The notes under the pieces: generated by a model
What the model was told of the DNA's origin: nothing
What the model saw: only the letters and a program-made list of their open reading frames with translations
Database searches by the model: none
Made by a program: the position numbers and the translations under genes
In this document: positions 1 to 32,179 of the stretch, one piece after another
Layout: every line of letters begins with the position of its first letter
Position numbering within the stretch: the stretch's first letter is position 1
Source of the DNA: Promethearchaeota archaeon
Lineage (GTDB): Archaea; Asgardarchaeota; Lokiarchaeia; Sigyniarchaeales; SOKP01
DNA length: 32,179 nucleotides
Reading direction: 5' to 3'
Assembly: GCA_016930515.1 (NCBI GenBank)
Contig: JAFGGO010000066.1
Coordinates: forward strand, 1-32,179

Positions 1-513
1 AATATCGCCTTCGTTTATAGTTGTTGCATTGGCGTAAAAGTCTGCTTCGGGAAGGATATTGACATGAGCTTCAAGCACCGTGACGTAGAAGAGCTTGACT
101 TCCTCGTCCCAGTCGCCATTGGCGTCAGTGACATTTAGCTTTACGGTATAAATCCCTGCTATTGCGTATGTGTGTGAGGTCGTGGGAGTCGTAGTCGTTA
201 ATTCGGGCGTTCCATCGCCAAAATTCCACGAGTACAACGGAGGCGTATTGCCTTCGGTTCCATTGAAGGTGAATTGAACAATATCGCCTTCGTTTATAGT
301 TGTTGCATTGGCGTAAAAGTCTGCTTCGGGAAAGATATCGACATGTGCTTCAAGCACCGTGATGTAGAAGAGCTTGACTTCCTCGTCCCAGTCGCCATTG
401 GCATCGCTGACATTTAGTGTTACGGTATAAATTCCCGCTATTGTATATGAGTGTGAGGTTGTAAGAGTCGTAGTCGTTAATTCAGGTGTTCCATCGCCAA
501 AGTTCCAAGAATA
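1..513 (-). repeat. Tandem 279-bp (93-aa) PKD-domain repeats
   Basis: aatatcgccttcgtttatagttgttgcattggcgtaaaagtctgcttcggg starts at both 1 and 280. The units stay highly similar for about 230 nt, with many third-position changes. Confidence 0.95.
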
Positions 514-3500
514 ATTCAATTGACCTATCCCACTTGATCCCGTATAAGTAAATTGAACCCATTCACCTTCAATCAAGCTGGTTATATTAACCGTAAAATC
601 TGCATTTAAGGGAATACCTATTATTATGGGATATTTATCTTGAGCTCCCGTGTTTCCATATATGTTATATGGCGTGTCTCCTATGCCAAAAGGTTCAATT
701 TCGTCCACACCAGTATAATCGCTCCAATAATTTCCAACCGATCCGTTGTCCCATTGATTATCTCCACTATCATCTCGAGCATTCATACCGTTTTCAATAA
801 TGCTATTTTGAGATATCGTACTATCTTCGCAGAAAAATAGATATATTCCATAATCAATATTCTTGATAACTTGATTTTTTAAAACATTGTTATCATCGTT
901 AAATTCAAGATATATTCCACGATAATTATAGCTGGCGATGTTTCCCAAAATCGTGTTATTATCGCAATAGGTGTATAAATAAATACCATAATCACCATTG
1001 GAACTTACTGTATTGTTTATAATATTGTTGTTTTGACATTCGTTTAATAAATATATTCCATATTCCGAATTAAAACAAACAATATTGTTCAAGAAAGTGT
1101 TATCATAACAACTCCTGTATAAATAGATTCCCCGTGAATTATTACCCATGTAATTGTTTGAGATAATATTATGAGAACTGGATTGTAAATAAATGGCATA
1201 ATAGGTATTTGTCATGTTTTGTTGAGAGATTACACAATACGAGCTATTGATTAAAATAACTTGTCCTGCGTTGTCGAAATTACTCTCATTTAATCCTATT
1301 TCGTTAACATAATAATATAGCTTCTTACCATTTATTAGATTGGAAGTATCAATAGAGTGGGTCTTTAAATCATCAATTTCTCCCGAGACTAAGAGACCGC
1401 CCCCAATAATCGAGTTATCGTGTAAAATTGATTGCCTACAGGAATATAAACGCACACCAATTTTGTTGTTATTCATCACATTTCCAGTTATATTATTATT
1501 ATAACAACCTCTATATATTTCAATCCCGTAATTAGTATTATAACTAAGAGTGTTTTCTGAGATAGTGTTATTGTTGCTCTCTTGGCATAGAAAAATCCCT
1601 CTATTGCTAATGTTACTTATTTCATTAGCTGCGATTATGTTTTTGTTGCTACTACAATCCAAAGAGATACCTATAGAACCGTTTATTACCGTATTTCCAG
1701 AAATTGAATTTTTACAAGCAGTGTATGTGTAGAATCCGTAAGTATTTCCAATGGCCATATTTCCTGAAATTATATTATCATCAGCCTCAATCAAGTAAAA
1801 ACCATATTCGTTTTCAATAGCCGTGTTTCCAGAAACTGTATTATTATTGCGATGTGATATTTGTATCCCGTAAGAATTATTTCTCGCAATATTTCCAAGA
1901 ATGGAGCTATTATAAGTAGAGAGAGTCAATCCCCAATAACTATTGTTAATCTTATTTCCCCAGACAATGTTGTTATGGCCGTGAATTGATATTCCGCGCT
2001 CGTTATTACAAGCAATATTTGCTGCAATTATCGAATTATCGTAAATATTGCTTAGATCCAATCCATATAAATTGTTATGAATATGATTTTCCGAAACGAC
2101 AATATGTCTAGCGTTATCTATTCGAAGTCCATACCAGTCGTTAAAACTAATGTTATTACCTGAAATGGTGAAGTTTTCGCCTCCCTTTTGTAAATAGATC
2201 CCGAAGTGATTATTAGTAATTTCATTATCGAAAATCGAATTATTAACGCTGTAATAGAGTTGATATACACTGTAGTAATTTTTATTTATTGTATTATCAG
2301 AAATAACATTATATTCACAGTTTTCGTGCAGATAAATTCCTTCATAATTATCTTCAAGACGGTTTCCCGAGATAATATTGTGAGAACTCGAGTACATATA
2401 AATTGCGGCAGAAGTATTTGTTATATTTTGGTCAGAGAGAACGGAATTGGAACAATTTATCATGATGATTTGACCCGCGTTTGTAAAATTATTCGATCCT
2501 AATCCAATTTCGTTCACGTAATAATATGCGGGTTTCCCATTTATTTTATTTGTAGTATTTATTTCGTGAGTTGCTAAATCAACAATTGAACCGTATACAA
2601 AAAATCCGTCTCCATTTATTTCGTTTTCAAAAACTAACGGGTCTTGACAATATCTCAAATTTATTCCACAGTTATTTAAAGAGTTTTTTTTAACAGTCGC
2701 ATTAACACAAGATGACAAATCTATATCGCCATGAACACTTAAGGTGTTATCTGAAACGATAGTACGGCTGCAATCACATATTCTCATTGTATAGAAAATG
2801 CTATTGTTTAATTCGTTTCCTGAAATTAAATTATCGGTGCTCGACCACGAATATATTCCATAATTACTGCCTTTTATCGTGTTTCCAATAAGCATATTAT
2901 TATCACTCGCAACAATATTTATACCGTATTCTTGGTTGTCGTTAACCTCGTTATCAATAACATTATTATTCGTGAAACCAGTCAATTTAATACCACGAGT
3001 ATTATAACTTACATCGTTGTTTGAGATTGTATTGTTGTAACCATTAATATAAATTCCATCTTCATCGTTGAACTCGGCCGTATTTCCAGAGATAATGTTA
3101 TTATCACAATTGTATTGGTATATCCCATAAGAATTGTTATTAGCAGTATTGGACAAAAGTACATTATCATCACAATTATAATAAATAAAAAATCCATATG
3201 AATTATTGAGAACAATGTTTTCAGCGATTTCGTTATTATTACAACCTTGATCAAGGTAGATACCGCGGTCATTTTTATCTACCGTATTTGCTGTGATGAC
3301 ATTGCCGTCACAATTCGTTTCCAAGGATATTCCTATATAGGAATTGTTGTTTGCAACATTATCATTGATTAAATTGTTCATTGAGTCTTGATGCAAGGTT
3401 ATTCCTGAACCACCATTGTATGAACAATTGTTATTAATTATTTGTCCATTTGAAACCACGGTAAGCTTGATACCAGCGTAAAAGAATCCCTTTCCTGAGT

Positions 3501-3906
3501 TATATAAAGTGCAATTTCTCACGATGAAATGAGCACTTGAATACTTAATTTCAATACAACTTGTAAGACTGCCTCCATTAATCGTTACATTTTCGATAAT
3601 GTATGGGTTCCCTTCCGAACCATCACCTTTAGTACACCAAGCTTGAGTTCGTGCCCAAGCCCAGTTATTTGAACCCATATCGTTTATCACAATAGGATCT
3701 GTTAAAACCCAATAGTCGGAAGTTACAGTTTCTTCGACGATTCTCGTACTAGGATGATCGGAGCCAGAAAGAGAAGTTCTTAAAAAAAGACAAGACATTA
3801 CAAAGACTAAGAACGCAAAAAATAACAATTCAAGCTTTCTATTTCTTCTAATCCATCGCAATCGTGTTGAATTCCTTAATTCTAAATAGTTTTGTTTCTT
3901 CATCAT
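1..3906 (-). CDS. Large exported right-handed beta-helix (NosD/CASH) protein with C-terminal PKD repeats; partial, runs off window start (>1300 aa)
   Basis: Absent from the ORF track, consistent with no stop in the window; frame spot-checked at several points. Hand translation from ATG 3906: MMKKQNYLEL..LELLFFAFLVFVMSCLFL (TM/signal), WCTKGDGSEGNPYIIENVTI, many N-rich GIxL..NNxI..N turns, and PKD motifs YSWNFGDG..HTY..AGIYTVKLNVTD near 1-600 in the same frame. Confidence 0.9.
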   Translation of the reverse strand, partial: MMKKQNYLELRNSTRLRWIRRNRKLELLFFAFLVFVMSCLFLRTSLSGSDHPSTRIVEETVTSDYWVLTDPIVINDMGSNNWAWARTQAWCTKGDGSEGNPYIIENVTINGGSLTSCIEIKYSSAHFIVRNCTLYNSGKGFFYAGIKLTVVSNGQIINNNCSYNGGSGITLHQDSMNNLINDNVANNNSYIGISLETNCDGNVITANTVDKNDRGIYLDQGCNNNEIAENIVLNNSYGFFIYYNCDDNVLLSNTANNNSYGIYQYNCDNNIISGNTAEFNDEDGIYINGYNNTISNNDVSYNTRGIKLTGFTNNNVIDNEVNDNQEYGINIVASDNNMLIGNTIKGSNYGIYSWSSTDNLISGNELNNSIFYTMRICDCSRTIVSDNTLSVHGDIDLSSCVNATVKKNSLNNCGINLRYCQDPLVFENEINGDGFFVYGSIVDLATHEINTTNKINGKPAYYYVNEIGLGSNNFTNAGQIIMINCSNSVLSDQNITNTSAAIYMYSSSHNIISGNRLEDNYEGIYLHENCEYNVISDNTINKNYYSVYQLYYSVNNSIFDNEITNNHFGIYLQKGGENFTISGNNISFNDWYGLRIDNARHIVVSENHIHNNLYGLDLSNIYDNSIIAANIACNNERGISIHGHNNIVWGNKINNSYWGLTLSTYNSSILGNIARNNSYGIQISHRNNNTVSGNTAIENEYGFYLIEADDNIISGNMAIGNTYGFYTYTACKNSISGNTVINGSIGISLDCSSNKNIIAANEISNISNRGIFLCQESNNNTISENTLSYNTNYGIEIYRGCYNNNITGNVMNNNKIGVRLYSCRQSILHDNSIIGGGLLVSGEIDDLKTHSIDTSNLINGKKLYYYVNEIGLNESNFDNAGQVILINSSYCVISQQNMTNTYYAIYLQSSSHNIISNNYMGNNSRGIYLYRSCYDNTFLNNIVCFNSEYGIYLLNECQNNNIINNTVSSNGDYGIYLYTYCDNNTILGNIASYNYRGIYLEFNDDNNVLKNQVIKNIDYGIYLFFCEDSTISQNSIIENGMNARDDSGDNQWDNGSVGNYWSDYTGVDEIEPFGIGDTPYNIYGNTGAQDKYPIIIGIPLNADFTVNITSLIEGEWVQFTYTGSSGIGQLNYSWNFGDGTPELTTTTLTTSHSYTIAGIYTVTLNVSDANGDWDEEVKLFYITVLEAHVDIFPEADFYANATTINEGDIVQFTFNGTEGNTPPLYSWNFGDGTPELTTTTPTTSHTYAIAGIYTVKLNVTDANGDWDEEVKLFYVTVLEAHVNILPEADFYANATTINEGDI

Positions 3907-4450
3907 TTTATCACATATTCCATATTTTTAACTTATTTTTCTCAATTAATTCAGTTAAAATATTGATTTTCAATTTTTTTTAGATCGTAAAAAATCGATT
4001 GTTATTTCATACCACATTCAAGAGGGTATTTAAAAGGATCTAGAACTATTTTGAAATTTTGATATCTCAAAATTAATTGGATGCAAGAAATTCCTTTCCA
4101 AATTCTAATCTTAGGCACAGAATCTTTTCAGCTTATTATTTGGTTGATTAGAAGGGCTTTTGTTCATATATCTTTGAGTAAGTTTAGTACTTTCTTTAAA
4201 TCGAATATAAATGAATCCATGAAGATAACCTGCTAATTAATTTTTTATTGTTTCATGGAAGGAGTATCGAAACTTGGAAGTTATTCATAGAAAATTTTTA
4301 AAAAAGATCTGATTTGTAAAAATTCTAATTATTTGAGATTAAAAAAAACTCCATTTAACTTATTTTATAGAAATTCTTAAAAATCCTTAATCTTATTATT
4401 ATTTCACCTACTAGTAACTAACATATCAAATACATACGGATTGCTTTGAC

Positions 4451-5014
4451 ATGACAGACGAGGAAATCGTGTTTGAAGGACGAACCGAAGTTATTTATAA
4501 AATAATCGTGATTGGAGACCCTGCCGTGGGAAAAACCTCCTTGTTGGACAAGTATTCTTCGAAGAAATTCAAGTCGCAATACATCCCAACGGTTGGCACG
4601 AATATCGTAAAAGAGATCGTTGAGATAGAGGAGAACGGAAAAATAATAATGGTAAACTTGATGATCTGGGACATCGCAGGACAACCCCAATTTTACATGC
4701 TCCATCGACCATATTTTAACGGTGCCGATGGCATGATGCTCGTGTTTGACATCACCAGGAGCAGTACTTTCTCAAACGTGCAAAATTGGTTTAACACTGC
4801 CGTGAAATACGGACTGAGCGCGATTCCGCGAGTAATTATTGGAAATAAAATCGATTTAAAAGACGAAAGAAAGATCATCAAGCCCATGGCGGATCATTTG
4901 GCCGACAAGCTTAATTGTAATTACTACGAGACTTCTGCTAAAACCGGCGATGGCGTAAAGACTATCTTTAAAAACATTGCCGAAATCGTGAGGAAGGCAA
5001 AAACGAAATCTTAA
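4451..5014 (+). CDS. Rab-like small GTPase (Asgard type)
   Basis: G1 GDPAVGKT, G2 YIPTVG, G3 WDIAGQ, G4 NKID, G5 SAK; no C-terminal Cys prenylation motif. Confidence 0.93.
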   Translation: MTDEEIVFEGRTEVIYKIIVIGDPAVGKTSLLDKYSSKKFKSQYIPTVGTNIVKEIVEIEENGKIIMVNLMIWDIAGQPQFYMLHRPYFNGADGMMLVFDITRSSTFSNVQNWFNTAVKYGLSAIPRVIIGNKIDLKDERKIIKPMADHLADKLNCNYYETSAKTGDGVKTIFKNIAEIVRKAKTKS

Positions 5015-5031
5015 TGTTCTTTCTACTTTAC

Positions 5032-5583
5032 TTATAAGCTCTTTTTTAAACCAATTGCCCTTTTAACGGAAAATCTAGAATTTTTTTGAATTTCACGAGA
5101 TATAAAATAAATCTCTTTTAACACAAACTTAAGAGGATTCCAATCCCTGTCAAGAAGATGAAGAACCGCTTTAAGTTCTTGCTTGCCAACAACCTGCCCC
5201 ACGCTAAGATGGGGCGTAAAACCTCCTTCGTGCTTGTTCAAATCGTCGCAATCGGGTATTAAATTTATCAATTTAGATTGAAGCTCTTTTATTAAAGATA
5301 TCGGTTCGGGCTCCAACCAAACGGTAAAATTATTATTTCGATGCTTAAAAAATTTAAAGCGCGATAAATTCACTTCAAATTCTTCTATCTCTTTACAAAG
5401 ATTGCTAACAAGCGTTTCGAGGTTGTTGAATTCACTTTCGGGGTAGAATGGATATATTAAATTCACATGAGGCATCCACCTGTTAAAGTGCCGATCCCGT
5501 ACTCTTCGAATTTCTTGAATTGGAGGCCAAACATCCATAGGAGGTATGATAACCAGCGCCGTGGTGTGAGTTTTATTTTTCAA
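5032..5583 (-). CDS. 2H phosphoesterase (2'-5' RNA ligase superfamily, LENG9/AKAP7-like)
   Basis: Two 2H motifs, PHVNL and PHLSVG. The track start at 5673 overlaps the divergent gene, so TTG at 5583 is more plausible. Confidence 0.85.
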   Translation of the reverse strand: MKNKTHTTALVIIPPMDVWPPIQEIRRVRDRHFNRWMPHVNLIYPFYPESEFNNLETLVSNLCKEIEEFEVNLSRFKFFKHRNNNFTVWLEPEPISLIKELQSKLINLIPDCDDLNKHEGGFTPHLSVGQVVGKQELKAVLHLLDRDWNPLKFVLKEIYFISREIQKNSRFSVKRAIGLKKSL

Positions 5584-5629
5584 GCTAATTAAATAAAGGT
5601 TTTTATGTTTTTTTTGTTTACGGATACTT

Positions 5630-6136
5630 ATGAACATTAAACAAAGGCATTTTATCAAAAGCACGGAGATCAAGGAATTAAAAGAAGAGGTGTTGAAACA
5701 ATACGACGAGCGTTTTGTTGCGGGAATTTTCCCGAGTAAATCCCGAATTGAAGTAATCTACACGGAAGCGGGCGATAAACTGTATTCTGTTAACGGAGAA
5801 TTGCGATTATGGCAATTAGAAAATCAATACATACCTGTACTATCGTATTTATTAAAAAGCAGCTTCAATATGAAGACAATCGTCGTGGATATGGGAGCAA
5901 TCAGGTTCGTGACTAACGGTGCGGACATCATGAGACCAGGATTGCGCAAGATAGACGAAACCATTAAAAAAGGAGATATTGTCAGAATCTCGGACGAAAA
6001 ACACGATAAGACTTTAGCCGTGGGAAAAAGCTTGTTTGATGCAGGGGAAATGGAGGCGCTTGAAAAAGGTAAAGTCGTGAAGAACCTTCACACCATAAAG
6101 GATTCGGTTTGGGAATTTGCAAAGGAATTCAAGTAA
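5630..6136 (+). CDS. DUF1947 + PUA domain RNA-binding protein (MCT-1/Tma20-like)
   Basis: VVDMGAIRFVTNGADIMRPG..IKKGDIV..LAVG PUA signature; KVVKNLH C-terminus. Confidence 0.9.
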   Translation: MNIKQRHFIKSTEIKELKEEVLKQYDERFVAGIFPSKSRIEVIYTEAGDKLYSVNGELRLWQLENQYIPVLSYLLKSSFNMKTIVVDMGAIRFVTNGADIMRPGLRKIDETIKKGDIVRISDEKHDKTLAVGKSLFDAGEMEALEKGKVVKNLHTIKDSVWEFAKEFK

Positions 6137-6239
6137 ATTCTTCCTTTAAAATTGATTGCAAAATATTTTTTTCGGATTCGTCCAATTCTTCGACTTCCTT
6201 ACTTTGCTTGTCGTAATAATCCAAATTTTTCTCGCTCAT
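6129..6239 (-). CDS. 36-aa small protein, paralog of the C-terminus of the upstream ORF
   Basis: MSEKNLDYYDKQSKEVEELDESEKNILQSILKEEFT*; TATA-like TTATATAAAA 21 nt upstream; aligns without gaps to the neighbour's C-terminus. Confidence 0.55.
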   Translation of the reverse strand: MSEKNLDYYDKQSKEVEELDESEKNILQSILKEEFT

Positions 6240-6333
6240 GATTCCCAAAATAAGCTCAGCTTTTATATAATAAAGGTAATAAAGCGCATTTAAATTTAAT
6301 TCTTTTCAAAAGAAGGCTTCAATCAAAGAGTAT

Positions 6334-6627
6334 TTACAGAAATTCAGATTTTAATATCAATGCAAGTTCGTCCTTTTCCTCCGAATCTAACTCCTTCGAA
6401 GACTTTCCCTCGTTTTGGAAATTATCAAGATTCTCGTCGTGATATAAACAAGACACGATCGTGAGAGCGTTTTGAAAAAAAACATCGCTTTTAATATCTT
6501 TTGCGACTTCTATGAGCTTTAAAATCGAATCGTTTACGAAAAGTTCCTTAATTGTCTCGTCGCCAACCTTTTTAATTTTCGAATAATTACTGAACACGCT
6601 TGAATAGTATTCGAGTTCTGAAGTCGT
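6334..6627 (-). CDS. Hypothetical acidic helical protein (track start GTG 6597; proposed ACG start 6627)
   Basis: Open frame; SD-like GGGGAGAGGT lies 6 nt before the in-frame ACG. Confidence 0.7.
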   Translation of the reverse strand, partial: TTSELEYYSSVFSNYSKIKKVGDETIKELFVNDSILKLIEVAKDIKSDVFFQNALTIVSCLYHDENLDNFQNEGKSSKELDSEEKDELALILKSEFL

Positions 6628-7289
6628 TTTTAAACCTCTCCCCTTAACTCTATTTATTAATCAAATTTTGAGCGAACTAAACAGATAGATATAATTGTAT
6701 TAACTATTTAATAGATCGCAAAAAACCTCCCAAGTTGTGTCATCAGCACGAACAATATCTAATGGACATTTTTGTGGAAATTAAAGATACGACTTCTTAC
6801 TTGATCGAGGTATAGGAAAACGCGTTATTAAATTTTAATAGATTTTTGAGTATCTATAACTTAAATTTAATCAAGGAAAAATTTTGAAAAGAAATTCGTT
6901 TTAATCTATTTTAGGTTATTACAATCGAAACATTGGGTTTCAATTAGACCATCTCTATCTGAATTCCACTCTATTTTTAGGTATTTATGAAACTTGCAGT
7001 GGAAATCTTCCCCAAGTAAAATTCCTGTACCACGAGAGATATTTTTTTTTACTTTTTCATTTAAATACGATTTATATCATCTATTAATAGTGATAAGGCA
7101 AGTAATGCAAAATCAAAACGAATAATTATTAATTGCGAGTATTACACCGGTATATCCTGAATGATACTCGAATTCAATAACGATTTTCTACTTGTATTAC
7201 TTGGATGGTACTTGGATGACTAGGATAATAATCGTCTTGGTCATATCCAGATAACTCACTTAAAACGATAAAATGGGTGTTTGAAAATA

Positions 7290-7598
7290 ATGAGCATGTA
7301 TAGAAGTTATTTGTTAAAAAACGATTTTTGGGCAAAGAAAGGAAACGAGAAAGATTTAAACAGTCCAGAAAAAGTATACATCAAGCATAACGAGGCCGTA
7401 GGCGGGATTTGGGCCGTTATTCAAAACAAGAGCGAGCGAAAGGGAGTCAAGCTCATCGTCGAAGGGCAAGAGCACTTCTTCAACAACTTCGACAAGTTGG
7501 ACGAATTTTTAAATCGATTAGAGCAAAGGCAACAAGATTTCATGAAGATCATTCGCAGGCGAAACATGAGCCAAAGGCTTCGAATGCTTGACATCTAA
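7290..7598 (+). CDS. Hypothetical protein
   Basis: About 100-aa ORF with GGGTG upstream of ATG 7290, followed by a T-tract; no family recognised. Confidence 0.7.
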   Translation: MSMYRSYLLKNDFWAKKGNEKDLNSPEKVYIKHNEAVGGIWAVIQNKSERKGVKLIVEGQEHFFNNFDKLDEFLNRLEQRQQDFMKIIRRRNMSQRLRMLDI

Positions 7599-7669
7599 CC
7601 AAATTTATTTTTTCCCTTACTATTATAATTATTTCAATAGTGATAAACAAGAATTTCTTTCAATTATTT

Positions 7670-8488
7670 CTAAAGTGTTAAGATTAATCTTTCGATATCT
7701 AACAATTTACTTCCAATTTTTATAAATAAAAGGCATAAAGCACCAATAATTAAAGATATGAATAAAATCGTCAAAGGAGATAAAAACGCAGGATTTATCA
7801 TTTGTACGATAAAAATTGCCAATAACGGAATGACAAGCGAACCACTAACACTTTGAGCGTTTTTAACAGTTTTAGCTCTTGAGCTGATTATCACGGTGAT
7901 TTGAATGAATAAAAAGCCCAATAGAGGCGCTAATATAAAAGCTATCAATAAATCCGTGATGTCGGTAAAAATCAAGATGTTTCCGTCTAAATGAGGTAAT
8001 AAAATCATATTAACCGATAAACCCATTATAAAGAAACTAATTACGCTAATGGAAACTGAGGGCACGATAGCCGCTAATATCTTTCCAACAATGAGTTCAG
8101 TTTTTGTGATGGGTAATAACGCCATCGTCTCCATGGTTTTTCGTTCTTTTTCCCCTGCAAAAGAATCGGTAGCAATAAAACTCGATGTAAAACCAGGAAT
8201 GAACAAAAAAAAGGGAATGATCATCATTTTTATCATTAGCGTGGCTGCAATTAAATAAATGTTATAATTCGATGGGATGTTCAGAGAAAAGAGGATAATA
8301 TTTATTCCAGGAAAGTCGGTAAGGAAGGAAACGGGATCGGCTAAAATGGCAATCATCATAATGACGGGGAGTGCGATTGTGAAAATCAAAGGCAACACGA
8401 CGATTGCTGCGATTATTTCTTTATTGTTAATCGTTCCATTCCAATCTTTTTTCATTATTCTTATAGAATTCCGCAAGTTCATTTTCAT
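7670..8488 (-). CDS. ABC-2 type transporter permease
   Basis: About 6 TM; DSFAGEKERKTMETMALLPI..ELIVGKI signature; 4-nt overlap with the ATPase gene. Confidence 0.92.
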   Translation of the reverse strand: MKMNLRNSIRIMKKDWNGTINNKEIIAAIVVLPLIFTIALPVIMMIAILADPVSFLTDFPGINIILFSLNIPSNYNIYLIAATLMIKMMIIPFFLFIPGFTSSFIATDSFAGEKERKTMETMALLPITKTELIVGKILAAIVPSVSISVISFFIMGLSVNMILLPHLDGNILIFTDITDLLIAFILAPLLGFLFIQITVIISSRAKTVKNAQSVSGSLVIPLLAIFIVQMINPAFLSPLTILFISLIIGALCLLFIKIGSKLLDIERLILTL

Positions 8489-9471
8489 TTATCTCCTTGA
8501 TTTTTTTCGTCGTTTTTCATAAGTTTCATGTAAATGTCTTCGAGTGACTGAATCTTTCTCTTGATTTCTAGTATTTTAGCACCGTGTTTTACCAATTGTT
8601 CCACGACTATAGGTGTTGTTTCGTCAATATCGTTTAAGAACAGGTGTATCTCGTTACCCTCGATTCTAAATTGCTTCACATGCTCTAATTGCTTCAAGCT
8701 TTGTTCAATCCCTTCAGAAATAACATTTTTTAAAGTACACACGACTTCTTGAGATTTGAACAAGTCCTTCCTGAGTTCGTTTGGAGTGCCAATTCGCTTT
8801 ATCTTTCCCAGATCTAATATCGCCACTCGATCGCAAATTTTTTGTACCTCATCTAAATTATGGGAATTTATGAAAAGTGTTCGATTTTTGTGTTTTAAAC
8901 CCAATATGAGCTCTCTTACTTTTACTGAAGCCACGGGGTCGAGGCCAGAAGTCGGTTCGTCAAAAAAAACAAATTGAGGATCGTGAAGGATGGCTCGAGC
9001 GATCGCAAGACGTTGCTTTTGACCCTTCGACAACTTTCCTGCTTTCATATGTTTTCTTTCTCCAAGACCAATCTCATCTAGCACTTCGTCTATTCTTTTT
9101 TCAAGGTAGCCATCATCAATTCCGTAGAAGCTTCCAAAAAACTTGAGGTTATTATAAACTGTTAAATGCTCGTAGCTACCGTGATTCTCCGTTAGGAATC
9201 CCATTTTTTTTCGAGCCTCGTGCTGTTTAGGTCCTATTTCTTTCCCATTTATCCAAATTACTCCCTTTGTAGGTTGCAACACACCCGCTATGCACCTAAT
9301 TGTTGTAGTTTTTCCCGCACCATTCGGTCCAAGCAATCCAAAAATTTCCCCCTCATTAACCGAAAACGAAACACCATCTAATGCCCAGATTTCCTTTTCT
9401 CTCGGGTCTATTTTTTTTTGCTTGTTGTAAAAAACCTTCGAAAGGTTTTCAAGCTCGATAGATACATTCAT
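8485..9471 (-). CDS. ABC transporter ATP-binding protein (DrrA/NatA-like)
   Basis: Walker A GPNGAGKT, signature LSKGQ, Walker B FFDEPTSGLD, H-loop SH. Confidence 0.95.
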   Translation of the reverse strand: MNVSIELENLSKVFYNKQKKIDPREKEIWALDGVSFSVNEGEIFGLLGPNGAGKTTTIRCIAGVLQPTKGVIWINGKEIGPKQHEARKKMGFLTENHGSYEHLTVYNNLKFFGSFYGIDDGYLEKRIDEVLDEIGLGERKHMKAGKLSKGQKQRLAIARAILHDPQFVFFDEPTSGLDPVASVKVRELILGLKHKNRTLFINSHNLDEVQKICDRVAILDLGKIKRIGTPNELRKDLFKSQEVVCTLKNVISEGIEQSLKQLEHVKQFRIEGNEIHLFLNDIDETTPIVVEQLVKHGAKILEIKRKIQSLEDIYMKLMKNDEKNQGDK

Positions 9472-9556
9472 CGTATGAGTGACTTAGGGATTTTATTCAT
9501 ATAAAATTATTTAAACTGAAGGTTCTAAAGCGTGAATTTCGTAAAGATAAAAAAAG

Positions 9557-10129
9557 TTAGTTAATTTTTGAACCGCAATTTTCGCAAAAATTTGCGTTCA
9601 TAGCTAACTGATGCCCGCAATATACGCAAAAATTCTTGCCTTCTGAAGCGATTGGGGCAATGAGTTGTTTCGATGGAGGTTCAAATTCCTCGGACGGAAC
9701 ATACGATACGCTTTCACCAAGCATGATTTCTCCCGTGTCGGCGTTAAAGCGATATCTTATCTTACCGCTATTTCTTAAGGAAAGCAAGACTCTTAATACA
9801 TCCTTTGGTTTGATACCAACTTCTAAAGCGATATCTTCCAGCTTAAAGGTTCCCGTTCCGCGCTGGGTTATGGCAGCTTTTATAGCTCTTTTATAGGTCA
9901 CATTGGTGTAAATTTGTTGGAATCCCCCGATAAATATGAAAAAAGCGGGTATGAACAACCAATATCCCCAATAACGGAGTCCCATAAAATCAACGCTAAG
10001 CGAGTTGAAGACCAATGAAAGAATGGCGACAAACAAGAATGTCGATGCGCAACCAAACGATCCTGCAGCGGCCTCGTAGGATTTATTTGAATAATAGCGG
10101 TTTTTATACTTGTTATTTTCTTGTTCCAT
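9557..10129 (-). CDS. Membrane protein: 2 TM + winged helix + C-terminal zinc ribbon
   Basis: Two hydrophobic helices; LEDIALEVGIKPKDVLRVLLSLRNSGKI wHTH; FCVYCG..FCENCGSKI zinc ribbon. Confidence 0.8.
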   Translation of the reverse strand: MEQENNKYKNRYYSNKSYEAAAGSFGCASTFLFVAILSLVFNSLSVDFMGLRYWGYWLFIPAFFIFIGGFQQIYTNVTYKRAIKAAITQRGTGTFKLEDIALEVGIKPKDVLRVLLSLRNSGKIRYRFNADTGEIMLGESVSYVPSEEFEPPSKQLIAPIASEGKNFCVYCGHQLAMNANFCENCGSKIN

Positions 10130-10299
10130 TTTTTTTCGTTTTCATTTTGAATGATAATTATTTTATACTAAGAAAGGTGTATTTTAAAATCTAATCTATT
10201 AATATAAAAAATTAATTTTCAAACTTGTAGAGTCCAATTCTTGATTTAAATCGACATTTATCTTAATATAGAAAATAGAATAAATGAAAAAATAATTAA

Positions 10300-11154
10300 T
10301 TATATTTTCATGTAGATGTGATTTTTCGGATCGATTAACTTAAATTGCGAGCCTCCCGACTTCATTATCATTTCAGTCTTTCCCAAGACGAGTATACCAC
10401 CTTGTATCAAATGATTGGCCAAGTTTTGGAATACTTTTTGTTGGAAGTACTTGTTGAGGTAAATTAAAATGTTTCGACAAAAGATCACATCGTATTTATG
10501 GTTTATAGCATGCTTAGATGTTAAATCTTCTTCAATAAAGATTACTTTTTCTTTGATCTTCTTGCTGATCTTATACTGAAGACCATAAGCTGTTGATTTA
10601 GATTTAAAAAAAGGTCTGTAAATGTCTGGTAAGTCGTGTACGGAATATTCACAATAAACACCCCTTTTCGCCATCTGGAGCGCTTTGGAATCTAGATCGG
10701 ATGCAACGATTTCGAGATCAGGGACTTTAATTTTTATTTTTTTTAGATATTCAAAAAGCATTGCAATTGAATACGGTTCTTCTCCCGTTGAGCATGCAGC
10801 CGACCAAATGCGAATTAAATCGGGATTTTGAATCTTGGCTTTGTTCGATAAAAATAAGTTCTTAAGTTGCTGATAAACCTCATTGTTCCTGAAGAAGTAG
10901 GTGTAATTAATGGTAAAAAGATCGCTAAATTCGTTGAATTCAGCGGGATTCTTACAGACATGTTCCAAATAATCTTTATCAGACGATATATTCAAGCGAT
11001 ACATTCGCGCTTTAATGCGCCTTTCTAAAAAATCTCTCTTATAACATTCAAACTTTATTTTAGTAACTCTTCTAAGTTGGTCAATTATGTGTTCTATAGT
11101 AGATGGATCAAAATCAATTGATTTTAGGGAAAGTTCTGCATATGACATGATCAT
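10300..11154 (-). CDS. cheR: CheR-family protein-glutamate methyltransferase
   Basis: TINYTYFFRN, RIWSAACSTGEEPYSIAM, ASDLD, DVIFCRNILIY, GGILVLGKTE. Confidence 0.93.
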   Translation of the reverse strand: MIMSYAELSLKSIDFDPSTIEHIIDQLRRVTKIKFECYKRDFLERRIKARMYRLNISSDKDYLEHVCKNPAEFNEFSDLFTINYTYFFRNNEVYQQLKNLFLSNKAKIQNPDLIRIWSAACSTGEEPYSIAMLFEYLKKIKIKVPDLEIVASDLDSKALQMAKRGVYCEYSVHDLPDIYRPFFKSKSTAYGLQYKISKKIKEKVIFIEEDLTSKHAINHKYDVIFCRNILIYLNKYFQQKVFQNLANHLIQGGILVLGKTEMIMKSGGSQFKLIDPKNHIYMKI

Positions 11155-11759
11155 CTTTTGTTATAAGAAACTGGGTTTTTTTGTAAGAATAGGTGCATTT
11201 AATTAGCATGTCACTTGGTTTTTTACCAAGTCACGACCTTTTTTTACAATTTTGATAGTACTATTATAAATTCTCTTTTTTTAAATTTAACGATCGGGGT
11301 AAATTAGTTCTTTATTAATGATAAGAAAGCTCTTTTTTTGAGAAAGGATTTGTGGTAAAAAAGGATACATGCATTGATTGCATTTTTAAAAATCAATCAA
11401 ACGAAGATTTAGATAATTTAATATTTATTTCATCCAAATAAGATTTTTCTCGATTTTTATTGTTTGTTGTGCGATTGGTCGATCGAAAACGAAGAAACTT
11501 TAATAAAAATAAATATACCATGCTTTTCATCCATTTTCTAAGAATTTTGGGACGACCGTTGACAGGAAAAAATTACTTATTCTTATTCTAGTTTAGAGCC
11601 ATATAGAAAATACTTTTTTCTAACCAGGAACTGAATAACAAGATCAATAATAAATATTAATCCATTAACATATCATATAATAAATAGTGTTTTTTAGCTA
11701 GCAACAAGCGTTATTTTGCTTAAGCATATATATGAAAATTGTTATTATTGAGTAGGATT

Positions 11760-12326
11760 ATGTCGGCAACAAAAAAGTACAAAATATGTATATTTGGCGA
11801 TGGTGGCGTCGGAAAAACTACATTAACTCAACGATACCTCACAGGAGTATTTAAAGAGAAATACCAGCTTACCATTGGCATGGATTTTTACTTGAAAAAG
11901 CTGAATTTAAACGGTCAAGAAGTTTCACTCTACATATGGGATTTTGCCGGAGAAGAAAAGTTCCGTTTTCTAATGTCTGCTGCCCTCATGGGCGCACACG
12001 CCGTGATATTCGTGTACGACATCACGAGATATATCACATTAAAGAATTTGGAAAATTGGTTTTCTGTGTTTGCAGAGGCACGAGAAAAAGAAAGCCAAGA
12101 CATGATCGTTGTTGCGGTAGGATCCAAGTTAGACCTCGCAGAATTAAGAACCATTCCAAAGGAATCTGGCACGGAATTAATCGATAAATATGATCTAAAC
12201 GGCTGGATCGAGTGTTCCGCTAAGGACGGAACTAATGTAGAAAGAATCTTTGAGGAATTAACTCAAGGCTTACTTGAGCAAGAATCTTCTCGTAAAAAGA
12301 ATAAGAAAGTAATTTTTTTTGATTAG
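11760..12326 (+). CDS. Rab-like small GTPase
   Basis: GDGGVGKT, LTIGMDF, WDFAGEEKF, GSKLD, ECSAK; ATG 11760 preferred over the track's TTG 11739. Confidence 0.92.
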   Translation: MSATKKYKICIFGDGGVGKTTLTQRYLTGVFKEKYQLTIGMDFYLKKLNLNGQEVSLYIWDFAGEEKFRFLMSAALMGAHAVIFVYDITRYITLKNLENWFSVFAEAREKESQDMIVVAVGSKLDLAELRTIPKESGTELIDKYDLNGWIECSAKDGTNVERIFEELTQGLLEQESSRKKNKKVIFFD

Positions 12327-12330
12327 CGCT

Positions 12331-12858
12331 TCAACGATTGAGATTTTCCAAGTGTTTTTTTTTCAGCTTTTCCCAAATATTCAAGAGTTTTTTATATTCT
12401 CCAAACCTATTTAAATTTTCTTGTATGTTTGACCTGATCATATCATAACCATTTAACTTCTGAAGCTCTGTTTTATTATTTTCTAGATCTTGGCGCATTT
12501 CAAGGAGTTCTTCTTCCCACTTGAGATTTGATTTTACGAGGTTTATACCACGTGTAAACATTTCTAATTCGATCGATGGTATTGAATAGATAATTTCACC
12601 TTTCGAAGACTTTTTTATCACATGTACAAGATCCATTTCAACGAATCTATTTACAACTTGCGAAATCTTACCCGAAGAAAACCCCGTTAACTGTTTGATT
12701 TTTTTTTGGGTGAGATTCTTTCTCGTTAAAAAATATAACAAGATTTTTGAAGCGATTTGGTCCCGTCCGAGAGAGATAACTGAATTTAACAAGAGAGAGA
12801 CGATTTCTTTTTCAATTTCTTCTATTTTAGGATCAAAAGAGATTAATTCTTCTGTCAT
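12331..12858 (-). CDS. MarR/GbsR-like winged-helix transcriptional regulator
   Basis: LTQKKIKQLTGFSSGKISQVVNRFVEMDLV HTH, followed by a helical C-terminus. Confidence 0.8.
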   Translation of the reverse strand: MTEELISFDPKIEEIEKEIVSLLLNSVISLGRDQIASKILLYFLTRKNLTQKKIKQLTGFSSGKISQVVNRFVEMDLVHVIKKSSKGEIIYSIPSIELEMFTRGINLVKSNLKWEEELLEMRQDLENNKTELQKLNGYDMIRSNIQENLNRFGEYKKLLNIWEKLKKKHLENLNR

Positions 12859-13376
12859 TTCACTTCGTCGCTTGGTTTATTAAATATATTCTTGATTTCA
12901 GCCCATATTTTCGTTAAGAGATCTAAAACGGATATCAATTCTTCCATCCTACTAGAGAGCAATTCGCACCCCGATTTTCCATCTAGATTTGATAGTTTAA
13001 CCAATATTTGTTCCAAATCTTTTCTTATTTTAGGAAATTCGGTATAAGATAAATCGCCCACCTTAACATATATGCGTTCGTCGATTTGATATGCTTTTTC
13101 GTTTGAATTCTTCAACGGAATTTTTTTTATTACTCCCGATTTTACTAAAAAGTTTAGCTTTTTTGAAATGGTACCTTTAGAATAACTCGTCAGGTCTTTA
13201 ATTTGAGATTGCGTGAGTAACTTATGAATGCTCAAATAACCTAGTATTGTCTGAAGCTTGGAATCTGCGTTTTTTGCTTTTCCAGAGTCTAAATAGAATT
13301 TAATCAAGGTGTCTTGATAACTTCTCATCTTTCCTTTGAAAATATGATTTTCGATCTCTTTTTTTAAAATTACCAT
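12855..13376 (-). CDS. MarR/GbsR-like winged-helix regulator (tandem paralog)
   Basis: LTQSQIKDLTSYSKGTISKKLNFLVKSGVI; ATG 13376 lies about 26 nt after BRE/TATA GAAAAGCCTTTTATATA. Confidence 0.8.
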   Translation of the reverse strand: MVILKKEIENHIFKGKMRSYQDTLIKFYLDSGKAKNADSKLQTILGYLSIHKLLTQSQIKDLTSYSKGTISKKLNFLVKSGVIKKIPLKNSNEKAYQIDERIYVKVGDLSYTEFPKIRKDLEQILVKLSNLDGKSGCELLSSRMEELISVLDLLTKIWAEIKNIFNKPSDEVK

Positions 13377-13422
13377 TCCTATAGATAATATAATGCCTAA
13401 GGTATATAAAAGGCTTTTCATC

Positions 13423-13502
13423 TTTCATGAGGAATGAATAAGACTTAAATATGCATTTTTCTATTAATATATTAGAAGGTTTATTTTTCATGAAAAGTGA
13501 AT
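13423..13502. promoter_or_regulatory. Two candidate operators TTTCATGA-N4-TGAAT (TTCA-N7-TGAA dyad)
   Basis: tttcatgaggaatgaat at 13423-13439 and tttcatgaaaagtgaat at 13486-13502, in the divergent regulator/ABC intergenic region. Confidence 0.55.
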
Positions 13503-13524
13503 CTTAATATAATAGTGAGAAAAA

Positions 13525-14493
13525 ATGAATACAATCGAAGTAAGAAACCTTGTTAAATATTACAACAGAGGTAAGGTAAAGGCTGTAGACGACATTTCTT
13601 TTGATGTCCCGGAAGGTTCTCGTTTTGGTTTTTTAGGTCCGAATGGTGCGGGAAAGACTACGACCATCCGTTGTTTGTTAGGCTTGCTTCAGAAAACAGC
13701 CGGAGAAGTAACCATATTTGGAAAGCCCGTGAATCCAACCAAGGAAGTTTATTTTCGCAATCGCGTTGGATACCTCCCAGGAGAGCTAGGACTTTACAAG
13801 CAAATGACGGGATTCCAATTAGTTGAGTATTTTTCAAAACTATACGATGTCGATATCGATAGAATTTTCATTAAGGATGTTGCCGAACGTCTCCAAATAG
13901 ACATGGAGAGAAAAATGGGTGTCTTGAGCAAGGGAAATAAGCAAAAAATTGGAGTTTTAACTGCCTTAATGGGGAAGTTCGACTTGCTCGTAATGGACGA
14001 GCCTACATCCGGATTGGATCCGCTCATGCAATCTGAGTTCTATAATATCGTTTCAGAACGGCAAAAAGAATCTAATTGCACGGTTTTCGTGTCAAGCCAT
14101 GTCCTTCCTGAAGTTGAGAAGTTTTGCGATAAAGTTGCTATTATCAAAAATGGAAAAATTATAGAAATATCTGATATACAAAACCTCAAGGCAAAAAGCT
14201 TGAAAAATATTGAATTGGATTTTTTTACGGGTAAAAGTAAGGAATCGTTTGTTTTGTATTTAAAAACTACCTTTCCTAATGTCATTATTCAAACTCAATA
14301 CGAAACGCAAGTATCATTTTTGCTTTCTCCAGCAGAAACCTTAAAGATTCTTCGAGAGATAAGCGATCGTGAATGGGAGGGCGCTCCGATACGGGATGTG
14401 CTCATCAAACATTCTAGTTTAGAAAACATTTTTATGGAATATTACAAGGATGAGAATAATAATCAAAAAATCATGGGAGGGGGGACTCTGTGA
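13525..14493 (+). CDS. ABC transporter ATP-binding protein
   Basis: GPNGAGKT, LSKGN, MDEPTSGLD, SSH. Confidence 0.95.
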   Translation: MNTIEVRNLVKYYNRGKVKAVDDISFDVPEGSRFGFLGPNGAGKTTTIRCLLGLLQKTAGEVTIFGKPVNPTKEVYFRNRVGYLPGELGLYKQMTGFQLVEYFSKLYDVDIDRIFIKDVAERLQIDMERKMGVLSKGNKQKIGVLTALMGKFDLLVMDEPTSGLDPLMQSEFYNIVSERQKESNCTVFVSSHVLPEVEKFCDKVAIIKNGKIIEISDIQNLKAKSLKNIELDFFTGKSKESFVLYLKTTFPNVIIQTQYETQVSFLLSPAETLKILREISDREWEGAPIRDVLIKHSSLENIFMEYYKDENNNQKIMGGGTL

Positions 14494-15377
14494 AAAAATT
14501 TCGATATAAAGACACACATGACCGATCTACAACGATAAATTTTTCAATTTTGGGAAACGTTAAAAAACCCGCAAGAATCGCTTGGACCGAGCTCGTAAAC
14601 GCCAAGAAAGGAATTATATTATACGCCGTGCTCATGTTTTTGTTTATCATGTGGTTCATGACTATCTTCGATCCCGACCTTTTTTCTGGTTTTGAATCGA
14701 TTTACTCCGACTTTCCCGAAGTCATTCTTGAAATGATCGGAGGTCAACTCGTACTTGCAGAATTTGGAGGTTTTGCGAATACTTACATATTTTCATTTGC
14801 TTGGATGTATTTTGGAATTTATTTAATACTAAGAGCGTCCCAAGACATACCAAAAGAGATCGAGAATAAGACGATTGATATCGTCCTTTCAAAACCCATC
14901 AAACGTTGGCATTTTATAGCGGGAAAGTACTTGCACCATATCATCGTAGCACTGATAATTACTATTGCCGTGGCCTTTGGAGCGCTCGTTGGAATGATTA
15001 GCATCAAGGCAAATTTCGATTTGGAAATCAATGTGGCAGAGATTTTCACGGGAATTCTTTGGATGTTCTTCTTCCTGCTTGCCATTGTTAGTACGGGTTT
15101 TTTCTTCTCAACATTCTTAAACACGAAATTATCCTTAGCAGTGAGCTTTGGAGGTATGATCCTTTTTTACATCATAGGAACAATGGTAGGGATGTTTCCT
15201 GAGGCAATTCAAGATATTAAATATATGAGTTTTTTCTATTATTTCAATCCTGCCGACCTCCTTATAAATCACGACTCGAGCTTTGTAGGCTTCTATATAT
15301 TCGTTCTTTTTGCGTATTCCATTGTTTTAACAATAATCGCAACCATCATTTTTAATAAAAGAGATATTCCTGTTTAA
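14490..15377 (+). CDS. ABC-2 type transporter permease
   Basis: About 6 TM; EIENKTIDIVLSKPIKR..GKY; ends FNKRDI; GTG start after GGAGG, overlapping the ATPase stop. Confidence 0.92.
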   Translation: MKKFRYKDTHDRSTTINFSILGNVKKPARIAWTELVNAKKGIILYAVLMFLFIMWFMTIFDPDLFSGFESIYSDFPEVILEMIGGQLVLAEFGGFANTYIFSFAWMYFGIYLILRASQDIPKEIENKTIDIVLSKPIKRWHFIAGKYLHHIIVALIITIAVAFGALVGMISIKANFDLEINVAEIFTGILWMFFFLLAIVSTGFFFSTFLNTKLSLAVSFGGMILFYIIGTMVGMFPEAIQDIKYMSFFYYFNPADLLINHDSSFVGFYIFVLFAYSIVLTIIATIIFNKRDIPV

Positions 15378-15485
15378 AATCTTTTTTTATCCTATTTTTA
15401 TTAAAAGTTATATATTGTTGGATGTTATTAGAATATTTAATTAAGAAACTTAATACAATTCTTTTAAAGTAGAGAGGAGATAAAC

Positions 15486-16196
15486 ACGCAATATATTGGA
15501 AATTTAGGATTATTAACTCTTATTCTCATAAGTGTCGTATATTCAGCTTGTTTTTTGTACTCGCTAAAATCCCAGGTCAAGAGCGCTGATAAAACTAAAA
15601 TATTTCTAATGATGTGGAGTATGGCAGTTGCAATCACATATATCCCATGGATATTAAGAATTGCATTACTTGATGTCTATGAAACGAATACCGCTCTATT
15701 ATATCCTTATTGGGCACTTTGTTATGCAATGGGCGCATTAGCGCTAATTTCACTGGATATGGCCGTTTTAAACCTTAGCTCTAGTCATGGATCTTTGTTT
15801 TTCAAGGTTCTTTTCGTAATCATCCCCTTATCTTTCGCAAGTGTTATAATCGTCTTGATAATGGGATTTCAGGTAGATTTGGTTTTATTCATGGGCGTGA
15901 ACGACCTTAAGATTGGAAATGTAATCGTTTATATTTACTTCATCGTTCTTATCGTGTTTTATATTGCCCTCCCTAACGCGATTTTTATAAATTTTTTAAT
16001 CAAGGAACGATCTCAAAAGACTTTTGCGTATAAACGAGTAAGAATAATCGAGATAGGGGTTTTAATGTTCTCAATAGGGATAGCGCTCGATGGAATGAGA
16101 CTTCCAAGCGATATAGGCATATTCATTGCGAGAGTAATACTTCTTATGGGTGGATTATTTGTAGCAAGGGGTTTTTTCATGCAGCAAGAAACCTGA
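15486..16196 (+). CDS. Seven-TM membrane protein (HisKA_7TM-like, standalone); track start 15555, proposed ACG start 15486
   Basis: Six TM in the track ORF plus an in-frame upstream helix LGLLTLILISVVYSACFLY; GAGGAG lies 6 nt before the ACG. Confidence 0.75.
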   Translation, partial: TQYIGNLGLLTLILISVVYSACFLYSLKSQVKSADKTKIFLMMWSMAVAITYIPWILRIALLDVYETNTALLYPYWALCYAMGALALISLDMAVLNLSSSHGSLFFKVLFVIIPLSFASVIIVLIMGFQVDLVLFMGVNDLKIGNVIVYIYFIVLIVFYIALPNAIFINFLIKERSQKTFAYKRVRIIEIGVLMFSIGIALDGMRLPSDIGIFIARVILLMGGLFVARGFFMQQET

Positions 16197-16253
16197 GTCA
16201 TTATATTTTTTACGTTATACCTTTTTTTTTTTATTTTGTCATGTTTTAATCCT

Positions 16254-17441
16254 TTAAGTGCTCTTTAATTTTTTACTGTTAATAAGATAAACCAGTGCGA
16301 ATAACCCAGTAAAGAAACTCATGACGATAAAACCTGAAAAATTAGGGAGGTTCGCCAAGAATCCGGCAAAAATGGGGCCAAGCCAAAAGCCAAAACCACT
16401 TGCAGATTCAAAAAAGGTCGTACCTTTCATGTTTTTGTTCTGTATGTTTTTTAGAATGCTTAATTTAAAACCATAACTGTAAAGAATCGCAAGAGACATT
16501 CCAAAAAGAGCCAGTATTATTACATAGATTAAGAAATTATCAATCAATCCAAATATTGAAAATATGCTTATCATGATTAATATTACCGGTGGTATCGATT
16601 TTCTCAAGGTTTTTATTGATAAAGACATTACTAAGTAAATTGTAATGGTTTGCACGAGTGTTCGAACAAAATTGAGTAAGTATGACACATAGTCAGGATA
16701 ATTCAGGTTATTTAGCTTGATCGGATAAAGTATACCAAAACTTCCGCTTAAAAAAGCAAATAAAAACATTAACGAGAAGAAAACTGTCATTGGAATAATC
16801 AATTGTTTTAAATTATTTTTGGAAAGCGTTTCGTCCATTAAAAGATCTTGAGGATTTACTCCGTTGATGTTTTCAAAGATAATAGCTAAGACGACCATTG
16901 AAATAGAATAAATTAAAGACAAATCAAAGACAAGGAGTAAATCTGAAAGGAAGAATAGTAAAATCGCGCATATAGAATACCCAAAAATCCCACCTAAATT
17001 CCAAGATAATCCATAGAGCTTATCCAAGGCCCTTTTTTTTTTCTCATCGTCTCGTATGTGGTCTTTGGTCAAGAGAGAAGTGTGAGCGCTTGCTATTATT
17101 GGCCAAAAAAGCCCCAAGAATAGACCGTCTAAAAATAGAAAGGCATATGTCAAGCCCCAGCATTCCAAGGAAAATTGCAAGCCTATTTGAACGACCAACA
17201 TTCCAAGGGTTGCTATTAAGAGGCTGTTTTTAATCCCGATTTTTTTATAGGCGTTGCGAAATAAAAACGGAGAAAATAAATACGACAAGGCCGTCGCCGC
17301 AGTAAGGAATCCAATTAGTCCACCGTCCAATTTTCCGTTATAATAGAGTGGTATTGCCAAACTTATTCCAAAACTGCTCGCAGCCCTAAAAAACTGCAAG
17401 CCAAGAAAGGGAATGAGCCTGTATTTATAGCGTGCTTTCAT
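16254..17441 (-). CDS. MFS transporter
   Basis: About 12 hydrophobic helices in two halves, 395 aa; GFGFWLGPIFAG-type motif. Confidence 0.85.
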   Translation of the reverse strand: MKARYKYRLIPFLGLQFFRAASSFGISLAIPLYYNGKLDGGLIGFLTAATALSYLFSPFLFRNAYKKIGIKNSLLIATLGMLVVQIGLQFSLECWGLTYAFLFLDGLFLGLFWPIIASAHTSLLTKDHIRDDEKKKRALDKLYGLSWNLGGIFGYSICAILLFFLSDLLLVFDLSLIYSISMVVLAIIFENINGVNPQDLLMDETLSKNNLKQLIIPMTVFFSLMFLFAFLSGSFGILYPIKLNNLNYPDYVSYLLNFVRTLVQTITIYLVMSLSIKTLRKSIPPVILIMISIFSIFGLIDNFLIYVIILALFGMSLAILYSYGFKLSILKNIQNKNMKGTTFFESASGFGFWLGPIFAGFLANLPNFSGFIVMSFFTGLFALVYLINSKKLKST

Positions 17442-17678
17442 TATCGGAACGATATCTGTTTAATTAGGAGAATGTGTAATAGAAGTTAAAGCTTATGTTA
17501 GGATTTTTTGGAGATTACGCTTGGAAAATAAATCGAGACAATGCAATCTTTTATCTCGTAATGCGAATAAAGTTTATCTTTAAAGAATTGTTTTCTTAAT
17601 AGATCATTAATGATTGAACGAACTCTTTGATCCGTATTTTAATTGAACACGATGGTAATCTAAAGGTATAAAACAATC

Positions 17679-18431
17679 ATGAACGCAATTGATGAATCTA
17701 CAATAAAACGATTAAATTCTCGTTCCTTCAAGGGAATTATATTTGATTTCGATGGTACCTTGTTGGATATTAAAAATGCCATGGTAAAAGCTATCGAAGA
17801 GATTTTTGCAGAAAATAAAATTGATTTTGAACCCGAAGCATCTTTGCAAGAGATTGGAGCACTTCTTGAAACGCTACAAGGATACCCTCTTCCCAAGATC
17901 GTATTAAACTCGTACGAAATCTTCAAGTATATAACAACTTTTAAAGATATAACTTATATAAAAAAAATCTTAATCAGCACTAAAATCTTTGCTAAATATC
18001 TTGAATACGCACGCCAAGCGCCTTTAGTACCAGGAGCACGAGAGCTGCTCGAAATTTTAAAAAATAAACTTGGCTGCGACCTTTTTATTATATCGCATAA
18101 CAAGAAAGAAAACCTTCTTTTTCACTTGGATAAATATGGGATATTGAATTATTTTAAAGGTGTATTTGGAACAGACGACCTTCCCGCGTTAAAACCAGAC
18201 CCTCAATCCCTAGAACCCGCCATTAAAGAATATCCCATTAGCGTCAAGAGGAGCGAATTCGTGATGATAGGAGACATGCCAACGGATATTCAAGCAGGAC
18301 GAGAAGCAGGATTTCAAACGATTGCCTTAGCAAGTGGTATTAGCAACAGAAATGTATTATTAAATTCCCGACCTAACCTTATAGTAAATACTTTAACGGA
18401 ATTGATTGATTTAATAAACGCAAGTAAATAG
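17679..18431 (+). CDS. HAD-superfamily phosphatase (phosphoglycolate phosphatase-like)
   Basis: Motif I FDFDGTL, II ISHN, III KPDP, IV IGDMPTD. Confidence 0.92.
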   Translation: MNAIDESTIKRLNSRSFKGIIFDFDGTLLDIKNAMVKAIEEIFAENKIDFEPEASLQEIGALLETLQGYPLPKIVLNSYEIFKYITTFKDITYIKKILISTKIFAKYLEYARQAPLVPGARELLEILKNKLGCDLFIISHNKKENLLFHLDKYGILNYFKGVFGTDDLPALKPDPQSLEPAIKEYPISVKRSEFVMIGDMPTDIQAGREAGFQTIALASGISNRNVLLNSRPNLIVNTLTELIDLINASK

Positions 18432-18553
18432 AAAATCGAGAAAGGAAATCTACAACTCGATTTGGAAATGAAATTAGAAATCCTTCTCTAGGTCTTTATA
18501 TAAATAATGCTAACATTTAGAAATAATAAGATTTCAGTTTGAACCAAATATAA

Positions 18554-18568
18554 TTTTTTATTTAAATA
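18554..18568 (+). promoter_or_regulatory. T-tract/TATA promoter element TTTTTTATTTAAATA
   Basis: About 50 nt before ATG 18618; shared motif class (see findings). Confidence 0.55.
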
Positions 18569-18617
18569 AAATAAAAATACTTAATGTTAACTAAATCGCT
18601 AAGCGTGAAAAAATTCA

Positions 18618-19313
18618 ATGGTAGATAGGCACGATTATCCCTTTTTTGGCCAAACCACGGGAATGATAGTATCCAGCAATTCAAGATCCGAACCTTATAT
18701 GTTTCTTAAATGTATAAAAAAGAAACAAGATGGATCGTGGGAAAAGGCATCTTTAGGAGAAGGCAAGACTGTAAAATTTTCCTTAGAAGAAATGATGGAG
18801 ATCGTGGATCTTTTCAAGGGAAACGCTGATAAATGGAGTGGATTTCACGATTTCAACGGAGAAAAAACCCAGATTTCCATCAATTGGGAAAATGGGGAAA
18901 AGAAGAATGTATGGGTAAAAATTAATTCATACGCAAGGAGATTTCAAGGCGGACAGATGGGCGTGTTCAGGGATTTATTGGCACACATCCTCGATGAAAA
19001 GATCGCTCACGCAACCGTCATGAGCGTTCAAAGAGAACGAATTAAGGAAGAGCTTACCATAGATTCAGATTCGAGTCCAATAAACACCAAGATTAAATCT
19101 AATAACGATTTGGTTGATCAGAACGACGAAAAGATAAAAGTCAAAGGTAAGATAAATGGTCAGACGGATAAAGCGCTCCTAATCGTGTTTTTAAATGGGC
19201 AAGAATCGTGGATTCCTAAGTCCTCAATAGCATCAAGATTGGAAGAGAACTCCGACGCATTTCAAGAGTTAATCGTTGATTCCTGGGTACTCAAAAAAAA
19301 TAAAGTTATATGA
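18618..19313 (+). CDS. Putative Whirly/PC4-like ssDNA-binding protein with C-terminal small beta-barrel
   Basis: Order YPFFG..MFL..GSWEK..KFSLEEM..GFHD..VFRDLL resembles the Whirly pattern; C-terminal TDKALLI..WIPKS..DSWVL domain. Pattern recognition only. Confidence 0.55.
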   Translation: MVDRHDYPFFGQTTGMIVSSNSRSEPYMFLKCIKKKQDGSWEKASLGEGKTVKFSLEEMMEIVDLFKGNADKWSGFHDFNGEKTQISINWENGEKKNVWVKINSYARRFQGGQMGVFRDLLAHILDEKIAHATVMSVQRERIKEELTIDSDSSPINTKIKSNNDLVDQNDEKIKVKGKINGQTDKALLIVFLNGQESWIPKSSIASRLEENSDAFQELIVDSWVLKKNKVI

Positions 19314-19367
19314 TCCTCTTTTTCATTTTTGATAGTATATTATCACCATTATTTCTTTTACAATTCA

Positions 19368-19382
19368 TTTTTTATTTAAATT
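19368..19382 (+). promoter_or_regulatory. T-tract/TATA promoter element TTTTTTATTTAAATT
   Basis: About 50 nt before ATG 19433. Confidence 0.5.
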
Positions 19383-19432
19383 AAACCAAATGAAAATAAG
19401 GCTATAGTATATGAAATATATTTTAATGCATC

Positions 19433-20680
19433 ATGGCCGTTCAAAGCTATCTATCGAATTTATTTGTTTCCCGCTCGAAATTACTTTCCGATTTCACGCA
19501 AAATTATCTCGATTCCTTCAATTTTAGAGAAAACATCAATCTTCACTCAGGAACGCAATTTAGATTCACGATTCGGGAAAGAACAAAACCTAAGAAAATC
19601 AATCCCATTATCAGAAAAGCGAGAGCTAGCGATGTAGAAGATATAGTATACACATACAAGGATGTCTACGAGGGAACACATCCATACAGGGAGATGGAGG
19701 ATCCTACTCACATTCTTAAAATGATTGAAAAGGAAAATGTTGAATGGTTGATATTTGAGCACCCCAATACTGGCGAAATCTGTGGTTGTTTCACCCTAGT
19801 CCTCGATTTTAAAGATATGAAGGGTTATACCAGAGGTTTCGTCGTGAAGAAAAAATTTGAAGGTAAGTTGGATGTGATAAAAGCGTTCTTAGGGTCTTTT
19901 ATCGCAATGTTTGCAAAATACGAAGGCAAGATATTTAGGTGGTATGGTGAAAGCAGGACGGCGCATTCGAAGTCACAGTACTGCATGAGGCCAAGCGGGT
20001 TTAAACCTATTGCATTTCTCCCCAATAAGGATGTGTTTTTCCATAAGGTCGAATCCGACATTTTAATCATAAGTTACGACCAGAAGGCTATCTCGGACAT
20101 GAGATCCAAGGAAATACCTACAATAATACCAGAAGTCGTTGATTGCTTTCGCTATTCTTCAAGACGGTACGCATTAGGAAAATATAAAACATATCATTCT
20201 CCTTTATTCCTTGATCAAAAAAGACTAAATTCCATTTCTAATAAAATAATTAATCGTTACAGCAAGGATAGGTTTGGATACCAAAAATACAATATCCACA
20301 TAAAGGAAACGGAATCATATTTGTCGTTCTTATACACGCCATCAGTTCAGAGCATTGAAAAGGTCGAATATCATGCGGAAAGCATTGAGGATCTACATGT
20401 TTTAGTAAGAGAATTGATAAACGAAGCATTTCGCTTGCAAGTTAGATATATGGAAGTCTTCGTGAGCGCGTATATGCCTCAAGAACAATTGGTATTTTAT
20501 GAATTGGGATTGATTCCTCGAGGGTACTTACCAAGCTGGAAATATGATATTGTGACTTCCAATTTTAAAGATTACATCCTATTTAATAGATTTCGAGGGC
20601 AAGTTGCTAAAGACATTCAGTTATTAGACGAGGGAAAGGAATTACTTGATTGTTTAAAGTTTACTCTTCATAGAATTTAG
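19433..20680 (+). CDS. Tandem GNAT-fold protein
   Basis: IRKARASDVEDI..YTRGFVVKKKFEGK..SGFKPIAFLP, and a second fold ending FYELGLIPRGYLP. Confidence 0.7.
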   Translation: MAVQSYLSNLFVSRSKLLSDFTQNYLDSFNFRENINLHSGTQFRFTIRERTKPKKINPIIRKARASDVEDIVYTYKDVYEGTHPYREMEDPTHILKMIEKENVEWLIFEHPNTGEICGCFTLVLDFKDMKGYTRGFVVKKKFEGKLDVIKAFLGSFIAMFAKYEGKIFRWYGESRTAHSKSQYCMRPSGFKPIAFLPNKDVFFHKVESDILIISYDQKAISDMRSKEIPTIIPEVVDCFRYSSRRYALGKYKTYHSPLFLDQKRLNSISNKIINRYSKDRFGYQKYNIHIKETESYLSFLYTPSVQSIEKVEYHAESIEDLHVLVRELINEAFRLQVRYMEVFVSAYMPQEQLVFYELGLIPRGYLPSWKYDIVTSNFKDYILFNRFRGQVAKDIQLLDEGKELLDCLKFTLHRI

Positions 20681-20863
20681 GCATAGAACACGATGATTAC
20701 GAATCGAACGGATTTGGACAAAACGACAAAATGGTGAAAGCAACAAACCTAATAATAGGCAATTAGCAAAATCTCGTTGCTTTTGATGATGATTGGTATA
20801 AAATTAATTTGTAATAGTGCTTTATAAGTATAAGAAAAGAACATCAAAAAAGGTATTCAATCC

Positions 20864-22444
20864 TTAAATTCTAAAGAAAGCTTTTCCGTCCATTATCCAA
20901 AAAGGAAGTATGTCCTTCTTCACCAATTCGTCGATGTTCTGGTTAAAGCGCTTGGAAAGAAAATTATTGGAGATAATGAGTGCTTTTTGGTCTCGCGCAT
21001 ATTTAAGTAAGAGTTCTTCGACAGGAATTCCATCGGGAGCTTGTAAAATGAGATTTTGTTTCACGCATTTTAAATAGGCATCTGGCAAATCAATACAGTT
21101 GGCGAGAGAGGCATCTGATACGATGACTATCTTCTTTGCACCCAAGTCTCTTAAAGCGTCGTAAACGAGTTTGATGTTTACGAGTTGCGCTCCACCGTTT
21201 TTTGAAAGAGAATGATAAGCCACATTCGTACCGTCAACGACAAACACCCTACCTTTTAAGGTTAATTTTTGTTTTTTCCTAAAATATAGCTCGTTTTGAA
21301 GAGAATTTTCAAATACTTTTTGCTCTACTCGATTAAGCGTTTCTAAGAACCACTTCTTAAAAGACACAAAATCAGAAAGAGGCGATTCGATCCCGTGCTT
21401 CTTTTGTGGTTGTATTCTTTTAATTGAGTTCGAAACACTAGTGTTATCTCGAATTAATTTCGAAATTAAGGCATCTGGAACCTTTAAGTAAGTAAAGATT
21501 TTTTTAAAATCCTCATTATCGGTTTCTGACAACTCAAATTTCGTGTAATTCATCGCAACCCAACTGGCAAGGAAGTCTTCGGGAATTCCGTCCTTCCAAT
21601 GATGATTTCTCAAGTAATCATACAATTTTTGAGGATCGTAGAGTTGTTCCAACTCTAAATTCGCAGGATTAACCTTATCGTGTCGATAATCGTGGAGAAC
21701 TTGAACGAATTCCCGGGCAATTTGCTTGTTAATATTGATAACGAACTCGTATTCCTTGACGAAGGTCTTTAGTTTATTGAATCTATTTTGATGTGAGTTG
21801 GAAAACTTACCTCCTTTCGTTTCGATCTGGGGTAGTTCTATATCGAAATAGAGTTCCACGAACTTTAAGATCTTGTTCCAATATTTGCGAGGATATTCCG
21901 CTAATATCTCGTTTAAAAAGCCAAGCTCTCCCGTATCTACATACTCCGCGAATATTGAACCTGCAACGGTTTTAATTTTCTGGATTTTATCAAGCAGGAT
22001 ATTCTGATTTCTCGATGTTTGTATTAAAAGATTTTCAAACTCGAGATCCAATTCAGAAATATTGTAATTCAGAAACGAATTGTTTTTCTTGTTAAAAATA
22101 ACATACTTATTGTCGTTTATCTGGAGATGAACGATCTCGTTTACATTTAAAATACATCTTATTCCTTTTACTTGGACAATCTGGTTTAACATTTCCTCTC
22201 TGAGATTATAGATCAAGAACAAGGTCGGATTTTGGGAATAAGAATTGTTTAGTTCGCTCTCAACTATCTCCTTGAGGTTGTGCAATGCTGTTGATTCGAA
22301 ATCAATGACATTGTGTCCAACGGTAAAGGTTTCTAAAACATGAAGGTGCTTCAAATCGATATAAGGCAACAAAATAAGGTTTTTTTGCTGAAAAAATAAA
22401 ATATTCAGAAATTCTGGTCTGATTAGATCAATACCTGCGTCCGT
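20864..22444 (-). CDS. Large protein with C-terminal NYN/PIN (Zc3h12a-like) domain, probably degenerate; track start 22372, proposed ACG start 22444
   Basis: VFVVDGTNVAY..VSDASL..PVEELLLKYA..IISNNF; GGAGGTG lies 7 nt before the in-frame ACG. Confidence 0.8.
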   Translation of the reverse strand, partial: TDAGIDLIRPEFLNILFFQQKNLILLPYIDLKHLHVLETFTVGHNVIDFESTALHNLKEIVESELNNSYSQNPTLFLIYNLREEMLNQIVQVKGIRCILNVNEIVHLQINDNKYVIFNKKNNSFLNYNISELDLEFENLLIQTSRNQNILLDKIQKIKTVAGSIFAEYVDTGELGFLNEILAEYPRKYWNKILKFVELYFDIELPQIETKGGKFSNSHQNRFNKLKTFVKEYEFVININKQIAREFVQVLHDYRHDKVNPANLELEQLYDPQKLYDYLRNHHWKDGIPEDFLASWVAMNYTKFELSETDNEDFKKIFTYLKVPDALISKLIRDNTSVSNSIKRIQPQKKHGIESPLSDFVSFKKWFLETLNRVEQKVFENSLQNELYFRKKQKLTLKGRVFVVDGTNVAYHSLSKNGGAQLVNIKLVYDALRDLGAKKIVIVSDASLANCIDLPDAYLKCVKQNLILQAPDGIPVEELLLKYARDQKALIISNNFLSKRFNQNIDELVKKDILPFWIMDGKAFFRI

Positions 22445-22476
22445 TGTTTAACACCTCCAATAATATAAGAACAAAT

Positions 22477-23202
22477 TTATAGTAATTCATACTTGAAGTA
22501 GTTAAAAATAACCTGTACCATCAAGTCTTCGAAACACGGCACGACATTATCACCTTCTAGGGCCTTTGAAGGATATAAAACTCTCGTGTCGTCTGAGTAG
22601 GTTTCTTCAGATGGAAGTCCCATATCTTTTTTAAAATCACCAATTGGTATTGCGTTGTCCAAGTCGCGCTTATTGAGCTGAACAACATATGGAATTTGTT
22701 TTGGACCCGCAAAACTTTTTAATTCCCTGAAACTGCGCTTGTTTTGTTCCATTTTCTCTAGATCTGAATCCGCAACAAATACAATACCATCAGCACCATC
22801 AAGTACATATTCCCTCGTAGAAAGGAATCTTTCTTGACCCGTACATGTGACTACTTGAACCACGATTTCGTACAATTTTTGGTCGATTTCAAAATCAAAG
22901 GATAAGAAAAGTGAATCTTGCCAAAGCGTTCGACCGTCGGTAGTTTCGATGGAATATCCTTGACTTATTTCGGTCATGCTAAACTTTTCTTTCAAGCGAA
23001 AAAAGTTCGTGGTCTTTCCAGACTCCCCTGGCCCCCAATACACGATTTTAAATTGTATCACGCCGTCTTTTCTCCTGTTAGCCTTGCCAGAGTTCTGACT
23101 TGGCGCTGATTCTTCCTTTTTGTTTGATGTATTGATTATCATTTGATCATCATCTCGAGAGGATCTAGGTAGCACTACCAATCTTATCCTTGAAAATCTC
23201 AT
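22477..23202 (-). CDS. mglA: MglA-family small GTPase (true start probably GTG 23175 or ATG 23142)
   Basis: KIVYWGPGESGKTTN, TTDGRTLWQD, TCTGQ, VLDGADGIVFVADS, NKRDL. Confidence 0.9.
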   Translation of the reverse strand: MRFSRIRLVVLPRSSRDDDQMIINTSNKKEESAPSQNSGKANRRKDGVIQFKIVYWGPGESGKTTNFFRLKEKFSMTEISQGYSIETTDGRTLWQDSLFLSFDFEIDQKLYEIVVQVVTCTGQERFLSTREYVLDGADGIVFVADSDLEKMEQNKRSFRELKSFAGPKQIPYVVQLNKRDLDNAIPIGDFKKDMGLPSEETYSDDTRVLYPSKALEGDNVVPCFEDLMVQVIFNYFKYELL

Positions 23203-23713
23203 TCTTCAGGTTTTTAATATGTTCTTTAAGCTGAAGCTCGTTCATCTTGAGAGTATGTTTGATATTGTTGCTTTTTTGAATCTCTTGCTTGATCAAAGGA
23301 GCAAATTTTCCCATTTGGAGTACGACTACTCCAATGTTGACTTCCCTATCCGTCAGGAGCACGATAAGGATCTCGCGCTTTCCCTTCTTTTCGAGAGCAA
23401 CGGGACCAAGCGAGCGCACGAACAATTGCATGTTATTGTAAATCAAGCTGGCTCGCTCCAAGTTGTCGGTTTCAAAAAAGTCTTGTCCCTGTCTCGCAAT
23501 ACCATACAACGCAGCGCCTATCGAACCCAAGTCCCAGTAATTTAATTTTTTTTCAAACCGAGAATCTACGGCTATGATTTTCGCGTCTTGGTCTATCGCA
23601 ATTAACCCGTATATATACCCTTTTCGAGTCAAGCGCCCGTAATTAGTCCTGATATCGCTTAAAAGCTCACTTATCTTGTTTTGAAATAACATCTTTGGGA
23701 TTGTTCCATTCAT
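23165..23713 (-). CDS. mglB: Roadblock/LC7 (MglB-like) protein
   Basis: IAIDQDAKII..LGSIGAALYGIARQ..ILIVLL..VNIGVV roadblock pattern; immediately upstream of mglA. Confidence 0.75.
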   Translation of the reverse strand: MNGTIPKMLFQNKISELLSDIRTNYGRLTRKGYIYGLIAIDQDAKIIAVDSRFEKKLNYWDLGSIGAALYGIARQGQDFFETDNLERASLIYNNMQLFVRSLGPVALEKKGKREILIVLLTDREVNIGVVVLQMGKFAPLIKQEIQKSNNIKHTLKMNELQLKEHIKNLKNEIFKDKIGSAT

Positions 23714-23755
23714 TGTCGTTCAATCATTTTTTTTACAAAGATAGAACGATAGAAG

Positions 23756-23770
23756 TATTTAAAGGAAAAA
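23756..23770 (-). promoter_or_regulatory. T-tract/TATA promoter element TTTTTCCTTTAAATA
   Basis: About 43 nt before the mglB ATG; followed by CTTC, as in the radA promoter. Confidence 0.55.
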
Positions 23771-23781
23771 TTTAGGGATCT

Positions 23782-24699
23782 TTATTGAATCTTGTTTATA
23801 ACGGTTTTTTTCGTAATTTTTATTTGATTTAGTCCAGTGTATTGATTTTTCTTTACCAAAACATTAGAAAGAGAAATTTTATCCCCTATATCTAACATTT
23901 TAAAGCATTCTACAGCACGAATCCCCCAAACTACGACTTCGATGTGCTTATCGTTGTTGCATAAAAAGATGCTAAGTAAGAAAGATTTATCGCCGCTTTT
24001 CAAGTTTTTTTCGCCAAATTTCTTGTTTTCCACGATGCCGATAATTTTTTCGTAAAATCCTTCGCTTTCAAATAATCGAGTTATTTTTGGAGCGGCCTGA
24101 ATATATTTCTGCCTTAAATAATTTTTGTTTATTAAGGGCGGAATTTCGTTCTTTTTCACATTTTGGGGCGCTATCTCTAAGAATCCTTTTTTCTTTACCT
24201 GTAGCTCCAAGATTCCTTTTGTGCCTTTCTTAGCGTAGGCACCAATAATTCGCACGATCTCGTTAGGTTTAATATAATCATTACGCATTATTTCAACTTG
24301 CCTGTCCCATAATGTTACTTTTATTTTACCTGTCTTATCTCTCAAGACGAATGATCCTACCATGCCAATCGTGCCGTCCTTTCTCGTAAATTCCTTGATA
24401 CCATAGATGGTTTCAATCCTACCCGAGATTACAACATTGTCAGTATTTTCTGAAAGATCAGCAATATTTGACTCGAAATCGCAATAATCCACATTTTCGT
24501 GCATATATTCCTCTATTTCGAAATAGGTTTCAATAAGGTGTAAGTTTAGGCCTCTTTCCTTGGCAATCACGAACAATAGGGCTTCTGTGGTCAAATAACC
24601 CCCATAATCCCGTTCTTTTTTTTGCATTTCATTTTTAATCTCAGATTCAGTGAGACCTGAGTTGAGAAGAGCGTCATACAATTCGTCAACATTAGACAT
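23782..24699 (-). CDS. Archaeal RPA/SSB-like protein (N-terminal DUF2240-like helical domain + two OB folds)
   Basis: GGYLTTEALLFVIAKERG; EFTRKDGTIGMVGSFVLRDKTGKIKVTLWD; second OB fold IEVVVWG..LDIGDKISLSNV. Confidence 0.88.
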   Translation of the reverse strand: MSNVDELYDALLNSGLTESEIKNEMQKKERDYGGYLTTEALLFVIAKERGLNLHLIETYFEIEEYMHENVDYCDFESNIADLSENTDNVVISGRIETIYGIKEFTRKDGTIGMVGSFVLRDKTGKIKVTLWDRQVEIMRNDYIKPNEIVRIIGAYAKKGTKGILELQVKKKGFLEIAPQNVKKNEIPPLINKNYLRQKYIQAAPKITRLFESEGFYEKIIGIVENKKFGEKNLKSGDKSFLLSIFLCNNDKHIEVVVWGIRAVECFKMLDIGDKISLSNVLVKKNQYTGLNQIKITKKTVINKIQ

Positions 24700-24723
24700 T
24701 CGTATTGCCTCGATTCGTGTGTT

Positions 24724-25317
24724 TTAATCTTTTCCATATATTTTCAAGATGTTCCGCGTTCGGTGAAAAGCATAAGCTGAACAGTTCGCCAAGTATCTCA
24801 AGTTTTTCTGCAAGATCGGCTTGTAATGGTTCGATTTCAGATCCTTCTTGTCGGTAACAAATATGATCACGGCAATCTGTGTGGAAATGCGTGGCCAAAA
24901 TACCACTTTTCTCAATTTATCGTGCAATATAGTAAGATTTATTCTTGCTCGCTTGTAATCGAATACTGGGGCAAAACGATGGACTAAATGCAGGTATGCT
25001 CGTACTTTTCGGTTTAAGGATTTGGGGTCATGTGCCCGCCGAAGTACGATCCTGTTTAAAAATTCGTGTAGAATTAAAAGGTTTTTCAAAAATTGATTTA
25101 CTATATTCCAAACCGTTGAACGAGGAATGTTTAAGAGGTTAGAAATCTGAAGCACCTCACTTGGAGGTAATTGTTCACGCAGTTGCCCTTTATGAGTTAA
25201 GGAGACCAATCTCACAAGAATGTTAAGAACTAAAGCCCTAGTTTCTTTTGAAGGGACAAGTACTCTATATTTTGTTGTTCTAATAGTTTCGTTAGACATT
25301 TTCGTTAACATGTTCAT
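24724..25317 (-). CDS. Basic HTH protein with C-terminal TFB/cyclin-like repeat
   Basis: QISNLLNIPRSTVWNIV HTH; TQIAVIIFV..LQKNLRYLANCSAYAFHRTRNIL resembles the TFB C-terminal repeat (xxAAAxYIA..TQxEIAxxxxxTExTIRxRY). Inference. Confidence 0.55.
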   Translation of the reverse strand: MNMLTKMSNETIRTTKYRVLVPSKETRALVLNILVRLVSLTHKGQLREQLPPSEVLQISNLLNIPRSTVWNIVNQFLKNLLILHEFLNRIVLRRAHDPKSLNRKVRAYLHLVHRFAPVFDYKRARINLTILHDKLRKVVFWPRISTQIAVIIFVTDKKDLKSNHYKPILQKNLRYLANCSAYAFHRTRNILKIYGKD

Positions 25318-25367
25318 TTTTCCGTCCTTAAAACATCTATTATTCGTAATTTAACTTAGAGCCCATA

Positions 25368-25382
25368 TATTTAAATAAAAAA
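25368..25382 (-). promoter_or_regulatory. T-tract/TATA promoter element TTTTTTATTTAAATA
   Basis: About 51 nt before ATG 25317. Confidence 0.55.
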
Positions 25383-25455
25383 TGAGTTATTTTTTTCACC
25401 CTTTCTATTAACTCGTTTGCCTGCATTATCGTTGTAAAAATTGTTATTCAGAAAT

Positions 25456-26547
25456 TCAATCAGTTAAATAAATATCTAGTGATTTTTGTGAGGTTACATG
25501 CGTTTTAATAGCGCTTTTGAAATTAGTCAAGCATTTATAATAGCTTCTCGATAAGATTGACATGGCTTTTTCCACCCGTTCTCGGTTAAGATGGTGGTTT
25601 TGGCATAGGAATGAAACCACTCGAGAAGTATCTGGTGCGTTCCAATGAATGTTTCCGGTTAGATTAACAATATCTGGAAAAAGAAATATCTTCCTTATAT
25701 TTTTTATTACTTCATGAGTAAGATAAGTGAAATCATATTTTTTGGAGTATATCTGAATAATTTTCTCTAAATTTCTGTTTTTTTTTACTAGCGATAAAGA
25801 CCTTTTTGCTCCCAGGTTTTGAACACCTGAAAAATAGTCATTTCCAACAAGAATGGTCATATCCACCAGTTGAAACCTATCGATACCCCACACGCGCAAA
25901 TTTTGGTTAAGATCCACAAGTTGAGTATTTACTTTTTCATAAACCCATTTTCCACGCTGTTTTCTCCGTCTCGATTTCGAGAGGTTTTGAACGGTACGAG
26001 GACACCCGAAAACGAGAATATCATAATCTTGGGAAACGGCAAAATTTGCCACATTCGAGGAAACTAAGTGTGCACATTGAGCTTCGGCAGACGCAGGCGA
26101 TTCGATTATCGGCACGCCCATTGCTCCTAATAATAGCCTCGATTCATTCAAAACATTTGTCCACAAATATTCCTTGCTTAAGGCAATATTGTGTGCTGCT
26201 TTTAGATCTCTCCTCTCAATTGCCTTTTGATAAAGTTTCTCTGAAAACAGAAAATCTGCAAGTAGGTCTTTGGTGATCTTCCTCTTGAGTTCTGAATCTC
26301 GGCCATCAAAGCAAAAAATAGGTAAAATGCCATTGGAATAGTAAAAACTTACCCTGTATAATAAACCATAGAGGTGAGAAATGATTTTCTGCGTGCGATC
26401 CGTTATATAAGCAGCATTTTCTATCCTACTTGAAAATCCTATCAGGGCAGCGAGAATATTCGAAGCATCTACTGCAACGATGCTGTTCATTAGATCGTTC
26501 GTTTTAATGATGTTCGATTTAACGATTTCCCTTATTTTTACTCCCAT
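25456..26547 (-). CDS. fen: Flap endonuclease FEN1/XPG-family paralog with PIP box
   Basis: MGV start, VAVDASN, SHLYGLLYR, FCFDG, AEAQ, SQDYD, GNDY..G.GAK, C-terminal QKSLDIYL. Confidence 0.9.
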   Translation of the reverse strand: MGVKIREIVKSNIIKTNDLMNSIVAVDASNILAALIGFSSRIENAAYITDRTQKIISHLYGLLYRVSFYYSNGILPIFCFDGRDSELKRKITKDLLADFLFSEKLYQKAIERRDLKAAHNIALSKEYLWTNVLNESRLLLGAMGVPIIESPASAEAQCAHLVSSNVANFAVSQDYDILVFGCPRTVQNLSKSRRRKQRGKWVYEKVNTQLVDLNQNLRVWGIDRFQLVDMTILVGNDYFSGVQNLGAKRSLSLVKKNRNLEKIIQIYSKKYDFTYLTHEVIKNIRKIFLFPDIVNLTGNIHWNAPDTSRVVSFLCQNHHLNRERVEKAMSILSRSYYKCLTNFKSAIKTHVTSQKSLDIYLTD

Positions 26548-26569
26548 AAATGCGTACTATAATTCAATG

Positions 26570-26585
26570 AATTTAAAGGAAAAAA
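26570..26585 (-). promoter_or_regulatory. T-tract/TATA promoter element TTTTTTCCTTTAAATT
   Basis: About 23 nt before ATG 26547 (leaderless spacing). Confidence 0.6.
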
Positions 26586-26680
26586 GAGAATTAATCAAAA
26601 TGTTCTGAGAACAATAAATCATTTTTCTTTTATCAATTTGGGTTCAGTTTACAGAGATTTTAGCTCTCTTAGGATTTCAT

Positions 26681-26869
26681 TTACTTAAGTCCGTTTGCGA
26701 AGGCAAGTTTCTCTTCGATCGAGAGTATTTCCTCGTCATCAAATAGGGATAAATCTTTTTTTTCGAATTCCAATTGGCACACAAGGCAATCAAATGATTT
26801 TTCGTAAATCGCGAGAGCTTTTCCCTGACAACGAGGGCAATGTAAGTCTATTTGCTCTTCTTTTCTCAT
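26681..26869 (-). CDS. Small Zn-ribbon protein
   Basis: CPRC..CLVC..EFEK..LSIEEK; paralog of 27064-27345. Confidence 0.75.
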   Translation of the reverse strand: MRKEEQIDLHCPRCQGKALAIYEKSFDCLVCQLEFEKKDLSLFDDEEILSIEEKLAFANGLK

Positions 26870-27063
26870 GGTATACCGAATTCGCCAGTTAGATTGAATA
26901 ATTGAGATTTTATATATAACAAATAGACAGTATCCTTATTAAATGCACCTGCATGTTTAGAATGCTTATTATCTTTAAGGATTCTTTGATATATAGGACG
27001 AATTAAGACATCATATATTTTCATAGGTCCTCGTACCTCTATTAGTATTATATAGATTCTAAT

Positions 27064-27345
27064 TTAATTCCTGCTATGCTCTATATCTTCAAGGCAAAAC
27101 CGTATTAAAAGGGCCACGATATTTGATTTCTCTTCCTCGGCAAGCATATTTTCAGGGTCATAAATCGAAAGCTCACTTTTATTAAACTCGAGGGAGCAAT
27201 TTAAACAGTCTAGACTCGTATCGAGGTCGAATAAACTAGAGCTATGGCAACGAGGGCATGTTTCTGATTCAATATCGTATGAAACAGTCTTAGAATATCT
27301 CAGTCGTGCTCTAGTGCTCCTTTTTTTTTCCTGATTTTCTTGCAT
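27064..27345 (-). CDS. Small Zn-ribbon protein (paralog of 26681-26869)
   Basis: CPRC..CLNC..EFNK..LAEEEK. Confidence 0.75.
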   Translation of the reverse strand: MQENQEKKRSTRARLRYSKTVSYDIESETCPRCHSSSLFDLDTSLDCLNCSLEFNKSELSIYDPENMLAEEEKSNIVALLIRFCLEDIEHSRN

Positions 27346-27392
27346 ATTTCCGCACTCTTCTTTTGATCTTGTTGGTTGATGATAAGTTGTTA

Positions 27393-27442
27393 GTTTAAAA
27401 ATAAAAAACGCTCTCGCTCGAAAAGGGTTTTTTCTTTATATA
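27393..27442. promoter_or_regulatory. Back-to-back T-tract/TATA elements of a divergent pair
   Basis: Minus strand: TTTTTTATTTTTAAAC (27408-27393, variant). Plus strand: TTTTTTCTTTATATA (27428-27442). Confidence 0.5.
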
Positions 27443-27485
27443 GGTTCGATATCAAAGAATTTAAAGCACAAATAATTTCGAGTAA

Positions 27486-27866
27486 GTGAAAATGACAAGA
27501 AACGATAGCGACATAATCATCATCAAGGACAAAAAAAGTTCGTTCAAGGGAGCATATTGGGTGTTGTTTGCACTCCTTTTATTCGTTGCGATTTATGTGC
27601 CGTTTTTTGGAACGAACCTCAGGTATCAAACGAGCGCTGTCTTAAAGACCGTTTTTAACACAATCGGGACTATTTGTCTAGTAGGAGGAGGCATTCTAAT
27701 TGCGTTTGGAATAATATCCATTTTTCTAAAGGGCACTAGAGGACTTGCAATGATGTTGATCGGTGTGTTAGCCCTGTGGATCGGATCCTGGCTGACAGGT
27801 ACTCCCTTCTTATTTGAATTATTCGGGTTGGGGGCAGATGCCAGCGAATCGACAGGATATCATTAA
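27486..27866 (+). CDS. Small 3-TM membrane protein
   Basis: Three hydrophobic Gly-rich helices. Confidence 0.8.
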   Translation: MKMTRNDSDIIIIKDKKSSFKGAYWVLFALLLFVAIYVPFFGTNLRYQTSAVLKTVFNTIGTICLVGGGILIAFGIISIFLKGTRGLAMMLIGVLALWIGSWLTGTPFLFELFGLGADASESTGYH

Positions 27867-28114
27867 ATTCTCCTTTTTATCTTTCATTGAATTGAGTCTA
27901 AATATTTAAATTTATTATTCATTTATTGATTAAATTATTCAACATTCATGCTAAATTATTTTCAAATTTATGGTGGAATTAACCGTTCAATCTATTTTAA
28001 TAAGCTGCAAACCAATTTATTCAGAGTGAAGAGTTCTTTTCGGATCAGAAATAAGTTCGTGTTTAGACCCTTGAGCCCATTTTCAAAAAATATCCTGCGA
28101 ATTTAATGCCTTCG

Positions 28115-28336
28115 TCATATATTAAGGTGAAAATAATTGAATCCCGTGTATAATCCGCACAACGATATTAGTGCAATGCAGAGTATCATGACGGAAATCA
28201 GACTCATTCGCAATCGCTTGGTGCCAACGAGAAGGAACACGAAGCAGACTACGAGCCCCAATACGCCCACGATCGATCCAAGTGCTATTAAGTATTCAAT
28301 ACCATTTTCCATACTATCGAAGTAATCGAACATCAT
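28115..28336 (-). CDS. Small 2-TM helical-hairpin membrane protein (pilin-like architecture)
   Basis: IALGSIVGVLGLVVCFVFLLVG-TKRLR-MSLISVMILCIALISLCG. Confidence 0.75.
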   Translation of the reverse strand: MMFDYFDSMENGIEYLIALGSIVGVLGLVVCFVFLLVGTKRLRMSLISVMILCIALISLCGLYTGFNYFHLNI

Positions 28337-28360
28337 GATGTTTGAAAGATGACCCCCTTG

Positions 28361-28421
28361 TTTATAAAGAAAAAAAAACTCAGAAGTTCCGTTTTTAATA
28401 GGGCGATTTTTTCTTTAAATA
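28361..28421. promoter_or_regulatory. Back-to-back T-tract/TATA elements of a divergent pair
   Basis: Minus strand: T9-C-TTTATAAA (28378-28361), about 25 nt before ATG 28336. Plus strand: T6-C-TTTAAATA (28407-28421), about 50 nt before ATG 28471. Confidence 0.6.
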
Positions 28422-28470
28422 AAATCGCTCGAGAGTTTATTCAAACCATTTCATAAAAAAGTGGAAAAAT

Positions 28471-28788
28471 ATGAAAAAATTAGAAGAAATAGGTACTTGT
28501 CCAAAGTGTGACTTTTCGATTTTTTCGTACAAGACTACCCAGTACAAGCGATTTGCGAAGTGTTCTAATTGTGGAACCTCGTATTCTTTGCCAAAAAGGG
28601 GTAAATTGTTGAATTCCGCCCTAACATGCCCTATCAGGAATTTTCCTATACTTATCGTGGATAGGAACGAGGGAAGGGCATTTTTCTGGGCAGATCAGCC
28701 GTGCTTTAATTGCGTGCATTACGATAAATGCGAGCCAATTAGTGAACTCGTTTCCGAGTTCAAGGAATTAGAGGTGTACGGTTATTAA
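28471..28788 (+). CDS. Standalone topoisomerase-IA C-terminal-type zinc-ribbon protein
   Basis: IGTCPKC..KRFAKCSNCGTSYSLPKRGKL..CPI..FPIL..CFNC resembles archaeal TopA C-terminal zf-C4 repeats. Confidence 0.7.
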   Translation: MKKLEEIGTCPKCDFSIFSYKTTQYKRFAKCSNCGTSYSLPKRGKLLNSALTCPIRNFPILIVDRNEGRAFFWADQPCFNCVHYDKCEPISELVSEFKELEVYGY

Positions 28789-28807
28789 CGCTCAGAAGAA
28801 AGCTTCT

Positions 28808-29812
28808 ATGGTCATTATATTTTTTTTAATGTTTGTTATTTCTTTTGCCGTTCGATTAAATCAATGTGAACCAACCGCACTAATAGGTTTTGATAACGAG
28901 TTTGGAGAGCTTCGAACGAGTGAAGAAATTCTAATTGATAAGGTCTACGAGTTTACAACAGATAACCCAGTTAAAAAATTCGAAGACTTGGAGATGATTG
29001 CTGAATATCGTTATTTTTTATATTTCAAGATGGTAACTCCTCATCAGTGCAATTTAATAATTTCTATAATTGATCCAAATGGAACAACATACGACGCTTT
29101 TAACGACTCCAATTTTAATCAAGAGGAGGGTTTGCGGAGCGTTCCATTTGGAGTAGCTATTACTGGAGGGCACGACTTGTATTTTGAAGTTAACGCTTCG
29201 TACAATGTTAATGTCTATATAAGGATAGAACGAGAAATAAAATGTCTTTATGATGTTTTCTCCTCACAAGCCTCAGGAAATGTGATTTTGTATGGAGTGC
29301 ATAAATTCGAAAACGCACTTATTGACACGCAAAATGTGACTCTCCAATCCGATACCGAATACGCGATTTATCTGGCGCGAGTTTCTCCCATTTCCACTGC
29401 GATTGTTGAAAATCAAGTGAAGTTTAATTATTCGCTAACGGATATTGAACGTCAGACCGTTTTCGAGCTTAATTGGAAGAACCTTGCTCTTGCTCCAATC
29501 GGCGAGGTAACAAAATATAGCTTTGGGACCGCCAATGGTGGTCAATACAAATGCAATTTAAATGTAAAGTGCGAATATAATCCCGTGAATATTGCGTTTG
29601 CAATTGTATACGATCACGAAATTAGCAACGAGCTAGAGGAAAATCAAACGGAGATCATACCGAGCGATGGTGCCAGTCAGAATGTTCTTGTGAGTCTTTC
29701 TCCCCTGCAAGTTGTAATATTCGTAGGTGCGTTTGGTGTAATAGTATTCGGGGCGATAGTGGGCGTAGCAAGGAGCAGAAAAAAAAGAAATACAACAATC
29801 AGTAAATTTTAA
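28808..29812 (+). CDS. Exported protein with two beta-sandwich repeats and C-terminal TM anchor
   Basis: N-terminal hydrophobic segment; internal repeat (YxxY..V(T/S)P..FGxAxxG..VN(V/I)); C-terminal TM followed by RSRKKR. Confidence 0.8.
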   Translation: MVIIFFLMFVISFAVRLNQCEPTALIGFDNEFGELRTSEEILIDKVYEFTTDNPVKKFEDLEMIAEYRYFLYFKMVTPHQCNLIISIIDPNGTTYDAFNDSNFNQEEGLRSVPFGVAITGGHDLYFEVNASYNVNVYIRIEREIKCLYDVFSSQASGNVILYGVHKFENALIDTQNVTLQSDTEYAIYLARVSPISTAIVENQVKFNYSLTDIERQTVFELNWKNLALAPIGEVTKYSFGTANGGQYKCNLNVKCEYNPVNIAFAIVYDHEISNELEENQTEIIPSDGASQNVLVSLSPLQVVIFVGAFGVIVFGAIVGVARSRKKRNTTISKF

Positions 29813-30001
29813 CCTTTTAATTCTTTATTCACGCTTCTTTTAACGATAATACTATTGAAAGCTTGAAAAAATAGCCTGCTTTCTAGTTTAATAATAATTA
29901 CATTTAAGAAACCAAAAAAGGATTTATGTATTAGTTAAAAATCGTTTTTGTATCTATCTTAATAAAAAATAGAATCTTTAAAAAAATAAAAAAAATAAAA
30001 A

Positions 30002-31237
30002 TTAGATATTCGTGAGGAGCCGGGCGTTTTCTTGCATTTCTAATATTTTTTTTGAAGACAAACCAGAAATTTTACCGGCGAGATCATCAGGGTTTGCCGA
30101 GAGTAGGGATTCGATGGATGTGATTCCCTGTTCGGCAAGATTTTCTGCAGTACCTTTTCCAATACCTTTCACATTTACCAATGGAATGGTCGTGAGTTTA
30201 GCCTCACTAAGTTCATCTCCTTCCGAATCCTCGTACAATGTTTCGATCTCGAATCCATCGATGTCCTCTCTATCATTATCCGGAATATCGCCTTGTTCGC
30301 TGTCCGATACACCCGCAGAGGTAATATAAAACTCGCATTCTTCGGGCGGAAGATCGGGAGCGTCAACGATGATAGCCTTGCGCTTAAGGGAATTATTCGA
30401 CGAAAATCCCTTTGTCTTGAACATCACTCGAAAATGACATCCATGAGCCACGATATTTCCTCCAATGGCATCATCAGCAGCAAACATCCCCATCATCTTG
30501 GTTGCGACCTGATTGGTGAGCAGTATGGCACAATTATATGTTTCAGCTATTCTCGATAAGGCATGGATCATGTTATTGAGAACTTGCTGGCGTCTTGCGA
30601 GCATACCAATACCCATATACTCGTTTCTCATCAAGGCCATCAAGCTATCGACCACTAGAAGTCTCACACCCCGAGATTTGCACAAGTTCTCTGCTTTTTG
30701 GATCATTTGCGCTTGGTGGTCGGAACTATAGATGCGCGTGTGGTACAAGCGAGTAAGCACGATCTTGGGATCGAGACCGAACCGCTTGGCGATCCGCATT
30801 ATCTTGTCCTTTGAAAAGGTGTTCTCCGTGTCGATATAAGCAACCGCGCAGTCAAGGCCTCCTTTAGATAGTGGAAGCTGTGCCGAAACGGCTATGGTGT
30901 GAGCCAGGTTGGTTTTACCCGATTTGAATGGACCAAACACTTCGGTGAGCTTGCCAGTCTGAACACCCCCACCTAGAATTTTATTTAAAGCTTGAGAGCC
31001 CGTCGTGATGATTTCCACATGTTCGTTGATGCTCTCTGCTGCCACGAATTCCGTCATTCCTAAAGCGTTTCTGGCGTTCCAAACGAGCTTTTTAGCGGTT
31101 TTATCGCCAAGACCATCTATATCGGCAATCACATTCAAGGAAGACATTGCAAGCGCTTCTGCCGTGCTCACCCCGCTTTCTTGAAGGAGCTTGATCTGAC
31201 GCGCGTTGATCCCCTTGATTTGACTTAATTCTGACAT
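30002..31237 (-). CDS. radA: RadA/Rad51-family recombinase paralog with extra C-terminal HhH domain
   Basis: N-terminal HhH, FVAA (FxxA), Walker A GPFKSGKT, YIDTENTF, LLVVDS, TNQV, IGGNIVAH; acidic linker, then VKGIGKGTAENL..GITSIESLL. Confidence 0.93.
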   Translation of the reverse strand: MSELSQIKGINARQIKLLQESGVSTAEALAMSSLNVIADIDGLGDKTAKKLVWNARNALGMTEFVAAESINEHVEIITTGSQALNKILGGGVQTGKLTEVFGPFKSGKTNLAHTIAVSAQLPLSKGGLDCAVAYIDTENTFSKDKIMRIAKRFGLDPKIVLTRLYHTRIYSSDHQAQMIQKAENLCKSRGVRLLVVDSLMALMRNEYMGIGMLARRQQVLNNMIHALSRIAETYNCAILLTNQVATKMMGMFAADDAIGGNIVAHGCHFRVMFKTKGFSSNNSLKRKAIIVDAPDLPPEECEFYITSAGVSDSEQGDIPDNDREDIDGFEIETLYEDSEGDELSEAKLTTIPLVNVKGIGKGTAENLAEQGITSIESLLSANPDDLAGKISGLSSKKILEMQENARLLTNI

Positions 31238-31302
31238 TCGTGTTTTACCTTTGTCGTAATTTAATTTTCAACTGAATTTGTATATTCAAGGTAAAACGGA
31301 AG

Positions 31303-31318
31303 TATTTAAAGAAAAAAA
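31303..31318 (-). promoter_or_regulatory. T-tract/TATA promoter element TTTTTTTCTTTAAATA
   Basis: About 66 nt before the radA ATG; followed by CTTC, as upstream of mglB. Confidence 0.55.
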
Positions 31319-31762
31319 GCAGTTCAATTTTTTACTAGATGTATTTATATAACAGCATACAATATGTATTTATACAATCATTTTAAGAAAAAAGTCAGGT
31401 GGACTAATTATTCCAAAATTCAATAAATTTAGAGCATCAACTATCGCTATTATCCTTTTAATACTCCGAAATTAAAATAGATAAAATAATCGAGGATTTA
31501 AAATTGGAAAACAGGAATTGGGTTCTCGATGTTGTCAAGAACATGATCGATAGCAACGAACTTCACGCAAAATATAATAACGATACGATTTCGTTTGAAT
31601 TTTAAGGAAATAAATGAATTAAAAAAAAATTTGGATTTAATAATATTTTCCGAGAAAGATTTGTAAAAATTTCTCATCAAATATTTTTTTTGATCCTCGC
31701 TTGTTTTTCGGACTTTTTGATTTTATCAACCTTGGAAGGCATTGTTTTGAAGGTTTATGATG

Positions 31763-31984
31763 CTATTTTCTCAGGGCAACCGCACCAGTAAATAGGATTA
31801 TCACTCCAATAAAAGTAACAATGATCACAATCACTACTATTAGATCAAAACCAGGGACAGGAGATGTGGTTTCTCCCCCGGGTTCCGTGATTTCAAAGTA
31901 AGCTATTATTTGGTCGAAAGTAGAAGGATCATCTAAATTTTCTTTTAAGGGAATAATCTTCAAAATTATTTCATTCCAGATCCC
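31763..31984 (-). pseudogene. C-terminal remnant of a surface protein with a Loki-CTERM-like sorting tail
   Basis: ..TTSPVPGFDL + TM + RK*; the frame is closed by TAA 8 codons upstream of the TTG, and there is no signal peptide. Confidence 0.55.
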
Positions 31985-32029
31985 TTAGAAATTCTTAAAT
32001 TGGAAGTGAATCATGAAAAAATATTAAAA

Positions 32030-32179
32030 TTAAAGTACTTTCATTTTAGATGAATATTCAACAAATTTTTGTGGTCTATGAGCAAAACCCTTATCGTCCA
32101 TGCCCCCACATTCTTGTAATATTGTTTTTAATATTGGATTTTTTCCAATTCTTAAACTCTCTAAATTAATTAGAGTCTC
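32030..32179 (-). CDS. C-terminal end of a leucine-rich-repeat protein (partial, starts outside window)
   Basis: Hand translation ETLINLESLRIGKNPILKTILQECGGMDDKGFAHRPQKFVEYSSKMKVL*; LxNLxxLxIxxNPI LRR unit. Confidence 0.7.
   Translation of the reverse strand, partial: ETLINLESLRIGKNPILKTILQECGGMDDKGFAHRPQKFVEYSSKMKVL

Follow-up and report, generated by a model that had tools for sequence, protein, structure and literature searches.

A T-run core-promoter class in an accessory island of Loki-type Asgard archaea, and a divergent TFB as its candidate reader

Background

The BRE of archaeal promoters is juxtaposed to the TATA box and enriched in A (PMC7289017). Alternative TFBs are known, and their promoter codes are fuzzy. 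In Sulfolobus, for example, TFB2 and TFB1 promoters are nearly identical in their TATA boxes and similar in their BREs, differing mainly in spacing (bioRxiv 10.64898/2026.09.06.749720). TFB3, reportedly a truncated TFB paralog, acts through its Zn ribbon and a coiled coil together with other promoter factors (PMC6101594, PMC6101591), and is thought to work alongside canonical TFB. In bacteria, the genes for alternative sigma factors of the ECF type lie beside the promoters that these factors recognise. We found no published description of a T-run promoter class in the literature searched.

The window is the whole 32,179-nt stretch analysed here, contig C116 of assembly GCA_016930515.1 (hereafter G000). 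A sequence-only reading of it had proposed a separate promoter class, read by a dedicated TFB or activator, in a 13-kb DNA-processing island. We examine this proposal against the whole genome and its relatives. The best explanation in our judgement is an island-private core-promoter class read by a divergent TFB; we favour it by a modest margin, at a probability of about 0.6, and there are no binding, transcription start site (TSS) or expression data.

Results

T-run promoters in the window

A search with the strict pattern T5-9-(A/C/CC)-TTTAWA gave nine matches which, with one variant, make up ten promoter sites at 18.5-31.4 kb (Table 1); there is no strict match in the left half of the window. 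On the minus strand the strict matches themselves span 23758-23770, 25370-25382, 26572-26585, 28363-28378 and 31305-31318. These T-run promoters have no canonical A-rich BRE. The TATA box lies 30-32 nt from the start codon in the fen-like and TM73 genes, a leaderless geometry, and 50-73 nt from it in the others. The sequence-only reading had listed ten sites, an exact sequence shared by the promoters it called radA and mglB, the motif on both strands of both divergent pairs, and three A-rich strings from the left half; all of this held. The shared sequence is CTTTAAATACTTC, identical in the promoters of the radA-like and 182-aa genes, and the divergent pairs lie at 27394-27442 and 28361-28421. 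An oligo-T intrinsic terminator was considered as an identity for the T-run and rejected, as its requirement of a T-run 3' of a co-directional gene is unmet at the two divergent pairs.

Table 1. Positions of promoters and genes in the right half of the window (contig C116), and of the divergent TFB gene of the same assembly
Feature	Position	Strand	Remarks
Promoter T6-A-TTTAAATA	18554..18568	+	57 nt ahead of 231-aa gene
231-aa protein	18618..19313	+	no family; 35%-identical paralog on contig C65
Promoter T6-A-TTTAAATT	19368..19382	+	58 nt ahead of 415-aa gene
415-aa protein	19433..20680	+	no family; 51%-identical paralog on contig C164
502-aa protein, C-terminal NYN ribonuclease domain	20864..22372	-	last in 182aa-GTPase-NYN unit, without own T-run promoter
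Small Arf/Ras-like GTPase	22477..23202	-	internal operon gene
182-aa protein	23165..23713	-	first in operon; no Pfam family; relatives 60-70% identical
Promoter T5-CC-TTTAAATA	23756..23770	-	50 nt ahead of 182-aa gene
305-aa OB-fold, RPA-like ssDNA-binding protein	23782..24699	-	second in 197aa-RPA unit
197-aa protein	24724..25317	-	no family, weak HTH hints; heads 197aa-RPA unit
Promoter T6-A-TTTAAATA	25368..25382	-	58 nt ahead of 197-aa gene
363-aa FEN/XPG-family nuclease paralog	25456..26547	-
Promoter T6-CC-TTTAAATT	26570..26585	-	fen-like ATG 30 nt from TATA, leaderless geometry
62-aa zinc-ribbon protein (Zn62)	26681..26869	-	paralog of 93-aa zinc-ribbon protein
93-aa zinc-ribbon protein	27064..27345	-
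Variant promoter T6-A-TTTTTAAA	27394..27408	-	ahead of 93-aa zinc-ribbon gene; back to back with 27428..27442(+)
Promoter T6-C-TTTATATA	27428..27442	+	51 nt ahead of 126-aa membrane protein gene
126-aa membrane protein (TM126)	27486..27866	+
73-aa membrane protein (TM73)	28115..28336	-	absent from longer-ORF lists
Promoter T9-C-TTTATAAA	28361..28378	-	73-aa gene ATG 32 nt from TATA, leaderless geometry
Promoter T6-C-TTTAAATA	28407..28421	+	57 nt ahead of 105-aa zinc-ribbon gene
105-aa zinc-ribbon protein (Zn105)	28471..28788	+	heads its unit
334-aa protein	28808..29812	+	no family; internal operon gene without motif
411-aa RadA/Rad51-family paralog, C-terminal HhH domain	30002..31237	-
Promoter T7-C-TTTAAATA	31303..31318	-	73 nt ahead of radA-like gene
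Contig end inside leucine-rich-repeat (LRR) gene	32080..32179	-
Divergent TFB	C137:67311-68267		second copy on contig C58

The motif exceeds chance and is not the general promoter form

The genome has a GC content of 35%, and the caution that T-runs are common in such AT-rich DNA had been raised with the proposal. Nine of the 140 genome-wide matches fall within 12.9 kb where 0.45 are expected (Poisson P = 1.4e-9), and this enrichment holds under five looser patterns. Roughly 130 matches lie elsewhere. Intergenic matches outside the island number 66 against 61-64 expected under order-3 and order-5 Markov models, and the scattered non-island matches precede unrelated metabolic genes. The only other cluster in the genome is at 51.9-64.2 kb of contig C137. 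The paralog of the 415-aa protein on contig C164 is also preceded by T7-G-TTTAAATA.

Genome-wide, T5 runs show no enrichment at -50 to -70 before genes. Of 238 well-placed TATA boxes outside the island, only five are abutted by a T-run; the non-island boxes as a set favour A at -1, -3 and -5. An EM search that started from the motif moved away to a generic T-rich/A-rich pattern, found in 63% of upstream regions, and island-free genomes have scattered matches only, at the level of a reversed-pattern control. The T-run motif is thus present in the window far beyond chance and is not the organism's general promoter; the frequency check suggested with the proposal came out in its favour, the motif being rare, at chance level elsewhere and not the form of housekeeping promoters.

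Promoter architecture

A logo was built from 77 sites, with T-run length and spacer counted over 63. The T-run is most often exactly six long (37/63; range 5-10) with a non-T at -8, and the spacer at -1 is C in 46 of the 63 (73%), with A or G at times instead. Island promoters have T at -7 to -2 and C at -1, where an A-rich or purine-rich BRE is expected, and the T-run element is joined to the TATA box in every case. Counting from the first T of TATA, a purine occupies position +13 in 96% of sites, compared with 52% for general TATA sets; T is the base at +28 in 59% and A the base at +29 in 72%. In several genera, the first T of TATA lies 29-32 nt ahead of the ATG in leaderless members. This spacing and the T/A enrichment at +28/+29 lend good indirect support to a TATA box about 26-27 nt upstream of the start, as in archaeal core promoters. 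The geometry itself is observed; that the T-A step at +28/+29 is the likely TSS is a prediction without TSS data.

Conservation in related genomes

In 10 related genomes of several genera, almost all island operons keep (a)T6-C-TTTAWATA before their first gene, and its spacing to the start codon is likewise conserved, at about 57 nt or, in leaderless cases, at about 30 nt. The motif precedes orthologs of the 182-aa protein in 7/7 cases (at 56-59 nt), of the M50 protein in 8/8 (26-35 nt), of Zn105 in 7/8 (53-58 nt), of the 197-aa protein in 5/5, of TM126 in 4/4 and of the 415-aa protein in both relatives (56-58 nt). FEN-like orthologs have three strict and four weak sites among seven (29-31 nt), and TM73 orthologs three strict and two weak among five (32-35 nt). 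For the RadA paralog, eight of ten orthologs in the multi-gene footprint set have the motif and the other two a weak form; a larger set of 18 gave 16 strict and two variant sites between unalignable flanks. Back-to-back promoter pairs with T-runs on both strands also occur in relatives. The motif was not found before orthologs of the internal operon genes checked (GTPase 0/4, STAND 0/10, Hef 0/8), nor was its strict form before NYN-gene orthologs (0/6). Conservation upstream of orthologs, the second check suggested, is thus also favourable: it extends over at least ten genomes and several genera while the flanks are scrambled.

An accessory island of about 35 kb

Loki-type (Promethearchaeota) Asgard archaea have a conserved accessory island of about 35 kb, of which the window from 18.5 to 32.2 kb forms one half; the 13-kb extent proposed earlier held only in part, being half of the unit. 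In G000 the other half is on contig C137. In relatives, genes of the right half of C116 and of C137 at 50-71 kb are found by tblastn on single contigs with their order kept (G018, G007, G006, G015, G005, G019, G020, G023 and G012). Both G000 contig ends terminate within an LRR gene, which is likely the assembly break separating the two halves.

The island is patchily distributed. Its DNA-transaction genes encode RadA, FEN/XPG and RPA-like paralogs, Hel308, a Hef-like helicase and HhH proteins; it also has a small GTPase pair, an NYN RNase, three zinc-ribbon proteins, membrane proteins and several conserved proteins without a family. Two further RadA-like genes, on contigs C161 and C83, are about 40% identical to the 411-aa paralog, and contig C126 carries a second XPG-family gene, 32% identical to the 363-aa paralog and possibly the housekeeping FEN1. 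The island RadA and FEN genes are spare paralogs, so that the labels 'radA' and 'fen' given by the sequence-only reading held in part: the genes are extra paralogs of a patchy island and not the housekeeping copies. Its label 'mglB' for the 182-aa protein is unverified, profile searches having given no Roadblock match, and 'TFB-like' for the 197-aa protein failed for want of Pfam support.

A PADLOC/PHROGs scan of ten island proteins found no known anti-phage defence system or prophage match; the sole matches were at P-loop level for a 242-aa ATPase and to one PHROG of unknown function for the 231-aa protein. The T-run class is limited to about 15-20 promoters. The strict motif is absent from one island unit in the window, Zn62, which is an exception because its TATA has no T-run, and from two units on C137.

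A divergent TFB encoded in the island

The island encodes a concrete candidate reader, a very divergent TFB, on C137 in G000. Its Pfam matches are weak and collinear (Zn_Ribbon_TF 8.7e-5, TFIIB 0.017, Cyclin_N 0.007), and four invariant Cys, an N-terminal Zn ribbon and two cyclin folds give it the TFB/TFIIB architecture. The fold is confirmed by an AlphaFold model (pLDDT 78): in a search against the PDB, the top 11 and nearly all of the top 39 matches are TFIIB, TFB or Brf chains, and P. woesei TFB (1d3u_B) superposes with a TM score of 0.80 and an rmsd of 3.3 A.

An alignment with the genome's nine canonical TFBs shows the recognition helix changed from VTEVT[LIV]RxR to I[RM]MST[IV]QSQ (IRMSTIQSQ); V..R.R is lost and S..Q.Q stands instead. 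The assignment of base-contacting helix residues in canonical TFB follows what is reported for 1D3U and 1C9B. The altered helix is conserved or nearly so across 22 members of the divergent-TFB family, and the B-reader motif is replaced by YHRPY. Both copies in G000 are short, lacking the C-terminal extension of about 100 aa (ending KGPP) of most relatives, and are therefore perhaps impaired. The genome also encodes three TBPs besides the nine other TFB paralogs.

Linkage of the TFB and the island

The distance between the TFB gene and the RadA paralog is 2-7 kb in the majority of relatives examined; in one it is about 11 kb. At 74 public TFB loci the motif has a density of 0.45/kb, compared with 0.064/kb genome-wide, and its sites fall into two groups, a divergent one at -370 to -520 and one for the next gene at +1190 to +1365. 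At these 74 loci the stretch of about 375 nt upstream of the TFB is free of forward sites, so none is positioned as its own promoter. The TFB gene has a different, T-run-free promoter with conserved elements of its own; as its orthologs are not preceded by the private motif (0/10), no autoregulation through it is evident.

Three genomes that are 97-99% complete jointly lack the TFB, the searched island genes and any motif cluster, and we found no genome with island genes that surely lacks the TFB. The linkage is plain, but because TFB and island always travel together, co-occurrence cannot tell a 'reader' from a 'passenger'.

Discussion

Interpretation

In the reading we favour, every transcription unit would begin with a private core promoter, (a)TTTTTT-C-TTTAWATA, in which T6-C occupies the exact place where archaeal TFB reads a normally A-rich BRE, and which would be read by the island's own divergent TFB. 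This assignment needs to be interpreted cautiously: in the absence of binding, TSS and expression data its only support comes from co-location and co-occurrence, and from the alteration of the helix, and both TFB binding to T6-C and the condition that switches the island on are inferred. The proposal of a separate promoter class with a dedicated reader is supported to this extent, with binding, TSS and co-expression not shown. As the signature marks almost every operon and an altered TFB is encoded, the island probably has a switch resembling a sigma factor; since the TFB promoter differs, the island would be switched on by a two-step cascade, like that of a bacterial alternative sigma factor. 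A bolder reading, to which we would give not quite even odds, is that a TFIIB-family factor has switched its specificity from the A-rich BRE to T6-C and become a sigma-like selector for an accessory programme; this programme of recombination, helicase, GTPase and membrane functions might serve DNA exchange, damage or a developmental response.

Alternative explanations

The rival that survives best, though we consider it unlikely, is that T6-C is a real island-specific cis-element with another reader, such as one of the nine canonical-type TFB paralogs, the 197-aa protein or a zinc-ribbon protein acting as activator or repressor, and that the divergent TFB has another role. In its favour, nine further TFBs and three TBPs are available in the genome, as are conserved island proteins without a family and three zinc-ribbon proteins; the divergent TFB copies in G000 are truncated; and the Sulfolobales DNA-damage regulon has a separate hexanucleotide upstream element besides TFB3 (PMC5817253, PMC6101594). 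Against it, T6-C abuts the TATA box at the BRE position through a single fixed spacer base, so that a second protein would hardly fit beside TFB and TBP, and the TFB alone among the island proteins has a fold known to read promoters, its DNA-reading helix rewritten and then conserved. The +13 purine just downstream of TATA also counts against another reader; TFIIB-family factors contact this region in other systems.

Less probable still is a structural or insulating T-run used by an ordinary TFB, either as rigid poly(dA:dT) excluding histones or nucleoid proteins, or as an oligo-T terminator against read-through. Oligo-T tracts are archaeal termination signals (PMC8716108), the island is dense with short intergenic spacers, T-run length is somewhat variable (5-10), and histones are present in Asgard archaea (PMC12993045). 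However, the modal length of exactly six, the non-T at -8, the C at -1 in 73% and the constant fusion to TATA argue against such a device, as does the absence of the canonical A-rich BRE; a generic device would be expected outside the island as well, yet T-runs are not enriched before genes genome-wide. For the terminator variant, both strands of divergent promoters carry the T-run, with no upstream transcript to end there.

An AT-rich by-product or ordinary promoter consensus can be all but dismissed: the 35% GC genome, the roughly 130 matches elsewhere and the EM drift to a generic pattern speak for it, but 9 matches stand against 0.45 expected, the second cluster is the same island, non-island matches are at Markov expectation without a genome-wide positional T-run signal, spacing is fixed at orthologous promoters across genera, and genomes without the island reach only the reversed-pattern control level.

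Comparison with known systems

The promoter code described here is crisp: a core promoter of 15 nt, conserved in at least a dozen genera, has another element in place of the usual BRE and is linked to one helix-rewritten factor. If the bolder reading is true, archaea would have their first sharply delimited 'alternative BRE code', and with it a living model of the way in which TFIIB-like factors (TFIIB, Brf, Rrn7) were assigned to distinct classes of promoter. The lineage, that of the closest archaeal relatives of eukaryotes, is the one with the greatest bearing on how eukaryotic transcription arose. Whether a TFIIB-family protein selects promoters in the manner of a sigma factor becomes directly testable. 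The RadA, FEN, RPA, Hel308 and Hef paralogs are flagged as a conserved module whose co-regulation is inferred without expression data, and in annotation the island repair paralogs should not be labelled as housekeeping copies.

Like the canonical archaeal core promoter (PDB 1D3U/1AIS), island promoters have a TTTAWATA-type TATA box, at an inferred distance of about 26 nt before the start, and the adjoining upstream element would set polarity; the Zn ribbon and two cyclin folds of canonical P. woesei TFB recur in the island factor. The island promoters differ in having T6-C and not an A-rich BRE, and an additional conserved +13 purine; the island factor differs in its rewritten recognition helix and B-reader. 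The Sulfolobales TFB3 DNA-damage regulon (PMC6101594, PMC6101591) likewise has a TFB paralog for DNA-transaction and membrane genes and a shared cis-motif. Unlike TFB3, the island paralog is full-length with both cyclin folds, and its putative targets are clustered in one island beside the factor gene; and whereas the Sulfolobus hexanucleotide motif (PMC5817253) lies upstream of the core promoter, the island motif replaces the BRE itself. In the Sulfolobus TFB2 cell-cycle regulon (bioRxiv 10.64898/2026.09.06.749720) and the haloarchaeal TFB/TBP families (PMC7289017), alternative general factors also partition promoters; compared with TFB2 and TFB1, the sequence class at the BRE position of the island is itself different and sharply defined. 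The protein family and machinery of ECF sigma factors are unrelated, but by analogy with them the island may have a dedicated initiation factor beside a small regulon with a private core-promoter sequence.

Distribution of the motif

The window, which is the entire 32,179-bp contig C116, comes from a 4.0-Mb assembly in 190 contigs (35% GC). A sequence-only reading had proposed that ten transcription units in its right half share an atypical promoter, in which a T-run and a short spacer precede the TATA box. All of the sites it listed held on reading the sequence, the tenth of them as a variant; CTTTAAATACTTC, said to be shared between promoters, is present, as are the three example strings quoted from the left half. 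A search of both strands of the genome for T5+ followed by A, C or CC and then TTTAWA gave 140 matches, nine of which lie at 18.5-31.4 kb of the window (0.45 expected; Poisson 1.4e-9); the left half has no strict match, and five looser patterns gave the same picture of enrichment. Elsewhere in the genome the matches cluster only at 51.9-64.2 kb of contig C137; there the motif marks units for an HhH protein, for Hel308 and for a large alpha-alpha-toroid protein, and a Hef-like helicase operon.

We compared the proteins of the C116 right half and of the C137 units with contigs from ten related genomes by tblastn, and found that genes of the C116 right half and of C137 50-71 kb co-occur on single contigs of relatives in one conserved order, hereafter the island: NYN-GTPase-182aa / RPA-197aa / FEN / TM126 / TM73 / Zn105-334aa / RadA and then STAND-118aa-M50 / divergent TFB / toroid-191aa-Hef-DUF5817 / 100aa / Hel308-103aa / HhH protein (numbered names denote proteins by length or type). 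Joining C137 in forward orientation to C116 in reverse gives this order. Leucine-rich-repeat (LRR) coding sequence fills both the end of C116 (window 32080-32179) and the final 80 bases of C137, with no sequence overlap between the two ends, and a 662-aa LRR protein of C137 has at least six paralogs in the genome. LRR genes are typical assembly breakpoints. Given LRR sequence at both ends and at least six paralogs, the two halves of the island were probably separated during assembly, at an LRR gene inserted between radA and the STAND operon. Genes of the window's left half (HAD hydrolase, MFS and ABC transporters) are absent from the island contigs of relatives, which places the island border near 18.5 kb; no tRNA gene was found at this border within the window, and PADLOC and PHROGs scans returned nothing identifying a defence system or virus. 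At the far left, a 1302-aa ORF runs off the contig end.

Intergenic matches outside the island number 66, against 61-64 predicted by order-3 and order-5 Markov models, and the 20 best placed stand ahead of unrelated genes, chiefly metabolic ones (PPase, ADH, TldD, shikimate dehydrogenase, peptidase U32). Thus the excess of the motif is the island and the remainder is background, and a genome-wide DNA-repair regulon was rejected on these grounds. Across the genome, T5 runs at -50 to -70 before genes occupy 4-5% of positions, not above A5 runs. EM seeded with TATA returned a plain TATA box without BRE or T-rich flank; seeded with a T-run, it ended at a low-complexity pattern of T followed by A that occurs in 63% of regions and that we discarded as an artefact of AT-rich DNA. 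Upstream regions of tRNA genes, taken as a housekeeping reference, gave no clear consensus (only 12 tRNAs were found), and flanks averaged over all TTTAWA boxes gave noise.

Conservation and anatomy of the motif

Orthologs of the window's RadA-like gene are 61-84% identical within its taxonomic family, and strict T6-10-C(C)-TTTAWA precedes 16 of 18 of them, the other two having a one-base TATA variant; the sequence around the motif is unalignable. FEN-like orthologs also keep the motif, with the TATA box 29-31 nt ahead of the ATG. On the ten relatives' contigs, operon-first genes keep the motif at a fixed distance (see table), and it is absent before internal operon genes (GTPase 0/4, NYN 0/6, 334aa 0/3, STAND 0/10, Hef 0/8, DUF5817 0/7) and before the divergent TFB gene (0/10 orthologs). 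Both computational checks named in the sequence-only reading were therefore favourable: conservation upstream of orthologs held for operon-first genes, and against genomic background there was neither an excess elsewhere nor an enrichment of T-runs before genes.

A sequence logo built on 77 sites in 11 genomes has features beyond those imposed by the search pattern. The T-run, preceded by a non-T, is most often exactly six long (37 of 63 sites), and 46 of 63 have C as the spacer, though A and G were permitted. Island promoters have a longer TATA box, TTTAWATA; 96% of sites have a purine at +13, compared with 52% in a general set of TATA boxes, and +28 is T in 59% of sites and +29 is A in 72%. 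From the last two positions and the leaderless members, we infer a start site ~29 nt past the first T of the TATA box. If this holds, for which there are no TSS data, the start geometry would be the usual archaeal one and T6-C would fall exactly at the BRE position.

Features of the island and its promoters
Feature	Location	Strand	Motif in orthologs	Distance (nt)	Remark
Variant tenth site	window 27394-27408	minus			T6-A-TTTTTAAA
62-aa zinc-ribbon gene	window 26681-26869	minus			no T-run promoter
93-aa zinc-ribbon gene	window 27064-27345	minus			T-run promoter
73-aa membrane protein gene	window 28115-28336	minus			promoter at 28361-28378
1302-aa ORF	window 1-3906	minus			
Divergent TFB, 318 aa	C137:67311-68267	minus			
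Divergent TFB promoter	C137:68268-68340				locus L073
Second divergent TFB	C58:39536-40468				
Site on C58	C58:46530				T7-C-TTTATATA
Paralog of 415-aa protein	C164:3122-4369				promoter at 4441-4449, T7-G-TTTAAATA
182aa			7/7	56-59	operon-first
M50			8/8	26-35	operon-first
Zn105			7/8	53-58, one at 32	operon-first
RadA			8/10 + 2 weak	55-75	operon-first
197aa			5/5	54-89	operon-first
TM126			4/4	20-49	operon-first
Toroid protein			4/4		operon-first; distance unreliable (tblastn match starts inside gene)
HhH protein			4/4	11-36	operon-first
103aa			3/3	28-53	operon-first

Genes of the island

Two gene labels of the sequence-only reading held in part: 'radA' is one of three RadA-like genes in the genome, with an unusual C-terminal HhH domain, and 'fen' is one of two XPG-family genes and is 32% identical to the other, on contig C126. 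The label 'TFB-like' for the 197-aa protein failed, and 'mglB' for the 182-aa protein, which has no Pfam family, is unsupported. The two zinc-ribbon paralogs (43-50% identical) have weak similarity to the C-terminal domain of RPA-interacting protein and adjoin the RPA-like and FEN-like genes. The 73-aa membrane protein has two helices and is conserved in five relatives; it was missed at the 80-aa ORF cut-off. The island's 415-aa protein has a 51%-identical paralog on a separate 7-kb contig, C164; the paralog's gene, the second divergent TFB and the site on C58 may form a second, partial copy of the island.

A divergent TFB encoded in the island

The 318-aa ORF on C137 has collinear sub-threshold Pfam matches to the TFIIB zinc ribbon, TFIIB repeat and cyclin domain, and its comparison with PDB chains by sequence gave nothing significant. 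An AlphaFold model built on an alignment of 22 orthologs has pLDDT 78; in a PDB fold search with this model, the top 11 and nearly all of the top 39 hits are TFIIB, TFB or Brf chains, and the P. woesei TFB core (1d3u_B) matches at TM 0.80 and rmsd 3.3 A. The genome also encodes nine ordinary TFB paralogs and three TBPs. The C-terminal helix-turn-helix of all nine contains VTEVT[LIV]RxR; its counterpart in the divergent family is I[RM]MST[IV]QSQ, with full or near-full conservation across the 22 members. The V and R residues replaced in the divergent TFB are reported to contact bases in the 1D3U and 1C9B papers; the literature searched yielded nothing usable on BRE-contact residues or on Asgard promoter or TSS maps. 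The B-reader is unrecognisable in the divergent family.

Nine canonical-type TFBs (contigs C31, C48, C127, C57, C58, C89, C92, C87 and C28) and three TBPs (C67, C20 and C138) in one genome are a large general-factor repertoire. The classical GPEWRAF B-reader occurs in only two of these TFBs (C31, C48), the other seven sharing an xERRAYT variant. In most relatives the divergent TFB is 405-460 aa long and carries a C-terminal extension of ~100 aa that closes with a conserved KGPP motif (loci L074-L091); both copies in the window's genome and one in the related genome G023 are 315-321 aa long and stop where the second cyclin fold ends. In the C58 copy the profile still matches beyond stop codons, suggesting that its extension has decayed.

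Within the window's family, 97 of 134 genomes have the divergent TFB; in the next family 1 of 14 does, and none was found in other sampled families of the class. It often occurs in 2-6 copies per genome, and in most relatives examined the RadA paralog is 2-7 kb away from it (about 11 kb in one). Its public relatives are all from MAGs labelled Promethearchaeota or Promethearchaeia, which are Loki-type Asgard archaea. In the 1.5-kb flanks of 74 public loci fetched by TFB alone, motif density is 0.45/kb, against 0.064/kb genome-wide. These flank sites form two clusters, one 370-520 nt ahead of the TFB and facing away from it (the divergent M50 operon) and one on the same strand just beyond the gene end (the next unit); as there is no forward site within about 375 nt upstream, no motif is placed as the TFB's own promoter. 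A different promoter is conserved ahead of the TFB gene: TTTAAAA preceded by a ccgtaaga-like sequence, with a conserved ACTCC..CC element ~8 nt downstream. In this promoter and its orthologs (L074-L101), the C-rich ACTCCyaCC past the TATA box is followed by tat(a)t..ttcttag. The C-rich element resembles an operator and might serve an upstream regulator of the cascade, a possibility inferred from sequence alone; a few similar elements occur elsewhere in the genome (C57:10034, C143:5852 and C86:6310).

Three genomes of the same family (G009, G010 and G021, 97-99% complete) gave no match to the TFB, RadA paralog, Hel308 or 182-aa gene, and the FEN paralog was not found in G009 and G010, the only two searched for it. 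The exact 13-mer has scattered single matches in these three genomes, at the level of a reversed-pattern control; the related genome G018 has 12 matches on its island contig. We sought island genes without the divergent TFB: G009, G010 and G021 lack the whole island, and two further relatives (G054 and G073) have only contig-edge fragments. As the TFB and island always co-occur, linkage cannot prove that this TFB reads the motif. The island is accessory, about a quarter of family genomes having no TFB match, and is sometimes duplicated.

The reader of the motif

We lean towards interpreting the motif as a class of core promoter private to the island, with the divergent TFB as its reader in a two-step cascade (probability about 0.6), in the absence of binding or TSS data. 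The divergent TFB would read the T6-C-TATA promoters of island units; its own gene has a different promoter.

The best-surviving alternative is a different reader, either another TFB paralog or a DNA-binding protein of the island. In its favour, both divergent-TFB copies in the window's genome lack the ~100-aa C-terminal extension of most relatives; we consider this reading unlikely. A structural or terminator-like T-tract used by an ordinary TFB is less likely still, and very doubtful: the motif does stand on both strands of two divergent intergenic regions, as the sequence-only reading had claimed, and well-placed TTTAWAWA boxes outside the island have an A bias at -1, -3 and -5, with an abutting T-run in 5 of 238 and a purine run in 27. 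Chance or a general promoter consensus was rejected as an explanation.

Comparison with known systems

In the literature searched, we found no paper describing a full-length TFB with a rewritten helix paired with an altered sequence at the BRE position. Sulfolobales TFB3 likewise governs DNA-transaction genes (PMC6101594, PMC5817253). It is reportedly a truncated paralog that acts via its Zn ribbon and coiled coil with other factors (PMC6101594), and its associated motif sits upstream of the core promoter (PMC5817253). The island factor, in contrast, is a full-length TFB with a rewritten reading helix, and the island motif is inferred to occupy the BRE position itself. Promoters of Sulfolobus TFB2 and TFB1 differ mainly in spacing (bioRxiv 10.64898/2026.09.06.749720), whereas the island promoters differ in sequence at the putative BRE position itself.

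Follow-up and report, generated by a model that had tools for sequence, protein, structure and literature searches.

The stretch from position 18618 to 31237 of the analysed contig (32,179 nucleotides at full length, referred to here as the window) is probably about a third of a larger chromosomal island (at least 45 kb) that descends vertically within the Loki-type order of Asgard archaea, is dispensable, and would constitute a separately switched recombination programme. This part of the window encoded a third RadA (RadA3), an RPA paralog with two OB folds (RPA-p), a Whirly-fold protein, a divergent FEN-1 (Fen1-2) and a NYN protein, together with an MglA-type GTPase and its roadblock-like partner, Zn-ribbon proteins and small membrane/surface proteins. 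The island overall, which also encoded a divergent TFB paralog, contained a second enzyme set, divergent from the first, for homologous recombination and the processing of branched DNA, while a housekeeping repair set was present elsewhere in this 4.0 Mb, 35% GC genome: RadAs on contigs C161 and C83, and fen and Hef on contig C126. No paper describing the island was found in the literature.

The co-clustering on which the original prediction was built proved to be real: the block was syntenic in every relative of family f1 that was fetched, and about 20 relatives were compared. Gene order was identical in the f1 genomes G003-G007, G015 and G017-G020, and also in G024, where the block was split over two short contigs; in G012, G013 and G023 the order was shuffled, with the genes still linked. 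The core genes (Hel308-like, RadB-like, RadA3, Whirly, Fen1-2 and GTPase/roadblock) recurred in families f2 to f4 and were linked there, including in the complete f2 genome G038. Since synteny was kept in about 20 relatives and core linkage reached all four families of the order, genome comparison indicates that the clustering is not a product of chance. The genes were extra paralogs and were co-conserved across the order, so they were neither sole housekeeping copies nor a cluster peculiar to this genome, two of the observations that would have spoken against the original prediction. It is very improbable that the genes have no common function and simply reflect ordinary gene order among related genomes together with a common AT-rich promoter. 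Most comparisons were made inside a single order, and T- and A-rich motifs are frequent in a genome of 35% GC; however, none of the window genes g03 to g16 adjoined the island in any relative, same genus included, whereas the island persisted over four families and survived internal shuffling.

The promoters also bear on this alternative. At least nine transcription units of the window were located behind one rare promoter type, in which TTTAAATA is preceded by a T-tract where a purine-rich BRE would stand. The motif TTTTTYMTTTAWAWW was common to nine window promoters: upstream of g17 (18554..18568), g18 (19368..19382), g27 (27428..27442) and g29, for the g29-g30 unit (28407..28421), on the plus strand; and upstream of g21, for the g21-g20-g19 unit (23756..23770), g23, for the g23-g22 unit (25368..25382), Fen1-2 (26570..26584), g28 (28361..28375) and RadA3 (31303..31317) on the minus strand. 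The window had 10 matches where 0.15 were expected, and no more than 1 turned up in any of 100 shuffles; the whole 4.0 Mb had 56, nine of which were 37-80 nt upstream of island genes, on the same strand and inside 13 kb. Because this window served to define the motif, the enrichment there is partly circular, and only the motif's conservation at orthologs is independent evidence. In relatives it was present 27-92 nt (mostly about 35-75 nt) upstream of the orthologs of g21 (12 of 15 promoters), g27 (6 of 7), g29 (7 of 10), g18 (5 of 7) and RadA3 (8 of 14), though the proteins were only 45-70% identical; in f2, no match was found in 60 kb of G038. A rare promoter shared by these genes and kept at orthologous positions across f1 argues for their co-regulation.

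The RadA, RPA, Whirly-like and FEN1 paralogs of the original prediction were all present. RadA3 (g31, 30002..31237, minus strand; PF08423 239 bits, two HhH_5 stretches) was 40% identical to the two better-scoring RadAs, on C161 and C83. It carried a second, C-terminal HhH domain behind an acidic linker, seen only in f1, and retained Walker A (GPFKSGKT), Walker B and FxxA, with L1 changed from GRG to GIG. The RadA3 clade had members from f1 to f4, 100% SH-aLRT support and a long stem, was separate from the canonical RadA clade of the order, and had an internal order that tracked the families; this support and this branching point to vertical descent of the island. Archaeal RadA, Rad51 and DMC1 all matched RadA3 about equally well (197-223 bits). 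In published trees every Asgard RadA falls outside the eukaryotic Rad51/DMC1 clade, and RadA3 was one of the extra Asgard paralogs of this kind (PMC12722695).

Fen1-2 (g24, 25456..26547, minus strand) scored 267 bits with TIGR03674 (cut-off 352) and 83.7 bits with XPG_I; the canonical fen on C126, to which it was 32% identical, scored 423 bits with TIGR03674. In phmmer, Fen1-2 scored 164-174 bits with archaeal FEN-1 and 120 bits with human FEN1, and so was closer to the archaeal proteins. A divergent second Fen1 of Asgard archaea has been described (PMC12680538), and g24 is probably of its “Loki-2” type, with the beta-hairpin kept. The texts of PMC12680538 and PMC12722695, which were searched, mentioned neither genomic context, Fen1-2/RadA linkage, a shared promoter nor other island genes. 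Six of the seven acidic residues were kept in f1 and all seven in f2: the first Glu of E-x-E was replaced by Ser in all f1 copies but was intact in f2 (EAEAQC). The f1 proteins also had a C-terminal PIP-like motif (QxxLDxx[FL]). Because Fen1-2 lost this first metal-binding Glu in f1, and the NYN domain of the window lost an Asp (SNN vs. SND in orthologs), some members of the island may be non-catalytic.

Two proteins were putatively involved in single-stranded DNA binding. The Whirly-like character of g17 (18618..19313, plus strand) was recovered by structure: in an AF2 model (pLDDT 80.5), residues 1-135 adopted a predicted Whirly fold, followed by a small C-terminal beta-barrel (172-227), and the top 16 Foldseek PDB matches were plant Whirly proteins (PBF-2, WHY1-3, StWhy2; E 2e-5 to 4e-4), with MRP1/2 and PUR-alpha next. 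At the sequence level, a Pfam scan that included the Pfam Whirly model gave no match. The organelle proteins of plants (WHY1-3, PBF-2) and g17 had in common the fold, an EGKxxK strand motif at the place of the Whirly KGKAAL, and a setting of ssDNA and recombination control; unlike them, g17 had the extra beta-barrel, and its DNA binding and tetramer formation are putative. The family was found in 68 of 68 f1, 6 of 7 f2 and 1 of 1 f5 genomes, and in none of about 225 others in the phylum; this genome had one paralog, on C65. RPA-p (g22, 23782..24699, minus strand; PF01336 33.7 bits; NF012035 81-82 bits, cut-off 362) was a short paralog in which two OB folds follow an N-terminal helical domain, and no cysteine-rich Zn motif was visible in its sequence. 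The expectation that canonical copies exist elsewhere held for RadA and fen; the canonical RPA (about 575 aa) was encoded away from the island in relatives but was not found in this assembly, so g22 could be doing housekeeping work here.

The predicted MglAB-type switch was borne out at the level of sequence. The small GTPase g20 (22477..23202, minus strand) gave Arf/Roc/Ras Pfam matches and had invariant MglA-type motifs: G1 GPGESGKT, switch I DGRTLW, G3 TxTGQE (Thr replacing Asp) and G4 NKRD. Its partner g21 (23165..23713, minus strand), Roadblock/LC7-like with a C-terminal helical tail, was aligned with the genome's own Roadblock domains by hhalign (probability 51%, E 1.5e-4, 74 of 90 columns); the PDB profile search gave a Roadblock protein (9jue_D, E 0.22), and one ortholog matched MAPKK1_Int (E 0.003). 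No other gene of the block was as well conserved as g21, whose orthologs were 58-87% identical in f1 and 36-38% identical in f2. The G3 Thr and the switch I Arg were as in MglA/MglB of Myxococcus and Thermus and in the MglA-like GTPases of Loki MK-D1 (PMC10933270), and, as in Mgl systems, the partner gene was adjacent. MK-D1 GTPase genes generally lie outside operons with roadblock genes (PMC10933270), whereas the start of g20 and the end of g21 overlapped by 38 nt, and the pair was linked to RadA3 in f1, f2 and f4. The literature yielded no described counterpart of such a link between a GTPase switch and recombination genes.

The NYN protein g19 (20864..22444, minus strand, with a TTG start at 22372) closed the co-directional run that began at Fen1-2. 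The NYN domain (residues 375-492; PF11977 26.1 bits, over the cut-off of 23) was preceded by some 350 aa that form a conserved N-terminal domain. The start of the orthologs, MD(T/A)G, lay some 24 residues ahead of this TTG and matches an in-frame ACG at 22444. At least 382 homologues, with or without NYN, were present in Promethearchaeota, and the AF2 model (pLDDT 73.6) had no significant PDB match. 

Among the remaining genes, g18 (19433..20680, plus strand; 415 aa, no Pfam/NCBIfam match) was loosely linked, with orthologs at variable positions inside or near the island and a paralog (51% identical) on C164. The basic 197-aa protein g23 (24724..25317, minus strand) had been proposed as a TFB-like factor, a candidate that was rejected: it had no TFB/cyclin similarity, and hhalign against the island's TFB paralog gave a probability of 1.5%. 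It was seen only in f1, had a conserved C-terminal motif (CSAYAFHRTRN), and had no Pfam or PDB match. The small CxxC...CxxC proteins g25 (26681..26869, minus strand) and g26 (27064..27345, minus strand) were paralogs (50% identical) with weak RPA_interact_C matches (E 0.004 and 0.005 respectively); g25 orthologs were found in G003, G004, G017 and G020. The membrane proteins g27 (27486..27866, plus strand; 126 aa) and g28 (28115..28336, minus strand; 73 aa), both with f1 orthologs, had three and two predicted hydrophobic segments respectively, unlike a pilin, and the pilin-like assignment was abandoned. The free Topo-type Zn-ribbon g29 (28471..28788, plus strand; 105 aa, cysteine-rich) stood, though its matches to topoisomerase I were weak (Zn_ribbon_Top1 E 0.003; NF005555 E 5e-5); identity was 46-66% in f1 and 30% in G038. 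The predicted surface protein g30 (28808..29812, plus strand) had a putative N-terminal hydrophobic signal/anchor, a C-terminal transmembrane segment with a basic tail, no Pfam match, and f1 orthologs 25-46% identical.

The island ran on past the end of the window onto contig C137. The window ended in the C-terminal part of an LRR protein (32030..32179, minus strand), an ORF open at the contig end; a matching LRR N-terminus was open at the end of C137, and the gene order of relatives beyond RadA3 was that found there. This part encoded a RadB-like ATPase, a divergent TFB, a helicase-only paralog of Hef (the canonical Hef on C126 scored 862 bits), a Hel308-like helicase and a membrane operon. 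The TFB was assigned tentatively, from weak scores (Zn_Ribbon_TF E 8.7e-5; TFIIB/TFB cyclin repeat 1 profile E 0.003; NF001658 27 bits). The Hel308-like gene was the best Hel308 match of the genome (332 vs. 226 bits), so this genome may use it for housekeeping, and the linkage may in part be an ordinary repair-gene neighbourhood. The membrane operon (y1-y6) adjoined the Hel308-like gene and was kept in the f1 genomes G006, G012, G015 and G018; y4, its largest gene, was also near the island in G038. One membrane protein encoded in the operon had an HhH domain; another, of 1316 aa, had a HerA/VirB4-class domain. The search for HerA/VirB4 proposed originally thus gave a candidate, but a weak one: DUF87 matched with E 3.6e-4 and 21.5 bits (Pfam cut-off 23.2), the Walker A position read DHTGEWSK, without the P-loop lysine, and the VirB4 model PF03135 found nothing.

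Divergent RadA, helicase and nuclease paralogs are frequent on archaeal mobile elements. The island might accordingly be a mobile element that integrated, or was domesticated, long ago, a virus/plasmid replication-recombination module or an anti-virus defence island, and several features fit: flanks differed among genomes, in genus g14 the island had decayed or disappeared (a RadA3 fragment was all that remained in the complete genome G032), GC3 was higher in island genes than in their housekeeping paralogs, a SIR2-TPR gene was inserted within the G038 island, and the Hel308-like helicase resembled Hachiman HamB (149 bits). We nevertheless consider this improbable. As originally noted for integrase, transposase and capsid, and as was also the case for terminase and replication-initiator families, no match was found among the window ORFs scanned, nor any tRNA gene or tRNA target in the window. 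The island was usually single-copy, almost all f1 genomes searched had its markers (the Whirly family without exception, RadA3 in most f1 relatives), and the RadA3 tree tracked the taxonomy of the four families. The helicase was far nearer Hel308 (412 bits), and the nine other island proteins scanned matched no PADLOC defence family, save for the generic P-loop similarity of RadA3 and the RadB-like ATPase.

One of the closest known systems is the TFB3-dependent DNA-damage response of Sulfolobales, with its Ups pili and Ced importer (PMC6101594; PMC9905601). Both are chromosomal sets, apparently switched by a TFB paralog in the island too, and both join membrane components with recombinational DNA use; Ced is conjugation-type machinery domesticated for cellular DNA (Ced/Ted: PMC9905601). 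The analogy, drawn originally from g23, lost that candidate but gained support from the divergent TFB paralog on C137. TFB3 acts through a Zn-ribbon and a coiled coil, together with TFB1 (PMC6101594), whereas the island paralog retained a cyclin repeat and the promoters had a T-tract element of their own. Other differences were that no Ups-type pilins were seen, that the degenerate protein described above was the island's sole HerA/VirB4-class member, and that the recombination enzymes themselves were duplicated inside the putative regulon.

In the mechanism that we propose, the private TFB paralog would read the T-tract promoter and switch on the whole set together. RPA-p and the Whirly protein would coat single-stranded DNA, RadA3, aided by the RadB-like ATPase, would pair it with the chromosome, Hel308- and Hef-like helicases would remodel the joints, and Fen1-2, its PIP-like tail tethering it to PCNA, would trim flaps; the GTPase/roadblock pair might set the timing or place. 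DNA from outside the cell would be the favoured substrate, because of the co-regulated membrane proteins and the adjacent operon with its HhH protein and ATP-dead HerA/VirB4-class protein; that the island serves DNA transfer, competence or “mating” is pure speculation on our part. An intracellular module for damage- or stress-induced repair and fork restart, without DNA transfer and with the membrane proteins as passengers, signalling components or repair-site anchors, is the less likely but most serious alternative. All enzymes with an assignable function (RadA3, RadB-like, Hef-/Hel308-like, RPA-p, Whirly-fold, Fen1-2) act on ssDNA, forks or flaps, the PCNA-type tail of Fen1-2 is a tie to replication, and neither a pilin nor a P-loop lysine in the HerA/VirB4-class domain was seen. 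However, the rare promoter of RadA3 and Fen1-2 was also found on g27, g28, g29-g30 and an M50-like gene of C137, as in orthologs; the HhH-bearing membrane operon stayed beside the island in f1, with y4 near it in f2; and the housekeeping repair set was already complete elsewhere in the genome.

Eukaryotes have meiosis- or pathway-specific recombination paralogs: DMC1, the RAD51 paralogs, HFM1/HELQ, FANCM, MEIOB and EXO1/GEN1. The island followed the same logic, with a parallel recombinase, a mediator ATPase, helicases of the Ski2 and Hef/FANCM types, a FEN-family nuclease and an OB protein like RPA, putatively under separate regulation; this is a likeness of logic, not of shown orthology, and RadA3 is about equidistant from the three recombinase groups. 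The original prediction of an inducible DNA-exchange programme was, overall, partly supported. As a divergent recombination set, a GTPase switch and membrane proteins share one rare promoter type, these archaea may have in the island a programme for recombination or DNA exchange that can be switched.

Fifteen genes were recognized by ORF listing and family scans between 18618 and 31237 (the island genes g17 to g31). Outside the island, the genes of the window were of ordinary chromosomal kinds, encoding ABC transporters, CheR, MFS and HAD proteins, Ras-like GTPases and a surface protein of NosD/PKD type. The last of these, coded by the first window gene (1-3906), was longer than 1300 aa, contained NosD beta-helix and PKD domains and had related copies on more than 25 other contigs, and two Ras-family GTPases (4451-5014, 11739-12326) belonged to a family with matches on more than 50 contigs. 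Within the island, g17, g18, g21 and g23 had no sequence-level family in the scans, g29 encoded a Zn-ribbon protein, and g30 a protein whose N-terminus bears a signal or anchor and whose C-terminus bears a transmembrane (TM) segment. The small CxxC paralogs g25 and g26 (CxxC...CxxC pair, 26681-26869 and 27064-27345) weakly matched PF14768 (E 0.004-0.005), the C-terminal, Zn-binding part of the RPA-interacting protein of eukaryotes, a likeness that may be generic Zn-ribbon similarity only.

The Pfam scan of the window ORFs matched no integrase, transposase, capsid or replication-initiator family, bearing out the original prediction that no integrase, transposase or capsid gene was visible, and no tRNA gene was found in the window. 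Of ten island proteins scanned with PADLOC, nine matched no defence family, and the exceptions were generic: the Hel308-like helicase resembling HamB, and weak P-loop matches for the RadA paralog g31 (RadA3) and a RadB-like ATPase. Descent of the island from a domesticated mobile or defence element, the second of the rival explanations, is improbable.

Orthologs of RadA3 and of the FEN1 paralog g24 (Fen1-2) were located in 40 relatives, on the same contigs, and 20 fetched loci of relatives were used for the synteny comparison. In the genome's own family (f1), the order of the g17-to-g31 run was kept; it was shuffled, yet the genes remained linked, in G012, G013 and G023. None of the window genes flanking the island (g03 to g16) stood beside it in any relative, even in the same genus; the linkage is therefore more than shared ancestry of gene order. 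Chance linkage, the third rival, by which these genes would be neighbours without a common role, is highly improbable. Conserved genes lay past RadA3 in relatives, and their counterparts in this genome were at the end of another contig, C137, the two contigs meeting within a leucine-rich-repeat gene (N-terminus open at the C137 end, C-terminus open at 32030-32179). Besides a RadB-like ATPase and an M50-like membrane protein, this continuation encoded a putative divergent TFB paralog (Zn-ribbon plus cyclin repeat), a large protein containing a toroid domain of the prenyltransferase type, a helicase-only paralog of Hef, whose canonical copy is on contig C126, a DUF5817 Zn-ribbon protein, and a Hel308-like helicase with a HhH domain, the best Hel308 match in the genome. 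Its gene order was identical in G005, G006, G007, G015, G018, G019, G020 and G024.

The synteny that the original prediction had asked for across genomes was thus kept in order in f1, and the core was linked in the other three families of the order. Family f2, including the complete genome G038, had linked genes for the Hel308-like helicase, the RadB-like ATPase, RadA3, the Whirly-like protein g17, Fen1-2, the g29 Zn-ribbon protein and the GTPase g20 with its roadblock-like partner; one 13.5-kb contig of G031 (f4) carried Hel308-like, Hef-like, RadA3, roadblock-like and GTPase genes; and one contig of G026 (f3) carried RadA3, a Fen1-2-like gene and a g18-like gene. The island of G038 had an insertion, an 804-aa defence-type SIR2-TPR protein (L019:15053-17467) that separates the Zn-ribbon genes from the GTPase and roadblock-like genes. 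The complete 4.36-Mb genome G032, of the sister family, had only a C-terminal RadA3 fragment (residues ~242-332; G032:C1:1881423-1881839, loci L062/L063), with g18-like genes and two small genes of the island type as neighbours. Neither Fen1-2 nor the 1316-aa membrane protein of the C137 continuation was found in G032, and the island has therefore decayed in its genus, g14. The 1316-aa protein was likewise not found in G025, of the same genus, or in G033; given these losses, the island is dispensable.

RadA3 (30002-31237) contained a Rad51 core (PF08423, 239 bits) with Walker A and B, an N-terminal HhH domain (HhH_5) and an FxxA polymerisation motif, the features of RadA/Rad51 recombinases, and its orthologs kept GPFKSGKT (Walker A), VVDS (Walker B) and F-V-A-A (FxxA). 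An acidic linker and a second, C-terminal HhH domain were present in f1 only. The original prediction had called for canonical copies elsewhere in the genome, and for RadA and FEN these exist: C161 and C83 each carried a better RadA, ~40% identical to g31, and C126 a fen; a further RadB-like gene lay on C27. RadA3 was rejected as the housekeeping RadA orthologue: its TIGR02236 score (291) was below the cut-off of 361 (NF003301, 325.5, was above its cut-off of 259), its L1 reads GIG where canonical RadA has GRG, and it fell in a separate, long-stemmed clade. In a phylum-wide tree of 82 RadA sequences, this clade had 100% SH-aLRT support, members from all four families of the order, a stem of 0.57 substitutions per site and an internal branching that tracked the families, apart from the canonical RadA clade of the order (97% support). 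These features of the tree point to an old, vertically inherited paralog.

RadA3 had 46% GC and a GC3 of 0.49 in a 35% GC genome, and its GC was 5-10 points above that of its own locus in all 11 relatives checked (loci L011-L028). GC3 was 0.34-0.50 in island genes generally vs. 0.27-0.32 in the housekeeping copies of RadA and FEN; the difference may stem from codon selection, expression level or biased gene conversion. The canonical RadA was duplicated within f1 into the C161 and C83 types, the former (L001:1492-2754) with an N-terminal extension of ~100 aa, a CPEC motif and a long acidic tract.

Fen1-2 contained XPG_N and XPG_I domains (XPG_I, 83.7 bits), scored 267 bits with TIGR03674 (cut-off 352), and corresponds to the published Asgard Fen1-2 (PMC12680538). 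Six of the seven acidic metal ligands were present in f1 (the first Glu of E-x-E being Ser) and all seven in f2. Its tail, compared with the PIP-type pattern QxxLxxFF, reads QKSLDIYL in the window copy and, in most orthologs of f1, QxxLDxx[FL], and is a putative PCNA-interacting motif. The canonical fen on C126 scored 423 bits and was 32% identical to g24. Its start (L006:2509-2545, minus strand) had no ATG, GTG or TTG: the MGVKI N-terminus was coded ATC-GGC-GTA-AAA-ATT, right after an in-frame TGA and with GGTGA 5 nt upstream, which points to ATC as the start codon, unless it is a sequencing error. Eukaryote-likeness of RadA3 or of Fen1-2 was unsupported by the ranking of phmmer matches in the PDB.

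Two putative single-strand binding proteins accompanied these enzymes. The RPA-type protein g22 (OB fold PF01336, 33.7 bits; NF012035, 81-82 bits vs. 362) had only two OB folds in ~305 aa and no visible cysteine-rich Zn motif, whereas canonical RPA is a long multi-OB protein with a Zn finger. Nearly all relatives carried a canonical RPA of ~575 aa elsewhere, besides an island copy of ~310 aa. No canonical RPA or g22 paralog was found among all ORFs of this 94%-complete genome with NF012035, PF08646 or an HMM of g22 orthologs, the sole other RPA-type find being an RPA32-like OB plus winged-helix protein (C31:4263-5012); since nearly all relatives have the canonical copy, that of this genome is probably in an assembly gap. 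For g17, the AF2 model (pLDDT 80.5) showed a Whirly-type N-domain and a small C-terminal barrel. The top 16 Foldseek matches in the PDB were plant Whirly proteins (probability 1.0, TM-score by target 0.48-0.66), and MRP1/2 and PUR-alpha ranked next; Pfam Whirly (PF08536) gave no match at E 0.01, and the protein-atlas lead was 0.82 only. These structural matches indicate a Whirly fold, the type built of two four-stranded sheets with helices, and single-stranded DNA binding and tetramer formation are putative. The g17 family was found in this class only: in 68 of 68 f1 genomes, 6 of 7 in f2, the one f5 genome, and none of ~225 other genomes of the phylum.

The GTPase g20 carried a P-loop, a G3 with Thr for Asp (TxxGQ), a switch I Arg and NKxD, a set which we take to be the MglA pattern; GPGESGKT, DGRTLW, TCTGQE and NKRD were invariant across 14 orthologs. 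The adjacent g21 overlapped g20 by 38 nt and resembled 12 Roadblock domains of the same genome in hhalign (probability 51%, E 1.5e-4; PDB profile, E 0.22), while the Pfam Robl_LC7 model did not detect it. The NYN protein g19 matched PF11977 at 26.1 bits (cut-off 23); of the four acidic NYN residues expected, its orthologs keep the Asp residues, and the window copy has SNN for the orthologs' SND and one Asp-to-Glu change. Its N-domain (~350 aa) had at least 382 Promethearchaeota homologues, with or without NYN. For the fold of this domain, no PDB match reached E 0.001 in Foldseek, nothing usable came from the protein atlas, and wide VIA-align searches gave Z values of ~5 only, including alignments of 133-140 residues to the DENN regions of folliculin and SMCR8; being within the stated noise range of the tool, a DENN-type likeness of the modelled domain is a lead only. 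With a score of 0.04 against a mark of 0.32, the predicted complex of the g20 GTPase core and the g19 N-domain was counted neither for nor against binding. The g19 orthologs begin MD(T/A)G...PEFLNILFFQQKN, ~24 residues before the first TTG of the window copy (22372-22444, minus strand). The corresponding stretch in the window is open and starts at ACG, preceded by GGAGGTG, with an in-frame TAA one codon further upstream, and the ortholog alignment supports a putative non-AUG (ACG) start.

The TFB-like factor of the original prediction, g23, did not hold up: a PDB profile search, Pfam scans of ten orthologs and hhalign were all without a match, the hhalign probability against the island TFB paralog being 1.5%, and no Zn-ribbon was present. 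The hhalign comparison of g23 with the 194-aa gene at the equivalent position in G038 was also negative. The TFB paralog of the C137 continuation (L033:14572-15528) had Zn_Ribbon_TF below the cut-off (E 8.7e-5) and 27 bits with NF001658, and the profile of its orthologs matched cyclin repeat 1 of human and archaeal TFIIB/TFB (E 0.003-0.01) and the Zn-ribbon structure 1pft (0.083). It is 318 aa long in this genome vs. 406-420 aa in most relatives (up to 477), and may be C-terminally truncated or wrongly delimited.

A 15-nt consensus, TTTTT[TC][AC]TTTA[AT]A[AT][AT], was found upstream of island genes, whose T-tract promoters are the TTTTTYMTTTAWAWW promoters. There were 10 matches in the window vs. 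0.15 expected (at most 1 in any of 100 shuffles) and 56 in the whole 4.0-Mb genome; nine of the 56 were 37-80 nt upstream, on the correct strand, of g17, g18, g21, g23, g24, g27, g28, g29 and g31, and three further matches lay in the C137 part of the island. The motif was defined on the window itself, and its presence in relatives is therefore the independent test: it was located 27-92 nt (mostly ~35-75) upstream of orthologs of g21 (12/15), g27 (6/7), g29 (7/10), g18 (5/7), RadA3 (8/14), Fen1-2 (7/17), g23 (5/9) and the M50-like gene (5/10). It was absent before the TFB paralog (0/11), before operon-internal genes and in f2 loci. As the T-tract is at the BRE position and shares the island with a candidate private TFB, this suggests that the TFB reads the T-tract promoter. 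Ten motif-bearing genes elsewhere in the genome were mostly unrelated in Pfam scans (PmbA/TldD, ATP-grasp, MaoC, iron-dependent repressor), and for this reason no regulon beyond the island is claimed.

Genes for membrane proteins were part of both contigs. The original prediction had described g27 and g28 as pilin-like; they contain three and two hydrophobic segments respectively, vs. the one N-terminal hydrophobic helix, preceded by a short class III signal peptide, expected of archaeal type IV pilins, and, as read from sequence, are therefore not pilins. The original prediction had also proposed a search for HerA/VirB4 homologs. A weak DUF87 (HerA/VirB4-class) match (E 3.6e-4, 21.5 bits vs. 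23.2) was found in a 1316-aa protein with four TM segments (C137:44338-48288) and a degenerate P-loop (DHTGEWSK at the Walker A position), and the Pfam VirB4 model PF03135 had no match in the genome. An active-P-loop ATPase of the VirB4/HerA class (CedB) was thus rejected for this sole candidate; phmmer against the PDB gave no match for the 1316-aa or the 908-aa C137 protein. The 1316-aa gene was in a co-directional run with genes for a 679-aa HhH membrane protein, itself preceded by the motif, and two further membrane proteins, an operon kept beside the Hel308-like gene in G006, G012, G015 and G018 (f1); the 1316-aa protein was also present in G038 (f2). Under the weightiest rival explanation, the island would be a purely intracellular inducible repair module, with no DNA crossing the membrane. 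Such a module is rather unlikely, if a serious contender.

These comparisons show an inherited, dispensable island that combines a second set of recombination enzymes with a GTPase and its roadblock-like partner, membrane proteins, a putative divergent TFB and a promoter type both rare and conserved. We infer that it acts as a switched recombination programme. The favoured substrate, unproven and proposed by analogy with the TFB3/Ced response of Sulfolobales (PMC6101594, PMC9905601), would be DNA passing the membrane. The private TFB would switch on the membrane proteins and the dedicated recombinase set; the HhH membrane protein and an ATP-dead HerA/VirB4-class scaffold would take up or hand over DNA; RadA3, the RadB-like ATPase, g22, the Whirly-like protein, the Hel308- and Hef-like helicases and Fen1-2 would integrate it; and the MglA/roadblock-like switch would place or time the event. 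It is put forward tentatively that the island is a switchable DNA-exchange-and-recombination programme and, in the lineage closest to eukaryotes, a prokaryotic precursor of a "sexual" recombination toolkit under separate regulation.

No paper describing the island was found in the literature. Passages of the eukaryogenesis literature treat Fen1-2 and the extra RadAs singly, without genomic context (PMC12680538, PMC12722695). Both prove here to be members of one co-inherited, apparently co-regulated island with a promoter code of its own, a putative divergent TFB, a GTPase switch and membrane parts, and are better read as parts of an accessory programme than as replisome variants. The 15-nt promoter element, the candidate TFB and marker genes for metatranscriptomes provide experimental handles. 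The time and manner in which a separate, regulated toolkit for recombination came about matter for the origin of sex (PMC12722695). If the programme does transfer DNA from cell to cell, no such system would have been described in Asgard archaea before.

Follow-up and report, generated by a model that had tools for sequence, protein, structure and literature searches.

Archaea are held to start translation at AUG, GUG and UUG, and to our knowledge ACG is listed as a start codon in no prokaryotic code table. The window analysed here, the whole 32,179-nucleotide stretch that makes up contig C116 of a Promethearchaeota genome (a 4.0-Mb MAG in 190 contigs, 35% G+C, 94% complete), holds a gene that raises the question of which codon its ribosomes use, as a strong Shine-Dalgarno (SD) motif at its head points at an ACG and the frame has no ATG, GTG or TTG for the next 24 codons.

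The head of the NYN gene and its operon

On the minus strand the head of the gene reads GGAGGTG (22458-22452), TTAAACA, ACG (22444-22442), and then GAC GCA GGT ATT GAT CTA ATC AGA CCA GAA. The SD motif (22452..22458) matches the complement of the archaeal 16S 3' end over 7 nt; the 16S gene itself is not in the MAG, and SD-antiSD pairing is assumed from archaeal norms. The A-rich spacer of 7 nt (22445..22451, minus strand) holds a TAA (22450-22448) that lies in frame two codons 5' of the ACG, so that no start further upstream is possible for the 526-codon frame. The proposed start codon (22442..22444, minus strand), which aligns with the initiator Met of orthologues, stands at a distance (d) of 7 nt from the final G of GGTG, the modal spacing of the SD-led ATG starts in this genome. 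It is followed by 23 codons (DAGIDLIRPEFLNILFFQQKNLI; 22373..22441, minus strand) that form the family's most conserved N-terminal stretch and are absent from the public gene calls. The full coding sequence that we propose, 526 codons plus stop, runs over 20864..22444 on the minus strand.

The first ATG, GTG or TTG in this frame is a TTG at 22372, 24 codons downstream of the ACG and the first of three in-frame TTGs (22372, 22369 and 22354; 22352..22372, minus strand) that the ORF listing and the gene callers have used. None of them has an SD: positions -16 to -4 hold 0-2 G at each TTG vs 5 at the ACG. Reading from TTG 22372 gives 502 aa, while the public calls start at the other two and give 501 aa (NCBI, 22369) and 496 aa (Logan assembly of SRR13394437, 22354); an ATG-started 526-aa version is absent from the protein collection of 5.8 billion proteins. 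The anatomy given in the original prediction, with an in-frame ACG 7 nt behind an SD, a TAA two codons upstream and no SD at TTG 22372, is therefore that of the sequence as written.

The gene belongs to a conserved Asgard operon (20864-24699, minus strand) that encodes an OB-fold protein (305 aa), a 182-aa protein, an Arf/Roc-like small GTPase and the 526-aa protein, and the order OB-fold, 182-aa protein, GTPase, NYN gene is kept in loci L001-L003 and in a Logan contig. The 182-aa protein has no Pfam match and looks Roadblock-like by eye. The GTPase gene lies directly upstream on the same strand (22477..23202), and as its stop is found 32 nt before the ACG, the ACG-headed gene is an internal cistron. 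Its 526-codon product combines an Asgard-conserved N-terminal domain of ~375 aa with a C-terminal NYN (Zc3h12a-like) predicted RNase domain (Pfam PF11977, residues 399-516, 26 bits vs a cut-off of 23). In many Asgards the 375-aa N-terminal domain stands alone, in proteins of 374-396 aa without NYN.

The start position across Asgard orthologues

Among 5.8 billion proteins searched, 285 homologues of the NYN gene were found, all from Promethearchaeota and other Asgard MAGs, and the N-termini were read for the best 120 of the 285. Nearly all of these 120 follow the pattern M-D-[TSA]-G-x-D-F-I-x-P-E-F-L-N-I-L-F-F-Q-Q-K-N-L, to be set beside [ACG]-D-A-G-I-D-L-I-R-P-E-F-L-N-I-L-F-F-Q-Q-K-N-L in the window. 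About 100 Asgard orthologues among them begin M-D-x-G-x-D-F-I-x-PEFLNILFFQQKNL, and the ACG falls exactly on that Met; the alignment of orthologues, which had been put forward as a check on the ACG, thus revealed neither a downstream start nor a conserved Thr. The closest orthologue (P0002) has an ATG start and is 526 aa long, the same length as the ACG reading. In a 28-sequence alignment the invariant D2, D6, F12, F17, F18 and K21 are all present in the 24 codons added in the window, as are the near-invariant P10, E11, L13, Q19, Q20, N22 and L23. The 24 residues called plausible in the original prediction hence keep every invariant position of the family, which argues that the extension is under purifying selection.

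We also determined which codon stands at the family's conserved start position in 70 species-representative genomes. ATG was found in 39, GTG in 13, TTG in 8, ATA in 5, and ATC and GTA in one each, nearly always 5-8 nt behind GGTGA, AGGTG or GGAGG; these motifs are the orthologous equivalents of the window's SD, at the same place. In three of the non-canonical cases an in-frame stop leaves no canonical alternative: in locus L039 the ATA directly follows a TAA, in L044 the ATC has a stop 7 codons upstream, and in L041 (CAZALK010000001.1, locus positions 571-603) the start position holds a GTA that comes directly after TGA TGA AAA and GGTGA. This GTA is two positions off ATG and one off GTG, and no canonical alternative follows for 28 codons.

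ACG itself recurs at the same place in a second lineage (~50% protein identity, four metagenome samples), which reads AGGAGGTG-ATAAAA-ACG-GAT, that is, GGAGGTG, 6 nt and ACG. The GTG inside the SD of this lineage is in frame three codons upstream of the ACG and is the start picked by gene callers, which makes the case ambiguous. A degenerate scan for further ACG lineages returned this known lineage, one unrelated chance match (L158) and nothing else, and an exact-pattern scan of metagenome contigs for the NYN locus with AYG gave no match. The same-genus genome G049 carries TTG at the start position of the NYN gene, ACG is present at this start in at least two lineages, and the start codon of the family turns over rapidly.

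The same SD-internal GTG is found in the window (22454-22452), where it lies one base out of frame, and since it is in frame in the second lineage one could propose that ribosomes start there and shift by +1 into the frame of the gene. This GTG is, however, embedded in the SD and not itself preceded by one, the frame that it opens ends after 8 codons, we see no evident slippery site, and the ATG-bearing orthologues put the start at the ACG-aligned codon; we find such a start barely credible.

A more serious contender is the recent loss of a start, in which an ATG-to-ACG change has crippled the gene and left either no product or a protein that is 24-30 residues shorter and begins at a TTG. T-to-C is a common transition, the gene callers did take TTG 22369 and TTG 22354, and the canonical starts of the sister genome and of the closest orthologue imply that the ACG is young. 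That the ACG at the NYN start is not conserved (TTG in G049, ATG in the closest orthologue) is what would also be expected of a young, mildly deleterious mutation. Against this, the frame is intact across all 526 codons, the TTGs lack an SD, and a TTG start would drop the most conserved N-terminal residues of the family. Further evidence on this reading comes from the rest of the genome.

Shine-Dalgarno-led near-cognate codons in the genome

SD-led starts are a minority in this genome: ~13% of confident ATG starts have a match of at least 5 nt to AGGAGGTGATCC, a figure that agrees with published remarks on the scarcity of SD sequences in Lokiarchaea (PMC7531240, PMC12993045). The spacing of these SD-led ATG starts peaks at d=7, counted as above from the end of GGTG. 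When trinucleotides were simply counted behind all GGAGG and AGGAG words of the genome, no ATG peak appeared, because intragenic SD-like words swamp the signal; anchored tests were used instead. A first regex test, in which G/C-containing codons such as CGC and CTG were also somewhat raised, was replaced by composition-controlled frame tests.

In the first of the tests retained, we took SD motifs unexplained by a canonical start and read the trinucleotide at d=6-8. It was counted as a head if an ORF of 120 codons or more ran on from it, if an in-frame stop lay just upstream, and if that interval held no canonical start. Four codons were enriched: ATT (21 heads, 6.0 expected, p=1e-6), ACG (11, 1.9 expected, p=5e-6), ATC (12, 3.3 expected, p=1e-4) and ATA (9, 4.1 expected, p=0.03). 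AAG, AGG, ACA, ACT, ACC, GCG, TCG and CCG showed no excess over expectation in this test. The second test compares the frame (0, 1 or 2) of the trinucleotide relative to the long ORF and so controls composition fully; it gave [23,1,3] for ATT, [12,2,2] for ATC, [9,4,2] for ATA and [11,1,4] for ACG (11/16 in frame, p=0.004), while the controls AAG, AGG, AAA and TTT were flat. The ACG heads peak at d=7, like ATG. The count of SD-led ACG against other codons that had been suggested as a check therefore does single out ACG, along with ATT, ATC and ATA, from AAG, AGG and the other ACN codons.

The strict SD-led heads comprise 120 ATG, 24 GTG, 26 TTG, 25 ATT, 15 ATC, 14 ATA, 12 ACG and 3 CTG, so that near-cognates amount to about a fifth and ACG to ~5%. 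Strict SD-led ACG heads number ~11-13 among ~3,700 long ORFs in the 4-Mb genome, and the earlier estimate of about 3 ACG starts in about 30 genes is clearly too high. As the strict filter misses two further ACG heads in the window (sites 2 and 3, described below), the true number is probably a few-fold above the strict count, but nowhere near 10% of genes. With respect to position, 67% of ACG heads lie within 60 nt after the end of a same-strand ORF, vs 62% of SD-led and 21% of non-SD ATG heads; ACG heads hence behave like ordinary SD-led internal cistrons. Taken together, these counts indicate that ACG, ATT, ATC and ATA are real, if minor, start codons in this genome. The enriched set fits what a CAU anticodon can pair with and not what mutation alone would give: it includes neither AAG nor AGG, and the transversions (ATT, ATC) are commoner in it than the transitions.

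These results bear on the recent loss of the start in several ways. About a dozen genes in the genome are in the same state as the NYN gene, against ~2 expected; the excess is limited to ATT, ATC, ATA and ACG, with no enrichment of AAG and AGG, the two remaining middle-base changes from ATG, contrary to pure decay; and transversions are in the majority. We consider recent loss unlikely. A sequencing or consensus error, in an organism that truly has ATG, would need a change of one base, and the two assemblies that give the NYN gene without an ATG start (the NCBI MAG and Logan SRR13394437) probably come from the same reads. They were nevertheless made by two different assemblers, the same ACG geometry is present in a second lineage across four independent samples, errors at one and the same base of about a dozen starts would imply an implausible site-specific rate, and error would not yield the parallel excess of ATT, ATC and ATA. 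An error seems very unlikely to us.

C-to-U editing of the mRNA, which would turn ACG into AUG, is a further alternative, but we know of no such editing of mRNA in archaea, a DYW deaminase was not found in the 94%-complete genome (in a search without positive control), and the ATT, ATC and ATA heads, which are equally enriched, would be left unexplained. In plant organelles, where start codons of the chloroplast are edited from ACG to AUG, a genomic ACG does stand at a conserved initiator Met position as it does here (PMC9845219); such editing would need a machinery that our search did not find and would not account for the other near-cognate heads, and editing is in our view very unlikely.

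Seven other ACG heads of the genome could be compared with relatives. In four the ACG falls exactly on an ATG, in one on an ATA, and in two within one codon of an ATG. For the SIS gene (C123:3203) the ACG-aligned codon is ATG in 21/23 relatives and TTG in one, and for both the cyclase (C4:8621) and the GT2 gene (C142:15621) it is ATG in 3/3 relatives; for the methyltransferase (C94:17833) the sister genome has ATA behind the same GAGGTGA, without a canonical alternative. In the SIS, cyclase and ABC-2 genes the Pfam domain already begins 5' of any canonical start: SIS_2 spans residues 20-143 of the ACG-started protein, which offers no canonical start before codon 75; the cyclase domain runs from residue 4, with the first ATG only at codon 15; and in the ABC-2 gene (C48:31403) profile position 10 falls at residue 14, with the first ATG at codon 26. 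The ATG of the ABC-2 relatives falls on a CTG that follows the ACG by one codon, which leaves the assignment of the ACG uncertain there. The head of this permease gene (G000:C48:31380-31410, plus strand; locus L075) reads GGAGGGG-ATG-TAA-C-ACG-CTG, in which an out-of-frame ATG-TAA mini-frame of two codons separates the SD from the ACG/CTG. The homologues of the C114 gene are all distant (22-33% identity) and uninformative.

The original prediction held that the geometry of the NYN gene recurs at 15486 and 6627. At both sites a stop in the same frame precedes the ACG and the interval holds no canonical start, and to this extent the claim stands. Site 2, AGGAG-ATAAAC-ACG (15475..15488, plus strand), heads a 236-codon membrane-protein gene (15486-16196), and same-genus G049 has ATG exactly there (1/1) followed by the same YIGNLGLLTL; its aligned SD spacing is shorter than usual (d=3). 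Site 3, GAGGT-TTAAAA-ACG (6625..6638, minus strand), heads a 97-codon gene (6334-6627) whose sister orthologue (41% identity) reads ATG GTC ATG AGT GAA; the ACG falls between the two ATGs, a match within one codon only.

Initiation factors, known systems and consequences

We believe it likely that ACG 22444 is the working start codon of the NYN gene, and that it represents one case of a relaxed start-codon habit that is genome-wide and lineage-wide. The support for ACG initiation is comparative and statistical, and is drawn from position, conservation, SD geometry, enrichment and orthologue alignments; the probable non-AUG initiation of the original prediction is strengthened by the ~100 Met-aligned orthologues, the genome-wide SD-led ACG excess and the second ACG lineage. 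We suggest that the NYN gene is translated as the last cistron of the conserved operon of OB-fold protein, 182-aa protein, small GTPase and NYN gene, and that pairing of GGAGGTG with the 16S 3' end would place the small subunit with its P site 7 nt downstream, on the ACG. Initiator Met-tRNA (anticodon CAU) would be accepted there despite the middle-base mismatch, and the product would begin Met-Asp-Ala-Gly, presumably at an efficiency below that of ATG. In Loki-type Asgards, start identity would be relaxed to ATT, ATC, ATA and ACG on SD-led, mostly operon-internal cistrons; the ACG would have arisen from ATG by a T-to-C transition, with quick evolutionary turnover, and would be tolerated because initiation still works. 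On any regulatory use of the ACG start we can only speculate.

In E. coli, ACG initiates at no more than 1% of the level of AUG and yields protein with an N-terminal Met (10.1101/063800), and Sulfolobus aIF1 rejects AUU in vitro, while ACG ranks with the best non-AUG codons of yeast (PMC4705826). Given the discrimination of aIF1 against AUU and the weakness of ACG in E. coli, efficient use of these codons would need a lower stringency specific to this lineage. The genome has a single gene (G000 contig C31; L116:1414-1753, plus strand) for aIF1 (SUI1), the factor that proofreads start codons, and in it an in-frame TGA is followed by ~50 codons without ATG, GTG or TTG. The alignment with M. jannaschii aIF1 (PDB 4MO0) nevertheless sets in at chain residue 3, at the zinc knuckle and seven codons past the TGA, and an ATT at codon 4 (L116:1426), with GTGA 10 nt upstream, is the most likely start. 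As a hypothesis, a near-cognate start of aIF1 would mirror the AUU of infC and the autocontrol of eIF1 through weak context (PMC4705826), which suggests that stringency may be set by feedback; an aIF1 behind a weak start makes autoregulation a testable idea.

As for the tRNAs, ~27 were found (ARAGORN with and without introns, and Rfam), many with introns that are long or oddly placed. ARAGORN and Rfam recognised no tRNA-Met of either kind, and as detection was poor and the set is incomplete, this is not evidence of absence; a pattern search of the incomplete MAG likewise returned no initiator-type anticodon stem with CAU or CGU. The codon-anticodon pairing is thus, like that of the SD, assumed from what is usual in archaea.

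A broader proposal, in which AUU, AUC, AUA and ACG are regular starts on SD-led cistrons under a lineage-wide relaxed rule, with stringency set through autoregulation of a near-cognate-started aIF1 and with a eukaryote-like repertoire in the archaeal relatives of eukaryotes, seems to us evenly balanced. Full-text searches of the literature returned no published description of near-cognate or ACG starts in Asgard archaea. The analysis supports an extension of SD-directed near-cognate initiation, which is of a known kind, to ACG, at an unusual frequency and in archaeal relatives of eukaryotes. The head of the NYN gene has the features predicted for such a start: an SD at functional spacing (GGAGGTG, d=7), a one-base neighbour of AUG that aligns with the initiator Met of orthologues, no canonical start able to supply the conserved N-terminus, and a class of ACG heads commoner than chance in the same genome (11 vs 1.9, p=5e-6).

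The closest parallels are the SD-directed near-cognate starts of bacteria, such as the AUU of E. coli infC with its autocontrol by IF3, where the SD sets the position of the small subunit, a codon one base away from AUG occupies the P site, the initiator tRNA is used and expression is weak (PMC4705826; 10.1101/063800); the same arrangement is here predicted from sequence. The likeness extends to the gene of a fidelity factor itself starting on a near-cognate in infC (PMC4705826), as would aIF1, which lacks a canonical start. Annotated bacterial starts include rare ATT, ATC, ATA and CTG, whereas ACG is absent from them and belongs to the lowest activity tier in E. coli (10.1101/063800). In this genome, in contrast, ACG is as enriched as ATC and ATA, the share of near-cognates among strict SD-led heads is far above bacterial frequencies, and the Asgard factors are of eukaryotic type (aIF1, aIF2) and not IF3.

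Non-AUG initiation in eukaryotes and viruses at ACG, CUG and AUU (mammalian ACG, Sendai virus C') also counts ACG among the better near-cognates (references cited in PMC9845219 and PMC4705826), and would share with the Asgard case a reading by Met-tRNAi under eIF1/aIF1 surveillance, eIF1 autoregulating via a weak start site. It differs in that eukaryotes rely on scanning and Kozak context, whereas in the Asgard case an SD within a polycistronic mRNA would set the position of the ACG, and in that CTG, the best eukaryotic near-cognate, is rare here (3 cases). Among archaea, ribosome profiling of Haloferax volcanii gave ~30% near-cognates among putative alternative initiation sites; these were set aside as possible false positives and are mostly alternative or internal (PMC7261190), unlike the near-cognates described here, which are the sole possible start of conserved full-length genes.

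If a few percent of SD-led genes do start at ACG, and more at AUU, AUC and AUA, then aIF1 and aIF2 of the closest relatives of eukaryotes would operate at a different stringency. The start of one family, which cycles through ATG, GTG, TTG, ATA, ATC, GTA and ACG across species, also offers a natural series on the selection of start strength. For annotation, both public calls of the NYN gene (501 and 496 aa) lose its most conserved N-terminal segment, and near-cognate starts would lead standard gene finders to shorten such proteins in general; the same fault would extend to dozens of genes in each genome of a lineage heavily mined for eukaryotic signature proteins. On the plus strand of the window, an ATT (28784-28786) follows GAGGTG at a distance of 7 nt; it is in frame with the ATG at 28808 that opens a 334-codon ORF, lies 8 codons 5' of it, and may be a near-cognate start or mark an N-terminal extension.
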